Assembly: GCA_000004985.1 (NCBI GenBank) | Contig: GG738858.1 | From: Naegleria gruberi | Lineage: Eukaryota | Length of the DNA stretch: 64,000 bases | Reading direction: 5' to 3' (one strand) | In this document: positions 1 to 64,000 of the stretch, one piece after another | How positions within the stretch are numbered: the stretch's first letter is position 1 | How the letters are laid out: every line of letters begins with the position of its first letter | Notes under the pieces: generated by a model | What the model was told of the DNA's origin: nothing | Databases searched by the model: none | The model's input: only the letters and a program-made list of their open reading frames with translations | Translations under genes and position numbers: made by a program

Positions 1-80
1 AATTGAAATTCATTCTTGAAACTTTCAATACTATCTGCAAATAACTCCTTCTAAACATTTAAAATTCATTATTGGAAATT

Positions 81-608
81 TCAAGAATTTACAAAATCAT
101 GAAAATGCACAAAAAACACAAAACTTACCCACACATAAGTATTAAAATTCTCCAAATATTTAAAAAACTGTTCCTCACTAACGAGACCATCACCATCACC
201 ATCCAAATCTTTCATCAATTCTGGGAGTTTACTCTTATACAATTCAGTGAGCATGAAAATCTCTTGAAATCTTGTCTGATACCTTTTTTGAAGAGAAGGA
301 TCAATGGATCCTGCCCTCGTCTTTCTCAATCTTTTCTGATTTTCCAAATCTTCAATACTCCTATTATGAATTGCATTAATCAAATCGAGAAGAAATTGTT
401 TAATTTCAACATCTTGCAAATAATTGTCTCCATCAACATCATATTTTCTCCATAATGTTTCAATTCCCTTCCTCGATATGAACAAGTCTCCTTCTCTATA
501 TTTACCATTCTCCACTGCATGATTTTTTAATTGTTCATCATCCTTCTCCACAAATTGTCTCATCTCCTCCGAGGTTGACAGTGTTACTATTGATGATGAA
601 TTTCCCAT
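81..608 (-). CDS. EF-hand calcium-binding protein with an N-terminal MGNSSS N-myristoylation motif (calcineurin-B/NCS-like)
   Basis: ATG start confirmed (atgggaaattcatca on the minus strand). Two clear EF loops (DVDGDNYLQDVE, DLDGDGDGLVSEE). Gly2 and Ser6 follow the initiator Met. The overlapping plus-strand ORF 72..455 is low-complexity antisense. Confidence 0.7.
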   Translation of the reverse strand: MGNSSSIVTLSTSEEMRQFVEKDDEQLKNHAVENGKYREGDLFISRKGIETLWRKYDVDGDNYLQDVEIKQFLLDLINAIHNRSIEDLENQKRLRKTRAGSIDPSLQKRYQTRFQEIFMLTELYKSKLPELMKDLDGDGDGLVSEEQFFKYLENFNTYVWVSFVFFVHFHDFVNS

Positions 609-1298
609 CTTTGTTGTGATTTTTCGGTTAGTTGTTGTTCTTCTTCTTGTGATTTTGAAAACTCTTAGGCTAGGAGTTAAAAAAGATCAATCGTTAATGA
701 TGATGCAACCAACACACTAAAATTAGAAGTGGAGAGGAGAATTAAAGCTTCTTTTTTTTCTGTTGTGGATTTCTAGTTGGAGGAGTTTTTAATCGGTTTA
801 ACAAAATATCTGTTCGCACTAACTTGTGGATGTTGTTGATAGATCTGGATTTTGTTAAAATTGGGATTTGAATTTATCGTATTGTTCAAGAGTGTGAATG
901 GCACCAGTGAAGGTAGAATGGATTCAAAACGTGGTTGGTAGTTTTGGTTTGAAGGTGGTGGATGAACTGGATTGGTTTTTTTGGGATCGTTTCTAGATTG
1001 TACAGGTGGCTTTGGTTGCTTAGTGTGAGTTCTTGTTGTTGGCCTTGTTTATGGGTCTTTTAGCCAAAGTGAAATAATCCTTCCATAATTATTCTTCTTT
1101 ATTTGTTCATTGGCTTTACGGTGAAAGGGGCACCAAACTTTTTGAAAATGCAATTATTAAGGCCATGATAGTCACGTTGAAAGAGGTCTTATTTTGTTCA
1201 TTAGAATATTTGTTTGTAATTGTAAAGAATTTCAAAAAAGTGATAGAATTATCAGATAAATACAAGAGTTTTATGAGGAAGGTTGTGTACAAGTGGAT

Positions 1299-2066
1299 TT
1301 AATCTCTTTCAGCGAGAGCATTCAAAACAGTGTCAATTTCCTCAGATGACAATACTTTGAATTTACGATCTTCTCCAGAAACAATACAAACTTCAATATC
1401 AGCAGATTTGAGTTCAGAACTCAAAACACTTTGCAAACTACTGACAGTAAGTTGAACAGTTTCTTGAGTTGATAAGGCACATTCACTACCATCTTCGTTT
1501 TGTTTGATATCCTTCAACTTCTTTTCCAAAAAGTTTTGAGCTTCAGTTTCCTTTTGTCCAGCACTTGTTGCAAAATATCCAGCATAATAACCTGCAGGAT
1601 CGATCTTATACAATTGTGGTTCCTTTGTTTCTTCGTCAACACCAATTAACATCATGACAACACCTTGTGGTCTGATACCAGCATATTGAGTAAATAATTG
1701 AGCATTATCGGCCATTCTCTTGGCAAGGTAAGACACTGGAATTTCATATCCGAATTTGAAATGGAAAGAAGCAGCTTCATATCTGGCTCTTTGAACATTA
1801 ACTCTGGCATCAGCAATTCTACCAGTCATTACACATCCAATACGATCAGTGATTTTAAATACATGTGTTACGGATTCAGCTTTCAAGAGTTTATCAGGAA
1901 CTTTCTTTTGAGTAACAATACAACAAGAGTCTTTACCACGGACACCAATAGTAGTAATACCAGGTGTCTTTACGGCCTTAAAGGCATATTCAACTTGATA
2001 AAGTCTTCCTTCAGGAGAAAAGACAGTGATAAAACGATCGTAACCTGATGATGATCCACGAGACAT
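1299..2066 (-). CDS. PSMA6: 20S proteasome subunit alpha type-6 (alpha-1)
   Basis: Protein MSRGSSSGYDRFITVFSPEGRLYQVEYAFKA... is collinear over its full length with PSMA6 as I recall it. ATG confirmed. Intronless. Confidence 0.9.
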   Translation of the reverse strand: MSRGSSSGYDRFITVFSPEGRLYQVEYAFKAVKTPGITTIGVRGKDSCCIVTQKKVPDKLLKAESVTHVFKITDRIGCVMTGRIADARVNVQRARYEAASFHFKFGYEIPVSYLAKRMADNAQLFTQYAGIRPQGVVMMLIGVDEETKEPQLYKIDPAGYYAGYFATSAGQKETEAQNFLEKKLKDIKQNEDGSECALSTQETVQLTVSSLQSVLSSELKSADIEVCIVSGEDRKFKVLSSEEIDTVLNALAERD

Positions 2067-2292
2067 TTTTTTATATTGTTTTCTATTGATAATCTATTTT
2101 TAATTCATCATTTCCAGCTTTAAATTTTTTGATCCAAGTCAAATACAACCATCATCAAATGAATTAAACTTGTTAATCCATTACGTAAGTATAGAAGATT
2201 AACAATATCAAAGAATAGTTGATAATTTTCAGTACGATGGGATGAGAGGAAAATTGTTTAAATCCTCATCTTATTTATTATTTTAAAAGAAA

Positions 2293-3606
2293 ATGCTCAA
2301 CACGAAATTTCGTATTAAATTTTCCACGATCAAACAATCAATAATAACCTCTAACAATAATGTTCTTTTAAATTATATTCTTCATAGTAATAATAATAAT
2401 AACCAAATTAGATGTAATCATCACAGATCTGTTCAATCTCCACCTTGGACAAAACAATTTTCAAAGGAATGGATAGTGGATATGAAAACTCCATGTTTTG
2501 TTGTGGATTTGGAGAGATTTGAGAGAAATTGTCAAAATATGATCAAGAAGGCTTCTGATTGTGGGATTTCATTGAGACCACATGTTAAAACTCACAAAAC
2601 ATTGGAAGGAGCAAGGCTACAAACAAAAGATATGCTAGAGAGAAAGATTGTTGTTTCAACATTGGCAGAGGCTGAATTTTATGGTTCCGATATGTTCAAT
2701 GATATTCATTATGCTGTACCTATTTCTTCTAAAAGTAAATTGGAACAAGTTGCAAAATTAACACAAAATCTCAAAGCTTTTCATATTGAGGTTGATAATG
2801 AAGATTCCTTGGATTTAATTGAGGATTATGCTAAATTGAATAAGGTTAAATTTTCACTGTTTGTTCAAGTTGACTCTGGACAACATAGAATTGGTGTAGA
2901 TCCAAATAGTGAGGCATCTGTTGAATTAGTGAAGAGAATACATAATTCTCCATATCTCTCATTTGCAGGACTCTACACACATGCTGGACATTCATATGGA
3001 TGCCAAGGGGTTGAGGAAATTAAAGTAGTAGCAAGGGATGAAGCAAAAATTATCTCAGATTTTGCAAGAAAGCTCATTAGTGTCGGAATTAAACCAAAGA
3101 CTGTTGCTGTGGGATCAACACCAACTTGTTCGATTGGTTCAAGAGATGAATGGAAGACTAGTGATAGTTTGGTAAATGAGCTTCATCCTGGAAATTATGT
3201 ATTCTTTGATTATATGCAAACAAAGATTGGAAGTTGCAGTGTTGACGATTGTTCTGCATATTTAGTTTCGAGTGTTATTAGTACTAGACCAAGTAAGAAT
3301 CAATTAGCTATTGACTGTGGAGCATTGTCTCTCAGTAAGGATGTTGGAGTTTCATCATCAGGAAACGCATCATATGGACTGATAATGGAAGATGAATCAT
3401 TACAACTAACAGGTCTCACTCAAGAAATTGGCATTGTGACAGGTGATAAACCAATCGATTTTAACAAATTTAAGGTTGGCACTAAGATTACAATCATTCC
3501 TAATCACAGTTGCCTTGCCGCTGCTTTATTTGACAAGTATTATGTTGTGGATAATTCTACAGATTTGAATTTGGTTGCTATATGGAAAAATGTTAGGGGA
3601 TGGTAG
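2293..3606 (+). CDS. D-serine dehydratase-like / alanine-racemase-N-domain PLP enzyme (DSD1 / D-threonine aldolase family)
   Basis: PLP-lysine motif PHVKTHKT is present, with the fold-type III PLP-enzyme signature spread over the ORF. ATG at 2293. The poly-N N-terminal extension may be a targeting sequence, or the true start may be at the internal Met (MKTPCFVVDLERF). Confidence 0.65.
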   Translation: MLNTKFRIKFSTIKQSIITSNNNVLLNYILHSNNNNNQIRCNHHRSVQSPPWTKQFSKEWIVDMKTPCFVVDLERFERNCQNMIKKASDCGISLRPHVKTHKTLEGARLQTKDMLERKIVVSTLAEAEFYGSDMFNDIHYAVPISSKSKLEQVAKLTQNLKAFHIEVDNEDSLDLIEDYAKLNKVKFSLFVQVDSGQHRIGVDPNSEASVELVKRIHNSPYLSFAGLYTHAGHSYGCQGVEEIKVVARDEAKIISDFARKLISVGIKPKTVAVGSTPTCSIGSRDEWKTSDSLVNELHPGNYVFFDYMQTKIGSCSVDDCSAYLVSSVISTRPSKNQLAIDCGALSLSKDVGVSSSGNASYGLIMEDESLQLTGLTQEIGIVTGDKPIDFNKFKVGTKITIIPNHSCLAAALFDKYYVVDNSTDLNLVAIWKNVRGW

Positions 3607-3869
3607 ATGATAATTCTTTCACAAAGTTTCTAATAATGAACTTGTTCCTTCTCTTTGTCAGGCATTTACTTGTTAATTAAATCCCTTCATTCTCTTTAAA
3701 TATAATTCAATATTATTTTGGATTGGAAACGAACTGGTCCATCTGCACAAACTATAATGCATTCCCCTTAATTATGTTGTACATTTGCACTTTTTCTGGA
3801 AAGCGTGTAACATTTTAATGACAGCATTCAAGGTATGAATAAACTCTTGGGTTGATAAATTAATATTTT

Positions 3870-5400
3870 TTAATTGCTTTTAATAGGTCTAACAGACGAC
3901 AGTGAATCATAATCAATTTCCAAATCATCTTGATCATTTCTGAATACACACGATGTGAATTCATGATCTAGTAAAACATCATTCATAGTGTAAGAAAATC
4001 GTGCTTGGACATTTGCTGACGTAGCTTCATCAACAGCTTCCAAGCAGGCAATAATTTCAGTATTCTTACTAGTTTTCAATTTTCCATTTACCAAGTAAGG
4101 GTAAAGTGGTGATTCAATGGTAATAAAATGTACAACAGTGTACGGTAAACACAACAGTGGAGTTGATAAATCAATATCCATAGACTTTCCTGCTTGGTTA
4201 TTGATTTGGAAGTAGAGTTCTGAAACAACAGGATAAGTACCAACTCTCTTCTTTCTTCTCCAAAATGTGCTTAAAGCTGTAGTTTCTTGATCTTCGGAAT
4301 TTCTGTATAATTCAGCTTCCTCTACAACTGTTTCATTACTGTCAGCTATCTTGGGTTTCATTCCTGAAGATAATTCAACAAACTGCTGAACAACTCCCAC
4401 ATTAGATCTTTTAAGATCTAAGTTTTGGTGTTCCATAATCCGTTTAGCATGGTTTGTATTTACCCTTTCATGCTCATGTCTTTCATCTTCATTCTTCCAT
4501 TCAATGAATAGTAATCTCAGTTTGGTCGCAATAAATTGAGTTTTTCTCGAGTTAATAAATCTGAAAATCAAATACATTGGCAGAGTTTCCTTAAACGGTT
4601 GTGGTGGTATTATTGCTTGTTGAGCTCTTTGATTTACATCATTAAATATATCTTGTTTTGAAAAATATCCAATATGATTAATTACAGCATTCTTGCTGAA
4701 TAAAATTCTTTTCCTTAGTTTAGTAGGTCTAGAAAATTTAGCGACACTCAATGTAACGACAATTGTCGAAGTAAAAAGTCCTAAAAATGATTGTAAAACA
4801 ACCAAAACATTAGCATAGATGGATTTTGGATAGAGACCTCCATAACCAATTGTAAACATTGTTTGAACTGAAAAGAAAAAACATTGTAAAAAAGCATATG
4901 CTGTATAATCTCCTTCATCAAAATCAGGATTCAATCCACCAATAGTATCTTTACCAGCAACAAAATATGCCAATGCAAATACCAAATGGAGAATTAAATG
5001 AGACAAAATTATTAAAATTAGTAATTTCCACCAAGACCTATATATTGAATTTCATCATAAATTAACAATTCCACAAATGTTTCTTCATTAAAACATACCA
5101 AGATATCAAAAGGTGATACACTGATGTCAGATTCAATAAACTGCTCCTAATAACGTGTTGATTTTTTCTTCTCACTCTGTAGTGATTGGTTTTTCTTGAT
5201 ACTAATCTCGGTAAATCACGAACAAACGTTGGATAAGAAGACAAATGAACAGGACCTGTTCCTCCACTACTATTGTGATGAATATCTTCATTAGTCTTTG
5301 ATGTACTCAATTCAACCTTCTCCTCTCGAACATCATCCACATCCTCATAATCATCATCCTCTTTAAATTTACGGAATGCTTCTTTAATTCGTTTTATCAT
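3870..5400 (-). CDS. Inward-rectifier (Kir)-type potassium channel, 2 exons
   Basis: Exon 1 is 5400..5099 (ATG at 5400, phase 2). The 61-nt intron 5098..5038 runs gtatgt...tatatag. Exon 2 is 5037..3870. The splice joins ..HLLIS-W-SWWKLLILI (M1 helix) in frame. The selectivity filter is TIGYG, followed by M2 and a Kir-like post-M2 segment (FSKNAVI). A TGA lies in frame 7 codons upstream of the exon-2 ORF, so the track's TTG start is not real. Confidence 0.6.
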
Positions 5401-5848
5401 TTTGTCTCTACTCTCTCAATATATTTTCCAACAAGTAAATTGGTGCAACGCAATTTTGAGAAGAGTGAATAAAGGATTTCTCTCGAAAAGTGTTGATGTA
5501 TTTTTTTATATGAAAGGCTTCTGGTATGATGAACAGACCAAACAAAAAGAAGGTTTTCCAAATTAGAACGAGTTTAATATTTCAAATATAATTTAAATAA
5601 AATTTAATGATATTTAATAAATATTAATTATTATTATTTTGTTATTATTTACAAGGAAAGTTAACCAATTTTGAAATTATTTACAAAAATAATTCACTGT
5701 AGCGAGATGATGAAAGAAGAGAGCAAACAACAAACCCTAGAATGTAGTTATTACTTCGTTACTAATAAAAACGTTTTTTAAATTGGTGATGATGAATTAT
5801 TAATCAACATCAATTAACGAATATTTAGTGTACTGATGAAGATAAAAA

Positions 5849-6226
5849 TTACAAGCCTAGAGAAGCGTTTGGAAAGGAAGAACCCGATCTAATACGATGT
5901 CTAATACGTGATGGAATAAACGTTGCGCTCTTTCCTCTCGATTTTACTGATGATTTTGTATTAGTGTTATTGTTATTGTTGTTGTTATTACTCTTATTCA
6001 TCAATAAGGATTGTTTTTTAATATTGGCAATAATTTCGTGTGCTTGGAGCGGATTTATTTCCTCACTTTCATCATGAAGAAGAGAAGGACGGATGAAGGT
6101 AGAATAATTAGCAAATTGATGATGGTGATGATTAAATAATTGTTTGGTGGTTGAGGTTGTACAACTGTTGAATTGCACTCGAAGCGAAAGCTTTCCAGAT
6201 TTGAACATTTTTTTGTAATAATGCAA
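5849..6226 (-). CDS. Small low-complexity hypothetical ORF (poly-N, poly-H); doubtful
   Basis: The only support is an open frame in the 3' flank of the villin-like gene. No recognizable domain. Confidence 0.15.
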   Translation of the reverse strand: MHYYKKMFKSGKLSLRVQFNSCTTSTTKQLFNHHHHQFANYSTFIRPSLLHDESEEINPLQAHEIIANIKKQSLLMNKSNNNNNNNNTNTKSSVKSRGKSATFIPSRIRHRIRSGSSFPNASLGL

Positions 6227-6370
6227 TAAAAATATCTTTAGCTGGTTTTTGATTGAGGATCAACGATAAGGTTCAACCCTATTGAATTGAATTGGAATTT
6301 GTCTTTTATAATTAATTACTTTGAATGGAAGTTTATTTTTTAAATTTTACACTAATCTCATAATTGAAAC

Positions 6371-9300
6371 TTATTGAATCTTGTTGGTGACAATGAATTT
6401 GAATAAATCGCTGGCAAATGATTCGAAATGAGAACCAAAATCAATGACTTCTCTATATTCCTCTTCCAATTGTTCCAAATTATTCATGAGCATCATGTAA
6501 TTATTGTTACAGAGACGTGCAAGTTTTACAATGTGAACCATATTGTGCACATTGACAAATTCATCATTAGTAATGAGGAAAGGATACTTTTCTCTGATAA
6601 TTTGAAGGAATGGCAATGATTTGGCAATTAATTTGCTTTCACTTTCCTTTTCCTTCTTGAGAGTGTCTTCGTGTTGATCGACGTAGTGTTTCTCTGCTCT
6701 CCAAACTGGGAAACCACTCTTGAATTCTTTTGGTTCGAGTCCTCGTTCAACTTCATAAACTACAACTGATCTTGGGAATCGTGGAATTTCAGGAGCTGTT
6801 TCTTCACCTTCATACTTGTTAAGAGATTGAATGGTCTTGTTGTTAATTTCGAGTTCTTCTTCGGTTGGTTCTTCACCTTCTTGTGGTTTTGATTTTTCGT
6901 CTTCTTCAATTTCTTCATTCAAATCTTCTTGTAAAAGTGTGGCAACACCCTTGAGAACTAGTTGTCTCAAGGCAGTAGATGGAGTACATGGATACCAAAT
7001 AAAGATAACCTCAGAATAGTCGACAATCAAGATTTGATGTGAATTATTCAAATCTTGTTGTAAGAATTGTTGACCAACTTCACCAACACTCATTAATCTG
7101 AATTCATTATTTTGAATAATGGAACATTCCATGACTATACCTCTTGGATAGTTCAATCTTTCAGTAACATAATCAACATATTGATTATCGGATTCAGGGA
7201 ACAATTCCCAGAATTCTTCTGGTTCGAAACCTTCATCAATGGCAGAGACATCTCTGTTTCCAATTAAAGATTGGGCAAGTTTGAAGGCAATTTCCTTCTT
7301 CTTACCACTCGAGTAAATACCAACCCACAAATAGGCAGTTCTCAAGCCCAACAAGATATAGACATCATTTGAATTCAAATTGGTTCTCTTCTTTTCAACT
7401 TGAATGGCCTTTGAATTTCTAACAGTCTTACAATAGATTCTGTAGAGGGCAGAAACTGAACGCTTATTAGACATAGAACCATTGTGAATGGTCATGATAT
7501 GTTCAAAGATCTTCATAAAGTGATCGTTTTCTTTACCTTCCTTTTGAGTAACAATCTTAGCTGGATTGATTGGATCAGAGGCAAAGTTTTGGAAGTTTCT
7601 CTTCAAAATACGAGCACTGACAACTTGCTTACTTTCAGAACCTTCCCAACAATAGAGAATTCTTCTTGGAAGATAGAAAATCTTCTTCTTCTTAATATTG
7701 AGTGGTTTAACAATGAGTTGTTCCTCTTGTTCTTCTTGTTCTTCTGGTTCTTCTTGCTTCTTAATTTCATACTTTTTCTTTGGAACAACAACAGGTGCTT
7801 CAGCTTCAGAAACCTTAACACCCATACCATCAATGAGTTTCATTCTAGCTTCCAATGAATCGGAATCATCAGATTCATATCCCTTATATTTAGGTTCTGG
7901 ATAGTAATCATCTTCTGGTACTTCTTCTTCAGGTGGGGCTTCTCCTTCCTCTTCTTCATCTTCATCAGCGAATTGATCAGAACGATTCCATTCATAGAGA
8001 ATCAAGTAACAATCTTCAGAGTAAAAGTTACCCAATTCTTCTTCTGGAACTGGTTCAGCATAGTTGGCATCGACAACTCTCCAAATTTGAACAGTACCTG
8101 TACCTTCATCATCAGGATCAACATAATCCAATTTTTCCTTATAATCAAAGTCTTCAACCTTGATATCAATTTCTTGCTTATCAAATTCATCATCACAAAT
8201 TGTTGCCAATTCTCTTCTCTTCTTTTCATAAATTTCTGGGGTATCATACAAGTAGAAACCAAGTAAGAATCTCTCTCTGAATAAAACAGGTTCAGAATCA
8301 GAGAAACAACTGTGAGTTTCAAAAATATCAGGTGTGGATTCTTGAATGGTTTTAGCCAAAGCTTCACCACACTTTCTATCAACATATTTGGATTTCTTAC
8401 CAAACCATATATAAAGTTCACTCTTTGTTTCCAACAAGTAAACCTTTTCTTCGTCCAACATGTCACGTTTCAATTCACCAGCAGCAACTTTGGCAATATC
8501 ATACTTTTTATCTTCGACTGAGAGAACAGAAACACTGAAAAGGGTTGCAGCATCTTGTGAAGCATCAGTCTTTTCATGAACAATACCATATTCAGTGAAA
8601 GTTTGAATAATATCAGGATATTCAGATTCTTGACCTTGTGAAATAATTTTAACTTCACCTTTTCCTTTTCTATCATCGTGAATAATGTTACGAGCAACAT
8701 CGACACCTTTCAATTGTTCAAGCTTACTTGCTTCACTTCCAATCCAAACATAGACATTTTCTTCATTTTCAATAATAAAAACATCCTTATTGGATGATTC
8801 TGATTGAATTTCCTTGAGTGAAAGTGGAACTCTCTTTACAAGTAAACGACGTTTGTGATCGGCATCAACTTTCATTAAACGTGGTTTGAAAGCAGGTTTT
8901 GTAACTTTGAGCAAAGTTTCTTCAGTTGTGTTCATATCTCTATATTCAATGTGATGATCAAAATATTCGAGGAAATCCTCAGATTCATCTCTTTCTTCTT
9001 CTCTATAGAGAGAAGCTTTAATTCTCTTTGCCAATTCATCAGCCAAGAAGGCACAAACAGCTTGTTTCATAGTATTGGCATTCTTACCAATCCAATAGTG
9101 AATCCTCTTTAAACGATGTTCATCATCTTGAGCTTCAAAAGCATAAACACAAATATAACAATCAGATGAATTGAATTTTCCATGTTCTTCTTCAGGTACT
9201 TGAATTGGAATCATTTTCACAAGATGATAAATAGTTAAACCAGCACTTTCACCTGCACCCTCAAATAATTCATCCTGATTCAAGATAATATCTGGAGTTT

Positions 9301-9715
9301 CCAATGCTTTATCTAAATCCATCTTTTCTGCAACATCATCAACCAAAATTGATACACGTGAGTGCATTTCCTTTATCGAACGCATCACACGAATGGCTGT
9401 GGAAAATTTAGTAGCAGCTGGTTTCTCTTCAGAAGAAGAAGAAGTTTCTTTACCAGCAAATGTACTCATTGATTTCTTCAAATTTTTCATGGCTCCTCCA
9501 AAAAGTTGTTTTCTAGCTGCTGATCGATTGACAAGAGGTGAAGTGGTTGAAGTGGCAGCTGCAGCTGTGGCGACCACTTGAGGTGATTTATCATTTGTTG
9601 TTGGTTTCTCTTCTTCATCATCTGATGAGGAAGGGTTATTGTTATCTGTTTCTTCCTCATCACCTCCGTAGATGGCTGCCAATCTTTTACGTTCAAGTTC
9701 TTGTACGGATGACAT
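6371..9715 (-). CDS. Villin/gelsolin-family actin-binding protein with multiple gelsolin repeats, an acidic/Ser-rich N-terminus and a headpiece-like LKKEK segment
   Basis: Gelsolin-repeat signatures recur (e.g. GLTIYHL..., SSDCYICVY..., LHSWIGKNA...). The track start at 9775 is GTG. The first in-frame ATG is at 9715 (caa atg tca tcc = QMSSVQELERK). An apparently intronless ~1115-aa ORF. Confidence 0.65.
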   Translation of the reverse strand: MSSVQELERKRLAAIYGGDEEETDNNNPSSSDDEEEKPTTNDKSPQVVATAAAATSTTSPLVNRSAARKQLFGGAMKNLKKSMSTFAGKETSSSSEEKPAATKFSTAIRVMRSIKEMHSRVSILVDDVAEKMDLDKALETPDIILNQDELFEGAGESAGLTIYHLVKMIPIQVPEEEHGKFNSSDCYICVYAFEAQDDEHRLKRIHYWIGKNANTMKQAVCAFLADELAKRIKASLYREEERDESEDFLEYFDHHIEYRDMNTTEETLLKVTKPAFKPRLMKVDADHKRRLLVKRVPLSLKEIQSESSNKDVFIIENEENVYVWIGSEASKLEQLKGVDVARNIIHDDRKGKGEVKIISQGQESEYPDIIQTFTEYGIVHEKTDASQDAATLFSVSVLSVEDKKYDIAKVAAGELKRDMLDEEKVYLLETKSELYIWFGKKSKYVDRKCGEALAKTIQESTPDIFETHSCFSDSEPVLFRERFLLGFYLYDTPEIYEKKRRELATICDDEFDKQEIDIKVEDFDYKEKLDYVDPDDEGTGTVQIWRVVDANYAEPVPEEELGNFYSEDCYLILYEWNRSDQFADEDEEEEGEAPPEEEVPEDDYYPEPKYKGYESDDSDSLEARMKLIDGMGVKVSEAEAPVVVPKKKYEIKKQEEPEEQEEQEEQLIVKPLNIKKKKIFYLPRRILYCWEGSESKQVVSARILKRNFQNFASDPINPAKIVTQKEGKENDHFMKIFEHIMTIHNGSMSNKRSVSALYRIYCKTVRNSKAIQVEKKRTNLNSNDVYILLGLRTAYLWVGIYSSGKKKEIAFKLAQSLIGNRDVSAIDEGFEPEEFWELFPESDNQYVDYVTERLNYPRGIVMECSIIQNNEFRLMSVGEVGQQFLQQDLNNSHQILIVDYSEVIFIWYPCTPSTALRQLVLKGVATLLQEDLNEEIEEDEKSKPQEGEEPTEEELEINNKTIQSLNKYEGEETAPEIPRFPRSVVVYEVERGLEPKEFKSGFPVWRAEKHYVDQHEDTLKKEKESESKLIAKSLPFLQIIREKYPFLITNDEFVNVHNMVHIVKLARLCNNNYMMLMNNLEQLEEEYREVIDFGSHFESFASDLFKFIVTNKIQ

Positions 9716-9891
9716 TTGGTTTGATGACTTTTTTTTGTGATTGTGATGGACAGTTGATTGGAGAAACCCAAGCACAGCAGTGAAGATGTTGAAACAGAAG
9801 GGTTAATTGACTGAAGAAACTCAAGTGAAAGTATTAGAAACATGTCAAATACAAATTTTAATGGATTAGTAAGGGTGTTCAAAATTTCTTC

Positions 9892-11569
9892 CTAAATAAG
9901 CAAATATGATATGGAAACTATCAGTAGAATAATTAAATAAACATTATTCGAAACAAACGAAAGTGAGGCCGAATTACAATTACAAATATTAATTCCCTTA
10001 CAATCTGGATCCATAACTTTTCCACATTGACAATCACATCCATCATTAGCATTCCAAAAAGATTTATCACAAGTCCACTCATCTGGTGCATCAGAGTATT
10101 CGTATTGACAAACGCCAGTGACATTATGACATCCACTCACAAACTTTCCTCTCACCTTTGGACAATTATTAATTTCAAAGAGTTTAGCATTGTCACAATC
10201 TGGATCATATGCTCCACATCCACAATGACATGATTTACCATCTAAATATTGAGAGGGTGGACATGTCCACTCTGACGGAACAGTTACCAATTGATTTTCA
10301 ATATTTCTTGAGGATTTTCTTGCAAGATTTTCTTCAGAGTAGAGAAAGGTTGTGTTAATTGACTCAATTAGTTGTGGAGAGGTTGTATTGTATTGGTATC
10401 TTTCAACTAGATAGGCAACTTCTTCACCAATTGACTCTTCATATCTGTAATAAATTTTCACATAATCATAAGATGATCCATCAATCCATGCACCTGTATT
10501 GACATGTAAAAATTGAGCACCTGATTTGCTTTCCAGTAATTTTAAAAGTGGTTTATGCGTATGACCCATCACCACAATCTTATCTTGTTTTGGATCGGTT
10601 ATTCTGGTCAGAATTGGTGAATAATCATCACAACTAGCTCTGACCATATCATTCACTTCACCACTTGTATAATTAGCTGTATATCTAGTTCTCAAATATG
10701 AGTATTTTCTATTGGCCAACTCAACTGTAACATCACAATTATCACAATTACCCCAAAAACAACCTCCCTTAAAGACAGTTGTACTATTGTAGGGATAATC
10801 TCCAAATGCCTTCTTAATGGCAGAAACATGAAGAACATCACCCCAAGTACCAGTTGCAAAGTTTCCAATGAAATAGGCCAAGAGTGAACAAAAGTTTTTC
10901 AATACACCTGGAGCTGATGTTACACCACTTGTTATGGAAGCTCTGGCAATGTAATAACCTATATCAAGTTATGTGAAATTGTTGTTACAAGGATGTCTCG
11001 AAGGACTTACCTAGTGGACGAATATTATCTGGATGTGGTGCATTGAAGAAATCACGTTTGTGTCCATGTTCAAATCTTACACCTGTATCTGAATATTCAG
11101 TCTTATAGAATAATCTATCAAATGCATATTCATTTCGTAACATTTCCAAATCAGAATTGGATATTTCCATATCGTGATTTCCTTGAGTAAGAACTACTCT
11201 TGCTTGATTGAAATCTGAGGCAGCTCTTAGTGCTTGAAGGATTTTCTTAATATCTGCTCCGAATCTTTCCGTACTCACAAAGAGTTCTGTATTTTTAATT
11301 GGCATTTCGTCTACTTTATCCAACCAAAATTCAAAGAAATCACCATTAATAACAATATTAGTAAGAGGAGGACCATTCTCTCCTCTTACCTTTGATTCCG
11401 TTCTTGCCAAATCATAGAGGAATTGCTTTAAATTATGTCTCGACTGTTTAGTTTGAAACCAAGGTCCTCCTATATGCAAATCACTCACAACAATAGTTTG
11501 CCTGTGTGCATGAATAATGATGACATGGATGACAAACAAAATGAAGAATAGGATAGCTCGTAATATCAT
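9892..11569 (-). CDS. Secreted calcineurin-like metallophosphoesterase with a C-terminal Cys-rich (C.CGCG..DPDC x2) module and a hydrophobic tail, 2 exons
   Basis: Exon 1 is 11569..11011 (signal peptide MILRAILFFILFV; GDxxE/GNHD motifs), ending CCA CTA G|gtaagt. The 52-nt intron is 11010..10959. Exon 2 is 10958..9892. Its in-frame upstream extension GYYIARASITSGVTSAPGVLKNFCSLL continues into the ORF with the MGHTH motif. The phase-1 junction was verified codon by codon. Confidence 0.65.
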
Positions 11570-11694
11570 CGTGATGAAGTTGATGTTGTTTTTTTCAAAG
11601 TCTTCTTCATAAAATATTTAACATGTGACATTTTCAATTTAAAATAACATTAAAATTCTTTGGCGGGAAATTTTCCGTTAAAAAGTTGAAAAAA

Positions 11695-12672
11695 ATGAAG
11701 CAAAGTGTAAGGCAAGCACTTTTTGTTCGCTTCACATCAAAACATCATCAGGGTTTTATCGGAGCAGCATCATCAGGATTATCGGAAGGTGTTGTTGGTA
11801 ATACTTTTAATGCATTTGTGAGGAATGAATTATTTCCCAAATTTGTAGACAAGTATCAATTAAAATATGGAAATCAAGTGGATGATAATGCATCACCATT
11901 ATTTATTTTAAATGTTGAATCGGGTGATGATGTAAAAATGACACCTCTTTTATCAATTGTTCCAATGTTTGATTTACAAAAAATTCAGAATGGAATTATT
12001 GAAAAATCCAAGTTGAACAAACCCTTGAGCATTGATTTTATGAATGAGAATTCTAATAATTTGGCCAATCGAGGAATTTCAAAATCTAGTGCCTTGTTTA
12101 AAGCTTGTAGTGTAAAGAATAGAAAAGCTGAACAAGTGACAGTGTTGGATGCAACCACAGGTTTAGGAAAGGATACCAACATTTTATCTCAGTTAGGATT
12201 CAACTTGATTTCATGCGAAAGACATCCACTCATGTCTCTAATGTTGAGGAGTTCAATCAGTAGAGCAAAGGAAGAGGGTTATTGTAAAAATATTCTACAC
12301 TTATTTACAGAAACAGATTCCAGATTATTAACAAGTGAATCATTCAAAGAAACAGCGTTGCCTGATGTCATTTATATTGATCCAATGTTTACTCATACTG
12401 GTACAGCCCTCCCAAAATATGATTTACAAGTTTTGAGACAAATAATGACTCTAATAGATTTTGAAGAAATACATAATCCAGACTTTACAGTTATAGATTC
12501 TGCTAATTATGAGAAATCTATGGTTGAGTGGGCTTTAAATCTTCATCCTGGAATTAAGAGAGTAGTTCTTAAACGACCAAAGAAATCACCAACTATAATG
12601 GAAGACAAAATTGTTCATAGCTATTCTGACGGCCCAAAAGGTGATATTAGATATGATCTTTATATTTCGTAG
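11695..12672 (+). CDS. RsmJ-type SAM-dependent 16S rRNA (m2G1516) methyltransferase homolog with an N-terminal extension
   Basis: Collinear matches to bacterial RsmJ: VLDATTGLGKD (VVDATAGLGRDA), ISCERHPLMSLML, VIYIDPMF (VVYLDPMF), KRVVLKRPKKSP (KRVVVKRPDYAP) and RYDLY (RFDIY). The track start at 11686 is TTG. The first ATG is at 11695. Confidence 0.75.
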   Translation: MKQSVRQALFVRFTSKHHQGFIGAASSGLSEGVVGNTFNAFVRNELFPKFVDKYQLKYGNQVDDNASPLFILNVESGDDVKMTPLLSIVPMFDLQKIQNGIIEKSKLNKPLSIDFMNENSNNLANRGISKSSALFKACSVKNRKAEQVTVLDATTGLGKDTNILSQLGFNLISCERHPLMSLMLRSSISRAKEEGYCKNILHLFTETDSRLLTSESFKETALPDVIYIDPMFTHTGTALPKYDLQVLRQIMTLIDFEEIHNPDFTVIDSANYEKSMVEWALNLHPGIKRVVLKRPKKSPTIMEDKIVHSYSDGPKGDIRYDLYIS

Positions 12673-13080
12673 ATAACATTTTCCATTTCTTCATATGGAT
12701 TTGTTCTTGCTCTCCAATGGCAACATGGTTCTTTGGCTAGATAATGAACTTTTAGTACTCATCTACAATAAGAATAACATTCATTATCAGATCATGGTTG
12801 GAATTGAATCAATATCTTCTTCCATACAACAAGATTTCTTATCTCCAATGAAATCCTCAAGTAATAGAGATAATATATTGAAATCACATGTTCAGTTACA
12901 TTTGTATTAAGGTTCATCAGCAACAAAACTTAAAAAAAAAACAATTAACGCACCAAAAGTCCCGAAGGTGTCGATATCTTTTTTGATCATACTCTTGTAT
13001 TTCAAAATCATCAATTGATTTAAGTTTAAGGATCACAAAATAATTTGTAAATTACACCTTTGAAGGTTAAATAATACAAT

Positions 13081-16000
13081 ATGGGAGCATCAGGATCAGT
13101 ACCCTCAAAAAACAGAATTCAAAGCTCGGATCAACCACCAACCTCAGCAAGGGTTACTGGTAAAATTACAAACACTGTAACACAAGTAGAACAAAATCGT
13201 TCTGAGATTCCAATCATTCCCGAAGCTGTTCTTCAACACACCAAAACATCTTCACTCCGTAGATTCAATATTAAAAGTTATGAAAAACATGATGAAGAGA
13301 TTTTGAATGATTGGTCGAACATATTGCATAAAGGTCATAAGGCAAATATAATTCCTGGAGATGGTCTTGATTATAGTGCAAATACGTTAGAACCACACAT
13401 TCTATTTTCTGATCTTGTTCAATCTGTTGATGAGCATGACATATTAAAGGGTGTAAGAGTGAGGGAACACCAGGTTGTACTTATAACAGTTAAGGGATAC
13501 GCAAGTCCTATTGCAAGTTGTTTGAGAATGGAGAGATATTGCGATGGAAGTGATAATGAAACTACTACAGTCTTTTCAAAGGTGCAAACACTTGCTTGCA
13601 TTGCACACGACCAAAAACTGTCATCAATTTTACAAAACTCTATTCTCCCATCTATTACTATTGATCAAACCAAGCTACCTTCAAACAGAGTTAGCGATAC
13701 TTCTAAGCCAATAGTAAGCATTCCAACTGTTGGAGAATTTGAAAAGATTATGACTTTTACTGAAGAGTGCTTGATAAAAATTGAAGCTGGTATGGAATTT
13801 TCAATAGAAAATATCAGTACATATATGTGGACATCTCTTGGTATTCCTTTGCTTCATTTTGCAGTCTCAGTCGATAATATTGCTGCCGTTAAAAAACTAT
13901 TGGATTGTGGGGCAAGAATTGAAAATAAGGACTGCTTTGGGAGAAACGCCCTTTTCTATATTAGAAGTCACAATGTTGCAACAATATTGATCCAAAAGCT
14001 AACTGAATTGGATTTGCTTGAGAGCGAAATATGCTCTGTAGATACAAATTCACAATTGATATCACATGTGTTGGTCTCTAATTATTACACCAATCCTGGA
14101 TTGACCAAATCAGTGTTATTAGAAATTTCAAAGAGTATTTCAAAAGAAATGTGCATTAGTCTTTTTAATTCTCTAAATGGTAGCTCAAAAACAGCAATTG
14201 ATGTTTTGAATTCTCAAGTTTATAATTATGCCAAAAAGTTCAAAAATACTTCTCATCACACCCTAATGACTTATTTATTTGAAGAAATCAAATGGCAAAT
14301 AGAAAACAAGATGAATTTTCACCAATTACTTCAAACCAAATTGATTACTGGAGGATCGTTGTCCTTCTTTTCAGAGGCTGCTAGCGAAGAGAACATAGCA
14401 CTTTTGCACTACTTACTTGAAAACAGAATAATTGATAATGATATTGACATTTCTGAATACATTACTAGTGTACATGTAGCTAAAATGGTTGTTCAATTGG
14501 TCCCTGAGATTTTTGATAGATATATACATGATAATACTGAAAATACTTCTTCAAGTAGTGCCTTGTCGAGAGTAATTCTTAATATGCGATCAGGAAATAT
14601 TCCTCTAATCAATTTTATAATTGAGCAATATGACTACAAGCTTTTGCCCCAAGAAATTAATCAAATTATTGAACTTGCAATCAATAAGAGGACACAAACC
14701 AAGATGATGCCTGTACTTGAAAAGTGTATCAGTAATGTAACTGATTCGTCATTAATAGTTCAAACCAATAGCAAAGGAGAGATTTTTTCCAAACTGAAAA
14801 AAGCAAATACTTTCACCCTTTGTTCTCCATTTGAGTTCATTTTGTCTTTGGATAGATCAGTTTCAGATGGTGTAGCAAAGATTGAGAAAGTAATGTGGGA
14901 TAGAATCAAATCGATAGCAGCAACAGATGATTCTACTCGCTCTTTGCTACTAAACTCGTGCGGATGCATACTTTCTGTATTAATCAAAAACAAGAAGCTT
15001 GATATGATAGAGGATGTTGTTGCTTACTTGCTCAAATTTGGATTAACAGTAGGAAATCTATCTTCTAATACTGGCCACCACAAATGGTCTCAAGAGGATA
15101 TGATTTATAATTCAATTAGTTCATTATTTCACAGAAAAGAAGATGTAATTTCCGGTCTCACCTTACCGCTCTTAAAATCCTTGATATCAGTTACCAGAAA
15201 CAGAGAGGATCTTCAAACTCATATTCTTATTTTAGCTCTTTACATTAAGAAAGCTGATATTTCGACATTGAAAAAGCTTCTGACTTTAACCCTTTCATTC
15301 CCTTGTTTTGGCAATGAATTCGAAATAACTGACGATTTGAAGGTACAATTTCTTGATTTTGATGACCTCAAATTGAAAAAGTTTGTTCAGCCATGTACTA
15401 GACTTGAAAATCTTCCTCCAGTATGTGAATCTGTTCATATTGAGTTGAGTCTAGACAAATCAAGAAAATCAGAAGTTTATCCTCTATTAATTAAGGATGG
15501 AGTGGTTCAAAAAGACTACGATATTTTCATAGAAAAATGTGATATCACATTCTTCAAGAAAATGGCTGACAATATCTATACTGAATATTATTGGACTGAC
15601 TTAGTTCAGGATTTTTGTACTTTGGTTCTAGAGAAAAATTTTAAAGATGTCACTAAATTGGAGTATTTAATTAAGAAAGATCCCGAATGTATCAATGACA
15701 CAATGAAATTGTGTATTATTAAGGATTATTTGGGACAAAATATTCCAATTGATATATACACAGAGATCGCATCTCTTGGTGAGGTAAATGAAAGCTCTTT
15801 CGAGATGTGGAAAAAGTGCTATGCAAAAAATAAGAATATTAGTTGGAATTCTGTTAAAACTCTGCTGTTAAAAGGTAATATCCCCTGTGCAATAGCCACT
15901 GGATTGTATAGATTGGATCTTTTGGAAAAGATAATCCCTGATATCAAATTGTTAAAACAATCAGAATTGATGGATATTTGTCAATATTTAATACTTTCCA

Positions 16001-17739
16001 TCAAACCAAATACAGAAATTAAGAGGCGGCAAATTGAAACACTTACTGATACCATAGTGCAAACACTTACAGAAGAGTCAATTTTAAATTTACTTCCAGA
16101 TGCAATCAAGAAAGCCAATTGTGATGCCCTTCAAAAAATAATTCACAGGATTGAAGAAATAGGGTTGACTATTAATTGGGAAGATACTGGAATTATAGAG
16201 GGAATTCTAAACTCTCTTAGAAGTGGTTGCGACAACTTACTGTTTACTCTTCTCTCAAGTAAGAGTTTGACTTTGGAGAGATTGCTTAACCTTAAAAGCC
16301 AAGAAAATATGGCTGAGCAACCGATTCATGCAATTTGCTTTGGTGGGTGTGTAAAATCGCTACAATATATTTATGAAACACTCCCCAAAGATTTGTTGGT
16401 GCCATATTTTTTCAGTGTACTAGAGTTATATCCTCAATCATCTAATCAAAGTGGTCAGGATGATGAATTTGAAGACTATGAACACCTGCCATTCAGAGAA
16501 CTATCTGTGCCAACATTTTCCCTTCTTAGTTCAAATGTAAAAATGAACAATTTAGTGTTTGAGATTATGAGGGATATTGCTATGACAACACCTATTCCAA
16601 AATCAATTTTTGGAAATTGGGATTACGACCAAAACATTTTCCAAAGATTGATGACCTCTAAGAATCAAGTTGTTTTTAATACATTCAGACCATATACAAT
16701 TGGAAAATCTTGTAAGTTATAGTCTTGCTGTAATATTTACATTATATTAGTGTGGATGCAACATTTGGTTGATCATGAAGAAATTTACCTTAAATCTGTT
16801 GAAGAATATGGAGAAAACGCGAAGGTCTTTATTAGAATGATTATAGTTAATCTAATATTTGGAGATGAAACCTCATTTAAAGGATCACCTGAAGACAAGA
16901 AATTATGGGTTGATTTCTTTAGATGCTATTTCAGGTTAAAGTGTTTCAGAGATGGCGATTTTAATATTTTCTTGCAAGGTTTTAAGAACTTAACAGAAAA
17001 GGAAGTTCTCTTTGCTTTGCAAGATTATTTCTATGATATGGAAAAATCAAAGATAGCCACCGAATTATTAGAAATTATGAAATTCAACCCTAAAGGTAGT
17101 TCAGAAGAAGTACCAAGATCTTACTATTTAGTGGATATAATTGTAAAAGAATGGGACAACCTTCTTAGATATATTTTAGATGTAGTGAATGAGAGTGAGG
17201 AAATAGAAAATCAATTCTGGACAATGAGAGAAGATTTAGAACTCTCTGTAAAATATCTTAATCCAAAATATGAGAACAAATGTGTAGAATTATTGTTTGG
17301 AAAGTGTAAATTTTTGGGAGAGGAAACTCATGATTTACTTTATTGTGAGAATCAAAGCAGAATTGTAACAGTTAGTGATGAAATAAGAATTGCTGAGTTG
17401 CGAGGAAAAGTATTAAGAGGCAAGGTTTGGAGCTACAGAAAAGCTGAACGAGATGTTGGTCAATATGTTTATCAAAAAGTTAAATTTGAACCTCCTCTTC
17501 CTAAATTCTCTGAAGAGCAAGCTAAAATTCTCACAAGTATTAGTGTATTTGGAGATGTTGAAAATATGATTGGGCACGACAATGACATTACTGAAATACA
17601 TGTCATTGTTACAAATTCAGCACAAAATCTAAAGAGCAGTATTGAAAATGGCATCTTATTACTAAGAGTTTATTTAGAAAAGGAAACCATCCAAGTAGGA
17701 GAATTAGAAGGTGGTAACAAATACCATGGTTTTAATTAA
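13081..17739 (+). CDS. Large (~1540 aa) hypothetical protein with an MGASGS N-myristoylation motif and an ankyrin-like segment, 2 exons
   Basis: ATG at 13081. Exon 1 is 13081..16711, ending TCT T|gtaagt. The 39-nt intron is 16712..16750 (..tattag). Exon 2 is 16751..17739 and reads t+TG = Leu, then WMQHLVDHEE. The track's GTG start at 16750 is in the same phase, so the two track ORFs join in frame. Confidence 0.55.
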
Positions 17740-17778
17740 TTTCAATTAAAGTTAAATAAATTTCCAAATTACACAAAA

Positions 17779-18545
17779 ATGCTTTTAAACAACGATAGTG
17801 GTTGCATTTCCCATCAACAAAACGGATTGAAAGGATACTTTAATTTAGAAACATCAAAGGGAACTATAAGAATTGTTGAAGATTATAACGTCGGAACTTG
17901 TGGTTCGAGGCTTTGGTCATCAGCACCTGTTCTTTGCAAATATTTAGAAAAACAAGCCAACAAATTAAAACTCCAATCTAAAAACATATTGGAAGTAGGA
18001 GCAGGATGTGGCATATCATCAATTTTACTTGCAAAATTAGGATGTAAAAAAGTTGTTACTACCGATAGAGAAATTGTTCTTCCGATTTTAAAACAAAATG
18101 TTTCTTATAATTGTAGTGATTTATCAATTTGTCAAAATATTTCAGTTGAAGAGCTTGAATGGGAATGGGCTAATGAAGATCAAGTGGATAGAATGAAAGA
18201 ATTTAAAAAGAAAATGTTGGGTGATGAAGAAGGAGTTTTTGATATGATTATTGGATCTGATGTTGTCTATGAAGAATTATGCATTGAGCCATTGTTAAAA
18301 TTATTGAATGCACTTGCAGGAATGTCAACAACCATTTTGATTGCCTATGAAAGTAAGTAGTTGAGTTTTTATTGGAATACAAGATTCAATTTATTTCACT
18401 GAAATCAGTCCGTAATGATACAGCTCATGAAATGTTTGTTGAAAAAGCTTCCAAACAATTTTCAATGAAAAAACTTCCAACCAAACAACAAAATCCAGAA
18501 TGTTCAGATGACAGAGTATTTATTTATCAATTAAAGAAAGAATAA
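17779..18545 (+). CDS. METTL21/FAM86-like class I protein-lysine methyltransferase, 2 exons
   Basis: Motif I is EVGAGCGISSILLAKLG. Exon 1 is 17779..18352 (GAA A|gtaagt). The 56-nt intron is 18353..18408 (..aatcag). Exon 2 is 18409..18545, giving IAYE-IRNDTAHEMFVEKASKQF...YQLKKE*. Confidence 0.6.
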
Positions 18546-18668
18546 TTATATGGACCTTCCAGAATTTTCTATTACATGTTAATAATGGTATTATGGACAA
18601 CCATATCAATATCATTTTCTCCATAACTCATATAGATACCCCACAATCCATTGGATTGTTGGGCGATT

Positions 18669-19455
18669 CTAATTTCTCCTAGTTGTTTGAGGTGAATCTG
18701 ATTTAATGATAATATCTTGAGCGTTTAAATAAGTAGACATTAACTTCTCAATGGATTCAGATTTGATATTTGCCACAATCTCATCAAACTCCAACTCGGG
18801 GCATACTTCTCCAAAATTTGCAAACCATGCAAGTATCCATTTATCTTCATCTTCTTTCCTATACAATACACTCTTCTCCGAAACATCAAAATTCAAATTT
18901 CCAATGTAATATTCATCAAGAATGAATAACTCTACAGAATTATCTCCAAATGGATATTCAATTGAATACTTTTCCATATTATTAATTTCCTTAGCAAGAT
19001 AACTCTCATATCTGTACTTGATTGTTATTGTTCCAGAAGTTGCCTCCTTTAATTGTATCGTTTTTTCATAGTCTCGAGATGTCTTTAATTCTTCTGCTTT
19101 TAATTTCAAACTTGCTTTTCCAATAGTATCCTTAATATTTAAGAATTAAATATATTATATAAATAATTCTTACATTCTTTGTGAATTTATCAAAATCAAA
19201 TACTGTAAATTTAATCTTAATTCCCTTTCCGTAATCATCAATCTTCGCCAACTCACTCTCAAAATCACAATTCCAGGTTGGATTAAGGCTCTTCATCACG
19301 ACTGGAGTTTTCCCTGAGAAGGCCAAAGCCTTGCAATCTCTTCCAATGATAGACACTTCCACAAATCCATCACTTGTTCCTCCTACATCCGATACCATCA
19401 AATTATTTCCTCTAATAACGGTCAAATGGAATGTGTCTTTACGATGAAATGGCAT
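18669..19455 (-). CDS. C2-domain protein, 2 exons
   Basis: Exon 1 (19455 down to ~19174) encodes a C2 fold (TSDGFVEV...KTPVVMKSLNPTWN). It ends AAG AAT|gtaaga, followed by a ~43-nt intron ending ttaag. Exon 2 (~19130..18669) begins DTIGKASLKLKAEEL in phase 0. The track's start for the downstream ORF is TTG. Coordinates of the junction are good to about +/-2. Confidence 0.55.
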
Positions 19456-19537
19456 TTTTGTTTTTTAATTCTATTGTAATTATGTACATTATATTTAATA
19501 ATTTTGAAAACTTAATAGGAAAACAAATAGATCTCCA

Positions 19538-21166
19538 CTAATTTGATGTTCTCAATTTAAAATCACTAAAGTCAATACCCATAACACTATATCTAATCTT
19601 CTTAATGGTATCTTGATCTTTTGCTCCGTTAAGTGAGAAGAAACAATTATCCCTCAATCGACCATTCTCCTCAATTACTTCAACCTCTGTATCGCCAATC
19701 ACAACAAATGATCTGTCGAATGCTTTCAATAGCCAAAAATCTTGATTACCTTCAACAGTTTTGAAATATTCGAGTGAGTCGATAAAATTGCAAAATATGT
19801 TGAGTGATTTTCTATTCTTAAAAGTAGAGGAGTTCTTGTTGGTGTAATCATTGGAAATATTAGTCTTACTAATCATATCTCTCAAAATTTCAGAGAAATA
19901 GAATGTTCGGTCAACTTTTCCATTCCTTAAATTATCAAAATACTTGTCAAAGCATTCACTCTTTGGAAGTTGCAAATTCAAAGCAGATAGTACCTCAGAT
20001 GTGAAATGTTGGCAATTGGCTTTGAATTGGTGATATTGAACTGATCCATTATATTTACAAATAATTTCAGTCAACTTTCTAAATGTTTGCTTAACATTCT
20101 CAGCACCACGTATTTCTCCAATGTCAATTGCTGCAATTGTCTTGTCAGATTTGATTTGTTGAATAGAGTCACTCCTTACAATAACAGTTGATGAGTTGAA
20201 CCATTCAATCTTCCATTCACCAATTAAAAGGCCAGTATGAACAATTCCCATATCAGCATTTGAAAAGTAGCTCATTAACTTGGTCATAAAAGGACTATTA
20301 CCTAAATCAGAAATCAACAACTTGACTCGCAGAAATGGTTCACAATTAAGCTTCTTTGAATTTTGCTTAACAATAGAACTCATAAATTCCCTATTCAATA
20401 ATCTATCTTCACACACCAAGTTTTGAGCATCCACTTCCAAATCGCCTGTCATTCTAGCATCTTTGGGAGTTCTATTATTCTTTCTCAAGAAATCATAATA
20501 TTTCTCTAACTTTTTCTTGGCCATTCCAACTCGATCCTTTTCTAAAAGAGTTAATCTGTTTGCACTATATTGGACATCGGTTGTGGTTGGGTACGCAGTA
20601 GCATCAATAATAGCAGGTGTTGGAGAAATACTTGGCTTTGAGAAAAGTGTTTCATTGATTGATTCAAAAGTTTTGTTGGGTTTGTTCACTGGGTTGACAG
20701 AGGTAGAATTCTGGCCAGCTTGACCATCTGATTCCAAAGTATCTTCCGAGACATTTAGTACTAATCTATTCGAATCATCTTCAAACTTGACTCTTCCACT
20801 CTTTTCATCATCAATTTTCTTCTTCATGATAACTTGTTCCAAAAACACAATTGCAGAAATATTATCAATCTTGTACTTGGACATCTTTTGTTGCAACAGT
20901 TCCTTTTCTTGTTGAATTTTGGCATAATTAGTTTCCTTTGCCAACCCTTCGAATAACTTTCCATTAAAATCATTGTTCATTGTTACAGCATTTATGACAG
21001 TATCGTTCTTGAAATTGTAATGAATACATAAACAAAACAAGTCCCTATTGCTACATTCTCGAAGAGGTTTTGCCTCTGCCTCTTCAATCTCATCACTGGG
21101 TGGACTGATTTCTTCAGAGAATCTAATAATACTTGACGTGTTGCCCATTTTTTTAAATTGTATCAT
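19538..21166 (-). CDS. Hypothetical protein, likely N-myristoylated (MGNTSS at the second in-frame ATG, 21148)
   Basis: A 542-aa ORF with ATGs at 21166 and 21148. No recognizable domain. Its C-terminal ~160 aa is paralogous to the fragment at 22188..22670. Confidence 0.55.
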   Translation of the reverse strand: MIQFKKMGNTSSIIRFSEEISPPSDEIEEAEAKPLRECSNRDLFCLCIHYNFKNDTVINAVTMNNDFNGKLFEGLAKETNYAKIQQEKELLQQKMSKYKIDNISAIVFLEQVIMKKKIDDEKSGRVKFEDDSNRLVLNVSEDTLESDGQAGQNSTSVNPVNKPNKTFESINETLFSKPSISPTPAIIDATAYPTTTDVQYSANRLTLLEKDRVGMAKKKLEKYYDFLRKNNRTPKDARMTGDLEVDAQNLVCEDRLLNREFMSSIVKQNSKKLNCEPFLRVKLLISDLGNSPFMTKLMSYFSNADMGIVHTGLLIGEWKIEWFNSSTVIVRSDSIQQIKSDKTIAAIDIGEIRGAENVKQTFRKLTEIICKYNGSVQYHQFKANCQHFTSEVLSALNLQLPKSECFDKYFDNLRNGKVDRTFYFSEILRDMISKTNISNDYTNKNSSTFKNRKSLNIFCNFIDSLEYFKTVEGNQDFWLLKAFDRSFVVIGDTEVEVIEENGRLRDNCFFSLNGAKDQDTIKKIRYSVMGIDFSDFKLRTSN

Positions 21167-21192
21167 GTATTTTGATCATCTGCTGTCTTTTT

Positions 21193-21211
21193 CACGTTTT
21201 GGAAACGTGAT
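21193..21211. promoter_or_regulatory. Palindromic AAACGTGA pair (TCACGTTT-tgg-AAACGTGA), ~30-45 bp upstream of the 19538..21166 gene
   Basis: Read directly. The same octamer recurs upstream of the 47664..48611 and 49947..50894 genes. Confidence 0.4.
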
Positions 21212-22187
21212 CGGACCTTTTGAAGCATTGTAATGAACAATTTTGTCTGATAAGAAGAAAATTCCAATCGAGAAGTTTGGGACTCAATTCTTTAATGGCA
21301 TGGTTAAGTAATTGAATAAAAAGACTACAGCACCACAGGTTCCCAAGTTGTCTCCAACCTCAGTACTGATGTGGCTCGACGATGCTTAACTTCTCAAATC
21401 GGACGGGATGAGGTGCATTCATCGTGATATGGCCGTAGCCATTCACATTCTTAAAAAGTTATTCATAAACAACTACCTTAATGATTAAATTAAGAAATTG
21501 GTTAAATCAATGCAAAAGGAATATAAGTTGAAAACGATTTCAATTGTTAATTTGGACGGGAAGCCTGCCAGGAATATGGCGACAATCCCGCTACAGTCTT
21601 TGACTGTATGAACAGTGAAGTCAAGAGTTCTTGGACGAATCTTGTTTGTTCAGGTTATTGAAGAAAGTAAAAAGGTCGATCACTCTTCTACTTATTGATC
21701 ATTTGATATGATGAATTGTTCCATGAAAATTGTTGAATTAAATAGAGGTCACTATTTTCCCTTCCATTTATATATTCTTCATCATGATCCTTAATAAAAT
21801 CTATTAAACCGTCACGAATGTTTAAAAATACATCTGCCTCATACCATGATAAGCAAATATTTCCATGTTGTTTTTCAATATAATATGATATTTGATTTGA
21901 AATTATTTCAAATTGATAAAGAAATACAAGCATATCAATATTTTAATCTTTAACTTGACATGATAAAATAGACTTGTTAAAAAAATCAAATCATATATTG
22001 GCGAAGGTTCTTCCTCATCAATATATTTTATTAACAAAGATTCAACTTTAATTTGTAATATTGTAAGTCTTATCACCTTAATATCTGAATGAGAAATATT
22101 ATTATCTATAACAAATTCTTAATACAATTATTCTTTTATCACCAAAGTAATTGAGCAATTGTTGAAAGAGTAAATAACAATCATTTA

Positions 22188-22670
22188 TTACCTCTTTAAT
22201 ACACAATCACTGAAATCAACATCTTTAACACTGTACTTGATATGAGTGATGGAATCTTGATCTCTTCCTCCATTAGTTGTGAAGAATCCATTCTCTTTGA
22301 CTCCTGTAGAATCAAAAGTAAGACAAATTTCATCCTCCCCAACCAAAACAAATGACCTATCAAATGCCTTCAAAAGCCAAAAATCACTTTGACCTGCCTC
22401 AATGTCAAAATATTTGATATGTTCAAGAAAATGACAAAATTCATCCAATGATTTTCTATTCTCGAATCTAATGTTCTTCAAACCAATATAAGGGTTTGTA
22501 ATGTTGCATGTTTTAAATAATGTTGCCAAATTTTCATTCACAAAGAAAGTTCTGTCAGTTTCTCCTCTTTTCAATTTGTCAAAATAAATTTTGAAAGATT
22601 CACTCACTGGAAGTGTCAAATTCAATGCCTCTAATAAATCTGAAACGAAATGTTGGCAATTAGCCCCCAA
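22188..22670 (-). pseudogene. Truncated paralog (C-terminal ~160 aa) of the 19538..21166 gene; a gene fragment or terminal exon of a disrupted copy
   Basis: About 50% aa identity to the C-terminus of the neighbouring gene (ANCQHF..DRTFF..FWLLKAFDRSFV..). The track start is TTG. There is an in-frame TAA 10 codons upstream. Only ~290 bp separate it from the (TA)n tract and the retroelement, which is too short for the missing ~380 N-terminal aa. Confidence 0.4.
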
Positions 22671-22782
22671 TAATGAATAATCTTAGTAATACCGTTTCAG
22701 TTTTACCTAGTTGTAATAAACACCGGAAATTTATTTATGATTTTAACAATAAAAGCTGAAAGTAGTTAAATGATGATATTTG

Positions 22783-22786
<4 letters not shown>

Positions 22787-22821
<35 letters not shown>

Positions 22822-22822
22822 A
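22787..22822. repeat. (TA)18 microsatellite
   Basis: atatatat... run read directly. Confidence 0.9.
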
Positions 22823-22962
22823 ATTGATGTTAGATATTAGTTGTTCCATTTATTTTTAAACTACTCCATCAACCTCCATGAATCTAGTTGTCTATTTCTT
22901 GTTGTAAGAGTTTTTCTTTGTTTTAATTAACAACTATCACAACTCTACTTTTACTACTTCTA

Positions 22963-23067
22963 ATGTTCTTATCGAAGTTTACTGAGATAAAGTAGTGTTT
23001 CTTGAAAACAACAATTGAATAAACTAATAATAGAAAGTATGCTCAAAAAAATTGTCATACTATGGTC
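22963..23067 (+). repeat. Split direct repeat A1 of the retroelement (105 bp)
   Basis: Identical copy at 26999..27103. The gag ATG (23062) lies inside its 3' end. Confidence 0.85.
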
Positions 23068-24189
23068 GCTAAGAAGCCTCAAGATATTGACTCCTCTTCA
23101 TCTGATGAAGATCTCCCAGCAGTTGAAGTAGAATACCCCACAACACCAGTGAAAGCAAGAAAACAACAAGCTGCTAAGAAGCTTAGAAAGTTAAAGGCCA
23201 TGTCACCTGTAGCTAATAGAAATAAGCGCAAACAATCTACTTCAGTTTCATCATCTAACAGTGCCTTAGATGATGGTATTTCAACTGTTGTTTCCAGTTC
23301 GTTGCTAAGCAATTCAACTTTGTTGGATAGTTCTTCAACTGCACCCTCTTCGTCAAACAATTCGTCTTCTTCCAATTCAGGTAGAGATAGTTTTGCCAGT
23401 AGTTCATCTGAACATGATATCATGGCGATCAAAGCCCAAATGCAAGAAATGATTGGAGTTTTGAGAACCGTAACAGGAAATATCTCTGAACTTACTAAGA
23501 AAGTTCAGGAGAGAGAAGAAGAATCAGATGATGATTTTGTTAATCCAGAAGCTATATCTCCAGAAGTTTGGTTACGTCAAACTTATAGAGACCTTAGAAG
23601 TTCTTACAATGTTCCTTCATCTATTGGAGATGATTTATTACTTTCTGCAGTATCCTCCGAGATACTTAAAGACCGTAAACAAGAGGAGACCAAGAGAAGA
23701 ATTCAATATTTGCTCCTTAAATACAAGGATGTGATTTCCAAGTTTGCCCCAGACATTAGATTGGATGAGATTAACAGTATTGGTTATTCTAAACTAGTAG
23801 AGTTAACTCAAATCAAAATTGAATTGTTGGAATATGCATTGAATTCTCCACTTGATTTTACAGTCATGACAGAGATTACAGAACTTTGTAGAATGATTTG
23901 CAAAGTTGAAGCCCTCTTCCTTAAAGAAGGTTTACAAGTTTCCACTTTCGATGTTGGTAGAGAATTCCTTAACAGATACATTTCTACTAATAGTTTCGAA
24001 ACTGCTGCCGAAAGTGAACTTCATAATATTAGAACAACATATCATTACTACAAAGCAACCAAGCAGCAACAAGGTCCAAAGGGAATTACCAAGAAGTATT
24101 CTAAGAAGAAACCGTTTCAAAAGAAAAACAATAAGGGTCAAGGAAACGGTGGTAAATTCCAAGGAAAAGATAAGGATAAGTCAGAATGA
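23062..24189 (+). CDS. Retroelement ORF1 (Gag-like; Ser-rich N-terminus, coiled-coil, basic C-terminus)
   Basis: ATG inside repeat A1. 375 aa. A basic KKYSKKKPFQKKNNKGQGNGGKFQGK tail is typical of nucleic-acid-binding Gag. Confidence 0.6.
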   Translation: MVAKKPQDIDSSSSDEDLPAVEVEYPTTPVKARKQQAAKKLRKLKAMSPVANRNKRKQSTSVSSSNSALDDGISTVVSSSLLSNSTLLDSSSTAPSSSNNSSSSNSGRDSFASSSSEHDIMAIKAQMQEMIGVLRTVTGNISELTKKVQEREEESDDDFVNPEAISPEVWLRQTYRDLRSSYNVPSSIGDDLLLSAVSSEILKDRKQEETKRRIQYLLLKYKDVISKFAPDIRLDEINSIGYSKLVELTQIKIELLEYALNSPLDFTVMTEITELCRMICKVEALFLKEGLQVSTFDVGREFLNRYISTNSFETAAESELHNIRTTYHYYKATKQQQGPKGITKKYSKKKPFQKKNNKGQGNGGKFQGKDKDKSE

Positions 24190-26062
24190 CTCTTCCACTC
24201 CCTCCTTCCAAGGAGGAAGATTACAACAGTTTTGGAAAAAGTGGCAAATCTTCCCCAAAACTGTTGCAGAATGGATAAGAGAGGGTATTCCAATCCATTC
24301 AGAAAAAGAAAAATGGATCGATATTCCACTAAGATCTCATTTTTCAGAAAAGGAAGATTCATGGTTAAAGAGCGAAATCTCAGATTTACTCAAAACCAAT
24401 ATTATAGAAATTGGAAACAAGGACACTGTCATAAATCCGATTCACGTGGTTCCGAAGAAAGGCAAAGACCAGTTTCGTCTAATCCTAGATTTGAGATCCA
24501 TAAATGCTGGTATAAACAACGACTCATTCAAAATGGATCATATTCACAAAACTCTAAAGTTTCTATCAAAAGACATGTTAGGAATCAAAATAGATTTGAT
24601 GAAAGGTTATCATCACGTTCCAGTGAAGGAAACAGATCGAAAGTTATTGGGATTCAGGTACAACGGCCAGATTTACCATTACAAGTGCCTACCATTCGGT
24701 CTGAACATTGCTCCAAGATTATTCTCCAAGATAATGAAGGTCTTAGTTCAAAGATGGAGAGTAAGAGGAATCTCGGTATTCATTTATTTAGACGATATCT
24801 TAGTGGTAAATCATTCAAAAGATCAGTTGATCTTAGACAGAGATATAGTTCTAAAGGATTTAGAAGAGTTTGGATTCCTCATTCAAAAAGACAAATGTTG
24901 TTTAAATCCAACTCAATTAATAGAATACCTAGGAGTTTTGTTAGACTTTCATCAAGGTTTGGTAAAAATTCCAGAAGACAAAAGGATTACAGCTTTAGAA
25001 TTCATAGAGGAGCTACTCAATGCTTCCCAGAAACGGCTTTATGTTCCATGCAAGAGAGTTGCCAAGTTCCTAGGAAAGTTGGAATTTCTAACAATTGCCA
25101 ACAAGTACCTTTCACCATTCATGTGTCGTCTTCGAAAGAACATGGTTTCAGTAGTATCAGGAAGAGGTTGGCACGCATCAATGCAAATTCACAAAGGCGC
25201 ATTCAAGGATTTATTGATTCTAAGGGAGTTAATTCAAAAGAACGATGGTCATCCGTTCGAATTGGATTGGATTCTCCCAGTGATTGTGAATTCAGATGCA
25301 ACACCTCAAGGTTTCGGCATTCACTCAGGTTCAATCGTTACTGTTGGAAAGTTCAATGGAGAAGAGCACATCAATGTCAAGGAACTAAGAGCCTTACTGC
25401 TTTATTTCAAACAAGCAGACGAATTAAATCTTTATCCAGATTTCACAAATTTCGAATTGAGAGTAGACAACATGGTAGCCGTGGCATATCTAAAGAAGGG
25501 TTATGGATCAAAAGACGATCTCGCAAAGATAGCAAGAGACATCTCAAAGATTCTAATGAGAAGAAATTGGTGGATTTGCAAAGTGATTTACATCCCATCC
25601 AAACAGAATTTCCTAGCAGACAGGTTGAGTCGATTGATGGATTGGGGATCCACCAAGGAACTAATCGAATTAGTCAACCAAGAATTTGGAATACACCATG
25701 TGGACAGATTTGCAACAACGAGTTCGGCAACTACCCTTGTATTCAATTCATGGAAAGAGAACGACGCGTTCAAAAGTCTTTGGGAAAAAGAACTAGTGAG
25801 TTATTGTGTTCCTCCAATAGGATTGATCAGTCAAGCTCTCATTCATCTTATCAAATCCAGATCAATAGCGACATTTGTAATTCCAGAATGGAGCTCCTCG
25901 ATTTGGTGGCCTCTACTCTTAAAGCTATTAAAGAAGAGAAAAAGTATCACAAGAAGGATGCTTTTAATCAAACTATTATCCGAATTATGGATCAAATTCG
26001 AAGGAACGACGTTCATAATTGCTCATCTGGATGGAAACTTATACTTCAAACCAGAGATTTAG
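23906..26062 (+). CDS. Retroelement pol ORF: reverse transcriptase, RNase H, and the DIRS-type C-terminal HVDRFAT..PP..WW domain
   Basis: The RT motif is FIYLDDILVVNHS (YxDD). The RNase H motif is NFLADRLSR. The C-terminal segment has HVDRFATTSSATTLVFNSW..YCVPPIGLI..PEWSSSIWWP. The frame is open from 23906 with a TTG in the track. The first ATG is at ~23951. It overlaps gag by ~280 nt, so expression is by frameshift or internal start. Confidence 0.75.
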   Translation: MKPSSLKKVYKFPLSMLVENSLTDTFLLIVSKLLPKVNFIILEQHIITTKQPSSNKVQRELPRSILRRNRFKRKTIRVKETVVNSKEKIRISQNDSSTPSFQGGRLQQFWKKWQIFPKTVAEWIREGIPIHSEKEKWIDIPLRSHFSEKEDSWLKSEISDLLKTNIIEIGNKDTVINPIHVVPKKGKDQFRLILDLRSINAGINNDSFKMDHIHKTLKFLSKDMLGIKIDLMKGYHHVPVKETDRKLLGFRYNGQIYHYKCLPFGLNIAPRLFSKIMKVLVQRWRVRGISVFIYLDDILVVNHSKDQLILDRDIVLKDLEEFGFLIQKDKCCLNPTQLIEYLGVLLDFHQGLVKIPEDKRITALEFIEELLNASQKRLYVPCKRVAKFLGKLEFLTIANKYLSPFMCRLRKNMVSVVSGRGWHASMQIHKGAFKDLLILRELIQKNDGHPFELDWILPVIVNSDATPQGFGIHSGSIVTVGKFNGEEHINVKELRALLLYFKQADELNLYPDFTNFELRVDNMVAVAYLKKGYGSKDDLAKIARDISKILMRRNWWICKVIYIPSKQNFLADRLSRLMDWGSTKELIELVNQEFGIHHVDRFATTSSATTLVFNSWKENDAFKSLWEKELVSYCVPPIGLISQALIHLIKSRSIATFVIPEWSSSIWWPLLLKLLKKRKSITRRMLLIKLLSELWIKFEGTTFIIAHLDGNLYFKPEI

Positions 26063-26967
26063 GGATGTTGGTTTCGATTAAGGAAGAAACCTTCAAACTT
26101 TACACTAGAAACTATAATGGTTTCTTATGGTTTATTACTGCATTCAATATTTCAATGGATGACCCTTATGCTATTGAGTATTATGCAGCTTATCTTACAA
26201 TTCAAGGTCAAACATCTCGTGTTGAAGCCTTGAGACCATCCCTTCAATTTTGGGCCAATATTGAGAGAAGAGTTTTTCCAATTTCATGGTCTTATGATAA
26301 GATTAAAAGAGGAATTACTCTTATTTGGTCCTTGATTGATAGAAAAGCTTTGAAACGTGATCCAATTTTCTATCATCATATTGAAGGTTTCATTCAGAGA
26401 AAAGATCATTATGATCCTTTCATTTTCAAACTCACTAGTGCCATGTTAGTCATTGGTTTCAGACTTTTCGCTAGACCAGGTGAATTAGCTAGACTCAAGT
26501 GGGGTTATGTTACAAAGCTTAGAAATGGTAACATCAAATTAGATCTCAGTGGTCACAAAACAGATTTCTTTCTACTAGAAAAGCCGATTACTATTGACAA
26601 GCATCTTGAAAATCCTTCAGTGTGTCCAGTGAAATTGCTTTTTGATTACATAGACACTGTACAGCATTTCAAAAAAGCAGATTCACCATTGTTTTCATTG
26701 CAGGACAATATTTTCTTCAACACTGAAGATGTTTCTCAACTTATCAAGAATGCTATGTTCTCTGTTGATTCAGAAATCACTGTTTCTGGTCACAGTTTAC
26801 GTATTGGTGCAACTACTGAGAGTATTATCAAGGGAATTCCTACTCAGGATATTATTATGGGGACTAGACATAAGGATGTGAAATCTTTACAACCTTATCA
26901 AAGACAAGAAGCTCTTGCAGCTCGCCACTTGTCTACTACTCTCCTTTCTCGGGACAATATCCATTAG
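24232..26967 (+). CDS. Retroelement ORF with a C-terminal tyrosine recombinase domain (~26063..26967); its N-terminal 1.8 kb is an overprinted open frame over pol
   Basis: The C-terminal 300 aa contain ARPGELARL, GHSLRIGATT (HxxR) and a downstream Tyr, as in DIRS/Ngaro YRs. The upstream part is a 600-codon stop-free frame overlapping the RT frame. It translates as R/S/K-rich low complexity. Confidence 0.55.
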   Translation: MEKVANLPQNCCRMDKRGYSNPFRKRKMDRYSTKISFFRKGRFMVKERNLRFTQNQYYRNWKQGHCHKSDSRGSEERQRPVSSNPRFEIHKCWYKQRLIQNGSYSQNSKVSIKRHVRNQNRFDERLSSRSSEGNRSKVIGIQVQRPDLPLQVPTIRSEHCSKIILQDNEGLSSKMESKRNLGIHLFRRYLSGKSFKRSVDLRQRYSSKGFRRVWIPHSKRQMLFKSNSINRIPRSFVRLSSRFGKNSRRQKDYSFRIHRGATQCFPETALCSMQESCQVPRKVGISNNCQQVPFTIHVSSSKEHGFSSIRKRLARINANSQRRIQGFIDSKGVNSKERWSSVRIGLDSPSDCEFRCNTSRFRHSLRFNRYCWKVQWRRAHQCQGTKSLTALFQTSRRIKSLSRFHKFRIESRQHGSRGISKEGLWIKRRSRKDSKRHLKDSNEKKLVDLQSDLHPIQTEFPSRQVESIDGLGIHQGTNRISQPRIWNTPCGQICNNEFGNYPCIQFMERERRVQKSLGKRTSELLCSSNRIDQSSSHSSYQIQINSDICNSRMELLDLVASTLKAIKEEKKYHKKDAFNQTIIRIMDQIRRNDVHNCSSGWKLILQTRDLGMLVSIKEETFKLYTRNYNGFLWFITAFNISMDDPYAIEYYAAYLTIQGQTSRVEALRPSLQFWANIERRVFPISWSYDKIKRGITLIWSLIDRKALKRDPIFYHHIEGFIQRKDHYDPFIFKLTSAMLVIGFRLFARPGELARLKWGYVTKLRNGNIKLDLSGHKTDFFLLEKPITIDKHLENPSVCPVKLLFDYIDTVQHFKKADSPLFSLQDNIFFNTEDVSQLIKNAMFSVDSEITVSGHSLRIGATTESIIKGIPTQDIIMGTRHKDVKSLQPYQRQEALAARHLSTTLLSRDNIH

Positions 26968-27103
26968 TTTATTTATTGTTGGTTTTCTTTTAAGAAACAT
27001 GTTCTTATCGAAGTTTACTGAGATAAAGTAGTGTTTCTTGAAAACAACAATTGAATAAACTAATAATAGAAAGTATGCTCAAAAAAATTGTCATACTATG
27101 GTC
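26957..27103 (+). repeat. Internal B1 (26957..27000) and A2 (26999..27103) junction of the split direct repeats
   Basis: B1 equals B2 (27778..27821) and A2 equals A1. The B1/A2 abutment is the hallmark internal junction of Ngaro/PAT-like elements. Confidence 0.8.
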
Positions 27104-27777
27104 CCACCCTTGCCCACCCTCTATTATTATTAGTTTATTCAAATCAAAGGTTCTAACCTTTGTCCTTAATACTTTGGAATGTGATTTTTTAACCAATCCT
27201 CAAATATTTTCTCAATTGATTGAAAGATTTCACTCTATTTGTATTATTGAAAGATGATTGTTATCATCTTTTTATCTTTGTATTATTATTTGATATTTGA
27301 CATCATTTATTGATGTTTTTTATCATGATTGGTGATCTAAAACCAATTGTTGGTGATCTAAAACCGACAGATCAACTTTATGTTGATTAGAAGGTATCTG
27401 ATACCTTTCCCTTACTATTAGTAAGGCAATATGTACTGAACATACCTCTTTTCTCATTCTCGTTTTGATTCGTAAGTGTCAAGACGGTTGAGTAGGTTTT
27501 TTAATTCTTAACTTTTTAGTTTTTACCGATTTTTTTTTTTTTTCCTACAAGAGTAGGTTTTTTTATATGGGAGTTGTTTCTCCAAAAAACAACTTGGTTT
27601 ATTGTCAGATTGCTTTAATTTAGTTTAGTTTTTGCTTTTTGTTAAGAAATCATAGTATGATTGTATTGATTAGTTTATTTAATTTCTGGACCTGCTGAAT
27701 AAAGCTTAATGCCTAAAAACAGCAGTAACCAGGCTACAAACTACCTAAGAATAGGTAGAAGTTGTAGTGTGAGCTTT

Positions 27778-27821
27778 ATATCCATTAGTTTATTTATTGT
27801 TGGTTTTCTTTTAAGAAACAT
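27778..27821 (+). repeat. Split direct repeat B2 (element 3' terminus)
   Basis: A 44-bp copy identical to 26957..27000. Confidence 0.8.
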
Positions 27822-27878
27822 ATCAACTGATGGGTAAAAACCACAAACAAACCAACTAGCTGTGACCTTTCAAAAAAA

Positions 27879-29813
27879 ATGCAAAGACCAAACATTTCAC
27901 AGGATTTAGAGTCTCACATTTCCAGCAGCACATCAACAGCTTCATTTTCCAACTTACCTTACGTTAATTCAGAGAAACATCTAATCAAGTCAAATGTCAA
28001 TGGCAAGTCAAGATGTAATTTACCTACAATTCTCTTACTATTATTCATCCTCACAAGTTTGGTGATGATTTTTTATTTGACGTCCAAGCGAGGAGTAAGA
28101 GGAGAAGCCAGAGTATTCCCTGTCACTTATCTAGATGTCGATTTCACAAATTCTGAAAATTTAAAACTCAACCGAGTGAGAGGTCTTTGTAAAATATTCT
28201 TATCAACCTATTATTTGTTTAATTATAATGAAAAATCACCTAATTATGTTCCACCAACAGTTATTGGTGCTGACGGTGCTCCTGAAGCAAAATATAGTAA
28301 GTTTGATGGTTGGCATTTAATTAGTGAAAATTGACATGTGAAATGTAAAGCTCATTGGAAGAAGATTGAGAGGACTTTTCAATTTTTATCGGGTGGAGAG
28401 TCTAACTATATTGATGATCATGATATTATTGTTTTCAGTGATGCAACAGATGTTTTATTCATCAATAATATTGAAAATGTCAAGAAAGTATACGAAACTT
28501 ACTATATCAAGGAAATTGCTAATATTGATTTGAAAGATAGTGAGAGAGATTGGCCTATTGTGTTTATTGCTGAAAAGAATAAGTGGCCACCAAATGATTT
28601 CATTCAAAATATGTTTACAGTAAGTGTTTCTAATAGAATTTACTAATTTTCTCGATTCATACTCTAGGAAGATTGTCATAATTATGTGGGGGTGGGTGGG
28701 TCGTGAAAAAAGGATGTCCATAATTACGTGGTCCAGAGTGGGTCAGAAAGTAGAGCAGAGCAAAAAACAAAAATTGGCAAAAGTAGAGCCGAAGGTTTAT
28801 TAGCCAAGAGTGAGACAGTGTTCAAAGTATCAATTATCACTTGTTCTGCTAGCAACAAGTACTTCTGGGTTCTTGATTGTTTGTGTACCAACAACTTTGG
28901 GCAGGCATTCATCTAGATTGTTATGGTTGAATGTGCTATGGCTGATGTGGAAGGAAGCAAAGGGAGAACTCTCCTCCTGGTACTGATGAAGGTTGGTAGT
29001 TAGCAGGGTGATGAAATCATGAGTAATTGTTGTTTGTTGTTTTTTTTTGTTGAATATAACGGTCAGAACATTCAACTTTCAGCGGTAACATGTTTGGTAG
29101 TGTGAAAAAACTCACATGCAGTGGCCAGGATTTGTTGGGACGATCTTACAGTGAGGTTGGGTGGGTCAAAAAGTGAGGGTCGTAATGACAATCTTCCCTA
29201 TTAGAAAACACCTGAGGAGGAGAATATGGTCGAAAAATACTACTATGACATTAATGGCTATAGAGTTAAGAGAAATTGTGCATCAGCAAATGATAGAATT
29301 TATTTAAATAGTGGACTTTACGTTGGAAGAAAACGTGATATTAGAAAGGCACTTTCCATTGGATTGAATGTGAAAAGAGGTGAACCAAAGGAAAGAATTG
29401 AAGATCAAGCGCTATTCCAATACATTTATGCCACCAATAAGTATCCAATTCTTATGGATTGTGAAAAGAAAATGTTTTACAGTCCATTCTCAGCTTGTGA
29501 TACAATTGTTAGTGAGGAAGAGAAGAAGTGGTCGTGTTCTATTCGTGATGGTCAGGAGGAGACACCAGATAGTGTTGTCTACGTTCATTCAAATGGTGGA
29601 TTTTGTTATTCACTTTGTAATTGTTTCACTTCAATGAAACAAAAAGGAATGTTCAAGAATTTAATGGAACAGTATCAGGACAAGTTGAGTTTCAAGTCGT
29701 ATGATATTAATTCTAGAAAAGTGAGAAGTGTTTTGATGAAATATGCTTGTGGACACTTTGTTGATGAAGATTTCGCTTTGGATTCATGTAATACTCAACC
29801 TCCTCCTGCTTAG
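27879..29813 (+). CDS. Type-II membrane protein (signal-anchor TILLLLFILTSLVMIFYL), possible Golgi glycosyltransferase-like protein; 3-exon model
   Basis: Exon 1 is 27879..28296 (TAT A|gtaagt). The 54-nt intron is 28297..28350 (..taaag) and removes the in-frame TGA at 28332. Exon 2 is 28351..28619 (ACA|gtaagt, phase 0). Intron 2 is 28620..29204 and contains a ~530-bp MITE. Its original sequence would be ~55 nt and ends ctattag. Exon 3 is 29205..29813 (KTPEEENMVEKYYYD...). Exon 3 linkage is inferred from phase compatibility only. Confidence 0.4.
28667..29198. mobile_element. Non-autonomous TIR element (MITE, ~530 bp) with 13-14-bp TIRs GGAAGATTGTCAT.../...ATGACAATCTTCC flanked by TA; Tc1/mariner-Stowaway-like
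   Basis: Left end reads cTA|GGAAGATTGTCATAA and right end reads TAATGACAATCTTCC(C)|TAtta. Interior GC content is higher than the flanks. There is no long ORF. It lies inside the putative second intron of the 27879..29813 gene. Confidence 0.4.
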
Positions 29814-29840
29814 ATAAAAAGATTTGTTTGATAAAAGGAA

Positions 29841-29928
29841 GGGTGGTACGTGGATCGAACACGTGACCATCGGATGTCTCCTGCAATTAACTTTGCAATC
29901 CGGTGCTCTACCGCTGAGCTAACCGCCC
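29841..29928 (-). tRNA. tRNA-Cys(GCA) with a 17-nt intron at the canonical 37/38 position
   Basis: Minus-strand read: GGGCGGT-TA-GCTC-AGCGGTA-GAGC-A-CCGGA-TTGCAA[AGTTAATTGCAGGAGAC]A-TCCGA-TGGTC-ACGTG-TTCGATC-CACGT-ACCACCC. T-arm is perfect. Acceptor has 6 of 7 pairs. Anticodon is GCA. The intron contains TTGCA, self-complementary to the anticodon loop. ORF 30154..30351 and others nearby are spurious. Confidence 0.7.
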
Positions 29929-30242
29929 TTGTGTTGCAGTCATAAAATATTAACTTATTGCTGTTAGCATTTATTAAGGTTAAATTGTATTGATGAACAA
30001 TTTATTGTGCTCCCTATGATTTTTCTTCTTGTTAACCATCATTCTCACTATTTTCCCAATCATATTGAGCTAGTAATTCTGTAATCTTTTCGTGTAATTA
30101 AAAAATTAGGAAAAGCTATCATCACACCATGCCATGGATGGCTGGCCTGTTTATCAGGAGGAATCAGTAATTCCTTTATTCACAGAGGCACCACTCTGGT
30201 CCAACTCTGCTGATAGTAATAAAGAATAAGAAAAAAGGTTAG

Positions 30243-30315
30243 CTCCCCCTGGTGGGCTCGAACCACCGACCTGCAGATTAACAGTCTGACGCTCTACCGA
30301 CTGAGCTAAGGGGGA
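30243..30315 (-). tRNA. tRNA-Asn(GUU)
   Basis: Minus-strand read: TCCCCCT-TA-GCTC-AGTCGGTA-GAGC-G-TCAGA-CTGTTAA-TCTGC-AGGTC-GGTGG-TTCGAGC-CCACC-AGGGGGA-G. Canonical cloverleaf with anticodon GTT. No intron. Confidence 0.85.
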
Positions 30316-30375
30316 TATATCGTTCCAAAAAATTTTATCATTAAAAGCCAAATTATATTAAGGAACCTTTTTTAT

Positions 30376-30750
30376 TCACAACAAGGAAGCCAAACAAGCC
30401 CTATTAATTCTCTGATTATTTCTAGCAAATGTTGATTCTTCATAAAGCTTGCTATTCTTATCAGCTCCACTCAACGTAAAATCAGATTGTTTAGCTAAAA
30501 ATTCAACAAAAGCTTCCTCACTAGCAAACTTTTCAATCGGATCAAAATCACATCCATCATTACAATAAGCCAATACATATTCCGAATTTTCATAAAACAA
30601 CGCCAATCCACAATAATCACGATGATTATTAACAATGTTCTTTCCGGAAACCAAAGCTTTTGCAACTTTAAGAGCAAATTCACTTCCGTATTCAACATTG
30701 GAGAGTTGGGCAATTCTCTCATCAGAGCACCAAGCATGTTCGTTCGTCAT
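30376..30750 (-). CDS. Hypothetical 124-aa protein
   Basis: ATG confirmed at 30750. A clean ORF between the tRNAs and the G-alpha region. No domain recognized. Confidence 0.4.
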   Translation of the reverse strand: MTNEHAWCSDERIAQLSNVEYGSEFALKVAKALVSGKNIVNNHRDYCGLALFYENSEYVLAYCNDGCDFDPIEKFASEEAFVEFLAKQSDFTLSGADKNSKLYEESTFARNNQRINRACLASLL

Positions 30751-31854
30751 TTTTTTTCTTTAATTGAAGTGGTTGTAAGTACTAAATGTTGATGTATTTT
30801 TTTTAAAGTTCCTAAGGTAAAGTTGCGCAAACATTTTAAATACCTTTTTAAGGTGAGAAGTTCAAATATAGAATTTTTATTGGGAAAGGAAAATTTAATG
30901 AGAAGTGAAATTGGTTGATGATTTATGTAACTTTGAGAAGAATTTTTTCTCAACGAGTAAACTATCTTTTAGACCCTTTATGTTACAGGAAGAGTTCCAA
31001 AAGTTCCAAGAATTTCATCCATGTGCTTTTTTACAATTTGATATATGTCAACAAGAGCTGAAATTACCAATTCGACTGTTTTCGTACAAAGCAAAATGGG
31101 GGGTTCCAGAACCTTCTATTGGTGGTTCCAATGTAAAGTTTTGAATTCTGGAAATCTCTTAATAAAACCTCTCAATTTCTTAAAATCTTACAACCAAACT
31201 TTGCTTTTCGTTTATTATCATGCATGAGATTGAAGGATAGAATACCAGAATTTCATTAATTAATCATGATTACACTCACGATCACAAATTCGTTCAATAC
31301 AATCAGATGTTGATCATGTGTTAGCCATGATGGTGATTAATCATGCCCGATCTCGATTCTTTAATCAAAATTCTGACCCGTATCATGTTAGTAAGGTTAT
31401 GCTGTGGTGTTGAATAGTAACCATTACCTGCTGTTGAGGAATCGAATCGTGTATAATAAGGTATAGAAAGCCACAAGAGAAGTTATGTTGAATTCATTAG
31501 TAATATTACTAATAATAATATTAATGTATTGTCAAGTTGTAACTCTTTGATTTGTTTCATTATTGGAAACTCTCTAGAATTAATAAAAGGTCCTTGATTC
31601 TACTTCTTCAGTAAACTCAATAGGGAAATAATGGCCTTATTTGTTTTGGTTGTTGGACCCAAATTTCAATTCATCAATAACATTAGTAGGAACCAACATC
31701 TTGGAGAAGAATTTCAACAATATGAAAGCATGAAAGTTCTGAATTGAAAATATGAGATCTTATCGGATAGATAATGCAGAACTTTACTGAACTCGTTCAT
31801 TTCAAGTAACGAAACTGACTGTTGACAGGGTTTAGTCTGTTAAAAAAAAAGAAC

Positions 31855-33086
31855 ATGCTCAAGAATACATTGGCTCTATCAGGCGTTGAATTTGATGATG
31901 AAGATCCAGTGTTAGATAGTGAGAACCCTAAAATTCTCTTGTTGGGATCAAGTAAGTTCTTGTACATTCGCATACAATAAACGAAAGTTCAGATGATTGT
32001 GGAAAGACAACGCTCATGAATAGAATACTTGGAAATGCAAAACAAATTGCAATGCAATACATTCATAACGATATTTTAAACAATATTCGAAAGGTCTGCG
32101 AAAAGTGTGTCAATACTCAATCCATTTCGTCTCGTTTACATCAGCAATACCTTTCGTATTGCAAAACACTGATTGAATCAGCTCCCAAGAAAGACTTGGA
32201 ACAGTCACCAACCAATTCGAAAACAATGAATTCATTTCCATCAAAATCTTCACCAGCTTTGCTTGTTCCAAAAACGGCAGAAATGATCATTGATTTATGG
32301 ACGAATTGTTTAGTTTTCAAAGAAACTTTTGACAAGTATAGGGATGAATTGAATGTGAGTGATTCGTGTGAATATTTCTTCAATTCTTCAACGTTGGATC
32401 GATTGTGTAAGGCTTCGAATATTCCCAATTTTGAAGATTCTCTTCGTATTCGAATGGAAACTAAAGGAGTCGATACAAGAAAAGTGTACTATAGTGAAAC
32501 AGAAGGATTTCCAAAACTCCAACAACTAGCTATGGATGAGAAATTCCTCAAACAATATCCTAACTGTATTTCTGTATTAGATTTTGGTGGAAATTGCCGA
32601 AAGAAATGGAAAGGTTACTTCCACAACATTACATTATGTGTATATTTAGTCAATTTAAGTTCGTTTAATAAGAAATCAAAAGAAAATCCAGAAAAGAATG
32701 AACTTGTTGATAGTTTAGAACTGTTTGAAGAAATGGTCAACCATGAAAGTTTCAACAATATTCCAATTCTTCTCCTATTTAATAAGGTCGAGAGATTTTC
32801 AAGTCTAATTGAGAGTGGAAATGATTTATGTAAAATATTTCCAGAATATGAGAATAGAGGGCAATCTGCTAAAGAACGAATTGAATCTTCCCTTTCTTTT
32901 CTAAAATTGAAATTTGAATCAAAAGCTTGGTCAAGGAAAGATTATTTACATTGTCGATTTGTTTCATTGCTGAATAATCAGGATTCCAATCAAGTGCTCA
33001 TGGAAATGCTAACACTAAGTAAATTACTGAAGGAAGATTTTGTTTCAGATAATATTGACAAGAAGAAGAATTGTCTCATCATGTAA
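31855..33086 (+). CDS. Divergent heterotrimeric G-protein alpha-subunit-like GTPase (paralog 1), 2 exons
   Basis: Exon 1 is 31855..31951 (MLKNTLALSGVEFDDEDPVLDSENPKILLLGS, TCA A|gtaagt). The 41-nt intron is 31952..31992 (..ttcag). Exon 2 is 31993..33086. G-motifs present: P-loop GSNDCGKTT, switch-I R..TKGV, DFGG (weak DxxGQ) and NKVE (NKxD). There is no N-terminal MGxxxS or Cys lipidation motif. Confidence 0.65.
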
Positions 33087-33187
33087 CTCTCAAACTTAAA
33101 GTTTCAGTAAAGTTCACTATTAAGATGAGGAAGCATCTCTTAGAAATTTAATATTTAATTGAGAGTGTTTAATTTACAGTTTTACAA

Positions 33188-33828
33188 TTAAAAAACCAGC
33201 ATCAAAGCCCAAACCAATACAACAGTCATTGAAACCACAATACTATTTGCAGCACTCTTACATAAAAACAATTGAGGGTGACCAACTTGATAAATATCTG
33301 AGCAGCTACCAAGCATATCCATCTGTTGCCATGTACAACTTGTTTTTTCACAATTACTAGAATCACAATAAGATAGGCCATAACAGTGAGCATCAGCTAT
33401 TGCGTATTTTTTGATTAGAGGAAGATAAACACATTTACCAATTTGGAACTTATTAATCTCAATAATCTTATCACCATTAAAATGACAATAATCACCAACT
33501 TCAAAATCATGAATAGACCACCACCCAATTTCAGAAAAATCAGCTGGTAATGGATATTTATCTCCATCATAGCATGTTGTGGCGTTCTTCCAACCGAACG
33601 AGCTTGGATAAGAATTAATGCAAGCAGGATTGTTGTTACACAATTATCGTCAACATGATATCTATAGTGAACGATATTAGCATCGGATGAACATGATGCA
33701 GTATTATAAATTTTGGTTAAAGCAAGAGAAGCATCACCTGCCTTAACATGTTGAAGATTTTCCATCAAGTCTACTACAACCATAACAGAAACTAGTAAGG
33801 CACAGAGGTTTTGAACATGTGAGGACAT
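33188..33828 (-). CDS. Secreted Cys-rich protein with a C-terminal hydrophobic (GPI/TM-like) tail; reading frame disrupted mid-gene (two overlapping ORFs 33415..33828 and 33188..33643)
   Basis: ATG at 33828 followed by a signal peptide (MSSHVQNLCALLVSVMVVV). The frame shifts by +1 near 33640 (gat aat tgt gta aca aca versus ttg tgt aac aac) without an obvious GT..AG intron. The C-terminal ORF is rich in Cys and ends in a hydrophobic tail. Confidence 0.3.
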
Positions 33829-34745
33829 TTTTTTTAAGCATGTTGAATTTAATTGTAAAATTTCGAATCTCCCATTTATGGATATTTTGAATATTAATTA
33901 CAGGGTTGTGTTTTTGTAAAAAGTTCATCTGCTTAAATCTCTCCATGACCTTAATGCCCACAGGCAAAACCACTCACAACCATACGGTTGCGACTATTAT
34001 TCATGGTTCATTACCATGGTCGGTATTTTAAGTTTTGACCAAGCCATTCCTTACTGCATATAATTGATATGCTCCCCTTAACAACTTTTCAAGCAACAAG
34101 TTCAAACAATATTGAGATATTGAGCAAAATCTTTAAGAAAGACAATTTCCTCACACAATTAAATAGTATGGAATATATTCCAATCAATCACATCAATATC
34201 CCTATTCACAAGCTGATTTTCAATAAAAAACTGGAAAATTGACTTGAAATTTGACTTGTTCCTTAGAAATTCAAAGAAACTTGTTGAATCTGTGTGAAAA
34301 TTCAAAATTTACCTGCAACTATCAAAATTTTGGTTGAGTTTTTAATAAGGGCCTTTCTCTTTTAGTGAACTAAATTAATGGACTCAGTTCTGTAATGTTC
34401 TTATAAGTTTCGTTTGGAAAATTCTCTATTTTATTCTAAAGTCAAACAGAATGCAACAAAATATTGTATTTATTGGCCAATGCTCTTCGCATGAATGTTA
34501 AAGGTTTCTTTTCTCCGAACTTGCAACCATATAATACTCTTAATGAGAAACCATGAGTTTCGAATGAAAAATAGCTAAACCTTAACAACCATGGATTTCT
34601 AACCACAATTTTATAAGCAGTCCTTATTTAGAAAGTTGGTCAATGTCAAAATCGGCACTATTTTCCCAATGGAGGAACGAAAATAAATGTTATTCATGCG
34701 AGTTGGACTAAACCTTTCGGGTAGATTTACTAACAAAAAAAAAGA

Positions 34746-36124
34746 GATGCTTCGCTCCACAGGTGATCGTTCTGAAGTCGATCTAGACGAAATGCTAGAG
34801 CAAGATCAAGCTAAAATACTTTTATTTGGTTCAGGTATGTTGTAATGCAAGCCAAATAGATTAAATTATTATTCGAAACTTAGGCGATAGTGGCAAAACA
34901 ACCTTGTTAAAACAAATTCACGGAATGACATTTTCCAAATATTACAATCCAACACGTCTCGTGGGATCCATTGTTCAAGACATTCTCAAGAATGTAAGAT
35001 TAGTTTGCGAGAGATGCATCGAGGGAGGACAGATTAGTCAGGAAGAGTTTTCACAATGTGACTATATCATTCAGATTGCAAAATCAACGAATAGCACCTC
35101 CACACCAAAGAAATCCACAAGCACAACTCAGGATTCACCACTTCCTAGCTCACCAATCAACACGCCAGATAAGAGATCAAGTTATGGAGCTAATGCATCA
35201 TCACCTGTTGGTGGTGGTGGACATGGTGCTTCACCTGGAAGTGGAGCTGGATCACCATCTCGCATGAATAACTTGGTGAGTAAGATGGACGATGATTTGC
35301 CTGATAAGATTCTGAGATTATTGAATCATTCAGAAATATTTAGGAAAACTGTCGAATCATGCAGGGAGAATGAAAGATTGTCGGATGGAATTGAACATTT
35401 TTTGTTAAATTCATCAAATTTGAGAAGAGTTTGTGAGTTTAATTATGTTCCTTCGATAGCAGATATTGTATATTCAAGACAGAAAACAGTGGGTCTCATA
35501 GAAACGAGTATAAGATATCATGAAGTTGATGGATTTCCAAAGAAGGAAATTCACAACTTTAACGATTTGGAAAAACAATTTCCTAGAACCTTAAAACTTG
35601 TTGATACCGGTGGTCAATCATCTGAAAGAAGAAAATACAAGAATGTTTCATTTAGTAGTGTAAGAGCCTGTGTTTTTGTGGTCAACATGTCAGGTTTCAC
35701 TAAAAGTCTATACGAGAATGAGAATGTTAATGATCTGATTGATTCCATTGAACTTTTCAAAGAGTTATTCAATCAGCCATTCTATGAAAATGTACCAATA
35801 CTATTACTATTCAATAAGATGGACATGTTTAGCTATCAAATTCAGAAAGGAAAAGATTTAAGTTCTCTCTTTCCAGAATTTGACAATAATGCAACGATTT
35901 TAGAGGAAAAAGTTGATAACTCTCTCAAATTCCTATTCAAAAAGTACAAGGATACTCTAAATTCTAATCCAATACGAGTGCAATACATGCCAACCGCTCT
36001 AACTGATTTGAAAGATGCTCAGAAAGTATTCGAAAGAGTTATGGAACTGAGCGAATTACTAACTTGTCCCGAAAGAAACAATGAAATGACTTCTAATGAT
36101 AAGAAAAAGTGTACCATCATGTAA
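34746..36124 (+). CDS. Divergent G-alpha-like GTPase (paralog 2), 2 exons; exon 1 carries an apparent +1 frameshift
   Basis: Exon 2 is 34884..36124 with (G)DSGKTTLLKQIHG, RQKTVGLIE, LVDTGGQSSERRKY and LFNKMD, and looks intact. The ATG at 34746 (MLRSTGDRSEVDLDEMLE) is homologous to paralog 1 (MLKNT..). A single extra C near 34800 (gagCcaag) puts QDQAKILLFGS|gtatgt in another frame. The 49-nt intron is 34835..34883 (..acttag). Confidence 0.55.
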
Positions 36125-36148
36125 AATAAATATAATTCTCATTCATAT

Positions 36149-37828
36149 TTATTGAGATGGAGTTGAAGGATTCAACCATGGTTTAGTCACTCTTGATACT
36201 GCCTTTTCAGATTGGAGGAAGGAGAGCAAGAGGCCATAATTAGTGATTGGAACACCTGCTTTGGATAGGTCAGAGAGACGGGCATTCATCTTTTGCTTAT
36301 CAATCATACATCCTCCACAGTGAATAATGAGTTTGTATTGGGAGAGATCCTTAATAAGCTGATACTCTCTGCCAAAGACAATATCCACCTTGATATTTCC
36401 CTGTCCAAATCTTTTTTCAATTGCTCTTGGTATTTGAACAGTACCGATATCATCTGCAATTCTGTTGTGATTACAAGCTTCACAGAGTAAGACTGAATCG
36501 CCTGGTTGGAGAGCTTTGAATGCTTCAATTCCTTTCAAAAATTCTGAAAGTCTTCCATTACTCATAAAGTTAATCATAATGACACTGAATGTAGTGATAT
36601 CAATAATACTCTCCTTTGTTGCCTCATCAATAGTCCATGGATGCACAATATCCATAGCTTGCGAGTCGGTAATTAAGAGTTGTAATTTTCCATTTGAATT
36701 AAGAGTTTTGATGGCTTCGAGGAATCTCTTCTTCTCCTTTTCCACAAGCTCCTTATCCGAACTTCTTGCATGTTTCAAATTCATTCTATATGAAAATACA
36801 TTGCTATACTCCCTGAGTAAATATTCATGAACCATGGCTTGAGGTTTGAGTAATCTACCAGATGGTGTCTCCTCATCCATTGGAATATTCAAAAATACAG
36901 TAGAGTTTTCCATTAAATTTGGAAGTAATCTTGTTGGATACATTGGAGTAGAGCTTGCCTTCATTTTACTCTTCTTGTGGCAATCTTCAATGAACTTGAT
37001 ACATTTGGTGTGAGCAATTTTTGATTCCAAATCCACACATGTAGTTCCACAGAAGTACTTATTCATTTGAACATTTCCCTGTTGCTCAAATTCATTGACT
37101 TTCAAATCAGTTTCAATCGAATCCAGCTTATCACTCAAACTCTCCACAGATGATCTCTTCAACTCGGAAACATTGAATATAATACAGAATGGTCTTTCAT
37201 TCTTTTCACACTCACCAGTCAACCATTTGGCTTGTTGAACACTGCTACCATTGAAAGGATCCACCACTACAACCACAATATCGGACTCTTTAAGGGCAAT
37301 CAGTGTTTTTTGTCTCTTCTTTTCGCCAAGATCTGATGCCTCATCAGTACCTGGTGTATCAAATAACTTTGTTGGACCAATACCGTGCAACTCCATAGTT
37401 GTCATCTTTACATCAGCAGTTGTACCAGGTGTAGAATCCACAATACTAGTATTTGAATTGGTCAAACAGTTCATCAGAGTTGATTTTCCACTATTCATAG
37501 CTCCAACAATTGCAATATTTGTCCTTTCAATGTAAATCGAGCCAATATTATTAGCACTATCACTTAAACTCACTCCAGAATGGAATAATTGTTTAGAATT
37601 CATTGAAAATTCCTTCATCATTATCTTTGTATTCATCATCATTTTCCATTCCGATGATCTTTTCACAGCTGATAATAATGGAAAATCCAACAATGAATTA
37701 CATTGTTGTATTGGCAATGATCTCCTCACAAGAGGTGAGGAACACAATGTTCGGATCAAGTGTTGTTGATGTGATTTCATTTTTTTAAAGTGCTTTTTCA
37801 TAAAACTAACCTTTTTAGTAACTTTCAT
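36149..37828 (-). CDS. hydF: [FeFe]-hydrogenase maturation GTPase HydF with a basic, Ser-rich N-terminal extension (organellar targeting-like)
   Basis: ATG confirmed at 37828. The GTPase region has G1 IAIVGAMNSGKSTLMN, G2 DSTPGTTAD and G3 LFDTPGTDE. The C-terminal FeS-binding signature is CEACNHN ... HCGGC (CxH...HCxxC), which is diagnostic of HydF rather than Era/EngA-type GTPases. The ~100-aa K/R/S-rich leader (MKVTKKVSFMKKHFKKMKSHQQHL...) precedes the GTPase region. Confidence 0.7.
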   Translation of the reverse strand: MKVTKKVSFMKKHFKKMKSHQQHLIRTLCSSPLVRRSLPIQQCNSLLDFPLLSAVKRSSEWKMMMNTKIMMKEFSMNSKQLFHSGVSLSDSANNIGSIYIERTNIAIVGAMNSGKSTLMNCLTNSNTSIVDSTPGTTADVKMTTMELHGIGPTKLFDTPGTDEASDLGEKKRQKTLIALKESDIVVVVVDPFNGSSVQQAKWLTGECEKNERPFCIIFNVSELKRSSVESLSDKLDSIETDLKVNEFEQQGNVQMNKYFCGTTCVDLESKIAHTKCIKFIEDCHKKSKMKASSTPMYPTRLLPNLMENSTVFLNIPMDEETPSGRLLKPQAMVHEYLLREYSNVFSYRMNLKHARSSDKELVEKEKKRFLEAIKTLNSNGKLQLLITDSQAMDIVHPWTIDEATKESIIDITTFSVIMINFMSNGRLSEFLKGIEAFKALQPGDSVLLCEACNHNRIADDIGTVQIPRAIEKRFGQGNIKVDIVFGREYQLIKDLSQYKLIIHCGGCMIDKQKMNARLSDLSKAGVPITNYGLLLSFLQSEKAVSRVTKPWLNPSTPSQ

Positions 37829-37971
37829 TATCTAAAAAGAACTCGACAGAATTTTGTAAAATTGCTGCATTCTTTACAATTAGAGAATCCTATTATTTCA
37901 ATAATAAGTTATGAATTTAATCTAGATTTCATTTTGGTTACTGTTTTGAAAATGCTGAAAATAATTCAAAT

Positions 37972-39462
37972 TTAGAAGGATAGGTTGAGAATGGATATTT
38001 CTGGTGGGCAGAATAATCGAAGAGGATAATGACTTCCTAAACCAGCAGAGGTGTGAATAAATTGTCTCCTCTCGATTTTGTAAGTTCTGTAAATGAGTTT
38101 GATTTGATAATCATCAGCCGAGTCGACTACATCAATATTTCTAGCTTGTTGTTTGTGATGATGGAGCACACTGTCGATGAGTGTAGAATCGTCCTGCAAT
38201 CTCAATTCATATAGACCAACTCCCCATTCCCAATACTTGCAAACATTCAATAGTCTTTGAACAATTCTCAATCCACTAATTCGTTGCCTTACAAATTTCC
38301 ACAGAGTAACCTTCTTGTAAATGAAAATAATTATTGGAATTATAGGAAGGTAGGTGAATATTCCTTCATTCATCTGATGAACCTGTTCATAGGAAAAATG
38401 ATGTTGAACAAAATGATCAAATGTTGCTTCCTTTACACTAAGTTTCCAAAAGAGTCCTAGTACGTTTTTCAGAATTATTGAAGGTATTGGTAATGTCACT
38501 TGGCCACCTAAATATTTGATAAATGAAATATGTTAAATATGTTAAAATTTAAAGAAAATATCGAACATACCATGAGTGTGTCCACACAAAACCAAATCAA
38601 AATGGAAAACGTCATTCTTAATCCAAGCAACAGTGTCTGGGTTGTGGCTCAATACAATTCTCAAAGTATTCTCCTTGATAGGACTCTCGTTCATTTCCTT
38701 TACAATTTTATGATAATTATCCCAATAGAGTGGACTGTAAAAATCTAAAAATCCCCACAACTCAATATCAAACTTGAATTCCTTAGTTTCCTTTGTAACT
38801 TTAGCAAAGAATTGATGATTATTAGCTTTTGAACCAGCATCTAATATTGTGACAGCTCTTGATAATTTTTTGATTACCTCCTCCTTATCGAGAGGATGGG
38901 TCTTACTCTCATCATGATTTCCTAACACTGCAAAAACTCCCAACTCTGAATATTTTGATAATTTAGAGAAGAAATTATCCACAACCCAATCCACATCAAC
39001 CTTGTAAAATTTATCAACAAAATCTCCAGTCAATACTATCATGTCAATATTTGGAATGTATTCAATTTCCACAAGAATATCCTTCAATTGTTGTTTGCTA
39101 ATCTTATGATATCGAACGTGTCGTCTCAACCAATACCAACAAGCCCAGATTTTAGTATAATACGAACCTGCTGATCCCAACCAATCTGGAGGATCTGCAT
39201 AATAATCAAAATGAAAATCAGTCAAATGTAATATTTTCAGTCGGCGTCTATTTACATGATTAGTTTTCAAGAAGGAAATTGCATCTACATCAGACAAATT
39301 AATATAATGTTCCTTGATATATAATTTACTAAACACATTCAACAATGGAAAGGTAATCCACTTGAATAATTGTACCAAAATTATTAAATATTCATATAAC
39401 AACATTCCGATCACTGATAAAAACGTTATGTTTCCATGTTTCTGCTTTGATAGTTTTTTCAT
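37972..39462 (-). CDS. Membrane-anchored metallophosphoesterase (calcineurin-like phosphoesterase; GDxxD/GNHD/GHTH), 2 exons
   Basis: ATG at 39462. An N-terminal TM helix is present. Exon 1 is 39462..38571, ending CAT G|gtatgt. The 63-nt intron is 38570..38508 (..atttag). Exon 2 is 38507..37972, beginning GT GGC CAA GTG (..CGHTHG-GQVTLPIPSI..). The phase-1 join was verified. Confidence 0.65.
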
Positions 39463-39906
39463 TTTTTTTTAATTTAAAAATCAAGAAATGTAGTTGAATG
39501 ATCAATTTCGATTTTTCTTATTTGCAAATATTATTGTAAATAGATTCAAGTAGTTGAAGCTCTAGTTGAAATACTACGTGTTTTCAATATTGTTGTGTGA
39601 TCATTGGAAAATAAAACGTGTCTTTTCCAGATTGTGGAAAATTCAATGCCTCGAATACTATGGAATATTGATCAATTTCTCATATTTATATATTTGAATA
39701 GGAGTATTGGAAGATTGGACAAGTTTTAAAGGTCAACCAAGAGTTTCACATGTGATGATGTTGAACAGTCCAGTCCCGTTGTATTTAAAATTTTTACATC
39801 TTCAAGTGACCTTTAGCATGCTTCATGAGATGAGCTGTTTTTTTCACCTTTGAAATCTTAAATGGTAAATCTTCTCCAAAAAGTATCTGTAAATATATGT
39901 ATCTGT

Positions 39907-40381
39907 CAGAGTCCCCCATAGCCTTTTGGAGATTTGAAACATATTTGTAACTATCTTCTATTCTTTTATTTTACTTGACGCTTTTAGATATAATGACGTT
40001 TTTATTTTGTTTCCGTTACACGTTTCCCTCTCCAAGAACCTCACAATTTGTTCGGCCGTTACGTTTCTAATATTATTTTTAATTAATTTTTTGTAACGGT
40101 CTTGAGTATTTTCATCTTCTGATGGCACGGAAGGAGAATAATTTGCTGGATTATTTGTCTTGAATTAAAGAATAATGGAAATGTATCTCAGGATAATATT
40201 CCAAATACTGGTGGTGTCTAGGGTGGTGTAGCTTCATCATTGATGAATTAATTACATTCCCTGCTGTTGATATTGTTGCCGATAGATGTTGTGAATTACA
40301 AAATCACTCATTTTTTTATCGTGTCAACCTCACTATACATAAAAGTCATTTTACAGAGTGTTCGTCGCATGGGGGACTCTG
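39907..40381. mobile_element. hAT-like MITE (~475 bp): TIR CAGAGTCCCCCAT / ATGGGGGACTCTG with a perfect 8-bp target-site duplication GTATCTGT
   Basis: Left end reads GTATCTGT|CAGAGTCCCCCATag. Right end reads gcATGGGGGACTCTG|GTATCTGT. An 8-bp TSD and a CAGAG-type TIR start are hAT hallmarks. There is no ORF inside. It lies in the 1.7-kb divergent promoter region between the phosphoesterase and Myb genes. Confidence 0.55.
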
Positions 40382-41221
40382 GTATCTGTTGAAAGTTATA
40401 CAGTAAAATTTTGTAATCCATCTCATTGTCTTCAATTTTACCTTTGAAAATGGTAAAACTCAAGATTCAACGATTTTCTCTGAAGAGACACTACCAACTA
40501 AAAAGGTGACCAAGAAAACGTTGAAAACCAACAACAGAAAATTGTAAATGAAAGTCATGGAAAATTACCAAGCGAAAATGCATAATAAGAACACGGAACT
40601 CGATATTGTTCTTTCACTGAAACATGCAACTTAAAAGTTTATTAAGAAGGCATAAGCTGGTGTACTCTCTAATTCAAAGATAGAAGACATGCAGGCTGAG
40701 TTGTGCAGATGAAAAATTGCGCGGTTCTTTGTGTTACTCTGTTTGGTCTCACTCTCCTCATCCATCATAGATCCAAAAAAAACGCAGGAGCAAAACAGAA
40801 AGCAAACACAGTGAGGGTTCTTCTTTGCTGATGGAAAATTAAAAACACAACAACAGAAAAAAATTATTATTATCGCCTGTTCTCCTATTGAATAGCTTGC
40901 CTGCCCTAATTATAGTGGTGCTGTGCTGCTTGAGTATTCTTCTATTATTATTTTAAAAGTGTATGATTAATATATTATTTGGTGCATCAAACCAACAACC
41001 TCATTGTACACCAACAACAACAACACATTGTCTTCCTATCTTCAGAAGAAATTTTGTAAACGGAATAATTATCCATCAGAAGAAGAAGGATTTAAATTAT
41101 ATATTATCACTTGAAAATTATTGATATCTATTCACGATTTTGATTACACATTTCGATCGAATAATATATCTGAAACAACTATTTGTAAATAATCAGCAAC
41201 AACATCATCAAACACTTTCCT

Positions 41222-43465
41222 ATGCAAAACCTTCCTCTTGCTTCTTCATCTGTCGATTCAAATAATCTAGTGCTAGTCATGAACGGAAATCCAACCACCA
41301 CGACAACAAGCACCACTACAAATAACAATAGTAGTGTCAACAATAGGCAAACTCCACAACAACCATTATTTATGAACCCTTCCCAATCCTTCCTTCCAAA
41401 ACAGCAACAACAACAACAAAACATGCCACAACAACAACCAATAATATTCTTCCAGAACCACCTCATGCCTCAAACACAAAATTCTCTCCCAACTACAAAC
41501 GGTGCAAACTCTACAAGTAGTACACCAGTAGCATCTAATGCATCAAATACGAGCACCTCTCAGAATGGAGAGAATGTTGTAGATGTGGAAAACTTTGCCA
41601 AATTCCAACAAGAGCAAGCAAAACAATTCAGTTTATTTCAACAACAACAAGCTGCTGCCTTCTTACATTTGGCCATTCAACAAAAACAATTGGAAGTCGC
41701 CCAATTCGCTAGTGCCATGAATATGCCGCTTCCAAATAGCTTCCTTATACCTAATAACAACACATCTACCAATTTCCATCCTGGAGGTCTTGTAAATTCG
41801 CAACCTATTTTCATTCCAAATAGTCATAATCCAGTCACACCTTTTGACCAGAATTCACCAATGAGTGAATCCATCCTAAGTTCTAGCCCATCCAACATGA
41901 CGGGTTTACATCATGTACATCACGCAGCTTCCTCCTCCTCAGATTTTGACGCTGAATCAACAGCTGCATCAGTAAGTGATAAGAGTCAAGTCTTATTATC
42001 CAACCAACGAAGAACAGGTCCTGTAAGAAGGTCCAGAAAAGGAGGTTGGTCAGAGGAAGAGGATGAAATGCTGAGAGCTGCAGTACAAACATATGGAGGG
42101 AAGAATTGGAAAAAGATTGCGGAAACACTTCAAAATAGAACTAGTGTGCAATGTTTGCACAGATGGCAAAAAGTATTAAATCCAAACCTTGTAAAGGGAC
42201 CTTGGACAAAGGAAGAGGATGACAAGATTTTACAACTTGTTAAAACATATGGTCCAGAAAATTGGAGCATGATCGCATCACATTTACCAGGAAGAATTGG
42301 TAAACAATGTAGAGAAAGATGGTACAATCACTTGGATCCTAGTATAAAGAAGGAACCTTGGACAGAGGAAGAAGAAACACTTCTTCTCGATGCTCAAAGT
42401 AAACTTGGAAATAAGTGGGCTGAAATTTCCAAACTCATCGTTGGACGTACAGATAACGCTTGCAAAAACCATTTCAATTCACTGATCGCTAGGGAAAAGA
42501 AGAAGGATACAACTAAAGAGACATCAAAATCAACAGAGCCAACACCAGTAAGAAAAACCAAAAAGACAACAAAGAAGGAAGATTCTGCTCTCAGTCGTGC
42601 CAGACACAAGAGATCAATCTCCGATACAGCATTCTATCAAAACTATCAATATGAATCGAGAGATTCTGGTACATTGACACTTTCTCCAATGGCTCAATCT
42701 AATAATTCCACTGGTTCTGGAGGAAACTCTCCAAATGCCAATAATTTGCACCATGCAAACAACAACACACTTTCAACCAACCACTTTTTCTCGAATTTAG
42801 CTCCTCCTACTCTCTTCCCATTCAATAGCAACCACATGATGATGCAAAACCCTAATTTAATGCAACAAAATGTAATACCAATCTTTAGACACAACAATGT
42901 ACAAAAACAACCACTACCAGCTTCTCAGAACGCATTTACACAGAATAACATCATTCCAAACATTGATATTTCCTCACCTGGTCTTTCGACACCAACAGAT
43001 CTCTTCCATGATTTGTCAGCTTTTGAGGCAGTGGTTCCTTCTAATAATAATAACAATGGAAATGGAGATGTAGATGTACTTGCAGATGTTCAAGATACAC
43101 TAATCAATCAAGTTGGTTCTGGGTTGATAAATAATTTCGATGTATTCGAAGCTCATGAAAGTGAAGTTTTAATACACAGCGAAGATAGTAACGATGAAAT
43201 GAACATTACACCAACACCTGGATCAAGGAATAGACCATCAACAGTTTTTAATGAAGATATGGACTTTAATGAATTTGATGGAGAATCAGATCTCAATAAT
43301 TTCCTGGATGATGATAACAATGATGATCAAATCAATAGCGGCCTATTCCCAATTCCTTTTGCTGACAGAGAAACCAAGAGAAAGAAGTTTAATCACGTTT
43401 TTCATAACAGATCGATATCATTCGATGTTTCCCAGTTAGGACAAAATAAGGACTTTTTCCTTTAA
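41222..43465 (+). CDS. c-Myb-like R1R2R3 (3R) MYB transcription factor
   Basis: Three tandem Myb repeats with regularly spaced Trp (WSEEEDEMLRAAV..WKKIAE; WTKEEDDKILQLV..WSMIAS; WTEEEETLLLDAQSKLGNKWAEIS). They are flanked by Q/N/S/T-rich low-complexity regions. ATG confirmed at 41222. Confidence 0.85.
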   Translation: MQNLPLASSSVDSNNLVLVMNGNPTTTTTSTTTNNNSSVNNRQTPQQPLFMNPSQSFLPKQQQQQQNMPQQQPIIFFQNHLMPQTQNSLPTTNGANSTSSTPVASNASNTSTSQNGENVVDVENFAKFQQEQAKQFSLFQQQQAAAFLHLAIQQKQLEVAQFASAMNMPLPNSFLIPNNNTSTNFHPGGLVNSQPIFIPNSHNPVTPFDQNSPMSESILSSSPSNMTGLHHVHHAASSSSDFDAESTAASVSDKSQVLLSNQRRTGPVRRSRKGGWSEEEDEMLRAAVQTYGGKNWKKIAETLQNRTSVQCLHRWQKVLNPNLVKGPWTKEEDDKILQLVKTYGPENWSMIASHLPGRIGKQCRERWYNHLDPSIKKEPWTEEEETLLLDAQSKLGNKWAEISKLIVGRTDNACKNHFNSLIAREKKKDTTKETSKSTEPTPVRKTKKTTKKEDSALSRARHKRSISDTAFYQNYQYESRDSGTLTLSPMAQSNNSTGSGGNSPNANNLHHANNNTLSTNHFFSNLAPPTLFPFNSNHMMMQNPNLMQQNVIPIFRHNNVQKQPLPASQNAFTQNNIIPNIDISSPGLSTPTDLFHDLSAFEAVVPSNNNNNGNGDVDVLADVQDTLINQVGSGLINNFDVFEAHESEVLIHSEDSNDEMNITPTPGSRNRPSTVFNEDMDFNEFDGESDLNNFLDDDNNDDQINSGLFPIPFADRETKRKKFNHVFHNRSISFDVSQLGQNKDFFL

Positions 43466-43466
43466 T

Positions 43467-44035
43467 TTACAATGAATAAAGGAATGGAGTATACCTCTTA
43501 TAAGTAATACTATCAGGTGGTCGTTTCTCTCTATCAGCCATATAGATTGAAAACTTTCTAGGAATACCATATTTCAGTGCATGACGATCTCCTTCCTTCC
43601 ACATATCCAATGCATATTTACCAGCTTCTAATTCATTTAAAATTAAATAGGGACTAAAATCATCTTTGGTTGCTTCAAAATGTGCTCTCAATGTCTAAAA
43701 TCAAAAGTATCAATAATTTTTAAATTATTATTCCAATCATCCAATAATAGCAATTAATATTATAAATATTAATTCAAATAATTATTATCAATTCCGAAAT
43801 TTAATTTACAAAATAAATCCAATTTGATATATACCTGTTTGCTAACTTCCCTCACAGCAAGAGGAAGTGTTTTATTCAATTGTCTAATCCACTCCCGATA
43901 CAAAGACAAAACCTTTGGCTTTGAATATTGTTCCACAAATAAATCCACATCATTTCCGAATGATTTTAATAATTTCCTCCTCTGAAAACTTCTCCGTATC
44001 TGATTAGGAATTGTATAGAATTCAAATCTTGGCAT
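43467..44035 (-). CDS. LYR-motif protein (complex-I LYR family, NDUFA6/LYRM-like), 2 exons with a 140-nt intron
   Basis: ATG at 44035. Exon 1 is 44035..43835 with an LYR motif (VLSLYREWIRQLNKT) and ends AAA CAG|gtatat. The intron 43834..43695 ends ttttag. Exon 2 is 43694..43467 (TLRAHFEATKDDFSPY...). Phase 0 on both sides. Confidence 0.5.
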
Positions 44036-44147
44036 TTTTAAATAATTTTTTTGATTTTTTAATAATTTTCAAAAGGAATTTAAATTTGGAACGAAAGAAA
44101 TCGGAGTTCAATTATAATTAAAATTTTCAAGAATACATTACAAAAAA

Positions 44148-44474
44148 ATGCAACCACATGATTCTCCTCGGATAGAGGAAGAAGAACCAATTCTTGAGAT
44201 GAATCGGCAACGTTTTCTATCAAGTAATGATGAAAATTCTTCATCTTTTCAAAATATTGAAAATATTGAAGATGGAAACCAAATTAATTCAACTCCAAAA
44301 ATAGATAATTTTCAAATGGAAACTTGTACAACTTGTAATAGAAATAATTGTAACAAGAATTCAATTTTAAAAATTCCAAAAATTAAAATTGTAAAGGAAA
44401 ATTTTGAACAATTACAAAATTGGATGTTTATTCACCATCCGAAACTCTATCATGTGATTGATGAAACTTGGTGA
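44148..44474 (+). CDS. Hypothetical 108-aa protein (N-rich)
   Basis: ATG start at 44148. No domain recognized. A clean ORF in an otherwise gene-free gap. Confidence 0.3.
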   Translation: MQPHDSPRIEEEEPILEMNRQRFLSSNDENSSSFQNIENIEDGNQINSTPKIDNFQMETCTTCNRNNCNKNSILKIPKIKIVKENFEQLQNWMFIHHPKLYHVIDETW

Positions 44475-44802
44475 TACTTGAAGAATGCATTTATTTGTTT
44501 CTTTTTTGTTCCTTTAATTATTGTTGCCATTATTGTAGCGGTAATAATTTTGATTTTCAAGAATTAAACGAAACTTTAGAATTGGAAAATTGAGACGTGA
44601 CAAAGAATGAATTGAAAATCATTGTGAGATACTTTCATTGAAAATTCTTACACAATTCACCTTTTGAAATTCAATTTCTAATAGATTCCAACAAGTTTCT
44701 TCTCAAATAAATTGCATTCTTTTTCTGTAACTATTCTTCATATGAAAAACATCATTTCTCAAATGATTTTACAAAATTTATTACAAAAATATCTTTAAAA
44801 AA

Positions 44803-46329
44803 ATGTTTCAACATCTCGACAATGACTCCCTCGCAAATATTATGAATTTTCTCAGCCTTTTTGATGTGATTGAAAACTTGGCGTTGGTAAATTCGCGTCT
44901 TTTCCGTTTGATGAACTTGGAAAATGATCATCAAGGAACCATTACGAATTTATTGATGGAAAGAATTTTATTCTCGGAAGAGGAGATGGATCTGATTGGA
45001 ATGTTGAATAGATTGGAGAGGGCTGTGTGTTTTGAGTCTCTTCTGAGTGATTTGGAGAGGGAGGTTGTTGATTGTGGTGTTTTGAAGGAGATTTTTGAGA
45101 GGAATAAATATGAGGAGGTTTCAGTGAAGGAGTGTGTGAAGGGGATGGATTGGAAGAGAGTCGTTAGGATTGAGAAGTATGATGAATTGAGGATTTGTGT
45201 GGAGCTGGGGCGGAGATTAGGCTATTTGGATGCATGTTGGTTGTATGAAAATCAAAAAATAGGGAGGAAACCTTTCCAATTGTTTTATAGTCATGAAATG
45301 GATGGTTACTCTGAAGGTAATCTATTATTTCTAGATTTTCTGCAACTGGTTAAGGCATATGAATTGTCAATGGATAAGATTTACAAAATTCACCTCTACT
45401 TTGTCAATAATCAACTAAAAATCTCGAAAATAGTTTCTCGAGCAAGAGAGGGACAAAAATTAACTGAAAAGGAAATTTTAGTGAAGGATTACAAGTATTT
45501 ATATGAAAAAATGTTGGGATATAGTGGAATTGTTGGTACACTGGACTTGAAAGTGCTCTCTTACCAAGAAGGTGTAGAAAACAATGTTACTATTTCAACT
45601 GTGGATATTCAATCTGCAAAAGTTTATAGAAGCACTTGCTGTACTCTCAGAAATGGTGAGACTAATGTTGGTCAATTATTCGCAGTCAACCAATTTTTCG
45701 ATGCCATTTCAAGACCAACTAAATGTGGAGATTTGAGACTTTCCCAAAAAGGAGACATCACACTGTGGACTATTTCAAGACAGGAAATAAGGAAAATGAT
45801 TAGACCTTTTGTAATTTATCCAGTGTTGTATTTTCCATTAGCAATATATTCACATTTCAAGTTTGTGAATTATGACTTTGGATGGAATGAGACACAAGTT
45901 CATCCATATCTCCACTTTTTCGATTGTTTGGTTTTCACTTTTTTGAGCTTGGTTGGAATAGATAACTTGACAATTAGAATTCGTAGGATTCCCAGAAATG
46001 ATGCCATAATTATGTTGTTGTGCACTTTAGGAATATTTCTTGTCAAGTTAACTATTTGTATATTTGGAACGAGCCACCCACTTCGATCCTTCATTAACAC
46101 CTTTTCATTCTCTGCACCATTCATCCTCTCCAGTGTACCATTCATTTATGGATTAAATTTATATCCAAAGGCATTGTTCTGGTATTGGAGATCAACCAAT
46201 TGGTTCTATAATAATATAGTTGTGAAAAAAACAGGTGGATTTTTGAGGAAATGTGTGGATTGGATTACAAATTATTATTCCTTAAATGGTGTTCAGCATG
46301 ACAGTTCAACTCGTTGCGCAATTAATTAG
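44803..46329 (+). CDS. Hypothetical protein with an N-terminal F-box-like segment and C-terminal multi-pass hydrophobic region
   Basis: ATG at 44803. LANIMNFLSLFDVIENLALVNSRLFRLM resembles an F-box. Several hydrophobic helices occupy the last 180 aa. Confidence 0.45.
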   Translation: MFQHLDNDSLANIMNFLSLFDVIENLALVNSRLFRLMNLENDHQGTITNLLMERILFSEEEMDLIGMLNRLERAVCFESLLSDLEREVVDCGVLKEIFERNKYEEVSVKECVKGMDWKRVVRIEKYDELRICVELGRRLGYLDACWLYENQKIGRKPFQLFYSHEMDGYSEGNLLFLDFLQLVKAYELSMDKIYKIHLYFVNNQLKISKIVSRAREGQKLTEKEILVKDYKYLYEKMLGYSGIVGTLDLKVLSYQEGVENNVTISTVDIQSAKVYRSTCCTLRNGETNVGQLFAVNQFFDAISRPTKCGDLRLSQKGDITLWTISRQEIRKMIRPFVIYPVLYFPLAIYSHFKFVNYDFGWNETQVHPYLHFFDCLVFTFLSLVGIDNLTIRIRRIPRNDAIIMLLCTLGIFLVKLTICIFGTSHPLRSFINTFSFSAPFILSSVPFIYGLNLYPKALFWYWRSTNWFYNNIVVKKTGGFLRKCVDWITNYYSLNGVQHDSSTRCAIN

Positions 46330-46690
46330 GAAATTTACAAATATTGAAATTACAGTTTACAAAAAAGTTAGTGAGTGAAGGTAGTTTCGATCTACCACCT
46401 TAGAATCTACCAAGCTTCCTATGTTCTCCCATTTAAACTATTCACCCACAAATTCTTTTCTCTACATAATTCAAGCTTTATCCTAAAGTTCATCTATAAA
46501 TAGAGATGGTTTTGGTTTTGGATTAAATTTATAAAAAGAATGACAAGATAAATTGTTTGATATGAGAATATTGATATTTATTTGGTTACCAATAAGAGGT
46601 ATTGAATATTACCCAAAAAAAACAAAGTTTACAAAAAATGATAATATTTCAATACTATTGATTGTAATTAATATTGAAACGAATGATGAT

Positions 46691-46849
46691 TTACCAACCA
46701 GCTGGTTTACTACAAGTTGGACATTTCAAACCAACTTTTCCAGATGGAGAACTTTTACATCCAGGGCAAACTCTGTGGGAACAACCATTCTTACAAGAAA
46801 TTGAAGATAAAGTTGAAGCATTGAAACTACACCACTCACACTTGGCCAT
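46691..46849 (-). CDS. 52-aa Cys-rich zinc-ribbon-like micro-protein, copy A (MAKCEWCSFNASTLSSISCKNGCSHRVCPGCKSSPSGKVGLKCPTCSKPAGW)
   Basis: It is below the 60-aa cutoff of the ORF track. It was found as the reverse-complement near-duplicate of 47352..47510. ATG at 46849..46847 and TAA at 46693..46691. Eight Cys in CxxC..C..CxxxCxxC..CxxC spacing. Confidence 0.45.
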   Translation of the reverse strand: MAKCEWCSFNASTLSSISCKNGCSHRVCPGCKSSPSGKVGLKCPTCSKPAGW

Positions 46850-47351
46850 TTCGAAAATATTTCTTTTGATTTTTGGGTTAATAACAAAACAGTTGAATTG
46901 TTTTTTTGTTTGGTGGAAAATGAAATCATGCAGTTGGTTGGCCTATTTATTGTATTTGTTGTTGGAAAGTTATTGGAAACAATCTCTTTGGAACAGGTCT
47001 GAACTTGGATTTTGAGCCACATTTCAATGAAAACACGTGTTGCAAGAAAAGTTCATGACCATCAATTTAATGTTCAGTATTTGTTCATGGTCACGACTGG
47101 ATCTTCAAGATCATAAAAGTTTCGAATAAATCCATGTTGTGTCCATTCTTGATAGTTAACCAATCAATGCAAGAGGGCTATTTAAATTGTAAAACGAAAA
47201 TAAATGGTGAAATAATACTATTCACTCACTGACTCCCTGAAACAATTCTAATATCTCATCATGCAAAATATCTTTCGAATAAATTGAGTTGATCCACAAC
47301 CAATTTCTCAAAACAAATCAAAAAAACAATTCTAAACAATCATTAATCAAA

Positions 47352-47510
47352 ATGGCCAAGTGTGACTGGTGCAGTTTCAATGCTTCAACTTTATCTTCAA
47401 TCTCTTGTAAGAATGGTTGTTCTCATAGAGTTTGTCCTGGATGTAAAAGTTCTCCATCTGGAAAAGTTGGTTTGAAATGCCCAACTTGTAGTAAACCTGC
47501 TGGTTGGTAA
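47352..47510 (+). CDS. 52-aa Cys-rich zinc-ribbon-like micro-protein, copy B (MAKCDWCSF...KPAGW)
   Basis: Internal ATG of track ORF 47289..47510. It is ~93% nt identical to copy A on the opposite strand, with one aa difference (D/E). Confidence 0.45.
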   Translation: MAKCDWCSFNASTLSSISCKNGCSHRVCPGCKSSPSGKVGLKCPTCSKPAGW

Positions 47511-47663
47511 AATTGACCAACTCAAGTTGGAATCTTTCGTTTTTTTGCTAAAGTTTCTTTTTTTTTTCGATATTTCAGATTCCCTTATTCTAATAGTTTA
47601 CATTCCAATAAATGCAACAAATTTAAACTAATGTTTCCATAATAAGAATTATATTTAATGAAT

Positions 47664-48611
47664 TTAGTATACGCATTCTTTCAATGATTTTCCATATTTA
47701 CGCAATTGATTAAAGATTCTAATCAATTGTTCACAATCTTCAATCTTTGGCAATTGATTTCCAGTTTCAAAAGTTGCCGTAGTTTTCTTGGCATCACCAA
47801 CCTCCTCACTGTCCATAATCTTTCCAAAATATTCTCTACTCTGCATCAATTTATCTTCCCATTTGTCTGCGAATGAGCTCACTTCTTTACTTTTTAGGCA
47901 AGAGTTCATGGCCACAGGGATAGCCACACTGCATCCAACTGCCATGGCCACACCAACTCCAGCCACAATAGGAACTCCCACAAAAGCACCAATAAATGTA
48001 GTAATTGCAGCAATTCCCAATCCAACTAACCCAACCAAGGACACAATTCCCAAAATAATGCATGCCCAAAAGTATTTCTTTGCTTTGGCTCTCAGAATAT
48101 TCTCAATATGATTCACAGAAGATTCAAGAGTGCTTCTATACCGTGGATGTGTAATCAGTTTCAAATGATCATGAATTACTGTCATTCTCTTCACATAGGA
48201 TTCCTGGTTGACTTGGTTGAAAATGTCCTTAAATAGCTCAACACCCATTTCACCAATTTCAATAAGGAAATTTCCATGTAACAATATAGCATAAATAGCT
48301 TCCCTAAATGATTCTCTTTCACTTTCTTTCAGAAACAAGTAACAATCCTTAATGCATTTACTCATTTCTTGCTCAGTCGATGAAAAATCTTGTTTTTCCA
48401 TTTCGTCTGCAATTTCTTTCAAATCTTTCTTGTCGTCGTTGTTGTCATTATGAATTGGCTTGTTCTCATTGCTCAGGTCTATATTTTGCCAGGTTTCAAT
48501 GTAGACGTAATCGTCCAAGATGTCAAAACAATCGACAATGTCAAGGCAAGTTTGTTGAGTTTCTTCTGGTTTCTGATTGGAACTATCTTTCTTTGTGTGC
48601 CGTTGACCCAT
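47664..48611 (-). CDS. Hypothetical 315-aa protein: MGQRHT N-myristoylation motif, helical domain, C-terminal Gly/Ala-rich (GxxxG glycine-zipper) TM hairpin
   Basis: The TM hairpin region reads ILGIVSLVGLVGLGIAAITTFIGAFVGVPIVAGVGVAMAVGCSVAIPV. It is a paralog of 49947..50894, with identical length. Confidence 0.55.
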   Translation of the reverse strand: MGQRHTKKDSSNQKPEETQQTCLDIVDCFDILDDYVYIETWQNIDLSNENKPIHNDNNDDKKDLKEIADEMEKQDFSSTEQEMSKCIKDCYLFLKESERESFREAIYAILLHGNFLIEIGEMGVELFKDIFNQVNQESYVKRMTVIHDHLKLITHPRYRSTLESSVNHIENILRAKAKKYFWACIILGIVSLVGLVGLGIAAITTFIGAFVGVPIVAGVGVAMAVGCSVAIPVAMNSCLKSKEVSSFADKWEDKLMQSREYFGKIMDSEEVGDAKKTTATFETGNQLPKIEDCEQLIRIFNQLRKYGKSLKECVY

Positions 48612-48968
48612 TTACTTGAATTGCCGTTTTTTTTGAAAATATTAATGGAGTTGTGGCACAGATATTTATTCGAAACGTGAATTGACAATTGATTTTCTCT
48701 CAATCACTTGTTTGTCTCAAACTTGTAAATTTCTGCTACGATAGAAGGAGGTACATTAATTCTACTCCTATCCTTAAATGACAAGATGTTGGAATGTGCT
48801 AAAAAACGTGATCATTCTTTACAATTTTAACAAGATTCGAAACTTTCCATTGGGTAAAGACTAAATATAAAAAGACTGCAGCTCCACAAATTACCAAGTT
48901 ATCTCCAACCTCTTGAAATATTGAAATTTTGAATCGATTCAATTCTATCTTAAATATTGTAAAAAAAA

Positions 48969-49904
48969 ATGAGTAAACGAAACAGACAAGATTTCGAATA
49001 TATTAAATTAATTACCAATTCGGAGGAAATATTCACGGAAGAGAAAGCAAAAGCTATGAAACTGCACCACCAACAACACGAAGATAATGACATATTTTCC
49101 GATGATATTTGCTTTGAAATAATTTCCATGCTTGATGATTCGTGGTTTATTCTAAATAATTGCACTTTAATTTCAAAACAATTCTGTCAGGTGATCAAGG
49201 AACGCTCTAAACTAGTTATTCAATTTAAAAAACCATTGACAGAGAGACGAGTTGAATTATTAAGGAAAAGTCAATTTATGAATTGTATTGTTAATGTTAA
49301 ATTTAATGAAATGTTGTTGGAATTGAGAGAAAATATCAAATTTATAAGTGAAATGAAACAATTAACATCACTTGATGTTTCTGACAATGAAATTGGAAAT
49401 GTAGGAGCTAAACATATAAGTGAAATGAAACAATTAACATCACTTAATATATGTAATAATCGAATTGGTGATGAAGGAGCTAAATTCATAAGCGAAATGC
49501 AACAATTAACATTACTTGATATTTCTGATAATCATATTGGTGATAAGGGAGTTAAATTTATAAGTGAAATGAAACAATTGACATCATTCAATATTTCTGA
49601 TGATCTAATTGGTAATGTAGGAGCCAAATCTATAAGTGAAATGCAACAATTAACATCACTTGATGTTTCTGATAATCATATTGGTGATAGTGGAGTAAAA
49701 TTCATCAGTGAAATGAAACAATTAACATCACTCAATATTGCTATCAATCGAGTTGGTGATGAAGGAGCCAAACTCATAAGTGAAATGAAACAATTAAGAT
49801 CACTTAATATTTCTGACAATGAACTTGGTGATGAAGGAGTCAAATTCATAAGTGAAATGAAACAATTAAGATCAAATTGTTTGGGTATTGTACAGCAGAA
49901 TTGA
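48969..49904 (+). CDS. F-box-like / RNI-type leucine-rich-repeat protein
   Basis: ATG at 48969. The N-terminus has an F-box-like motif (IFSDDICFEIISMLDDSWF). The LRR part consists of eight near-identical 24-aa repeats ISEMKQLTSL(D/N)(V/I)SDNxIGDxGAKF. Confidence 0.6.
   Translation: MSKRNRQDFEYIKLITNSEEIFTEEKAKAMKLHHQQHEDNDIFSDDICFEIISMLDDSWFILNNCTLISKQFCQVIKERSKLVIQFKKPLTERRVELLRKSQFMNCIVNVKFNEMLLELRENIKFISEMKQLTSLDVSDNEIGNVGAKHISEMKQLTSLNICNNRIGDEGAKFISEMQQLTLLDISDNHIGDKGVKFISEMKQLTSFNISDDLIGNVGAKSISEMQQLTSLDVSDNHIGDSGVKFISEMKQLTSLNIAINRVGDEGAKLISEMKQLRSLNISDNELGDEGVKFISEMKQLRSNCLGIVQQN
49345..49880 (+). repeat. 72-bp-period tandem coding repeat (about 7.5 units) inside the LRR gene
   Basis: Units such as aagtgaaatgaaacaattaacatcacttgatgtttctgacaatgaaattggaaatgtaggagctaaacatat are nearly identical to each other at the DNA level. 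Confidence 0.8.
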
Positions 49905-49946
49905 AAGATTGTTCAACAAATTATTTTCCAAAATGATTTAATTATT

Positions 49947-50894
49947 CTAAATGACACATTCTTTCAATGCTGTTCCATACTTGCTCAATTGATAAAAGAT
50001 ATTAATCAAGTGTTCACATTCTTCAATCTTTGGCAACTTGTTGGCATTTTCATAATCCTTGGTGGTCTTTTCAGCTCTGGTAAATTCTGAACTTTCCATT
50101 GCATTCTTAAAACATTGTTTGCTTTCCATCAATTTATCTTCCCAATTGCCTGCGAATGAACTGACTTCAGTGGCTTCCATGCAAGAGTTCATGACCACAG
50201 GAATGGCCACACTGCATCCAACTGCCATGACCACACCAACTCCAGCCACAATAGGAACACCCACAAAGGCACCAATCACTGTTGTAATTGCAGCAATTCC
50301 CAAACCAACCAAACCAACCATGGACACAACTCCCAAAATAATACTTGCCCAAAAGTATTTCTTTGCTTTGGCTCTCAGAATATTCTCCATATGTTTAATG
50401 GAAGTTTCAAGTTTAGTTAAATATTTGGCATTGTCAAAGTAATCTTCCCAAAACTTGTAAATTGCATTCATTCTCTTTTCATATGATCCTTGGTTGACTT
50501 GATTTAAAATATCAGTAAATAGTTCAACTCCCAATTTACCAACTTTAATAAGGTGATTGCCATGGAGAACGATATTTTCAATTGCCTTGTAAAATGGTTC
50601 TCTCTCACTTGGTTTTAGAAACAGATAACAATCTTGAACACATTTTTGGATTTCGTTTTGAGTTTCAAAAATGTCAGTTTTTTGCAATTCTTTGGAAATT
50701 TCCTTCAAATCTTTCTTGTTTTCTTTCAATTCAATATTTTGCCAATAGTTTTCTATATAAACTCGATTCTCAATCATGTCAAAACAATCAACAATGTCAA
50801 TACTCGTTGAAGAATCTGTTTCTTGAGCAAGTTGCTTGAGATTGAGAGATTGGTGAAGGCCTGTGTCCTTCTTTGTGGTTTGGCGTTGACCCAT
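49947..50894 (-). CDS. Paralog of 47664..48611 (MGQRQT N-myristoylation motif plus a glycine-zipper TM hairpin)
   Basis: Same 315-aa length and collinear similarity throughout. The TM block is nearly identical to its paralog (GLVGLGIAAITTVIGAFVGVPIVAGVGVVMAVGCSVAIPV). Confidence 0.55.
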   Translation of the reverse strand: MGQRQTTKKDTGLHQSLNLKQLAQETDSSTSIDIVDCFDMIENRVYIENYWQNIELKENKKDLKEISKELQKTDIFETQNEIQKCVQDCYLFLKPSEREPFYKAIENIVLHGNHLIKVGKLGVELFTDILNQVNQGSYEKRMNAIYKFWEDYFDNAKYLTKLETSIKHMENILRAKAKKYFWASIILGVVSMVGLVGLGIAAITTVIGAFVGVPIVAGVGVVMAVGCSVAIPVVMNSCMEATEVSSFAGNWEDKLMESKQCFKNAMESSEFTRAEKTTKDYENANKLPKIEECEHLINIFYQLSKYGTALKECVI

Positions 50895-50910
50895 TGTTTT
50901 TGTTTTTTTA

Positions 50911-50965
50911 AAACGTGAGTTTTGTTAGAAACGTGAAACTCAAAACATATTTATTCGAAACGTGA
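50911..50965. promoter_or_regulatory. Three AAACGTGA octamers (50911-18, 50929-36, 50958-65) in the 5' flank of 49947..50894; one copy at 48673-80 upstream of the paralog
   Basis: ttaAAACGTGAgtttt, agAAACGTGAaact, tattcgAAACGTGAtg; and tattcgAAACGTGAattg at 48667..48684. Confidence 0.4.
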
Positions 50966-51337
50966 TGCGTGTGGTGTTGACCATCATGTCAATTTCTGGT
51001 ACGATAGTAGGTTTATTACAAATTTCTTGTTTTTAATTGGTGAGATGTAGGAGAATATTGTTTTCTTTCTCATCGACTGTGTAACCATTCAATTCGATTT
51101 GCTCCTTAGATCCACCAATATCATTATATGTAATTCCGCAGTCCTAATTGTAACACTGGCATCAATTTTTGGAGGGAGTGGAATACGAATTTGATATTTT
51201 GTACGATCAACACCAATACGTACCAGTTGCCATGAAAGGTATGAGCCTGAGCGAATTCTTCTCTCGATTATTTAACATTGAGTTTTCATAACAAATAAAA
51301 CTCAAATCAGAACTGTTTACTAATATTATTTTGAAAA

Positions 51338-53574
51338 TTAAAGTATTTTCTTTTCGAGTTGTTTGAGAATATTTTCGAGTAACTCAACAATTTTTGTGGT
51401 TCTGTTTTTGCACTTGGTTTCATCGAAATCTGAGAGATTAGTCAATTTCTTGACTTCGTTGTTGATATTCAATGGTTCCTTATTCAAGTATTTCAATCTG
51501 TTTTCATCTGTGGTATCCTTTGTGAATGATTTACCACATAGAGTAAAGTTACCAATTTGGAGATAGCAATTATCCATCTTCTTAGCCAATAATGGTTTGA
51601 TATTGCATAACTTGAGATTACGAGGATATTGCAAGTCGAAATTAGATGCATTCGGATCAGAAAGGAAGTCTTCAATGATTGGTAAAACAGTTGAGAAAAT
51701 CTTTTTAAGCTCATTACTTTGTTTCTTCTTTGATGGGGCAGTGCTGTCATTATTGGCTAATCTAATGATCTTCTTGCTCCATTGTGAATAATTGGATTCC
51801 TCACTGTCATCACTTGCCTTTTTGCCTCCCTTTTTCTTGCTCTTTGTCTTGGTCAATATGGTTGTGAGTTCCTTAAAATCAACAACTTTGTTGTTCAAAA
51901 GATTACTGATCTCAGCCATCATGTAAGAGAACTTGACCTTGGCAAAGTCACACAAGCAAACTTGGAGTACGTGATTGTGCCAAATTGCAATTAATTGCAA
52001 TACATCTGCTTCTTCAACCTTGGAACTGACATTATAGGTGAGAAAGTGTTGGCCATGTTCCTTGCAATGTGCAATAGCAATAAGAGTTGCTAGGACTATA
52101 TCTGAGGCCACTTTTTGTGCCTTTGGGAGGTAATTTTCAGCAATGTGGTGTGTTCTGCTGATCATCTTGTTAATAAGGTGATTCTTCTCATTATTAGTGG
52201 AGAATACAGGACGATTTGCTGAACTCTTTGATTGATGACCAATGAAAATAGGAGTCATGTAATTGTTCATGAAAGTTTCACCAAGATTTTCAATATTGAC
52301 AGTTGTCTTCATGTGGGAGGCAATTTGGTCAAGAAGTTTCAAATATTCTCTATTGCTAACATTCACATTCTTTGTTGGGTGTAGCAATTGATGAATGTTT
52401 TCAAGAATATTTGAGAAATCTTCGCCAACTTCTTGATACATGTGATTCCAAGAATCAACCATTTCTTGATTCTTTTGGTGATTGTGGCAACCAAATAATC
52501 TTCCAAAATCAAGCTTGAGTTTGTCCATTGGTGACAAATCCTTTCCTCTCAAATTCAAAGTACCAAAGATTGCTAGTTCATTAGCATGTTCTGGAACTGT
52601 AATGGTAACAACAATACAATTGTGACTCAAGAAGTGAATGAAATCAACCATTTCTTCTTGTTTCTTGAAAAGCTTTTTGATTTTAAGGATGGAATGCAAG
52701 AAGTTTTTGGCACAATTCATGGCAGAAGTGGAAGTAATCTCCTTTGCTTCTTCGAGCTTGGTGATTATTTCATCAACCTTGCTCTTCTTAAAGTCACCCT
52801 CGTCCATACTGGCCTTCTTTAAAATGTTAGCAAATCCCTTCTCTTCGACAATGTACTTTTTAAAGAATGTCTTTTCCTTTCCTGCTACACCTTCTTCATC
52901 ATTGCAAACCTCAATTCTTGCTTGACCTTTCAGAGTTCCCTTGTGAATCTTCAAGTAAACTTTGCTAATTGTCTCAAAATTTTCTTCATACTTTTTCTTA
53001 TTGATACATTCTCTGAGGGCAGAGTAAAGAATGGAGAGAGAGGTCAATCTTTGTTGACCATCTATTACTTGTTGTCTGTTACCTGCCTTTAGGACAATGG
53101 AGCCAATAAAGTAGCTGCTCTCTGGTTCATTCTTGTTATACTCATTGTAGACATCATCAAGAAGGTCCATAATGTTGTCGATCTCCCAAGCATAAGGACG
53201 TTGGTATTCAGGAATAGAATAGCACAATTCAAAAAGATTGTCAATTGCTCTATTGTTGGTGGTCAACTCCCAAGCTCTTCTTTCTGAGGCAACTATCTTT
53301 GGAGGAACAGGTGGACTGAATGTGAGTGGAGAATCTGTTGAAAATGGAAGAGAGGTATCACTCTTAGAGCTTGATGGAGTTGCTGGTTGTGAAGAAGAGG
53401 AAGGAGTACTGGCGATAATGGTTTGTTCCTTCTTGGTCTTCTTCTTGTCTTTCTTTGGGGTAATGTCAGAGCAGTCTCTGGTGTTTTTCTCTTCTTGTCT
53501 ACCCCCTTTGACCACTCGGGAACCCCTGCTTCACATTCAACTTCATGAACTATTTCACTATTGAAACAGTTCAT
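51338..53574 (-). CDS. DUF262 (GmrSD-N / ParB-like nuclease fold) domain protein with a low-complexity N-region, 2 exons
   Basis: The DUF262 motifs are IPEYQRPYAW ... IDGQQRLTSL and a downstream LNLRGKDL block. The main frame has no ATG before the domain; the track start is GTG. Exon 1 is 53574..53503 (ATG, MNCFNSEIVHEVECEAGVPEWSKG). The 50-nt intron is 53502..53453 (gtagac...ccaaag). Exon 2 is 53452..51338, beginning KDKKKTKKEQ. Phase 0 on both sides. Confidence 0.6.
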
Positions 53575-54296
53575 GTGTTGAAATAAAACAAGAGTCTTTA
53601 AAAGAATGTAGCAGATGTACTGGCACCTATATAACGTGAATTGGTATTTATCACCAACCCTCTACAACATAGACACGAAATTCTATTGATCGTCGGGAAC
53701 GGGTCGAGCTGTCTTTTAGGACCTAACTAGACCAGCAATAGAAGATCTTGATATCGGTTTAATACCTGGGTTATTTTACACCCTGAAGTTTTGTCTTCAA
53801 TAAATTCAACAATAAATTGTGGTTTGCTCTCATTTTCCATTATCTTGTGTTTAATCACTTGAATGAAAACCAAGCAAGGTGCTAAGAGTTTGGTGAATAA
53901 ACGTCTAGAATATGTGAAAAAATACTATATTATTTAAATCAATGAACAATATCTTACTATCTTATTTAAAAGTTTAAATCAATAAATAAGATTTCATTAT
54001 TTTGTTTTGGAAAAATAGCTCAAAAATATTGGCAACACAATCAACAAATTCTTAGAGTTTTCACATCTTAAGATGTAACTCCAAGAAATTTTCATCATCA
54101 TGTGAATAATAGTAATTTTTGGAATTAATCCTTCGCCATGATTTGGAAATTATTTTATTATTCAAGTTGGTAAACCATCATCGGAACAACTACCAATCAT
54201 CACCATGTAATAATATTATTTGTGGAAAAATCTGAAAATAGTGAAATTCAATATTTTCACTAAAATCATCATTACCAGATTCATATAATAATTGAA

Positions 54297-54740
54297 TTAG
54301 TGAAATCTCGGATTTCCATACCTTTCAAAAGCTACCTTCACAGCAACAACCTTTCCTTGATCTAACTTGTACAAACAAGGATAAATTCCATCTCCAATTG
54401 CAGTGGAAGAGTAAACACCAAATGGAAACATGGTGCAATCATCATTTTGGTTTTCAGTCTTGATTTGCAGAATTGCATCCTTCCACTCTAAACTTTCTTG
54501 ATTGGTATTCTTGAACAAATTATTATCTTCATACTTGTCTCCATCAATAAATCCAATTCCATGATCCAAACCTACAATTGCAGAAACATGCCAACCATGC
54601 TTGATTTCCATGTCAAAATTATCAAAATCCTCATCAAATATATGTCCAGGAGTTTCCCAATCAGTTCTGATGTTAGAATTGTCCAAACTATGTTCATAAT
54701 TGTAAATTAAAACTTGTCTGACACCACCTGATAATTTCAA
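54297..54740 (-). CDS. Hypothetical protein (GDGIYP motif; possibly DUF4241-like)
   Basis: The track start is TTG. It abuts 54737..56425 in another frame. It may be a separate small gene or the frameshifted tail of the upstream ORF. Confidence 0.3.
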   Translation of the reverse strand: MKLSGGVRQVLIYNYEHSLDNSNIRTDWETPGHIFDEDFDNFDMEIKHGWHVSAIVGLDHGIGFIDGDKYEDNNLFKNTNQESLEWKDAILQIKTENQNDDCTMFPFGVYSSTAIGDGIYPCLYKLDQGKVVAVKVAFERYGNPRFH

Positions 54741-56425
54741 TTGCTTAACTTTCCAATTCCATTTTTAACATTCTCAATGAGTGAACTTTCTGAATCTCTA
54801 TCTGTTGTGAAATCGATGACCTTAATCTTACCAGATTCGATCAACAATTCCTCTCGTTTCATGTTGATAATCCACTCATCCTTCAAATCAACTCTTGGTT
54901 TTTGTGGCAAATCATTTCCACTTCTTGGTTCAACAATTCCAAAAGCTTCTTCATTCTTTTTGGTAAAGAACCTATTTGGATTTTGTGGCAACTTTTCAAT
55001 TCGATACGAATGATATTTGTTTGAATAGACTGCAACGTGAACTTTACCATCAATAACATCCAAAACATATCCAAATTCATACTCATTATTTCCTCTATAA
55101 ATTGGAGCTCCTAAATGATTGGAAAACTCCTTCACGTCAATTTCTTGATAATTTTCACTACACAATTCTGGAAACATTTCTTTACATTTGATTCCACAAA
55201 CGATTTGAAAATCACACATTCTTGCACTCTCCTTAATTTTGTAAATATGTTCTCCTCTAAAGTTTCTAGCACTGCTAATTTCCTTCTTGGTGAGAAGTGA
55301 AATTTTCGGATGACTTTCCATTTGGTGAGTTTTAAAAGCAAATTCCTTTTGAATTTCTTCCTTACTCCAATAAGGGAGCCACTTGATTGAATTTAAATCA
55401 ACCTTAACTACTTCTTCACATTTCAAATCAATATAGAATAGACATGACTTTAAATCTTCACTCCACAATATTGTTGTGTCTCCATTTTTTCCATAATAAG
55501 AAGTTGCTGATTTCTGATACTTTCCTTCGTGAATATTAGAAAGAGAACCAGGTCTATAACAATAAACTTGTTCTGAACCAAAGAAAATGATTCCAGAATT
55601 TTGTGTTGGAATAATTGAGTTAGGAATAATATCATTAATCCATGGTAAGTGATTGTCGGCTTTCAAAGATTTCATATCCTTATCAAAGAATATTTCAATT
55701 AATCTATGATCTGCTGAAAAGAATGATCTAACAGAATTACCTTCCTTATACGGAATATTCGAATGTGATTCGGAATATGTTGAGCTTGATTCAAAACTAA
55801 AAAACATGCTTTCGTCTGATAGAGCAAACTGTTCGAAATCTCTTGTTTCTCTATTGAAAAGGAAAAAGTTACAACCATAGAATAAACCATTCAATGAATA
55901 TTTTCTATCCGAAACATCCTCACATGGAATATAACAGTGAAACAATTGCTTTAGAATTTTTCGATCGAGAGTTATACTCTTCTGAGGTTGCTTACCAGAT
56001 AAATCAACCAATTGATAAATATAATCCTTCTCTGATGTTGGTGTGGCCATGAGAACGTGGCCATCGAAAATTCCCACAAAATGATCAAATTCTAAAGTAG
56101 GTTTGGACAATGGTTCGATATTCCTATCCTTCATCATGGACAATTTTCCATCAATCATCATAACTGCACTAACAACCTTCGGATCCAACACATTTCTCTC
56201 TGTGTCCATGCAAATAGATGGATTTTCCTCGCATTTTACAATCTTCCATTCCTTCAGAATTTTGGAAGAGCCAACCTCGATGAGGGTACTCATCTTACGA
56301 TATCTCTTCATCAGAAAGTAGGATGAACAGTATGGGAGTGCCACATTGGGATGAGACACATCGTAGGACATTTTTTTTAATGTGGATCTGTCAACTCCTG
56401 AATTACCATAATTATTAAGTCTCAT
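54737..56425 (-). CDS. Hypothetical 562-aa protein
   Basis: ATG confirmed at 56425. A long clean ORF with no domain recognized. Confidence 0.45.
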   Translation of the reverse strand: MRLNNYGNSGVDRSTLKKMSYDVSHPNVALPYCSSYFLMKRYRKMSTLIEVGSSKILKEWKIVKCEENPSICMDTERNVLDPKVVSAVMMIDGKLSMMKDRNIEPLSKPTLEFDHFVGIFDGHVLMATPTSEKDYIYQLVDLSGKQPQKSITLDRKILKQLFHCYIPCEDVSDRKYSLNGLFYGCNFFLFNRETRDFEQFALSDESMFFSFESSSTYSESHSNIPYKEGNSVRSFFSADHRLIEIFFDKDMKSLKADNHLPWINDIIPNSIIPTQNSGIIFFGSEQVYCYRPGSLSNIHEGKYQKSATSYYGKNGDTTILWSEDLKSCLFYIDLKCEEVVKVDLNSIKWLPYWSKEEIQKEFAFKTHQMESHPKISLLTKKEISSARNFRGEHIYKIKESARMCDFQIVCGIKCKEMFPELCSENYQEIDVKEFSNHLGAPIYRGNNEYEFGYVLDVIDGKVHVAVYSNKYHSYRIEKLPQNPNRFFTKKNEEAFGIVEPRSGNDLPQKPRVDLKDEWIINMKREELLIESGKIKVIDFTTDRDSESSLIENVKNGIGKLSN

Positions 56426-56455
56426 GAGTTGATTTTAGCCATCAATATTCCTTGG

Positions 56456-59400
56456 TCAAACTTCTAATAAACTGTTAAAATCAATTGCCCTTCGGAATAT
56501 CTTGGAACCACTTTCAACAATTCTATTATTCTTATTCATTCGTTTTAGGAATTCAGTATTGTATCTTAATGAATAGTGAGCGTAACAAAGTGCTTCAATA
56601 TTGATATCCATTGCCTTTTCAATAAAATCTTCATCGGAAATAATTTCATAGGATGCAAGTTTAAGTGAAGTAACATCACTTTGTACAGCTTTCAATACTA
56701 TTTCAGGATCGTTTCTCATATCAAATGATGCATAACAGAAAGAATTAAACGATTTCCCCTGACCAGAAGCATACATTACACACTCCTTATCCCCAAGGAA
56801 TTTGTTGGATGCATACTGAAGTGCTTCTTCATGGTTTTGAACACATTTCAGGACGACATTTCTGTTATATGCAAACTTATGAGGCACATACTGTAAAACC
56901 TTTCCGTTAACTCCAGCACATTCTAAAATAAACTCTTCCTCATGCTGTAACTCTTCACTGGCAAACAGGAATGCAATAGCATCAGATTTGATAGCTTTTA
57001 ACATAATTTCTCTATCATTTTTGAATTCATGTTTCAACTCGTTAGACAAGTACATAATTGATCGACCATTAAGTTCCAGTGATTTTAAAGCAATTTCTCT
57101 GTCTTCCCTTAATGTAATTGGTATAAAAAGTATATCAAATTGCTTAGGTTCAATTTCTAAAATAAAGGTCCTATCTAGTCTAAGTCTATTCGAAACATAC
57201 ATAAGATTCATCATCCTAGCATTAACAGCTAAAAGGGCAAATTGTCTATCATCTCTAAAAGTATAATCAAATTCATTAAGAGACTTAATACTTAATGCTA
57301 TGGCAGCCATTTCCTTATTGAGAGGAAATGGGATGTTGAGATGTGGCGGTAACCATTTTCTTAACGCTTCCAACACTTCTCCATCACTTTTCATTTCTCC
57401 AGAGGCATAGCGATAACAGCTTGCTGAATATTTTAATCCTGTTAAAATTAATTCCTTGTCATTTTGCAAATCTTCTGATAGGTAGTTACATCCATGACGA
57501 ATTGCATTTAGAGCAATTTCTCTATCATTTCGCAAATATTTTGGAATATATTGAATCAAATAACCATTAATCCTAGTTAACTTCCTAATAAAATCAATAT
57601 TGTTCCTTAATCTTTCAGACACGTACTCGAAAGATGAAGCATTCTCTGAGAATGCAATTGCTTGCACTATTTCCTCCTCATCTCTGTATTCTTCTGGAAC
57701 ATATTTCAGAGGATGAGTATCATATCTGCAAGCTTCATAAACTATTTCTCTATCTAATTCTGATTCATTGATATTTCTTAAGCTCAATCCGTTTCGTACT
57801 GCAACGATTAACAATTCTCTGTCTTGTTGGAGAGAATGACTGGCGTATTTCAAGTTATTTCCATCTAATTGGACAGCCTCTAATACTATGTCTCTGTCTT
57901 GTTTGTATTCTTGTGGTATTTCTTCAATACTTCCAATTCTTCTTACGTATTCTAATATTAAATCTCTATCTTCCTTCAGACTATATCCCAAAAAGTCAGA
58001 TATATTTGACATTGAATTTCTAATTGCTTTTACAACAAAGTCTCTCGAATTTTTCCAAGATTCAGGAGCATACTCAAAGTAGCATCCGTCTCTACCTATT
58101 AAAAACTCTAGTATCTCCTTATCTGTTTTTAATTCTTCTGATGCATAATTATAATTACCAGTATCATATAAAAGTGCTTCCTGTAACAATGACTTATCAT
58201 TTTGCAATTCCGCTGATGCAAACTTTAGAGCTCCGTAATGTTCTTTTATCGCCAACCTGATTATTTCTCGGTCATTTCTTAACTCGTCGTTCAACGATTC
58301 TAAAATTTTACGATCTTGTAATATATAGTCCAATACTAGTTGTCTACTGTTTTTTAGTTCGCCCTTGCAATGTTCTAAGCATACAGGATCTATTCTAATA
58401 ATTCTCAACTGTCTTTCCTCATTAAGAGAATTGAAATAATCTTTAGAAGTCCACATTGCTGAACTATACTGACATTGAATATCAATTAGTTCATCAACAA
58501 AATCACTATGATTAACTAGAGACGAACCACCATAATCAAGAAAGCTTAATGAATTACCTGCTCCTGAAATGCATTCTAGAACGAATTCACGGTCATGAAT
58601 TAATTCTCGAGCGATTCTACTGGAGAATGCGCTAGAATTAACAGAAGAACCAAGCAATACAAGTTCCTTCACAAAACTTCTATCACTACAGAAGTAACCA
58701 TGATCCACATAATACAAAGCCATTCCATTAGATTTTACAGCCTCCATAACAATCTCTTTGTCTTTCTTCAGTTCTTTTGAAACATCCTTCAAACTGTCTC
58801 CTTTCATTTTTACAATTTGTAAAACAAACTCTCTGTCTGATCTTAATTTTTCAGACGCATACGAAAATGAAAACCCTGAATTTTTAGCAGCTAGTAAAAT
58901 AACCTCTTTGTCATTGGAAAATGTTGGAGCATGCTGGAGAACACACGAATATTTAGAATTCTTGATAGCTTCCATCACTATTTCTCTATCTTTTAAATGT
59001 TCTGGAACATACTCGATAACCAAACCATCTTGTTTCACTGCTTCCAACACAATATCTCTAGAATTTTTCAATTGGGATGAAGCAAATTTTAAACATTTTG
59101 GTTGTTGTTTGATAGCTAATTTCATTAATTCATCATCATTATGAAATTCTGGGAGATGTTCAAATAAAATTTCCTCATCATAATATAAGTTTGATTTCAA
59201 TTTTAACACTTTCAAGATAAATTCTCTTTGGCTTTTCAATTTCTTACCAACAAATTTAATTGCCGAATAATGTTCTCGAAGTGCTACCAAAGCAACAGTT
59301 TCATCATTTTGCAAATCCTCTGATGCATATTCTAATAATTGTCCTTCAATTTTAAGAGTTTTTAAAAAGGCTAATTTGCAATCATTGTCAGGAAATGGAT

Positions 59401-59626
59401 GATCTTGAATATATTCACAAGCTGGAATGTTCTTTCTCTTCTTAAATTGTTGTACATGTTCATAAATCTTGTTGTTTTTAGAAACCCGTTCCTTGCAGAC
59501 TGCCGAAAAATGGTTTGCAAGTAAAATAAAACTCAGAGTTTCGGATGCTGAATTGTTAAATACGACCTGATGGTCATTGGAAGGCAAAAAATTTATCAGC
59601 AAATCTGAGAATGAATCTTTCACCAT
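56456..59626 (-). CDS. 1056-aa protein built of ~21 tandem ~48-aa repeats (DUF4116-like: D(R/K)E(I/F)VL.AV(K/R).(N/D)G.AL.YAS.EL(K/R).D)
   Basis: ATG at 59626. Example repeat units: DREIVLEAVKQDGLVIEYVPEHLKDREIVMEAIKNSKYS... and DREFVLQIVKMKGDSLKDVSKELKKDKEIVMEAVKSNGMALYYV... Confidence 0.55.
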   Translation of the reverse strand: MVKDSFSDLLINFLPSNDHQVVFNNSASETLSFILLANHFSAVCKERVSKNNKIYEHVQQFKKRKNIPACEYIQDHPFPDNDCKLAFLKTLKIEGQLLEYASEDLQNDETVALVALREHYSAIKFVGKKLKSQREFILKVLKLKSNLYYDEEILFEHLPEFHNDDELMKLAIKQQPKCLKFASSQLKNSRDIVLEAVKQDGLVIEYVPEHLKDREIVMEAIKNSKYSCVLQHAPTFSNDKEVILLAAKNSGFSFSYASEKLRSDREFVLQIVKMKGDSLKDVSKELKKDKEIVMEAVKSNGMALYYVDHGYFCSDRSFVKELVLLGSSVNSSAFSSRIARELIHDREFVLECISGAGNSLSFLDYGGSSLVNHSDFVDELIDIQCQYSSAMWTSKDYFNSLNEERQLRIIRIDPVCLEHCKGELKNSRQLVLDYILQDRKILESLNDELRNDREIIRLAIKEHYGALKFASAELQNDKSLLQEALLYDTGNYNYASEELKTDKEILEFLIGRDGCYFEYAPESWKNSRDFVVKAIRNSMSNISDFLGYSLKEDRDLILEYVRRIGSIEEIPQEYKQDRDIVLEAVQLDGNNLKYASHSLQQDRELLIVAVRNGLSLRNINESELDREIVYEACRYDTHPLKYVPEEYRDEEEIVQAIAFSENASSFEYVSERLRNNIDFIRKLTRINGYLIQYIPKYLRNDREIALNAIRHGCNYLSEDLQNDKELILTGLKYSASCYRYASGEMKSDGEVLEALRKWLPPHLNIPFPLNKEMAAIALSIKSLNEFDYTFRDDRQFALLAVNARMMNLMYVSNRLRLDRTFILEIEPKQFDILFIPITLREDREIALKSLELNGRSIMYLSNELKHEFKNDREIMLKAIKSDAIAFLFASEELQHEEEFILECAGVNGKVLQYVPHKFAYNRNVVLKCVQNHEEALQYASNKFLGDKECVMYASGQGKSFNSFCYASFDMRNDPEIVLKAVQSDVTSLKLASYEIISDEDFIEKAMDINIEALCYAHYSLRYNTEFLKRMNKNNRIVESGSKIFRRAIDFNSLLEV

Positions 59627-59715
59627 TTTTTTTGTAAAATTGCTAAAAATAAGTTTTCTAATTAGAAATAATTGTTATTGCTTTTGGTCATATCATCATT
59701 AGATCATTAAATTGT

Positions 59716-60714
59716 TTACAAATTGGAGTGAGATTCTGTTTGAAATTCTAGAGTTGTGAGAACAGGTTGGTGATCGCTTGCATTCATCTCATAGCCATCA
59801 ATGACTTTACAATCCAAACATTTGAAAAATTGTTTCGAATAGACACAATGATCCAATCTCTTGTGCCACCAATAAGTGTATAATCCCCATACGAATTTGA
59901 GAGGCCATCTGTGAGTTTCTCTATTTTGTGGAACAAATTCGTTAAGGGCATCTTGAAATAGATTTGATAATTTCAAAAATTCACACGATGGATCATTGTC
60001 ATGCTCGTTGTAATCTCCAAGGATAACTATTGGACAAGTGGTATTTCCGAATGAAATAATTCCAATTCCCTCTAAATAATTGTATAGATATTTGATTTCA
60101 TTCAAGCGATAGACATTTGTCATTCGAGCTGTCCACAAACTTGCAGATCCATCATCATTCAAAGGAGGTCTCAAATGTACATTTACCAACAGTACTTGTT
60201 TCACATTTCCTGTTGTCTTCTCAGGTACCTTTACTGTTATCAAATGCATTGGAAACCAACTCCCATCCACAACTTTCTTTCCATATTGATCCTTGGCATT
60301 TGTCGCAAGAGTTATTTGAGAATTTTCCAAAAATTCATACTTGCTCAGAAAGGCCATCCCTCCAGCTGCACCATGATTATAAAAAACATAATGTGGATAG
60401 AGTGAAATCAATGATTGTTCCTCCTTGAATTTTTCATCTAAATTTCCATTTAAATTTTGATCCAAATTTCTAACGTCCTTCCATTTAATTTGTTTAAAAG
60501 CACTTTCATATCCAGCATGTGTCTCCTGTAGACAAATTACATCAGCCTCCGATCGGAAGAGTGCATGAAATACAAATAATGCATTTGATTCTAATTTGGA
60601 TTTGGTGGCATAGACGAAATTGACATTGTAATTTAGAATTTTTAGATAGGAAGAAGCAACATTTGATGAAGATCCTCCGTGAGTGTGAATAGTTGATCTT
60701 TTGTTATCACTCAT
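59716..60714 (-). CDS. Endonuclease/exonuclease/phosphatase (EEP) superfamily protein
   Basis: ATG at 60714. The EEP motifs are VICLQE and a C-terminal SDHQPV. Confidence 0.65.
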   Translation of the reverse strand: MSDNKRSTIHTHGGSSSNVASSYLKILNYNVNFVYATKSKLESNALFVFHALFRSEADVICLQETHAGYESAFKQIKWKDVRNLDQNLNGNLDEKFKEEQSLISLYPHYVFYNHGAAGGMAFLSKYEFLENSQITLATNAKDQYGKKVVDGSWFPMHLITVKVPEKTTGNVKQVLLVNVHLRPPLNDDGSASLWTARMTNVYRLNEIKYLYNYLEGIGIISFGNTTCPIVILGDYNEHDNDPSCEFLKLSNLFQDALNEFVPQNRETHRWPLKFVWGLYTYWWHKRLDHCVYSKQFFKCLDCKVIDGYEMNASDHQPVLTTLEFQTESHSNL

Positions 60715-60778
60715 TTTTTTTTATTGGATTGTTGTAAACTGTTCTATTGAACTCATTCTAAATAAAGAAGACAATAGC

Positions 60779-60800
60779 GTGACGTATTGAATTACGTCAC
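60779..60800. promoter_or_regulatory. Perfect palindrome GTGACGTA-N6-TACGTCAC (TGACGT/CRE-like half-sites), 65-85 bp upstream of the EEP gene ATG
   Basis: Read directly. It lies inside the spurious ORF 60828..61025. Confidence 0.35.
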
Positions 60801-61327
60801 CATAATTTGAAAGAAATTCTCATAGTATTATCGAACCTGTGTCCATGAAATAATAAGAATATGGAAGATTCGCAACAAGTGATCATTGCTAAAATAGATG
60901 TAAATAAGGCTCTTAAAATTGTCAAACTCGTAGTTTTCTCTGAAGAACAAGTGAATAGTACATTTTCTTCCCTTAATTTTTTTAAGGAGTAAATTTGTAA
61001 TTAAAACAAAACCAAAATTGTGCACAGGTTGTGATTATTGAACTAAATTGTTAAACTTTAAGATTCAGATTGATCGGGTGTGAATAGTTTAATTGGGAGA
61101 ACGTAGGCACTGTTTAGAATCTAAGGTGGTAGATCGAAGCTACCTTCACACTCTTTAAAATCCTTTTTAAATTTTAACCTTTTTGAATATTTCACTATCA
61201 ATTTTACCTTTCAAAGCGCTTTACAATATTTTCAGTCACTTCACCTTTTTCAAATTGAAACTTCACACAATTTCCAAACCAATTAAAGCGCGATATAGAA
61301 GAAATTCAGAGAAATAATCAAAAAAAA

Positions 61328-63457
61328 ATGTCGAAATCTCCTTCATCTGCTGTTAAACGTTTAATGAGAGATTGGAAGGAGGTTCTCGATTATCCATTAG
61401 AATATATCTATGCCCAACCATATCCAATTATGAATAATGGACAAGTAGAAGGATATGACATGTACAATTGGTTTGCAACATTGCTGGTTCCTGAGAGTGT
61501 TAGTACATGTACTGCAATTTCATTGACCTTAACTTTCAATGATAATTATCCAATTGTTCCACCAAATGTGAAATGTCTTTCCGTTATTGCCCATCCTCAT
61601 GTATTTGGTTCATATATTTGTTTAGACATGCTATCAGTTCCTTACAAGTATAACGGTACATGGGATTCCTGGTCTGCTTGGTCTTCCACATACTCTGTCT
61701 TATCCATTTTACTTCAATTAGAATCATTCTTGTTGGATAAGTATTTATATTCGAAATTTTCGGTTATCAAGAATGCAGAATATAAAGAACTCATTGAAAT
61801 GGGACATGATCCAAAGAATGCCAAGTTTTGGCCTTGGGCTCCGCATTGGGGCTCTATAAACTCTCAAATTCCAACAGCATTGAAATCATCTAATGAGATT
61901 GGAAACACTCAAATACTGAGAACAAAATCATCCAAAAGTAAGAAAATCAATATCAATGGTTCTTCCACTGCTACATTGGATGTTATTCAATCAGAGTGGA
62001 AAGGAGCTAGCAGCACATTGGAAGTTCTTTCCTCACTCAAATCAAACGATAATCAGTTCAAAGGAGAAAAATCGAGCAAAACGAATACTTCAATCGTTAT
62101 GATTAATGGAAAACCAATGGAAAAGATTACTAACACATTTGGTGAAGTAGTATTGACTCAAAATCAAGTAATGGAAAGTTTAAGACACAGAGCTAGCTTA
62201 TTGAATGTGAAACCTACTGAAATAGTTTCATATAAAGACTTGAAATTCAACCATCGATTGGATATTATGAAATTACCACCAGAAATTATCAGAGAAATAT
62301 TCAGTTATTTAGACTTTTCAGATTTGAAGAGTGGTGTGGAACAGACATGTCACTATTTGAAAGGTATTGCATCGAGCAAAGCAATCATTCAGGAACGGGA
62401 ATTAATATGTTTCCATTCAAAAGTCACATTTAAGGAAGATACTTTGGGAATTGGATTGAATGTTGAAGTTAAACCAAACGGTTACGTTGATAATATCAGT
62501 TCTCCAATGGACCTAGTCTCTAGAAATGCCTTTTACAATGATAATGCTGTAAAGAGTGCTTGGGGAATTGAAACCAAATTCTGGATTCCAATTTTTATCA
62601 ATAAGAAACATGCTGACTTTGAATTATTCAAATCAAGTGTGAAAGCCATTTACAATGCTCATCCTTCCATCACCAAGGAAAAGTCAAAGACTTACTCTGA
62701 TCTCTTCAATTCTCCAGAAGTCTACATTGATCTGATTTGCAAGATTATGAACTCAATGATAGTTGACCTCATGAAGGGTGAAGTACATGCCTCAATCAAG
62801 TATTTGCAAGGTTATTTGTATTTCCACAGATGGCTGCTATATATCTTGGAAATCTTCCCATTTACAACCAATGCCATTGAAAGAAAGGTCAAGAATTTCG
62901 TTAATCGCGAACATTTGAGAAACAAATATAATTGTCCAAACTTGGGTGAGTTCTTAATCTTGCTGTCAGTGCTGGGACCTGCAAATTTAAATTGGGATTC
63001 AGTCAAGTATGCCATTGTGGAAGAAACTTGCACTAGAAATGTGTTGTGGGCTGTTAAAATGTTTCCAGAATTGGCAAATCTTTCAATCGAGCAACCTAAA
63101 CGAATTGAAAAGACTTGGAAGGCAAATATGGTTTCTTGCAAATTGCTAATGTTCCACGTCTTTTTCTTAAAGACAGTAATTGAGAAGGAGCACGCAGGAA
63201 GATCTTTGGATGAAGTTGCCAGATTATATGATTTGAATTTTGGATTATCACCTGAAACTCAAGATGGACAAGATTTGGAAGAGTTGGTACAGGTTGCCAT
63301 TTTCAAGAATAATAATGCACAGGACTTTGAAGAATTCTTGGAATATGTGGGGTTGGATGAGCAGCTGAATAGTCGAGAAAAGATATTGACCTTTTTGGAA
63401 TATTGTGTGAAAACCTCTGAACAGAGAAGATACCACAAAGTTCCTCCAAATAAATAA
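61328..63457 (+). CDS. Ubiquitin-conjugating E2 (UBC fold, HPH-x-GxIC active site) fused to an F-box and a ~400-aa C-terminal region
   Basis: ATG at 61328. The N-terminal UBC fold has VKRLMRDWKE, IAHPHVFGSYICLDML (active-site Cys) and W-rich helices. The F-box-like motif is LDIMKLPPEIIREIFSYLDFSDLKSGVEQTCHYLKGIA at residues ~310-350. Confidence 0.6.
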   Translation: MSKSPSSAVKRLMRDWKEVLDYPLEYIYAQPYPIMNNGQVEGYDMYNWFATLLVPESVSTCTAISLTLTFNDNYPIVPPNVKCLSVIAHPHVFGSYICLDMLSVPYKYNGTWDSWSAWSSTYSVLSILLQLESFLLDKYLYSKFSVIKNAEYKELIEMGHDPKNAKFWPWAPHWGSINSQIPTALKSSNEIGNTQILRTKSSKSKKININGSSTATLDVIQSEWKGASSTLEVLSSLKSNDNQFKGEKSSKTNTSIVMINGKPMEKITNTFGEVVLTQNQVMESLRHRASLLNVKPTEIVSYKDLKFNHRLDIMKLPPEIIREIFSYLDFSDLKSGVEQTCHYLKGIASSKAIIQERELICFHSKVTFKEDTLGIGLNVEVKPNGYVDNISSPMDLVSRNAFYNDNAVKSAWGIETKFWIPIFINKKHADFELFKSSVKAIYNAHPSITKEKSKTYSDLFNSPEVYIDLICKIMNSMIVDLMKGEVHASIKYLQGYLYFHRWLLYILEIFPFTTNAIERKVKNFVNREHLRNKYNCPNLGEFLILLSVLGPANLNWDSVKYAIVEETCTRNVLWAVKMFPELANLSIEQPKRIEKTWKANMVSCKLLMFHVFFLKTVIEKEHAGRSLDEVARLYDLNFGLSPETQDGQDLEELVQVAIFKNNNAQDFEEFLEYVGLDEQLNSREKILTFLEYCVKTSEQRRYHKVPPNK

Positions 63458-63576
63458 GGTCTTTATCAATAAATCCAAATATTTTCCTCTTGTGTCACAA
63501 TTCAAACTTCATTCTAATCAATACTACCATTCTCAAATTATTATTATTCATATAACAGTTCTTCTGAAGGAATAAA

Positions 63577-64000
63577 TTACTTGTTGGCCAGTTCAAAATT
63601 CAATCCATCCAATATTTGTGTTACAACAGTTGCTGTATATCCCCACAATGGAACATAAGGTATTGTCTGGTTGTGAGTAATGGAGTGAATATTTTTCAAA
63701 TGATACAGAGGTCCATAGTGTGTTGATGTTGGAGCCATAATAGTTTTACCAAGTGGTTCGTATAGAGAGACATTTGGATTGGCAATCAAATCCAATAATC
63801 TAATTTCAAAAACATGTGCAATTTCATCAGATTGCAAATGATATGGAATTTCAGATTCACAATCCACTATTCTTCCAATAAATGGTTGAACATTGAAATT
63901 CCTAGCACCTGTCGTTGTACTAGGAAGTGTATCATTGAGCAGTTCAACATTTTTCAATCCAATTTCCTCAAAAGTTTCTCTCATTGCTGTTTCCAACAAG
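63577..64000 (-). CDS. Nudix hydrolase, CoA-diphosphatase (NUDT7/8)-like; C-terminal part only, gene continues past the window end
   Basis: Nudix-box remnant ETAMRETFEEIGL and PLWGYTATV, typical of CoAse-type Nudix enzymes. The 5' end is beyond 64000 on the minus strand. Confidence 0.6.
   Translation of the reverse strand, partial: LLETAMRETFEEIGLKNVELLNDTLPSTTTGARNFNVQPFIGRIVDCESEIPYHLQSDEIAHVFEIRLLDLIANPNVSLYEPLGKTIMAPTSTHYGPLYHLKNIHSITHNQTIPYVPLWGYTATVVTQILDGLNFELANK

What the first reader, a model, noticed from the sequence alone, without database searches (positions are those of the whole stretch)
39899..40389. hAT-like MITE with a perfect 8-bp TSD in a divergent promoter region
GTATCTGT|CAGAGTCCCCCAT ... 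ATGGGGGACTCTG|GTATCTGT. An exact 8-bp duplication and 13-bp TIRs beginning CAGAG are the hallmarks of hAT transposons. The 475-bp interior has no ORF. The intact TSD indicates a relatively recent insertion into the 1.7-kb region between the phosphoesterase and Myb genes.
Basis: seen in the sequence. Interest (0 to 1): 0.5.

Follow-up and report, generated by a model that had tools for sequence, protein, structure and literature searches.

The report
Small hAT-like transposon insertion in Naegleria
A 475-base non-coding mobile-DNA insertion with the end structure typical of hAT transposons sits between two genes of the amoeba Naegleria gruberi; it is an ordinary kind of element, and whether it belongs to a multi-copy family could not be tested here.

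Summary
A 475-bp element (39907-40381) has perfect 13-nt terminal inverted repeats, CAGAGTCCCCCAT / ATGGGGGACTCTG. It is flanked by an exact 8-bp direct repeat, GTATCTGT (39899-39906 and 40382-40389). No such structure appeared in 100 dinucleotide shuffles of the window.

The window is Naegleria gruberi. The element lies in the 1759-bp divergent intergenic region between a Metallophos phosphoesterase gene (ATG 39462, minus strand) and an R1R2R3 Myb gene (ATG 41222, plus strand). It has no ORF longer than 56 aa, no protein homologue and no Rfam match.

An 8-bp duplication plus short repeats starting CAGAG fits a non-autonomous hAT-superfamily transposon, comparable to maize Ds1, Drosophila Mar or the ends of Tol2. 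The heptamer CCGTTAC/GTAACGG occurs three times in the whole window, all inside the element. This recalls the AAACGG transposase-binding repeats of Ac.

Two points remain untested because no tool reaches the rest of the N. gruberi genome: multi-copy family status and an autonomous hAT partner. The window holds no second copy and no transposase. Metagenome, viral and prokaryote scans found nothing.

Verdict: a real transposon insertion, probably hAT-type, and of low novelty.

The parts
39899..39906 (.). Left target-site duplication, GTATCTGT
   Evidence: (family D3). It is exactly 8 bp and does not extend further.
39907..39919 (+). Left terminal inverted repeat, CAGAGTCCCCCAT
   Evidence: I6: 13 nt, 100% complementary. 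One search shows the 13-mer occurs only at the two ends of this element in the window, even with 2 mismatches allowed.
39907..40381 (.). Whole 475-bp non-coding element: 34% GC, 13 CpG, longest ORF 56 aa
   Evidence: No Rfam match at E<=1, no tRNA, no protein homologue in any of six frames.
40013..40019 (+). Internal heptamer CCGTTAC, copy 1, followed by ACGTTTC. Candidate subterminal transposase-binding repeat.
   Evidence: The heptamer occurs 3 times in the 64-kb window, all inside the element.
40056..40062 (+). Internal heptamer CCGTTAC, copy 2, overlapping ACGTTTC
40093..40099 (-). Internal heptamer, copy 3, inverted (GTAACGG on the + strand)
40369..40381 (-). Right terminal inverted repeat (ATGGGGGACTCTG on the + strand)
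   Evidence: (I6).
40382..40389 (.). Right target-site duplication, GTATCTGT

Best explanation
This is one insertion of a non-autonomous cut-and-paste DNA transposon, most likely of the hAT superfamily, in the Naegleria gruberi genome. Inferred mechanism: a hAT-type DDE transposase encoded elsewhere in the genome recognised the 13-bp terminal inverted repeats, and probably also internal CG-containing repeats such as CCGTTAC. It excised the element and joined its two 3' ends to the target with an 8-bp stagger at GTATCTGT. Gap repair then produced the 8-bp duplication. The insertion landed in the shared upstream region of a Metallophos gene and a Myb gene, 445 bp and 841 bp from their start codons. 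It accounts for 483 of the 1759 bp of that region. Shown: the terminal-repeat and duplication anatomy, its non-randomness, the absence of coding capacity, the host organism and the gene context. Inferred: the superfamily, the transposase, the role of the internal repeats, and membership of a repeated family.
For: An exact 8-bp duplication abuts perfect 13-nt terminal inverted repeats. There was 1 such structure in the window against 0 in 100 shuffles. It is also the only element in the window with YARNG-type ends and an 8-bp duplication. The ends start CAGAG, like Tol2 (CAGAGGTGTAAA at both ends, with 8-bp duplications; PMC4818426) and the hAT MITE Mar (CAG(G/A)GGTAGGC, 11-bp repeats, 8-bp duplications, 610 bp; PMC3517528). 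The size and layout match maize Ds1: about 400 bp, 11-bp repeats, 8-bp duplication, little else beyond a few AAACGG repeats (PMC3260210). The target has T at position 2, half of the Hermes/Ac-type nTnnnnAn preference (PMC10368747). The interior is CpG-rich for this genome, with 13 CG against a mean of 6.2 per 475-bp tile, placing it in the top 4%. The heptamer CCGTTAC/GTAACGG occurs three times within 87 bp, and these are its only occurrences in 64 kb. This is analogous to asymmetric subterminal transposase-binding repeats in Ac and Hermes. There is no coding capacity or homologue and no known RNA family. The orthologous Myb-Metallophos spacer in N. lovaniensis is only 742 bp against 1759 bp here, with gene order conserved, consistent with gain of DNA in N. 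gruberi. The genome does carry mobile elements: a DIRS/PAT-like retroelement lies in the same window, and MuDR and Kolobok are reported for Naegleria.
Against: No second copy of the termini or interior exists in the 64-kb window. No hAT or other DDE transposase ORF lies in the window. There were no matches in JGI metagenomes, IMG/VR or GTDB genomes; the viral 15-mer hits are three independent chance matches without a partner repeat. No paper in the library documents hAT elements or MITEs in Naegleria. Position 7 of the duplication is G rather than A, and positions 4-5 are TC rather than TA, so neither the Ac-type nor the Buster-type target consensus is fully matched. The heptamer repeats lie 107-193 bp from the left end only, with no counterpart at the right end. 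An 8-bp duplication is not unique to hAT; the P superfamily also gives about 8 bp (PMC3706591). The intergenic DNA of related species does not align, so no true empty site was seen.
Confidence: 0.7

Rival explanations
1. It is a non-autonomous cut-and-paste transposon, but of another superfamily that can make 8-bp duplications: P, Mutator/MULE, Merlin, Zisupton or Novosib. The mechanism would be the same in outline, with DDE transposase supplied in trans and staggered integration, but the enzyme family would differ.
For: The duplication length alone does not discriminate: P and hAT both give about 8 bp, and the MuDR, hAT, P and Kolobok group gives 4-10 bp (PMC3706591). A full-length MuDRF element has been reported in N. 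gruberi (PMC3164196), whereas no hAT has been reported there in the searchable literature. No transposase could be tied to the element.
Against: [quoted passage not shown] Kolobok, also known in Naegleria, makes TTAA duplications with 5'-RR...YY-3' termini (PMC9587614), and neither feature fits. The CAGAG terminus fits the hAT YARNG pattern (my background knowledge) and is identical in its first five bases to Tol2 and Mar. The short 13-bp repeat and the internal NAACGG-type repeats also resemble Ac/Ds.
Confidence: 0.15
2. The insertion is a transposon, but its biological significance is regulatory. It delivered three canonical Myb recognition sites, TAACGG (matching YAACGG), into the upstream region of a c-Myb-type gene, possibly creating or replacing an autoregulatory input or affecting the divergent Metallophos promoter.
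For: TAACGG/CCGTTA occurs 11 times in 64 kb, and 3 of these lie within 87 bp inside the element (Poisson P about 3e-5, a post hoc figure). They are the only YAACGG sites in the 1759-bp intergenic region. The downstream gene encodes three Myb repeats. The N. lovaniensis orthologous spacer has two YAACGG sites 140-170 bp upstream of its Myb start, at L001 positions 7843 and 7872, out of 9 in 21.6 kb.
Against: The link to Myb is a post hoc motif match. That YAACGG is the c-Myb site comes from my own knowledge, and nothing is known about the binding specificity of this Naegleria protein. The sites lie about 1.1-1.2 kb from the Myb ATG. The same motif is explained just as well as a transposase-binding subterminal repeat (Ac uses AAACGG). 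No expression or binding data are available.
Confidence: 0.07
3. It is not a mobile element at all. On this view, a chance 13-nt inverted repeat happens to be flanked by an 8-bp direct repeat produced by local slippage or duplication in an AT-rich promoter region.
For: GTATCTGT is locally repeated: a third copy lies 16 bp upstream at 39883-39890. The flanks share another imperfect repeat, TTTYACCTTTGAAA...ATGGTAAA. Real sequence also has more inverted 13-mers (104) than the shuffles (mean 15). No second copy was found anywhere.
Against: The joint structure occurred in 0 of 100 shuffles, and about 0.004 are expected even from the real count of inverted pairs. The repeat arms are GC-rich (8 of 13 bases) in a 33% GC genome and are unique in the window. 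The direct repeat abuts the inverted repeat to the base on both sides. Inside those boundaries the composition and CpG content differ from both flanks: 2.7 CG per 100 bp against 1.1 and 1.5.
Confidence: 0.03

Closest known systems
Maize Ds1 (non-autonomous Ac/Ds element, hAT superfamily)
   Same: Ds1 is about 400 bp and non-coding, with short perfect terminal repeats (11 bp against 13 bp here) and an 8-bp duplication. It shares almost nothing with the autonomous element apart from the ends and a few NAACGG-type internal repeats (PMC3260210). This element has three TAACGG sites.
   Different: The terminal sequence differs, and there is no sequence similarity. Ds1 is a demonstrated multi-copy family (331 copies in B73) mobilised by a known transposase. 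Here neither copy number nor partner is known. The host is a heterolobosean amoeba rather than a plant.
Mar and Vege MITEs of Drosophila willistoni (hAT, Buster family for Mar)
   Same: These are 610-bp and 884-bp AT-rich, non-coding elements with 11-12-bp terminal repeats and 8-bp duplications. The Mar repeat starts CAG(G/A)G. They were first assigned to hAT on repeat and duplication features alone, as here (PMC3517528).
   Different: Mar duplications fit nnnTAnnn, whereas this one (GTATCTGT) does not. The Mar assignment was later backed by many copies and a reconstructed transposase, which is not available here.
Tol2 and Hermes (autonomous hAT elements)
   Same: Both Tol2 ends begin CAGAG and make 8-bp duplications. 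Hermes has 17-bp terminal repeats, 8-bp duplications with an nTnnnnAn preference, and asymmetric short subterminal repeats bound by the BED domain. Here the target has T at position 2, and the internal repeats are likewise asymmetric.
   Different: Those elements are kilobases long and encode a transposase, while this one is 475 bp with none. Position 7 of the target is G rather than A.
DNA transposons already reported in Naegleria (Kolobok, MuDRF)
   Same: Same host genus, and both are cut-and-paste DDE elements.
   Different: Kolobok makes TTAA duplications with RR...YY termini, and MuDRF makes 9-bp duplications. Neither fits the 8-bp GTATCTGT duplication and CAGAG termini seen here.

Membership tests
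hAT superfamily (non-autonomous member) | 8-bp target-site duplication | tested here: met
   An exact GTATCTGT lies on both sides and is exactly 8 bp long.
hAT superfamily (non-autonomous member) | Short terminal inverted repeats (about 10-25 bp) starting 5'-YARNG | tested here: met
   The repeat is a perfect 13 nt starting CAGAG. Tol2 (CAGAGG...) and Mar (CAG(G/A)G...) have the same first bases. The YARNG consensus itself is from my background knowledge.
hAT superfamily (non-autonomous member) | Target preference nTnnnnAn (Ac/hobo/Hermes group) or nnnTAnnn (Buster group) | tested here: inconclusive
   GTATCTGT has T at position 2 but G at position 7, and TC at positions 4-5 (consensus). One insertion cannot test a statistical preference.
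hAT superfamily (non-autonomous member) | A cognate autonomous element with the same ends that encodes a hAT transposase (BED finger, RNase-H-like DDE domain, hATC dimerisation domain) | not testable with these tools
   None lies in the window (Pfam scan of all 29 ORFs of 180 aa or more plus one shorter neighbouring ORF).
hAT superfamily (non-autonomous member) | Repeated short subterminal motifs that bind the transposase | tested here: inconclusive
   CCGTTAC/GTAACGG occurs 3 times and ACGTTT 3 times, 84-193 bp from the left end (ACGTTT 90-160, CCGTTAC 107-193), and the heptamer is unique to the element in the window. No equivalent cluster lies at the right end, and binding is untested.
MITE (miniature inverted-repeat transposable element) | Small size, no coding capacity, terminal inverted repeats plus target-site duplication | tested here: met
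   The element is 475 bp with a longest ORF of 56 aa and no homologues. The end structure is as described above.
MITE (miniature inverted-repeat transposable element) | Belongs to a family of many near-identical copies in the genome | not testable with these tools
   The window has a single copy. No hits were found in the metagenome, viral or GTDB collections. The genome-wide count in N. gruberi is unavailable.
Kolobok superfamily | TTAA 4-bp duplication and termini 5'-RR...YY-3' | tested here: not met
   The duplication is 8 bp (GTATCTGT) and the termini are CA...TG. The definition is from PMC9587614.
Mutator/MuDR superfamily | 9-bp (8-10) duplication, usually with long terminal repeats | tested here: inconclusive
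   The duplication is 8 bp and the terminal repeat only 13 bp. The N. gruberi MuDRF element has 9-bp duplications. This makes membership unlikely but does not formally exclude it.

The most novel reading that the evidence does not exclude
The transposon carried a cluster of three canonical Myb recognition sites (TAACGG) into the upstream region of a c-Myb-type transcription factor gene, rewiring its regulation or autoregulation in N. gruberi. The N. lovaniensis orthologue has two YAACGG sites in its own, shorter promoter. If so, this would be an example of transposon-borne binding sites acting on the factor's own gene in a deep-branching protist. It might also be the first described hAT-type non-autonomous family in Heterolobosea.
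Probability: 0.07. Interest if true: 0.45.

Novelty: new member of a known kind. Interest (0 to 1): 0.15.

Why it matters
The finding mostly matters for annotation. It marks a clean DNA-transposon insertion in a gene-dense protist genome where few mobile elements have been classified. Its termini give an exact probe (CAGAGTCCCCCAT) for finding the rest of the family and its transposase. If the family is active or polymorphic, it could serve as a strain marker or a source of a transposon tool for Naegleria, which lacks good genetic tools. The position in a divergent promoter and the TAACGG cluster upstream of a Myb gene raise a testable, though speculative, regulatory question. None of this would surprise a specialist, since hAT elements are reported from all eukaryotic supergroups (abstract of PMC3942097, seen).

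Tried and rejected
- **Second copy in the window.** BLASTN of the element against the 64 kb gave only weak AT-rich matches. The best, at 22775-22856, is a (TA)n palindrome. A search for the terminal 13-mer with up to 4 mismatches found no partnered hits.
- **Generic scans for other structures of this type.** Scans for terminal repeats plus duplications in the window found nothing convincing. The 13-nt inverted repeat with a 6-bp flank repeat at 5786/8196 lies inside a long ORF (6371-9775, 1134 aa) and is chance. One scan timed out and was rerun.
- **Public collections.** Two metagenome scans were run, one with the first 25 nt and one with both ends separated by a 434-464 nt gap. Both gave 0 hits. 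The GTDB genome scan gave 0. The viral scan with both ends gave 0. The viral 15-mer scan gave 6 loci, which reduce to 3 independent chance matches; four of the contigs are the same virus, and none has a partner repeat.
- **Protein route to other copies.** The six-frame translation of the element found no hit among 5.8 billion proteins. An exact look-up of the 56-aa ORF found nothing.
- **Reaching the N. gruberi genome or other strains.** Exact look-ups of the Myb ORF and of the N. gruberi HydF protein both failed.
- **Empty site in relatives.** The N. lovaniensis locus (L001) and a metagenomic Naegleria contig (L008) keep the Metallophos-HydF order, and L001 also the Myb gene. Their intergenic DNA does not align with N. 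gruberi. Willaertia has a different neighbouring gene.
- **RNA gene hypothesis.** There was no Rfam hit at E<=1 and no tRNA. The folding z-score of about -3.4 on both strands is explained by pairing of the terminal repeats.
- **Literature.** The N. gruberi genome paper is not held in the library.

Full report
**Observation**

GTATCTGT occupies 39899-39906 and 40382-40389. Directly inside these copies lie 39907-39919 CAGAGTCCCCCAT and 40369-40381 ATGGGGGACTCTG, a 13-nt arm pair that is 100% complementary with 449 nt between the arms.

Neither repeat can be extended by one more base, so the element is exactly 475 bp (39907-40381) with an exactly 8-bp flanking duplication. A third GTATCTGT lies 16 bp upstream at 39883-39890. 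It is part of the original target region and does not affect the boundaries.

**Is it more than chance?**

- The 13-mer is found only at these two places in the window, even with two mismatches allowed.
- A custom scan counted 104 perfect 13-mer inverted pairs within 50-3000 bp in the real window. Exactly one of them has an 8-bp flanking direct repeat.
- In 100 dinucleotide-preserving shuffles (mean 15 inverted pairs each), none had such a flank.
- At the window's composition (about 33% GC), an exact 8-bp flank match has probability of about 3e-5. Even the real number of inverted pairs therefore predicts only about 0.004 such structures (my arithmetic).
- A second scan seeded on 7-9-bp direct repeats with YARNG-type ends found only this element.
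- The one other candidate, at 5786/8196 with a 6-bp flank repeat, lies inside a long ORF (6371-9775, 1134 aa) and is a coincidence.

**Organism and context**

The neighbouring ORF at 36149-37828(-) is 100% identical to the annotated Naegleria gruberi [Fe]-hydrogenase maturation protein HydF. Pfam assigns 38542-39462(-) to Metallophos and 41222-43465(+) to a three-repeat Myb protein.

TBLASTN against the N. lovaniensis orthologous locus (L001) places the two start codons at about 39462 and 41222. The element therefore sits in a 1759-bp divergent intergenic region, 445 bp from the Metallophos ATG and 841 bp from the Myb ATG.

Gene order Myb / Metallophos / HydF is conserved in N. lovaniensis, where the same spacer is only 742 bp. 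A metagenomic Naegleria contig (L008) ends 708 bp upstream of Metallophos. The spacers do not align between species. The size difference is consistent with DNA gain in N. gruberi, but no true empty site was seen.

**What the element contains**

- The longest internal ORF is 56 aa with a GTG start.
- A concatenated six-frame translation found no protein at E<=0.001 among 5.8 billion sequences.
- There is no Rfam match at E<=1 and no tRNA.
- The strong folding z-scores (about -3.4 on both strands) arise from pairing of the terminal repeats.
- The interior is 34% GC but unusually CpG-rich for this genome: 13 CG against a mean of 6.2 per 475-bp tile, which is the top 4%. Per 100 bp this is 2.7, against 1.1 and 1.5 in the two flanks.
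- Nine of the CpGs cluster 73-222 bp from the left end, in repeated motifs. CCGTTAC occurs at 40013 and 40056, and inverted (GTAACGG) at 40093. ACGTTT occurs three times. The first two heptamers form a longer repeat, CCGTTAC(AC)GTTTC.
- The heptamer occurs three times in the entire 64-kb window, all inside the element. TAACGG occurs 11 times in the window, and three of these are here.

**Mechanism**

The anatomy is that of a cut-and-paste DNA transposon insertion. An exact duplication of fixed length abutting short terminal inverted repeats is what staggered integration by a DDE transposase followed by gap repair leaves behind.

Among eukaryotic superfamilies, about 8-bp duplications are typical of hAT and P (PMC3706591). 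The CAGAG terminus matches the hAT pattern:

- Both Tol2 ends begin CAGAGGTGTAAA and give 8-bp duplications (PMC4818426).
- The hAT MITE Mar has 11-bp repeats CAG(G/A)GGTAGGC and 8-bp duplications. It was first assigned to hAT on exactly these criteria (PMC3517528).
- Hermes has 17-bp terminal repeats and 8-bp duplications with an nTnnnnAn preference. Its asymmetric short subterminal repeats are bound by the BED domain (PMC10368747).
- Maize Ds1 is the closest analogue in layout. It is about 400 bp with 11-bp repeats and an 8-bp duplication, and apart from the ends it shares only a few AAACGG transposase-binding hexamers with Ac (PMC3260210).

The TAACGG-containing heptamers here differ from the Ac hexamer by one base and are plausible transposase-binding repeats. 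That is analogy, not evidence. The single target site matches only half of the Ac-type consensus (T at position 2, G instead of A at position 7) and does not match the Buster-type consensus. One site cannot decide this.

**What could not be shown**

The interpretation as a MITE with a hAT partner needs other copies and a transposase.

- The window has neither: there is no second copy and no transposase domain in any of the 29 ORFs of 180 aa or more.
- The rest of the N. gruberi genome is outside every searchable collection, and exact look-ups of N. gruberi products failed.
- Scans of JGI metagenomes and GTDB genomes were empty. The IMG/VR scan for both ends was also empty, and the 15-mer scan gave only chance matches.
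- Ten literature searches found no description of hAT elements or MITEs in Naegleria.
- The library does report Kolobok (TTAA duplications, RR/YY ends), a MuDRF element with 9-bp duplications and DIRS-like sequences in this genus. The first two do not fit the present element.

**Rivals**

- Another 8-bp-duplicating superfamily (P, MULE, Merlin, Zisupton, Novosib) cannot be excluded without the transposase. I give it 0.15.
- A non-mobile origin is very unlikely given the shuffle test, the base-exact junctions and the composition shift at the boundaries. I give it 0.03.
- A regulatory overlay is speculative. TAACGG is the canonical c-Myb recognition sequence (my background knowledge). These three sites are the only YAACGG sites in the spacer upstream of a Myb gene. 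N. lovaniensis has two YAACGG sites just upstream of its Myb orthologue. The match is post hoc, the sites are more than 1.1 kb from the ATG, and the transposase-binding reading explains them equally well. I give it 0.07.

**Age**

Zero differences in 21 paired positions (13 in the terminal repeats and 8 in the duplication) bound divergence since insertion at roughly below 0.07 substitutions per site at 95% (my inference). 'Recent' is plausible but only loosely constrained.

**Verdict**

The feature is a real insertion of a small non-autonomous DNA transposon in N. gruberi, most likely of the hAT superfamily (confidence 0.7). The MITE label, the hAT partner and the recency remain untested.

It is a new member of a known kind, or possibly already present in curated repeat libraries that I could not consult. 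It is of low general interest (0.15). Its value is mainly for annotation and as a probe for the family and its transposase.

Noticed in passing
window 22963-27821 (+): A tyrosine-recombinase (DIRS/PAT-like) retrotransposon. Overlapping ORFs at 23062-24189, 23906-26062 and 24232-26967 carry RVT_1 (E 5e-26), a weak Dam-like methyltransferase hit (E 9e-4) and a weak Phage_integrase hit (E 7e-4). Split direct repeats are 100% identical: 105 nt at 22963-23067 and 26999-27103, and 44 nt at 26957-27000 and 27778-27821. A 2011 survey listed N. gruberi DIRS1-like elements as uncertain (PMC3266345). This copy looks largely intact.
   Followed up: partly
window 39883-39890: A third copy of the duplicated 8-mer GTATCTGT lies 16 bp upstream of the left duplication. 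The pre-insertion target therefore read GTATCTGTAAATATATGTATCTGT.
   Followed up: yes
window 39842-39872 and 40436-40460: The two flanks of the insertion share an imperfect motif of about 30 nt, TTTYACCTTTGAAA(N0-5)ATGGTAAA. The right copy is itself a near-palindrome (TTTTACC...GGTAAAA). The two copies would lie about 110 bp apart without the insertion. The 14-mer is not enriched in the window overall, with 9 hits at up to 2 mismatches against 6.6 expected. It may be a promoter element.
   Followed up: partly
L001 7843 and 7872 (N. lovaniensis): Two YAACGG (Myb-type) sites lie 140-170 bp upstream of the N. lovaniensis Myb orthologue, out of 9 in the 21.6-kb locus. In N. gruberi the only YAACGG sites in the corresponding spacer are the three inside the transposon.
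   Followed up: partly
window 51338-53515 (-): A 725-aa ORF has a GmrSD_N restriction-endonuclease N-terminal domain (E 4e-32). This domain is best known from bacterial type IV restriction enzymes, so the gene may be a lateral acquisition in this amoeba.
   Followed up: no
window 56456-59626 (-): A 1056-aa ORF is made of about 22 DUF4116 repeats (E 3e-185).
   Followed up: no
window 32016-33086 (+) and 34904-36124 (+): Two G-protein alpha-subunit genes lie about 2 kb apart on the same strand, probably a local duplication. A tRNA-Asn(GTT) gene lies at 30242-30315 (-).
   Followed up: no
window 5786-8196: A 13-nt perfect inverted repeat (GTGATGATGAATT...) with a 6-bp flanking repeat AAATTG mimics a transposon. 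It spans part of a 1134-aa ORF (6371-9775) and is judged to be chance; the shuffles gave 17 comparable structures in 100 runs.
   Followed up: yes

What the first reader, a model, noticed from the sequence alone, without database searches (positions are those of the whole stretch)
46691..47510. Head-to-head inverted duplicate of a 52-aa Cys-rich micro-protein gene, ~93% identical at the DNA level
Copy A (minus, 46691..46849) is missed by the ORF track because it is under 60 aa. It is the near-perfect reverse complement of copy B (plus, 47352..47510). The proteins differ by a single D/E. The few nucleotide differences I checked are synonymous. The flanking UTR-like sequence has diverged. This suggests purifying selection or gene conversion on a tiny eight-Cys zinc-ribbon or metallothionein-like protein. 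The pair is transcribed divergently from a shared ~500-bp region.
Basis: seen in the sequence. Interest (0 to 1): 0.5.

Follow-up and report, generated by a model that had tools for sequence, protein, structure and literature searches.

The report
Duplicated unannotated zinc microprotein gene, Naegleria
Two head-to-head copies of a real but unannotated 52-amino-acid, probably zinc-binding protein gene sit in the Naegleria gruberi genome; selection and probably gene conversion keep their coding parts alike, which is a genuine small find but an ordinary kind of evolutionary pattern.

Summary
Two intact 52-codon ORFs (A 46691-46849 minus; B 47352-47510 plus) form a 165-nt inverted repeat with 95% identity and 502 nt between the two ATGs. 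The DNA is Naegleria gruberi nuclear DNA. All 8 differences lie at third codon positions (7 synonymous, 1 E/D), giving dN/dS 0.03. Similarity ends within 5 nt of the ATG and 1 nt past the stop codon. One homologue exists among 5.8 billion protein clusters, on a Naegleria-clade metagenome contig (92% aa identity, dN/dS 0.07-0.10). This is therefore a real, unannotated, lineage-restricted microprotein gene in two copies. B's upstream region aligns with the homologue's and A's does not, yet the A and B coding sequences are closer to each other (dS 0.25) than to the homologue (0.44-0.49). The best reading is an old duplication with gene conversion limited to the CDS, which is a well-known pattern. 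It is not a transposon (no target-site duplication, no further copies in the window), not a hairpin-RNA locus (the differences follow codon periodicity) and not metallothionein-like. The Cys/His spacing fits the C3HC4 RING consensus and the weak top hits are RING fingers. No profile match is significant and AlphaFold2 fails, so the fold is unresolved. Transcription is untested.

The parts
46691..46849 (-). Copy A: 52-codon CDS plus stop (MAKCEWCSFNASTLSSISCKNGCSHRVCPGCKSSPSGKVGLKCPTCSKPAGW)
   Evidence: ORF list; codon comparison
47352..47510 (+). Copy B: 52-codon CDS plus stop; differs from A by E5D only. Its 5' region is shared with the metagenomic homologue, so it is probably the orthologous copy.
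46690..46854 (.). Left arm of the inverted repeat (165 nt)
   Evidence: I1, 95% complementary; E = 3e-70
47347..47511 (.). Right arm of the inverted repeat (165 nt)
46850..47351 (.). 502-nt spacer between the two ATGs, holding the 5' regions of both copies. Its central part is unique and has no Rfam match.
46895..46914 (-). Leader motif of copy A, ACCAAACAAAAAAACAATTC; the core CAAAAAAACAA lies at -59 from the ATG
   Evidence: I11. One search shows the 11-mer occurs only twice in the 64 kb, once in each leader.
47313..47332 (+). Leader motif of copy B, ACAAATCAAAAAAACAATTC; core at -33. The same core sits at -34 in homologue L001.
47188..47219 (+). Upstream block of copy B conserved with L001 (contains AATAAATGGTGAAATA at 47199-47214, about -150 from the ATG). 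Candidate core-promoter or TATA-like element; this function is inferred.
   Evidence: 88% over 33 nt; upB-upC alignment, z = 9.5
46945..46951 (-). AATAAAT at -102 of copy A, a possible counterpart of the B/L001 element. It is only 7 nt, so the evidence is weak.
46615..46652 (-). 3'-flank T-rich motif of copy A (TTGAAATATTATCATTTTTTGTAAACTTTGTTTTTTTT). It is residually similar to the 3' flank of copy B.
   Evidence: z = 4.2
47527..47565 (+). 3'-flank T-rich motif of copy B (TTGGAATCTTTCGTTTTTTTGCTAAAGTTTCTTTTTTTT)

Best explanation
These are two functional copies of a gene that is missing from the annotated Naegleria gruberi proteome. It encodes a 52-residue cytosolic protein that is little more than a two-zinc Cys/His module; its spacing best fits a RING-type cross-brace, C4-x2-C7-x15-C23-x-H25-x2-C28-x2-C31-x11-C43-x2-C46. 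The copies lie head-to-head 502 nt apart, and each has its own short leader and promoter motifs. The duplication is old, because the flanks have decayed to short motifs. The coding sequences have stayed 95% identical through strong purifying selection on the protein, together with occasional gene conversion (or reciprocal exchange that flips the spacer) between the inverted arms. Such exchange can only start inside the still-homologous CDS. Shown here: the coding status, the purifying selection, the CDS-limited similarity, the restricted distribution and the conflict between CDS and flanks. Inferred: gene conversion, zinc binding, the cross-brace fold and any ubiquitin-related role (for example a minimal E2-binding or decoy module).
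For: Organism: a neighbouring HydF ORF is 100% identical to the NCBI N. gruberi protein, and the other neighbours are eukaryotic. Coding status: there are 8 differences in 159 nt, all at codon position 3 (P = 1.5e-4). Seven are synonymous and one is E/D. dN/dS is 0.033, and the binomial P for at most 1 nonsynonymous change in 8 is 1.2e-4. Against the only homologue, P0001/L001, 12 of 16 differences are at position 3 and dN/dS is 0.07-0.10. Similarity begins and ends at the CDS. Codon usage is typical for the window. Gene conversion: A-B dS is 0.25, while A-C is 0.44 and B-C is 0.49. B's upstream aligns with L001's over about 160 nt (z = 9.5), whereas A's upstream aligns with neither beyond a 17-20-nt motif (z about 3). 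Short leader and 3' motifs are shared by A and B at different distances from the CDS, as expected for an old whole-gene duplication with later indels. Among the 8 A/B differences, A matches L001 at 4 sites and B at 4 sites, interleaved along the CDS. Precedents for the same pattern exist: the C. elegans hsp16 inverted modules and col-12/col-13 (PMC3966223), and yeast inverted-repeat homogenisation (PMC9731477). Zinc/RING-like module: the C3HC4 regular expression matches, while only 4 of 200,000 composition-preserving shuffles do. The best PDB and Pfam alignments are to RING or FYVE-like cross-brace domains in the correct ligand register: TRIM32, BARD1, BRE1, MAT1, Slp4 and Pfam zf-RING_6.
Against: No transcript, ribosome-profiling or peptide evidence could be consulted. 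Only three sequences exist. The L001 contig ends 362 nt upstream of its gene, so it cannot show whether the other species also has a second copy; without that, a later duplication of the ORF alone cannot be excluded (the same caution is voiced in PMC3966223). Every RING-type hit is below threshold: E = 0.09-7, and Pfam bit scores of 12-13 against a cut-off of 35. The PROSITE-style core signature, recalled from memory, fails at K32. The C31-C43 segment is rich in Ser, Pro and Gly, where canonical RINGs have a helix. AlphaFold2 gives pLDDT 52-53 and Foldseek finds nothing. An equally simple reading of the spacing is two sequential four-Cys knuckle pairs (C4/C7/C19/C23 and C28/C31/C43/C46).
Confidence: 0.6

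Rival explanations
1. A relatively recent duplication copied only the ORF (within 5 nt at either end) in inverted orientation, next to pre-existing unrelated sequence. No gene conversion is needed: the flanks were never homologous, and purifying selection alone explains the CDS pattern.
For: Similarity ends almost exactly at the ATG and the stop codon. A and B are closer to each other than to L001. ORF-restricted duplications are documented in C. elegans, and the review warns against assuming conversion by default (PMC3966223).
Against: A duplication breakpoint within 5 nt of both CDS ends would be a coincidence. A and B share an oriented leader 11-mer that occurs nowhere else in the 64 kb, and a gapped T-rich 3' motif; both lie outside the CDS at shifted distances, which suggests decayed flank homology. 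A new copy without a promoter would have had to acquire the same leader motif. A-B dS is already 0.25, so the event would not be very recent.
Confidence: 0.2
2. The protein is a tandem of two sequential four-Cys zinc knuckle or zinc-ribbon modules, not a RING-like cross-brace. It would then act as a small nucleic-acid-binding or protein-binding zinc finger unrelated to ubiquitin.
For: The spacing is internally symmetric: C-x2-C-x11-C-x3-C, then x4, then C-x2-C-x11-C-x2-C. The CPxC knuckles are typical of rubredoxin-type zinc ribbons (from established knowledge). The zinc-ribbon ribosomal protein eL37 appears among the weak PDB hits at E = 1.1. The AlphaFold2 models show only one beta-hairpin, between C7 and C19.
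Against: Most of the full-length sub-threshold alignments are to cross-brace domains, and they use H25 in the RING register. H25 is conserved in all three sequences. None of this evidence is significant.
Confidence: 0.35
3. The inverted repeat is a foldback or MITE-like mobile element, or the terminal inverted repeats of a transposon, and the ORFs are incidental.
For: The geometry alone fits: 165-nt arms around a 492-nt core. The window does hold at least one mobile element elsewhere.
Against: There is no target-site duplication and no other copy in the 64 kb. The arms coincide exactly with intact ORFs, and all their differences are at codon position 3. The homologue in another species has only one arm on its contig, and shares its upstream region with copy B as ordinary orthologous DNA would.
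Confidence: 0.02
4. The locus functions at the RNA level. A read-through transcript folds into a 165-bp hairpin that is processed into small RNAs, and the duplex is what is conserved.
For: A transcript spanning 46680-47520 would fold at -372 kcal/mol (z = -30).
Against: A duplex constraint does not predict that all 8 mismatches fall on third codon positions with 7 synonymous, nor a dN/dS of 0.07-0.10 against a homologue that shows a single arm. There is no Rfam match. This fold is automatic for any inverted repeat.
Confidence: 0.03
5. The protein is a metallothionein-like metal buffer.
For: It is small, has eight Cys and has no detectable homologues.
Against: Cys makes up only 15% of residues. 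Every Cys sits in a CxxC or CxxxC pair, with no CC or CxC cluster. Two Trp, one Phe and one His are conserved. No Pfam metallothionein family matches, even at E <= 10.
Confidence: 0.04

Closest known systems
C3HC4 RING fingers (such as TRIM32, BARD1, BRE1, MAT1); alternatively C4C4 RING (CNOT4 type) or B-box-type cross-brace modules
   Same: It has eight zinc ligands with RING spacing. It also has the CxHx[V]CxxC core, a CPxC last knuckle and a hydrophobic residue (W6) before the second Cys. The best weak alignments in PDB and Pfam are to these domains in the correct register. The comparison with the CNOT4 and B-box spacing comes from memory and was not tested here.
   Different: No profile reaches significance. 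K32 replaces the hydrophobic residue after the sixth ligand, and the segment that forms the central helix in RINGs is Ser/Pro/Gly-rich. The whole protein is only the 52-aa module, with no substrate-binding part. The fold could not be confirmed.
Concerted evolution of adjacent inverted paralogues (C. elegans hsp16-1/hsp16-48 modules separated by 416 bp; col-12/col-13)
   Same: The ORFs are nearly identical, the flanks are fully diverged and the copies lie a few hundred bp apart, including in head-to-head orientation. Gene conversion is the favoured explanation there (PMC3966223).
   Different: The converted unit here is only 159 nt and the copies are 95% identical, not 99-100%. Any conversion has therefore been infrequent or is not recent. 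Population or multi-species data are lacking.
Yeast YNL018C/YNL034W 'flip/flop' inverted repeat
   Same: An inverted repeat made of paralogous genes is continually homogenised, and exchange between the arms can invert the intervening segment (PMC9731477).
   Different: The yeast repeat has 4-kb arms and a 24-kb invertible region holding 15 genes. Here the arms are 165 nt and the spacer is 492 nt, containing only the two 5' regions. An inversion polymorphism has not been examined.
Rubredoxin-type zinc ribbons and zinc-ribbon ribosomal proteins (eL37)
   Same: It has pairs of C(P)xC knuckles separated by 11 residues and is small. eL37 gives a weak hit at E = 1.1.
   Different: The similarity is not significant, and the conserved H25 and the eight-ligand layout fit a cross-brace at least as well.

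Membership tests
RING finger (C3HC4) | Eight ligands spaced C-x2-C-x(9-39)-C-x(1-3)-H-x(2-3)-C-x2-C-x(4-48)-C-x2-C | tested here: met
   The regular expression matches residues 4-46. Only 4 of 200,000 composition-preserving shuffles match.
RING finger (C3HC4) | Significant match to a curated RING profile (Pfam gathering score) | tested here: not met
   The best Pfam match is zf-RING_6 at 12-13 bits against a cut-off of 35, E = 0.09-0.18. There are no families at E <= 0.01. PDB RING hits have E = 0.44-7.
RING finger (C3HC4) | Core signature C-x-H-x-[LIVMFY]-C-x2-C-[LIVMYA] (PROSITE-style, recalled from memory) | tested here: not met
   CSHRVCPGCK fails at the last position, where K32 is found.
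RING finger (C3HC4) | Cross-brace fold with interleaved zinc ligation | tested here: inconclusive
   AlphaFold2 gives pLDDT 52.4 with the 3-sequence alignment and 53.3 with a single sequence. Foldseek against the PDB finds 0 matches.
RING finger (C3HC4) | E2 binding or ubiquitin-ligase activity | not testable with these tools
   This needs biochemistry.
Metallothionein | Very high Cys content with CC or CxC clusters, and few or no aromatic residues or His | tested here: not met
   Cys is 8 of 52 residues (15%), found only in CxxC or CxxxC pairs. W6, F9, H25 and W52 are conserved. No metallothionein Pfam family matches at E <= 10.
Zinc ribbon | Two CxxC knuckles on beta-hairpins, about 10-20 residues apart | tested here: inconclusive
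   The spacing is compatible with two such units. There is no significant profile hit; eL37 gives E = 1.1. The model is too poor to judge.
Paralogues under concerted evolution (interlocus gene conversion) | Paralogues within a genome are more alike than either is to the orthologue | tested here: met
   A-B have 8 differences and dS 0.25. A-C and B-C have 16 differences each and dS 0.44-0.49.
Paralogues under concerted evolution (interlocus gene conversion) | The flanks indicate a duplication older than the CDS similarity suggests | tested here: met
   The B-L001 upstream alignment has z = 9.5. The A-B and A-L001 upstream alignments have z about 3 and consist only of a short motif. Residual motifs lie at shifted distances from the CDS.
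Paralogues under concerted evolution (interlocus gene conversion) | Both loci are present in the outgroup species | not testable with these tools
   L001 ends 362 nt upstream of its gene, and copy A would lie about 500 nt upstream. The syntenic N. lovaniensis locus loses synteny at window position ~44,020 and holds no copy.
Foldback/MITE transposon | Target-site duplication and multiple dispersed copies | tested here: not met
   The flanks GATGAT and ATTGAC do not match. There is no other copy in the window. The rest of the genome was not searchable.

The most novel reading that the evidence does not exclude
The gene encodes the smallest known stand-alone RING-type protein: a 52-residue, Naegleria-lineage-specific cross-brace module with no substrate-binding part. 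It would act as a free E2-binding or E3-decoy 'microprotein' regulator of ubiquitination. Dosage would be maintained by two copies, homogenised through exchange between the inverted arms. That exchange could also flip the 492-nt spacer and swap the two promoters.
Probability: 0.12. Interest if true: 0.55.

Novelty: new member of a known kind. Interest (0 to 1): 0.3.

Why it matters
This adds a conserved, selected and previously unannotated gene family to the reference genome of a model amoeboflagellate, and it shows how genes under 60 codons escape annotation. It is also a compact example (159-nt arms) of paralogues whose coding sequences and flanks tell different histories, which is useful as a test case for gene conversion in a lineage where recombination is little studied. 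If the protein proves to be a free-standing RING-like module, it would set a lower size limit for that fold and suggest a new type of small regulator. None of this overturns current understanding.

Tried and rejected
1. Homology searches. A word-indexed search of 5.8 billion protein clusters found one hit. A full HMMER profile search of 1.84 billion representatives found the same single hit. A back-translated scan of JGI metagenome contigs found only a chance MAKCEWC N-terminus in an unrelated ORF, L002. A scan of viral contigs found nothing.
2. Structure. AlphaFold2 gave pLDDT 52 with the 3-sequence alignment and 53 with a single sequence. Foldseek against the PDB returned nothing. The fold evidence is unusable.
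3. Retrieving the N. gruberi record and its gene calls. Exact-product look-ups failed for three window proteins and for the NCBI HydF protein. Absence from the annotation is therefore inferred from the protein searches.
4. Synteny. The N. lovaniensis HydF-Myb block is collinear with the window up to position ~44,020 and then diverges. No microprotein is present in L003 or L004.
5. Other readings of the repeat. The transposon, hairpin-RNA and metallothionein readings were rejected, as set out under the rival explanations. Rfam found nothing in 46000-48000.
6. Larger duplicated block. The neighbouring 315-aa paralogues are only 60% aa and 76% nt identical, and their arrangement is not symmetric with the microprotein pair. 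The repeat is therefore not part of a larger duplication.
7. Literature. No paper was found on Naegleria small ORFs or on this protein, and none on the metagenome project PRJEB11402. The held text of the 1988 Naegleria alpha-tubulin paper mentions gene conversion only in its reference list, so it is not used as evidence.
8. Possible third copy. A weak tblastn hit at 49031-49075 (E = 0.03) and a 32-nt, 81% repeat (I2) lie antisense within the LRR gene. I treat them as chance.

Full report
**Observation.** ORF A (46691-46849, minus) and ORF B (47352-47510, plus) each encode 52 residues. The repeat finder reports them as one inverted repeat: arms 46690-46854 and 47347-47511, 165 nt, 95% complementary, 492 nt apart. 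blastn within the window gives E = 3e-70. An ungapped comparison shows 8 differences in 159 nt, of which 7 are synonymous and one is E5D. Identity collapses about 5 nt upstream of the ATG and 1 nt after the TAA. There is no third copy in the 64 kb.

**Organism and context.** The window is eukaryotic. It holds a G-alpha subunit, a gelsolin-repeat protein, an inward-rectifier K channel, the HydF hydrogenase maturase, a three-repeat Myb, F-box/LRR proteins, a 25-repeat DUF4116 protein and an E2/F-box fusion, at about 33% GC. The HydF ORF is 100% identical to the NCBI Naegleria gruberi protein on a 782-kb scaffold; N. lovaniensis is 79% identical and Willaertia 67%. The bacterial-style tools in this kit (promoter and terminator scans, table 11) therefore do not apply. 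The N. lovaniensis locus is collinear (HydF, Metallophos, Myb and a small gene) up to window position ~44,020, and then the similarity ends. The microprotein pair lies in the non-syntenic part, among fast-evolving multigene families (LRR proteins and a pair of 315-aa paralogues). No copy is seen in the N. lovaniensis stretch that was fetched.

**Is it a gene?** The evidence says yes.
- All 8 A/B differences fall on third codon positions (P = 1.5e-4). Nei-Gojobori estimates give dS 0.249, dN 0.008 and dN/dS 0.033. The probability of at most one replacement among 8 changes under neutrality is 1.2e-4.
- The protein is absent from the annotated proteomes in the databases. A word-indexed search of 5.8 billion clusters and a full HMMER profile search of 1.84 billion representatives both return a single relative, P0001.
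- P0001 is 52 aa and 92% identical. It lies on a 5.9-kb ENA metagenome contig, L001, with 35% GC. The neighbouring gene on that contig is about 40% identical to G8-domain proteins of N. lovaniensis and N. fowleri. L001 therefore comes from a different Naegleria-clade organism.
- Against this homologue, 12 of 16 differences are at position 3 and dN/dS is 0.07-0.10.
- The start codon, the stop codon and all nine Cys/His residues are conserved. Codon usage is typical of the window.
- No Rfam family matches the locus.

**How the two copies relate.** The coding sequences group A with B: they have 8 differences and dS 0.25. Each differs from L001 at 16 sites, with dS 0.44-0.49. At the 8 A/B-variable sites, A matches L001 four times and B four times, interleaved along the CDS.

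The flanks give a different picture.
- B's upstream region aligns with L001's over about 160 nt (z = 9.5). This includes a block around AATAAATGGTGAAATA at about -150.
- A's upstream region aligns with neither B's nor L001's, apart from a 17-20-nt A-rich motif (z about 3).
- That motif's core, CAAAAAAACAA, occurs only twice in the 64 kb. Both occurrences are in the sense-strand leader of a copy, at -59 for A and -33 for B, and the core is also at -34 in L001.
- The 3' flanks of A and B share a gapped T-rich stretch of about 40 nt at different offsets from the stop codon (z = 4.2).

If A had been copied from B after the split from the L001 lineage with its flanks included, those flanks should be more alike than the B and L001 flanks are. 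They are far less alike. I therefore favour an old whole-gene duplication whose flanks have decayed to short functional motifs. The CDS, kept similar by selection, would have been homogenised now and then by gene conversion or by reciprocal exchange between the inverted arms.

This pattern and this reasoning are well established for adjacent inverted paralogues, for example the C. elegans hsp16 modules 416 bp apart and col-12/col-13. The same review cautions that an ORF-only duplication can mimic the pattern (PMC3966223). Homogenised inverted gene repeats that flip the intervening segment are known in yeast (PMC9731477). The test that would settle the matter is whether the other species also has both loci. 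It cannot be run here, because L001 ends 362 nt upstream of its gene, short of where a copy A would lie.

**What the protein is.** No Pfam family matches at E <= 0.01. The ligand spacing C4-x2-C7-x15-C23-x-H25-x2-C28-x2-C31-x11-C43-x2-C46 satisfies the C3HC4 RING consensus, which only 4 of 200,000 composition-preserving shuffles do. It also has the typical CxHxVCxxC core, a CPxC last knuckle and a hydrophobic residue before the second Cys.

At relaxed thresholds, the best PDB and Pfam alignments are mostly to RING or other cross-brace domains in the correct register:
- TRIM32, E = 0.44
- BARD1, E = 1.1-7
- BRE1, E = 2.1-2.6
- MAT1, E = 4.8
- the Slp4 FYVE-like finger, E = 0.9
- Pfam zf-RING_6, E = 0.09

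. None of these is significant. The PROSITE-style core signature, recalled from memory, fails at K32. The C31-C43 segment is Ser/Pro/Gly-rich, where RINGs have a helix.

Using C19 in place of H25 gives an all-Cys layout, C-x2-C-x11-C-x3-C-x4-C-x2-C-x11-C-x2-C. From memory this resembles CNOT4-type C4C4 RINGs. It can equally be read as two sequential four-Cys knuckle pairs. AlphaFold2 gave pLDDT 52-53 in both runs, and Foldseek found nothing, so the topology is open.

A metallothionein is unlikely. Cys is only 15% of residues, there are no CC or CxC clusters, conserved Trp, Phe and His are present, and no metallothionein family matches.

My working model is a two-zinc structural module, more likely cross-brace than sequential. 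With no other domain, it would have to act by binding a partner, for example an E2 enzyme. That last step is inference only.

**Rivals.**
- A foldback or MITE element is excluded. There is no target-site duplication, there are no extra copies, the arm divergence follows codon periodicity, and the homologue shares its upstream region with copy B as ordinary orthologous DNA would.
- A hairpin-RNA locus is not supported. A read-through transcript would fold into a 165-bp stem, but that is automatic for any inverted repeat and does not explain the substitutions being at third positions and largely synonymous.
- An ORF-only recent duplication remains possible, at about 0.2.

**Verdict.** This is a genuine, previously unannotated and lineage-restricted microprotein gene in two head-to-head copies. 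It is under strong purifying selection, with probable gene conversion limited to the CDS. It is a new family but of familiar kinds: a small zinc-binding protein, and inverted paralogues evolving in concert. Expression, zinc binding and fold remain to be shown. Interest is modest.

Noticed in passing
window 22963-27103: Two perfect 105-nt direct repeats (22963-23067 and 26999-27103, 4036 nt apart) bracket overlapping long ORFs (23062-24189, 23906-26062, 24232-26967). The last ORF has a weak Phage_integrase (tyrosine recombinase) hit. This is probably a recently active tyrosine-recombinase mobile element (DIRS- or Crypton-like). A further perfect 44-nt repeat lies at 26957-27000 and 27778-27821.
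   Followed up: partly
window 28984-29086; L001 5503-5593: A non-coding block of about 100 nt, with stops in all frames and containing TGATGA and GTGATGA boxes, is 79% identical between N. gruberi and the unrelated metagenomic Naegleria-clade contig. It is single-copy in the window and has no Rfam match. It may be an uncatalogued small RNA or a regulatory element.
   Followed up: partly
window 47664-48611 (-) and 49947-50894 (-): Two 315-aa paralogues (60% aa, 76% nt identity) have a Gly/Ala/Val-rich hydrophobic segment and no significant Pfam family. They flank an F-box-less RNI-type LRR gene (48969-49904), immediately downstream of microprotein copy B.
   Followed up: partly
window ~44020 onward (at least to 54000): Collinearity with N. 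lovaniensis scaffold PYSW02000035 (HydF, Metallophos, Myb, small gene) ends at ~44,020. The next 10 kb or more, including the microprotein pair, has no counterpart in the N. lovaniensis stretch that was fetched.
   Followed up: partly
window 51338-53515 (-): A 725-aa ORF has a strong GmrSD_N (DUF262) domain hit (E = 4e-32). This domain is best known from bacterial type IV restriction and defence proteins, but here it sits in a eukaryotic nuclear genome.
   Followed up: no
window 61328-63457 (+): A single 709-aa ORF combines a ubiquitin-conjugating (UQ_con) domain with an F-box-like domain, which is an unusual E2/F-box fusion.
   Followed up: no
window 56456-59626 (-): A 1056-aa protein is made almost entirely of about 25 DUF4116 repeats (E = 3e-185).
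   Followed up: no
window 21322-21440 (-), 29840-29928 (-), 30243-30315 (-): A dispersed 5S rRNA gene and two tRNA genes are present. One tRNA is 89 nt long and was missed by ARAGORN, so it may contain an intron. The other is tRNA-Asn(GTT).
   Followed up: no
window 49031-49075 (-): A weak tblastn match of the microprotein N-terminus (CWWCSFIAFAFSSVN, E = 0.03) and a 32-nt, 81% inverted match to copy B (47367-47398 versus 49038-49069) lie antisense inside the LRR gene. This is most likely chance, though a decayed third copy is not excluded.
   Followed up: no
window 46640-46680 (-) and 47517-47547 (+): Each copy has a short hairpin followed by T-runs just after its stop codon. The two hairpins differ in sequence: A has TTCAATATT...AGTATTGAA and B has CCAACTCAAGTTGG. 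The folding z-scores are unremarkable (-2.0 and -0.4). Any relevance to 3'-end formation in Naegleria is unknown.
   Followed up: partly

Follow-up and report, generated by a model that had tools for sequence, protein, structure and literature searches.

The chlamydial Inc proteins, syntaxin-17 and the transmembrane (TM) region of the mitofusins display the arrangement that we propose below for two proteins of Naegleria gruberi. Inc proteins such as InaC (CT813) and IncB carry a bilobed hydrophobic domain of ~40–60 residues, in which a short loop connects two TM helices and which anchors helical domains facing the host cytosol. Syntaxin-17 is a protein of ~300 aa composed of a helical cytosolic N-terminal part, a basic juxtamembrane linker, a Gly-rich two-helix hairpin with true GxxxG zippers and a cytosolic tail. 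Lunapark and other N-myristoylated ER hairpin proteins combine myristoylation of Gly2 with two close TM segments and with cytosolic regions that are helical or form coiled coils; in Lunapark, the hairpin is close to the N terminus and a zinc finger is present at the C terminus. A further point of comparison is the ClyA family of secreted bacterial alpha-pore-forming toxins (ClyA/HlyE, NheA/Hbl, AhlB/C, MakA, and XaxAB/YaxAB), all-helical proteins of ~300–360 aa with a Gly/Ala-rich hydrophobic head located in the third quarter of the sequence, at the tip of long helices.

We analyzed a 64,000-nucleotide stretch of N. gruberi DNA (hereafter, the window) that carries two related genes, named A and B (Table 1), both annotated in databases as coding for a hypothetical protein. 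A corresponds to XP_002679323 (D2V9F2, NAEGRDRAFT_47681; identical to database entry P0002) and B to XP_002679324 (D2V9F4, NAEGRDRAFT_79063; 100% identity to database entry P0001), the latter being situated on a 782-kb nuclear scaffold. In agreement with the original prediction, the two reading frames are co-oriented on the minus strand, have exactly the same length and are paralogous, with 60% identity (BLASTP E = 2e-126). They bracket, also as described, a leucine-rich repeat (LRR) gene on the plus strand, with strong Pfam matches to LRR_6 (7e-35) and LRR_8 (2.4e-18) and seven repeat copies. No third paralogue was found in the window by tblastn. The similarity between A and B ends ~11 nt past the stop codon and ~135 nt upstream of the ATG, which argues against a duplication unit taking in the LRR gene. 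The GC content of the region is uniform (31–37%) and like that of the neighboring genes, and viral or bacterial relatives are absent, so that a giant-virus or bacterial origin of the pair was rejected.

Table 1. Features of the A/B locus, with positions numbered along the window.
Feature	Position	Strand	Description
Paralogue A, CDS	47664..48611	-	315 aa + stop; from the ORF listing
Central tract of A	47898..48110	-	codons ~168-238; probable gene-conversion tract, synonymous divergence from B reduced
Hairpin of A	47907..48074	-	codons 180-235; 56 uncharged residues rich in Gly/Ala/Val/Ile; predicted helix-turn-helix with turn GVP 212-214; dGapp about -2 kcal/mol in the first half and about +2 to +2.7 in the second
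N terminus of A	48588..48611	-	codons 1-8, MGQRHTKK; consensus for N-myristoylation at Gly2, then a basic pair (Lys-Lys)
Upstream block 1 of A	48662..48680	-	TCACGTTTCGAATAAATAT; 51-69 nt upstream of ATG; includes AAACGTGA on the opposite strand
Upstream block 2 of A	48724..48744	-	CTATCGTAGCAGAAATTTACA
AAACGTGA copy between the divergent A and LRR genes	48804..48811	+	193 nt from A ATG, 165 nt from LRR ATG
LRR gene between A and B	48969..49904	+	311 aa; 72-nt tandem repeat units; neighbor, not a family member
Paralogue B, CDS	49947..50894	-	315 aa + stop; from the ORF listing
Central tract of B	50181..50393	-	codons ~168-238; counterpart of the A tract in the probable gene conversion
Hairpin of B	50190..50357	-	codons 180-235; same hydrophobic hairpin as A
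N terminus of B	50871..50894	-	codons 1-8, MGQRQTTK; Gly2 N-myristoylation consensus
Two further AAACGTGA copies	50911..50936	+	17-42 nt upstream of B ATG
Upstream block 1 of B	50947..50965	-	same 19-mer as in A; 53-71 nt upstream of ATG
Upstream block 2 of B	50987..51007	-	CTATCGTACCAGAAATTGACA

A and B form an orphan pair. A word-seeded search through 5.8 billion proteins yielded the two paralogues alone. An exhaustive HMMER search, run with a profile against 1.84 billion representatives, retrieved the pair and no bacterial (including chlamydial) homolog; the two other proteins retrieved were spurious multi-repeat matches, one with TPR repeats and one with tandem repeats, their scores being summed over 7–8 repeats. 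Nothing exceeded the threshold in Pfam, NCBIfam and PADLOC scans, the best E-values in PDB sequence searches, with a single sequence or a profile, were 0.2–0.9, back-translated scans of viral and metagenome contigs revealed no relative, and megablast against phage records gave no match. Foldseek searches with AlphaFold models (see below) detected nothing below E = 1.2 for the full-length protein and, for a truncated one, generic helical bundles at best (E = 0.3, TM-scores ≤ 0.34). The pair thus lacks recognizable relatives in the protein, viral and metagenome sets, as the original prediction had it, and the SNARE or tetraspanin homology named there as its possible refutation was looked for without success: Pfam SNARE, Syntaxin, HlyE, HBL, ApoL, colicin and Bcl-2 gave no match at E up to 1, which covers the SNARE heptad motif with its zero-layer Q/R. 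Tetraspanins are recognized by four TM helices and by a CCG motif in a large extracellular loop, whereas A and B possess one hydrophobic stretch (residues 180–235) and have no Pfam match to this family. Literature searches on the locus tags and accessions retrieved no paper and no expression or proteomic record, and those on Naegleria with ApoL, or on Naegleria promoter motifs, nothing relevant. A and B are tandemly duplicated genes known only from N. gruberi.

The N terminus of both proteins is hydrophilic, with no signal peptide, and carries the predicted myristoylation consensus. Indeed, the MGQR(H/Q)T start satisfies PROSITE PS00008 at Gly2 in A (MGQRHTK) and in B (MGQRQTT), with a Ser/Thr at position 6, and Lys-Lys follows in both. 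Met1, Gly2, Gln3, Arg4, Thr6, and Lys8 are invariant between the two, while the following ~20 residues carry indels. As the host is a eukaryote, myristoylation of Gly2 is available to these proteins, and we infer from the motif that A and B may be N-myristoylated.

The single membrane-like stretch of A and B lies at residues 180–235, the next best 19-residue window having a dGapp of at least +7.7. It contains no charged residues, 9 Gly and 7–9 Ala, reaches a Kyte-Doolittle maximum of 2.7 and is divided into two lobes by the segment TT-x-IGAFVGVP. The first half has a dGapp of -1.2 to -2.1 kcal/mol (Kyte-Doolittle 2.6–2.7) and should therefore insert unaided, while the second half, at +1.6 to +2.7 kcal/mol, is marginal alone. 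The N-flank is strongly basic (RAKAKK, net +3 to +4), which suggests an N-in orientation, whereas the C-flank is not (net +1 in A and -2 in B). This stretch matches the string given in the original prediction and is 89% identical between the paralogues; its description as C-proximal is loose, with 80 residues following it. AlphaFold yielded low-confidence models, with a pLDDT of 43.9 for the full-length protein and of 58.8 (pTM 0.50; one of five models reached 59) when the N-terminal 59 residues were removed. Both place a turn at GVP 212–214 between two long helices, the remainder being all helical, and in the truncated model the hydrophobic stretch occupies the tip of a long antiparallel hairpin. 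The alpha-helical domain of the original prediction is accordingly a predicted one, taken from these low-confidence models (pLDDT 44 and 59).

In architecture, this layout resembles that of the hairpin proteins described above. The 56 charge-free residues in two lobes correspond to the bilobed hydrophobic domain of Inc proteins, and the best NCBIfam match of both paralogues is InaC, across the hairpin (E = 0.014 and 0.028), at 14–15 bits against a cut-off of 200 bits, a score that results from hydrophobic composition; IncB gave E = 1.4. More generally, all sub-threshold matches fall on the hairpin and involve proteins with two adjacent TM helices (InaC and IncB, AopB, the MakA head, DUF2207_C, DUF6861, and aquaporin TM1-2). 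In contrast to Inc proteins, which are bacterial type III substrates with a hairpin near the N terminus, A and B are nuclear eukaryotic genes whose products have a central hairpin and a myristoylation motif. They are similar to syntaxin-17 in size and order of elements; syntaxin-17, however, lacks a myristoylation motif, and the tail of A and B comprises 80 residues and is predicted helical. A hhalign comparison with a human STX17 sequence, which itself matches the Pfam SNARE domain, gave a probability of 6% over 12 juxtamembrane columns. No Pfam match to Lunapark was found.

The original prediction linked the highly conserved Gly-rich hairpin to GxxxG zippers of pore- or oligomer-forming membrane proteins, a step that our data do not support. 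The strict glycine-zipper patterns (Kim et al. 2005), (G/A/S)xxxGxxxG or GxxxGxxx(G/S/T) in a TM helix, are both absent from A and B. The only GxxxG of the hairpin (G208-G212) is located at the predicted turn, and the observed counts of GxxxG and small-xxx-small motifs were reached by 14–100% of 5000 shuffled hairpins of unchanged composition. Moreover, the conservation extends to synonymous sites. The hairpin dS between A and B is 0.25 versus 1.0–2.0 in the flanks, and dS is 0 over the ten codons preceding it, while the hairpin dN/dS (0.22) equals that of the rest (overall 0.32; 0.16–0.34 for each segment). The best 210-nt window shows 17 differences versus ~56 expected, an identical run of 42 nt has a permutation p of 0.0003, and a scan restricted to synonymous sites in 60-codon windows gave p = 0.011. 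Since the synonymous sites are conserved too, these data suggest that the similarity of the hairpins reflects gene conversion, or a younger tract, rather than special constraint on the amino acid sequence.

The shared promoter motifs of the original prediction were recovered as two conserved upstream blocks, whose distances from the ATG correspond in A and B. The 19-mer TCACGTTTCGAATAAATAT is exact in both promoters and occurs nowhere else in the window; the second block is identical at 19 of 21 positions and equally unique. One of the two contains TCACGTTT (AAACGTGA). Twelve copies of AAACGTGA are present in the window versus 1.35 expected, a 9-fold enrichment, and five of them are located upstream of A or B. 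Another gene of the window has the enriched motif upstream as a perfect palindrome. Judging from these sequences, A and B are probably co-regulated through the shared ACGT-core element TCACGTTT.

Taken together, we consider it about an even chance that A and B are cytosol-facing, all-helical proteins, encoded by tandem N. gruberi genes and held at the membrane by a myristate and a helical hairpin. The first anchor would be the myristate on Gly2, aided by the adjacent Lys-Lys pair. The second would be the 56-residue helix-turn-helix, which would enter the bilayer from the cytosol and return, so that the helical N-domain of ~120 residues and the helical C-domain of ~80 residues would both be cytosolic; membrane insertion and topology are inferred from hydrophobicity and flanking charges. 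The small-residue-rich hairpin could constitute a tightly packed anchor and possibly a self-association module, and the flanking helices would be the functional part, in binding or scaffolding, such an anchor or scaffold role being a putative one. The central segment coding for the hairpin would have been homogenized between A and B by gene conversion.

We also considered that A and B might be latent alpha-helical membrane-permeabilizing proteins, an unlikely reading, in which the hairpin would stay hidden in the tip of a bundle of helices until a trigger causes its insertion and the assembly of an oligomeric pore. The resting state would be that of ClyA, AhlB, MakA or XaxAB and, by analogy, of colicins, Bcl-2 and ApoL, with the myristate targeting the membrane from the cytosolic side. 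The length of 315 aa and the succession of helices, a Gly/Ala-rich segment of ~55 residues in the third quarter and helices again resemble ClyA, a protein of 303 aa with AGVVAGPFGLIISYSIAAGVV at residues 180–200, and the tip position of the hydrophobic stretch in the truncated model is consistent with it. AhlB, AhlC, and MakA are the top natural Foldseek matches of this model, the NCBIfam MakA profile gives a colinear sub-threshold match (residues 158–233 versus profile positions 166–236, E = 0.14, 11.1 bits against a cut-off of 320 bits), and AopB appears at E = 0.2. None of these matches is significant, however, the structure model is of low confidence, the pairwise hhalign probability with Escherichia coli ClyA is 0.45%, and the Pfam families of pore-formers and Bcl-2 listed above are without match. 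The zipper motifs do not exceed chance and the low dS largely explains the conservation of the hairpin, while its first helix is hydrophobic enough for co-translational insertion. In addition, ClyA-family members are secreted by bacteria, whereas A and B have a eukaryotic host, a cytosolic lipidation motif and a more strongly hydrophobic hairpin. Still more specifically, a eukaryote-encoded, N-myristoylated ClyA/AhlB-like pore-former acting on the cytosolic face, which would have arisen or diverged past recognition in the N. gruberi lineage, is highly unlikely; it could serve, for instance, to execute cell death or to attack phagosomal or endosymbiotic bacteria.

Two other topologies would accommodate the marginal second half of the hairpin. 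Rather improbably, A and B could be monotopic hairpin proteins of the ER or lipid droplets (class I, oleosin- or caveolin-like), dipping into one leaflet or monolayer around a central proline. The loop between the lobes is free of charged and strongly polar residues, the conserved P214 lies near the center with a second proline at P232, the second half lacks the hydrophobicity to span alone, and two cytosolic termini would be compatible with myristoylation. Against this, 56 residues are enough for two full spans, the score of the first half is that of a genuine TM helix, the oleosin-type proline-knot pattern is absent, and no such family is matched in Pfam. A single-pass type II protein, in which residues 181–203 alone would span the membrane and the second half with the C-terminal 80 residues would be lumenal or extracellular, also finds some support in the dGapp of the second half; we regard it as quite improbable. 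It would agree with the non-basic C-flank and with seven cysteines conserved between A and B, three of which (Cys238, Cys293, and Cys313) belong to the C-terminal 80 residues, but 30 residues of Val/Ile/Ala/Gly without a single charge would hardly be stable in water, the second half is paired with the first helix in both AlphaFold models, and marginal second helices often insert as hairpins. Finally, that A and B are spurious or decaying, functionless frames, as their lack of homologs and of any literature or expression record could suggest, is very improbable, because two intact 315-aa frames have been kept at a dS of ~0.8–2 and under the dN/dS given above, along with the N-terminal motif and the promoter blocks: they are real genes.

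Membrane permeabilization by A and B, a minority possibility, would be of much greater consequence than the reading favored here: a free-living amoeba would then have a ClyA-like pore-former that is intracellular and targeted by a lipid, and this would bear on the evolution of eukaryotic membrane-attack proteins. If instead the doubly anchored, cytosol-facing arrangement is correct, A and B would add a further lineage-restricted family of membrane proteins to a protist genome already containing thousands of orphans. They would then provide a clean joint example of dual lipid and hairpin anchoring, of gene conversion between tandem paralogues and of a candidate Naegleria cis-element, TCACGTTT / AAACGTGA.

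The window comes from the nuclear genome of the amoeboflagellate Naegleria gruberi, and a 782-kb scaffold carries both 315-residue paralogues, A and B, annotated in databases only as hypothetical or predicted proteins. Both on the minus strand, they are, as originally predicted, co-oriented around an LRR gene; they are 60% identical (E = 2e-126), and the window holds no third copy. The two loci resemble each other over the coding sequence, for about 11 nt past its stop, and in two short blocks upstream; the duplicated unit excludes the LRR gene, whose own repeat units are similar enough in DNA to imply recent repeat expansion or homogenisation. Other genes nearby are ordinary for Naegleria (HydF, a Myb protein, a DUF4116 repeat protein, F-box and LRR proteins), and GC content is even across the window (31–37%). 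The inverted repeat directly 3′ of paralogue A suggests a small gene duplicated head-to-head, and the gene adjoining paralogue B is a eukaryotic nuclear gene with a prokaryotic defence-type domain.

Paralogues A and B and other features of the window
Feature	Position	Strand	Description
Paralogue A	47664-48611	-	XP_002679323 / D2V9F2 (NAEGRDRAFT_47681)
Paralogue B	49947-50894	-	100% identical to XP_002679324 / D2V9F4 (NAEGRDRAFT_79063)
C-terminal ends of A and B	47664-47672; 49947-49955	-	Cys-Val-Tyr or Cys-Val-Ile; Cys at -3 conserved
LRR gene separating A and B	48969-49904	+	LRR_6, 7e-35
LRR units	49265-49946		seven 72-nt (24-aa) units, DNA 63-84% identical to each other
Inverted repeat	46690-46854; 47347-47511		165-nt arms, 95% complementary, 492-nt spacer
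Cys-rich ORF	47289-47510	+	73 aa, CxxC-type motifs; 3′ part in right arm of inverted repeat
Gene adjoining B	51338-53515	-	725 aa; Ser/Pro/Lys-rich N-terminal region, then GmrSD_N/DUF262 (Pfam 4e-32); models of bacterial defence systems match strongly (PADLOC HEC-06 9e-41, Orf5, SspE)
F-box-like protein	44803-46329	+	508 aa; weak F-box-like N terminus (E = 0.17); C-terminal third hydrophobic, apparently multi-spanning
UQ_con protein	61328-63457	+	709-aa ORF; ubiquitin-conjugating (UQ_con) and F-box-like domains, unusual fusion
DUF4116 protein	56456-59626	-	1056 aa, ~22 DUF4116 repeats (Pfam 3e-185)
PPPDE-like ORF	19538-21166	-	542 aa, weak PPPDE/Peptidase_C97 match
Palindrome	21192-21210		TCACGTTT-cca-AAACGTGA

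The N termini (A, MGQRHTKK; B, MGQRQTTKK) satisfy the PROSITE N-myristoylation pattern (PS00008) at Gly2, as had been proposed, with Thr at position 6 followed by a basic pair. M1, G2, Q3, R4, T6 and K8 are invariant, and indels fall within the next ~20 residues. Given the eukaryotic host, the motif and the lack of a hydrophobic signal peptide in either protein, co-translational myristoylation of Gly2 may reasonably be inferred. Residues ~60–179 are predicted to be helical in AlphaFold models and have conserved blocks that include KCxxDCYLFLKxSERE and LHGNxLIxxGxxGVELFxDIxNQVNQ. Residues 180–235, termed the hairpin, form a single unbroken 56-residue stretch free of charged residues, with 9 Gly, 7–9 Ala and a Kyte-Doolittle maximum of 2.6–2.7. 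On the Hessa biological scale, its first half (181–203) has a dGapp of -1.2 to -2.1 kcal/mol and so should insert unaided; the second half (about 206–235), at +1.6 to +2.7, is marginal alone, yet typical of a hairpin partner helix. In both AlphaFold models, two long helices meet at a turn formed by G212-V213-P214. The N-flank, RAKAKK, carries a net charge of +3 to +4 and the C-flank is near neutral; this basic N-flank probably indicates that the N side of the hairpin is cytosolic. Residues 236–315 are predicted to be helical, with Cys238, Cys293 and Cys313 conserved; Cys238, just past the hairpin, could be a palmitoylation site, and the C-terminal ends form no canonical CaaX box.

While the Gly/Ala richness of the original prediction stands, its GxxxG zipper was dropped: neither A nor B contains the strict (G/A/S)xxxGxxxG or GxxxGxxx(G/S/T) pattern, the one GxxxG lies at the predicted turn, and shuffled hairpin residues equal the observed GxxxG or small-xxx-small counts in 14–100% of trials. 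A has a four-in-a-row small-xxx-small ladder, G218-A222-G226-A230-A234, which is interrupted in B by Val at 222 and 234.

Among 5.8 billion proteins, a word-seeded search found A and B alone, and an exhaustive profile search with HMMER across 1.84 billion representatives gave A, B and two repeat proteins, rejected as relatives since their scores were summed across 7–8 repeats. Viral and metagenome contigs yielded no relatives, and searches against Pfam, NCBIfam, PADLOC and PDB sequences turned up matches below threshold only. Nearly all of these fall on the hairpin, and their targets have a pair of neighbouring hydrophobic helices (InaC, E = 0.014 and 0.028; IncB; AopB, 0.2; MakA, 0.14; DUF2207_C; DUF6861; aquaporin TM1-2); they reflect composition and architecture, not ancestry. 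The family had not been recognised, and the SNARE or tetraspanin homology that might have explained it is absent: A and B lack any SNARE or syntaxin domain and do not have the architecture of a tetraspanin, and hhalign against syntaxin-17 gave 6% probability over 12 juxtamembrane residues. With just two sequences available, the full-length AlphaFold model was poor (pLDDT 43.9), and Foldseek found nothing under E = 1.2 with it. Without the variable N-terminal 59 residues, the best model reached pLDDT 58.8 (the other four, 45–48) and pTM 0.50; its seven helices include two long ones (~157–211 and 215–266, full-length numbering) that run antiparallel as a hairpin, the hydrophobic stretch at its tip. 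With this model, Foldseek gave no match at E ≤0.001 (best 0.3, TM-scores ≤0.34); AhlB, AhlC and MakA again headed the natural proteins, not significantly, and hhalign against E. coli ClyA gave 0.45% probability. The apparent ClyA-like resemblance is a lead only.

The best-supported mechanism, to which we give even odds, is that A and B are cytosol-facing membrane proteins. Myristate on the N terminus and the helical hairpin would hold them on the membrane, with the helical N- and C-domains presented on the cytosolic side and the hairpin acting as anchor, perhaps also as self-association module. Lipid- and hairpin-anchored membrane proteins are a known kind; none is a homologue of this family. 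A latent α-helical pore-former is doubtful. A monotopic hairpin of the ER or lipid droplet would also use the charge-free stretch, whose first half should span unaided; we consider it unlikely. A single-pass type II protein whose C-domain would be lumenal, suited by the marginal second half and at odds with its partner-helix character, is likewise improbable. An intracellular myristoylated ClyA-like pore-former is very improbable. Least credible are non-functional ORFs: A and B are real genes, as dN/dS is 0.32 overall (dS 0.77, dN 0.25; Nei-Gojobori) and 0.16–0.34 in every segment, and the reading frames are intact and of equal length.

The hairpin is indeed highly conserved (89% identical in protein, 90% in DNA), as the original prediction held, but the special constraint this might imply is not borne out, since dS is also low: the hairpin has 0.25 and the ten codons preceding it 0, versus 1.0–2.0 in the flanks. 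Its dN/dS (0.22) is not below that of other segments. Conserved residues with degenerate codons use the same codon at 53 of 61 positions within 166–240 versus 80 of 122 in the rest (Fisher p = 0.003), an excess that holds despite more four-fold degenerate residues in the hairpin (67% versus 36% elsewhere). In unbiased scans, the best 210-nt window had 17 differences against about 56 expected, matched by no permutation; a 42-nt identical run has p = 0.0003, and a scan of synonymous sites only gave p = 0.011 at 60-codon windows and 0.09–0.19 at shorter ones. The simplest reading is that ~210 nt (codons ~168–238) underwent gene conversion or later homogenisation between A and B, and that exceptional amino-acid constraint is not the cause; selection at the nucleotide level is a possible alternative. 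On this reading, the main argument for a functionally special hairpin sequence falls away.

A and B, proposed to have promoter motifs in common, share an exact 19-mer, TCACGTTTCGAATAAATAT, 51–71 nt upstream of the ATG, and a 21-nt block (19/21 positions identical) about 95–135 nt upstream, neither with other copies in the window. Their retention although coding dS is near or above 1 suggests functional elements. The motif AAACGTGA, for which we found no description in the literature, occurs at 12 sites in the window against 1.35 expected, a count attained in no shuffle. Of these, seven lie between genes, no more than 200 nt from a start codon: five around A and B, and two in a perfect palindrome 26–44 nt upstream of the PPPDE-like ORF's ATG. 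The palindrome may point to a dimeric factor that binds an ACGT core, and, as it uses the same motif as the A and B promoters, that ORF and the paralogues may share a regulator.

Protist genomes commonly contain orphan membrane proteins, and the mechanism put forward for A and B is a proposal. Databases already listed both as hypothetical proteins; the novelty lies in their characterisation as an orphan family with a proposed dual-anchor design, a tract of probable conversion and common promoter elements.

What the first reader, a model, noticed from the sequence alone, without database searches (positions are those of the whole stretch)
51338..53574. Eukaryotic, intron-containing gene with a bacterial-type DUF262 (GmrSD/ParB-like nuclease) domain
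IPEYQRPYAW...IDGQQRLTSL is the signature of DUF262, the N-terminal NTP-binding domain of GmrSD-type type IV restriction enzymes and anti-phage systems. Here it is embedded in a gene with a 50-nt spliceosomal intron. The start codon is only reachable through that splice. A eukaryote-style K/S/P-rich linker follows. The result is a domesticated defence-type domain of unknown eukaryotic role. A DUF1524-type HNH nuclease motif is not evident in the C-terminal half.
Basis: partly seen in the sequence, partly recalled or inferred. Interest (0 to 1): 0.55.

Follow-up and report, generated by a model that had tools for sequence, protein, structure and literature searches.

The report
Nuclease-dead GmrSD homologue in Naegleria
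This is the Naegleria gruberi copy of a bacterial restriction-enzyme-like (GmrSD) gene that the amoeba lineage acquired long ago and whose DNA-cutting residues are gone; the proposed "intron" is really a one-base frameshift near the gene's start.

Summary
The DUF262 observation is real: Pfam GmrSD_N scores E=4e-32, with intact QRPYAW and DGQQR motifs. The window is Naegleria gruberi NEG-M. The gene is not a lone domain. It is collinear over its full length with bacterial GmrSD-type enzymes (HEC-06, SspE, BrxU, DndI-like). It has a DUF262 NTPase domain, a helical linker and a DUF1524-like C-terminal fold. That fold has lost the catalytic Glu-His and the distal Asn in all five Naegleria sequences found.

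The 50-nt intron is not supported. In contigs 98.6% identical to the window, the same bases are in-frame coding sequence, and the ORF starts at its own ATG (MPAEKKDKKRKTPETSSDITPKK). The window has a 1-nt deletion at about 53473. Its 5' flank differs upstream of 53500. The donor is GTAGAC and the GC content is 44%, unlike six clear introns in the window. Intact homologues in other Naegleria species are single-exon.

The reference annotation (EFC46581/D2V9F5, 1399 aa) avoids the missing start by joining the gene to its upstream neighbour across a 796-nt intron. That model is probably chimeric.

The family shows turnover. There are two paralogous lineages, a degenerate copy in N. lovaniensis and a different frameshift in the sister strain. 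Recent purifying selection is still evident (omega about 0.15).

Interest is moderate. This is a eukaryotic, nuclease-dead variant of a known defence family, and no function was tested.

The parts
51338..53515 (-). Open frame of 725 codons plus stop (TAA 51338..51340). This is the body of the GmrSD-like gene. It has no in-frame ATG before codon 115.
   Evidence: It is 41% identical over 88% of its length to N. lovaniensis XP_044546273.
52514..53236 (-). DUF262 / GmrSD_N (ParB/Srx-like NTPase) domain, aa 94-334.
   Evidence: Pfam PF03235 E=4.3e-32. PADLOC HEC-06 8.6e-41. 50% identity to N. lovaniensis in this part.
53186..53215 (-). IPEYQRPYAW motif.
   Evidence: Invariant I, P, Y, Q, R, P, Y and W in 46 aligned sequences. 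Coordinates.
53048..53062 (-). DGQQR motif (nucleotide hydrolysis motif of GmrSD-like proteins).
   Evidence: Invariant in 46 sequences. Q79A and R80A in HEC-06 abolish defence (bioRxiv 10.1101/2024.01.29.577857).
51731..52513 (-). Alpha-helical linker, aa 335-595. It includes a K/S-rich disordered loop at aa 559-573.
   Evidence: AlphaFold model: helices 346-555, pLDDT mostly 75-92. Collinear with bacterial linkers.
51341..51730 (-). Degenerate DUF1524-like (beta-beta-alpha) C-terminal domain, aa 596-725.
51593..51610 (-). LCNIKP. It aligns with bacterial IEHVLP, so the catalytic Glu-His is replaced by Cys-Asn.
   Evidence: MAFFT alignments of 9 and 46 sequences. hhalign and HMMER place it the same way.
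51545..51556 (-). IGNF. This is the retained structural Asn (N656) of the HNH-like motif.
   Evidence: N656 is invariant in 46 sequences.
53276..53467 (-). Disordered K/S/P/T-rich N-terminal region with the basic cluster PKKDKKKTKK (NLS-like; inferred).
   Evidence: pLDDT 27-35. Homologues have similar basic, S-rich N-termini.
53453..53502 (-). It is ancestral coding sequence that spans a frameshift.
   Evidence: Coding and in frame in L086 and L087. Donor GTAGAC, GC 0.44.
53473..53473 (-). Frameshift site. The window reads GAGAC-T-GCTCTGAC where the sister strains read GAGAC-AA-GCTCTGAC (L086) or GAGAA-AA-GCTCTGAC (L087).
53500..53501 (-). End of homology with the sister strain. Upstream of it, the ancestral ATG plus five codons (MPAEKK) and the ancestral promoter region are absent.
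   Evidence: blastn of L087 and L086 against the window stops at 53500. Alignment.
53572..53574 (-). ATG in the ancestral reading frame (...VDKKRKTPET). It opens a 93-codon ORF because of the frameshift.
53633..53643 (+). AACGTGAATTG (CAATTCACGTT on the gene strand), a promoter-like motif 59 nt upstream of ATG 53574.
   Evidence: A second exact copy lies at 48674, 63 nt upstream of the ATG of EFC46579. The TCACGTT core lies upstream of 4 genes.
53526..54321 (-). The 796-nt 'intron' of reference model EFC46581 (AG|GTATGG ... GAAGCAG|G). It joins the upstream gene to this ORF.
   Evidence: Mapping of P0128 onto the window.

Best explanation
The locus is the N. gruberi NEG-M member of a Naegleria gene family descended from a bacterial GmrSD-type enzyme (type IV restriction / HEC-06-, SspE-, BrxU-like). 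I infer that it was acquired by horizontal transfer before the Naegleria species diverged.

The whole architecture was kept:
- a DUF262 (ParB/Srx-like) NTPase domain with intact QRxYxW and DGQQR motifs;
- a long helical linker;
- a C-terminal DUF1524-like fold.

In every Naegleria sequence the HNH catalytic Glu-His and the distal Asn are replaced. Only the structural Asn (IGNF/Y) remains. A disordered, basic, S/P-rich N-terminus was added.

Inferred mechanism: the protein binds and hydrolyses a nucleotide with the DUF262 domain. It contacts DNA through the helical and dead-nuclease parts, probably in the nucleus. It therefore acts as a nucleotide-controlled DNA or modified-DNA sensor or binder that does not cut by itself.

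The gene contains no intron. In NEG-M the 5' end is damaged. The ancestral ATG and promoter are replaced upstream of 53500, and a 1-nt deletion at about 53473 puts the new in-frame ATG (53574) out of register with the 704-codon body. I lean to a real, very recent lesion. On that reading this copy is a fresh pseudogene in a family prone to decay. A single-base assembly error cannot be excluded.
For: Family and architecture:
- Pfam GmrSD_N E=4.3e-32.
- PADLOC HEC-06 8.6e-41, plus Orf5 and SspE models.
- Full-length collinear alignment with 43 bacterial DUF262+DUF1524 proteins, with invariant DUF262 motifs and N656.
- Foldseek of the whole model: SspE 1.2e-7, BrxU 1.1e-3.

Dead nuclease:
- Bacterial IEHVLPQ aligns with LCNIKPL (window), IVKIFRE (P0001), LEQIMPK (P0002), LVQIRKK (P0134) and IIKLYSG (P0135).
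- There is no GmrSD_C hit at E<=10.
- EH-to-AA mutants of HEC-06 and BrxU lose defence.

Eukaryotic and old:
- Neighbours are exact N. gruberi proteins.
- Homologues lie on 0.44-0.9 Mb contigs of N. lovaniensis and N. fowleri.
- There are two paralogous lineages.
- The nearest bacterial proteins are <=29% identical.

No intron:
- L086 and L087 are 98.6% identical and read ATG CCT GCT GAA AAG AAA GAC AAG AAG AGA AAA ACA CCA GAG ACA AGC TCT GAC ATT ACC CCA AAG through the 'intron'.
- There is a 1-nt gap in the window at 53473-53476.
- Six clear introns in the window have GTA[AT]G[TA] donors and 9-35% GC.
- P0001 and P0002 are single-exon genes.

Recent constraint:
- The window and L087 differ by 10 synonymous and 6 non-synonymous changes. 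Omega is about 0.15, binomial p=2e-4.

Decay-prone family:
- The sister strain has a 5-nt deletion that creates a stop at 52791.
- The N. lovaniensis lineage-B copy has a stop at codon 16 and a replaced core segment.
Against: - No transcript or read data were available. The 1-nt deletion could be an error in the reference assembly, or it could be bypassed in some way I cannot see.
- The downstream 704 codons are perfectly open and recently constrained, which fits an intact gene as well as a very young pseudogene.
- Sequence evidence for DUF1524 homology of the C-terminus taken alone is weak (hhalign prob 0.8%, E=0.073).
- The C-terminal structural model was built from an alignment that contained bacterial DUF1524 sequences. 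This may bias it towards that fold.
- The functional role (DNA sensor, nuclear location) is inference from bacterial relatives.
- ParB/Srx-type domains have themselves been proposed to have nuclease activity (PMC4619093).
- The donor lineage and the direction of transfer were not resolved by a phylogeny.
Confidence: 0.65

Rival explanations
1. The NEG-M gene is intact and the reference assembly lacks one base near 53473. Translation would start at ATG 53574 and give a 745-aa protein (MNCFNSEIVHEVECEAGVPEWSKGVDKKRKTPETxSDITPKK...) with a lineage-specific N-terminal extension, driven by a new promoter.
For: - ATG 53574 is in the ancestral frame of DKKRKTPET.
- A promoter-like CAATTCACGTT motif sits 59 nt upstream, as in neighbouring genes.
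- The body is open for 704 codons and under purifying selection.
Against: - The difference from the sister strains is a substitution plus a deletion (AA to T), not a simple homopolymer miscount.
- No independent NEG-M sequence with the corrected frame is in the protein collection.
- Other copies of the family carry real lesions.
Confidence: 0.3
2. One reading: a functional two-exon gene. Exon 1 is 53574..53503, a 50-nt spliceosomal intron lies at 53502..53453, and exon 2 runs from 53452.
For: - GT..AG borders are present.
- The length of 50 nt is within the 38-63 nt range seen in the window, and it restores the frame.
- A CTGAC branch-like site lies 14 nt before the AG.
Against: - The donor GTAGAC lacks the +4 to +6 consensus found in 6 of 6 clear introns.
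- GC is 0.44 and purines are 0.64, which is coding-like.
- 47 of 50 bases are identical to in-frame coding sequence of the sister strains.
- The splice would delete the conserved SDITPK.
- Intact homologues are intronless.
Confidence: 0.06
3. The reference annotation is right. The ORF is the last exon of a 1399-aa fusion protein (EFC46581) whose N-terminal 670 aa come from the upstream gene. The two parts are joined across a 796-nt intron (54321..53526).
For: - The donor AG|GTATGG is close to the local consensus, and the acceptor is CAG.
- The model is in NCBI and UniProt.
Against: - The intron would be more than 10 times longer than any clear intron in the window. It would contain the upstream gene's stop codon and a promoter-like motif.
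- The junction translates the ancestral DKKRKTPET out of frame as GRQEEKNTRDC.
- The upstream gene family is stand-alone in contig L003 (656 aa) and in paralogue EFC41695 (674 aa).
- The GmrSD-like gene is stand-alone with its own ATG in the sister strain, N. lovaniensis and N. fowleri.
Confidence: 0.06
4. The family still cuts nucleic acid. It would use either substitute residues in the C-terminal domain or a ParB/Srx-type nuclease activity of DUF262. On this reading it is a working restriction-like defence enzyme against giant viruses or mobile DNA.
For: - A nuclease activity of ParB/Srx-fold proteins (Osa, sulfiredoxin) is discussed for GmrS (PMC4619093).
- The family shows fast divergence and birth-and-death turnover, as defence genes do.
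- Giant viruses infect Naegleria (PMC11043551).
Against: - The E-H dyad and the distal Asn are absent in 5 of 5 Naegleria sequences, and no conserved His appears nearby.
- The equivalent mutations abolish defence in HEC-06 and BrxU.
Confidence: 0.15
5. Bacterial contamination or a very recent transfer into the assembly.
For: The closest non-Naegleria relatives are all prokaryotic-type proteins.
Against: - The gene is embedded in a 782-kb N. gruberi scaffold between exact N. gruberi genes.
- Its GC content matches that of its surroundings.
- Homologues occur in two other Naegleria genomes and in environmental contigs.
- Identity to bacterial proteins is only 20-29%.
Confidence: 0.01

Closest known systems
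HEC-06 (GmrSD-like anti-phage protein embedded in Hma systems; PADLOC PDLC04157)
   Same: - It is the best profile match (8.6e-41).
- It has DUF262 with DGQQR, a helical linker, and the same domain order and size class.
   Different: - HEC-06 has an EHICP nuclease motif that is essential for defence. The Naegleria proteins have CN, VK, EQ, VQ or IK at that position.
- The match covers only profile positions 10-307 of 558.
- The Naegleria proteins have a eukaryotic N-terminal extension and internal insertions.
- There is no defence-island context.
SspE and DndI (phosphorothioate-sensing DUF262-DUF1524 nickases; PDB 6jiv, 7drr, 7dri, 9jfl)
   Same: - They are also sequence hits (9jfl 5e-12, 6jiv 4.9e-8).
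   Different: - Identity is only 10-15%.
- No partner Ssp or Dnd modification genes were seen beside the gene.
- The nuclease residues are absent.
- Phosphorothioate DNA is not known in Naegleria (my knowledge; not tested here).
GmrSD / BrxU type IV restriction enzymes (PDB 7p9k)
   Different: - The DHIYP-type catalytic motif is absent.
- The host is a eukaryote.
- Activity on modified cytosines was not tested.
Database entries D2V9F5_NAEGR (N. gruberi), XP_044546273 (N. lovaniensis), XP_044565909 (N. fowleri)
   Same: The first is this very gene. The other two are its homologues. All are already auto-annotated as DUF262 / GmrSD N-terminal domain-containing proteins.
   Different: - The N. gruberi entry is a 1399-aa model fused to the upstream gene.
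- None of the entries notes the degenerate DUF1524 domain.
- No paper in the searched library links GmrSD or DUF262 with Naegleria beyond an incidental co-mention.

Membership tests
GmrSD family (DUF262-linker-DUF1524 proteins) | N-terminal DUF262 / ParB-Srx-like domain with (I/V)PxxQRxYxW and DGQQR motifs. | tested here: met
   PF03235 E=4.3e-32. Both motifs are invariant across 46 sequences.
GmrSD family (DUF262-linker-DUF1524 proteins) | Alpha-helical linker of about 200-400 residues between the two domains (PMC4619093). | tested here: met
   Predicted helices span aa 346-555. The region is collinear with bacterial linkers.
GmrSD family (DUF262-linker-DUF1524 proteins) | C-terminal DUF1524 domain recognisable by sequence profile (PF07510). 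| tested here: not met
   There is no hit at E<=10 in any of the three full-length Naegleria proteins or in the isolated C-terminus. hhalign prob 0.8%.
GmrSD family (DUF262-linker-DUF1524 proteins) | C-terminal beta-beta-alpha (His-Me finger) fold of DUF1524. | tested here: inconclusive
   [not shown]
GmrSD family (DUF262-linker-DUF1524 proteins) | HNH catalytic residues (D/E)-H ... N ... N. | tested here: not met
   E-H is replaced in 5 of 5 Naegleria sequences. The distal N is replaced. Only the middle N (N656) is kept.
Type IV (modification-dependent) restriction enzyme | NTP-dependent cleavage of modified DNA. | not testable with these tools
   This needs a biochemical assay. The sequence predicts loss of HNH cleavage.
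Spliceosomal intron of N. gruberi (for 53502..53453) | GT..AG borders and a length typical for the genome. | tested here: met
   GT at 53502 and AG at 53453; 50 nt, against 38-63 nt locally.
Spliceosomal intron of N. gruberi (for 53502..53453) | Donor consensus GTA[AT]G[TA] and AT-rich body, as in the clear introns of the same window. | tested here: not met
   Donor GTAGAC. GC is 0.44, against 0.09-0.35.
Spliceosomal intron of N. gruberi (for 53502..53453) | The sequence is non-coding, i.e. not part of the reading frame in close relatives. | tested here: not met
   It is in-frame coding in L086 and L087 (DKKRKTPETSSDITPK).
Spliceosomal intron of N. gruberi (for 53502..53453) | Absent from mature mRNA. 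| not testable with these tools
   No transcript data are available.
Horizontally acquired prokaryotic gene fixed in a eukaryote | Embedded in a eukaryotic chromosome, present in several species of the lineage, and with its nearest outgroup relatives prokaryotic. | tested here: met
   No formal phylogeny was made, and the taxonomy of most outgroup hits is unknown.

The most novel reading that the evidence does not exclude
Naegleria has kept a nuclease-dead GmrSD derivative through its whole radiation. It may serve as a nucleotide-switched reader of modified or foreign DNA, for example Tet-generated 5hmC or giant-virus and transposon DNA, and signal to effectors encoded elsewhere. That would be a eukaryotic immune or epigenetic sensor built from a type IV restriction enzyme. 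The repeated, independent inactivation of copies (NEG-M, sister strain, N. lovaniensis B) would then reflect the cost-benefit turnover typical of immune genes.
Probability: 0.15. Interest if true: 0.7.

Novelty: new variant of a known kind. Interest (0 to 1): 0.35.

Why it matters
If the family is functional, it adds a case to the growing list of bacterial defence modules reused by eukaryotes. The cutting module was disabled, while the nucleotide-binding sensor stayed under selection. That points to a switch from restriction to sensing.

There are two practical outcomes:
- The reference protein D2V9F5/EFC46581 is very likely a chimera of two genes.
- An 'intron' inferred only because it restores a reading frame can be a frameshift in disguise. 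Gene models around this locus in N. gruberi, and the matching locus in N. lovaniensis contig PYSW02000037, need correction.

Tried and rejected
- I enumerated all GT..AG introns that link any upstream ATG to the main frame. None has the local donor consensus.
- An upstream exon at ATG 53840 (MENESKPQFIV...) is rejected, because contig L003 has a 2-nt indel inside it.
- A codon-usage log-odds test of the three frames over 53574..53453 was uninformative for such short segments.
- Exact look-ups of the spliced model, the internal-Met model, the GTG model, two of the four possible one-base-corrected 745-aa proteins (Ser and Cys) and the 93-aa ORF found none of them in the collection.
- Rfam search of 50-56 kb gave only a chance lncRNA hit.
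- A search for close relatives in JGI metagenome contigs found nothing.
- Viral contigs hold only distant (25-29%) DUF262 genes, on contigs up to about 90 kb. No close giant-virus relative was seen.
- Synteny among the window, L001, L002 and L084 is absent apart from the gene itself. The shared Exo_endo_phos, F-box and UQ_con Pfam labels near the N. lovaniensis gene are therefore not orthologous neighbours.
- Flanking inverted and direct repeats around the gene are weak and AT-rich, and I do not take them as transposon ends.
- The context of the best outgroup hit, P0136, is a 6-kb contig of unknown origin and was uninformative.
Full report
**What is at the coordinates**

On the minus strand an open frame of 725 codons runs from 53515 to the TAA at 51338..51340. 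Pfam places GmrSD_N (DUF262, PF03235) at aa 94-334 with E=4.3e-32. IPEYQRPYAW is at 53186..53215 and DGQQR at 53048..53062. The frame has no ATG before codon 115, which already lies inside the domain. The nearest upstream ATG (53574) is in another frame and opens a 93-codon ORF.

**Organism**

Four neighbouring ORFs are letter-perfect matches to Naegleria gruberi NEG-M proteins on a 782,252-bp scaffold: EFC46579, EFC46580, EFC46583 and EFC46452. GC is about 33% throughout the window. Neighbours encode DUF4116 repeats, F-box/UBC, Myb and LRR proteins. The gene is nuclear and eukaryotic, not contamination.

**What the protein is**

The two best database hits are N. lovaniensis XP_044546273 (720 aa, 41% identity over 88% of the query) and N. 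fowleri XP_044565909 (736 aa, 32%). All other listed hits are DUF262 proteins at 22-32% identity, and nearly all of them also carry DUF1524.

Alignments with 6 and then 43 bacterial proteins are collinear from end to end. Invariant positions include the QRPYxW and DGQQR motifs, N271, F317/N321/R323/G324/L327/D331/K334 and W356. In the C-terminal part, N656 is also invariant.

PADLOC's best model is HEC-06 (8.6e-41), followed by Orf5 and SspE models. These matches stop at profile position about 307 of 558.

An AlphaFold model of the whole protein has mean pLDDT 67. It is good in DUF262 and the helical linker. Its Foldseek matches are SspE (1.2e-7) and BrxU (1.1e-3).

**The C-terminal half**

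No GmrSD_C/DUF1524 profile hit is obtained for any Naegleria protein, even at E<=10. An isolated profile-profile comparison is not significant.

The catalytic Glu-His is replaced in all five Naegleria sequences, by CN, VK, EQ, VQ and IK. The distal Asn is also replaced. The structural Asn of IGN(F/Y) is kept. In HEC-06 and BrxU the same E/D-H to Ala changes abolish phage defence, as do changes in DGQQR (bioRxiv 10.1101/2024.01.29.577857).

The family therefore keeps a constrained NTPase module and a nuclease module that should be inactive. The domain is still there as a relic.

**The intron**

Six unambiguous introns in this window have donors GTAAGT, GTATGT or GTAAGA. They are 39-63 nt long and have 9-35% GC. 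The proposed intron starts GTAGAC and has 44% GC and 64% purines.

The decisive evidence came from the cluster that hides the reference protein. Its members P0129 and P0131 come from two assemblies of run ERR1078381 (contigs L087 and L086). These contigs are 98.6% and 97.6% identical to the window, over 53500..51221 (L087, which continues at 98.2% down to 50102) and 53500..52679 (L086). The two proteins begin MPAEKKDKKRKTPE(T/K)SSDITPKKDKKKTKK.

Their DNA reads ATG CCT GCT GAA AAG AAA GAC AAG AAG AGA AAA ACA CCA GAG ACA AGC TCT GAC ATT ACC CCA AAG. The 'intron' is therefore ordinary in-frame coding sequence.

The window differs in two ways:
- It reads GAGAC-T-GCTCTGAC instead of GAGAC-AA-GCTCTGAC. 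This is a net 1-nt deletion at about 53473.
- Homology ends at 53500/53501, so the ancestral ATG, five codons and the upstream region are replaced.

ATG 53574 lies in the ancestral frame (...VDKKRKTPET). The deletion then throws it out of register with the body. A 50-nt 'splice' spanning the deletion restores the frame, which is why it looked convincing. The intact N. lovaniensis and N. fowleri genes are single-exon with their own ATG.

**The reference annotation**

EFC46581/XP_002679325/D2V9F5, named 'DUF262 domain-containing protein', is 1399 aa. It maps to three blocks:
- 56371..54787;
- 54748..54322, after a 38-nt GTTCAC..AAG intron;
- 53525..51341, after a 796-nt intron (AG|GTATGG...GCAG|G).

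The junction reads the ancestral DKKRKTPET out of frame. The intron would be more than ten times the local norm and would contain a stop codon and a promoter-like motif. Both partner families are stand-alone elsewhere. I consider the model chimeric.

This also explains why no N. gruberi hit appeared in the first homology search. The 1399-aa protein sits in a cluster represented by the upstream gene.

**Is the NEG-M copy alive?**

Between the window and L087 the body (51341..53452) shows 17 substitutions. Ten codons carry synonymous changes and six carry non-synonymous changes. Omega is about 0.15, and a binomial test against neutrality gives p=2e-4. The gene was therefore under purifying selection until very recently.

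The sister strain nevertheless has its own 5-nt deletion at 52791, which creates GAT TAA and splits the ORF. N. lovaniensis carries a second copy (L084 4150..6086). This copy has a stop at codon 16 and a replaced core segment, and the annotation merged its N-terminal half into a biotin carboxylase model.

I could not obtain independent NEG-M reads. A real recent frameshift (my preference) and a one-base assembly error remain open.

A promoter-like CAATTCACGTT motif sits 59 nt upstream of ATG 53574. It is shared with the promoter region of EFC46579, and its core occurs upstream of four genes. This is compatible with an independent transcript starting just upstream.

**Family history**

An exhaustive profile search found two further fragments, P0134 and P0135.
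- Lineage A comprises the window gene, N. lovaniensis P0001 and an environmental contig, L085.
- Lineage B comprises N. fowleri P0002 and the degenerate N. lovaniensis copy. That copy is 47% identical to P0002 but only 28-32% identical to P0001.

The flanks are not conserved among the species loci. No close relatives were found in viral contigs or JGI metagenomes.

The loss of the nuclease residues is shared by both lineages, so it predates their split. With bacterial relatives at <=29% identity, an old horizontal acquisition followed by duplication and patchy loss is the simplest reading. No formal tree was built.

GmrSD homologues in a few eukaryotic genomes were already noted by Machnicka et al. 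2015 (PMC4619093). I found no paper on the Naegleria proteins.

**Mechanism**

By analogy with SspE, BrxU, DndI and HEC-06, the DUF262 domain binds and hydrolyses a nucleotide through DGQQR, and the helical region mediates dimerisation. This step is inferred from motif conservation. The C-terminal fold may still contact DNA but cannot use the HNH chemistry. This step is inferred from the missing residues. The basic, disordered N-terminus (PKKDKKKTKK) suggests nuclear import. This step is also inferred.

My best guess is a nucleotide-controlled DNA or modified-DNA binder that senses rather than cuts. Its biological target is unknown. Candidates are giant-virus DNA (Naegleria has a known giant virus, PMC11043551), mobile elements, or Tet-modified host DNA.

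**Verdict**

The domain observation is confirmed. The intron is an artefact of a frameshift. The gene is an already auto-annotated, but mis-modelled, member of a small Naegleria family of nuclease-dead GmrSD derivatives. This is moderately interesting as a variant of a known defence family in a eukaryote, and it remains functionally untested.

Noticed in passing
window 23062..26967 (+): This looks like a DIRS-like tyrosine-recombinase retrotransposon. It has three overlapping ORFs (375, 718 and 911 aa). They carry a reverse transcriptase (RVT_1, 4.8e-26), a weak Dam-like methyltransferase hit and a weak phage-integrase hit.
   Followed up: partly
window 54297..56425 (-) and locus L003: The upstream neighbour gene carries 154 nt (54915..54762) that are absent from the 99.4%-identical contig L003. 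That contig reads through as one 656-aa ORF. The reference model instead removes a 38-nt GTTCAC..AAG intron (54786..54749). This may be a polymorphic insertion or intron, or another mis-modelled junction.
   Followed up: partly
window 48662..48684, 50918..50965, 53633..53643, and upstream of 21166: A TCACGTT core motif lies 24-71 nt upstream of the ATG of four genes. Nine of its 23 occurrences in the window fall in the roughly 7% of sequence that lies <200 nt upstream of long ORFs. The region upstream of the DUF262 gene and that upstream of EFC46579 share CAATTCACGTT..ATAT..GTGCCA. This is a candidate promoter element.
   Followed up: partly
window 47664..48611 (-) and 49947..50894 (-): These are tandem paralogous 315-aa genes (EFC46579 and EFC46580), 71-86% identical in DNA. 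Each encodes a hydrophobic G/V/A-rich segment. They are separated by an LRR gene built of 72-nt repeats (49265..49946).
   Followed up: no
locus L084 (N. lovaniensis PYSW02000037.1) 3800..6125: This is a second, degenerate GmrSD-like copy. It has a stop after MAPKQTTTPKKKKQT, and about 170 nt of unrelated sequence replaces a core strand. The annotation merges its N-terminal half into a 1107-aa biotin-carboxylase model and calls the C-terminal half a separate 374-aa protein.
   Followed up: yes
loci L086 and L087 (run ERR1078381), equivalent to window 52791: The sister strain's copy of the gene has a 5-nt deletion that creates an in-frame TAA after ...ASMDEGD. The ORF is split into 243/244-aa and 484-aa pieces. 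This lesion is independent of the NEG-M one.
   Followed up: yes
locus L087 1..40: The contig begins with GGGTTCAAATCCCACCTTCTGCA, which resembles the 3' half of a tRNA. ARAGORN calls no tRNA on the truncated sequence. It may explain why the assembly broke upstream of the gene.
   Followed up: partly
window 56456..59626 (-): This 1056-aa protein is made of 22 DUF4116 repeats (E=2.7e-185).
   Followed up: no
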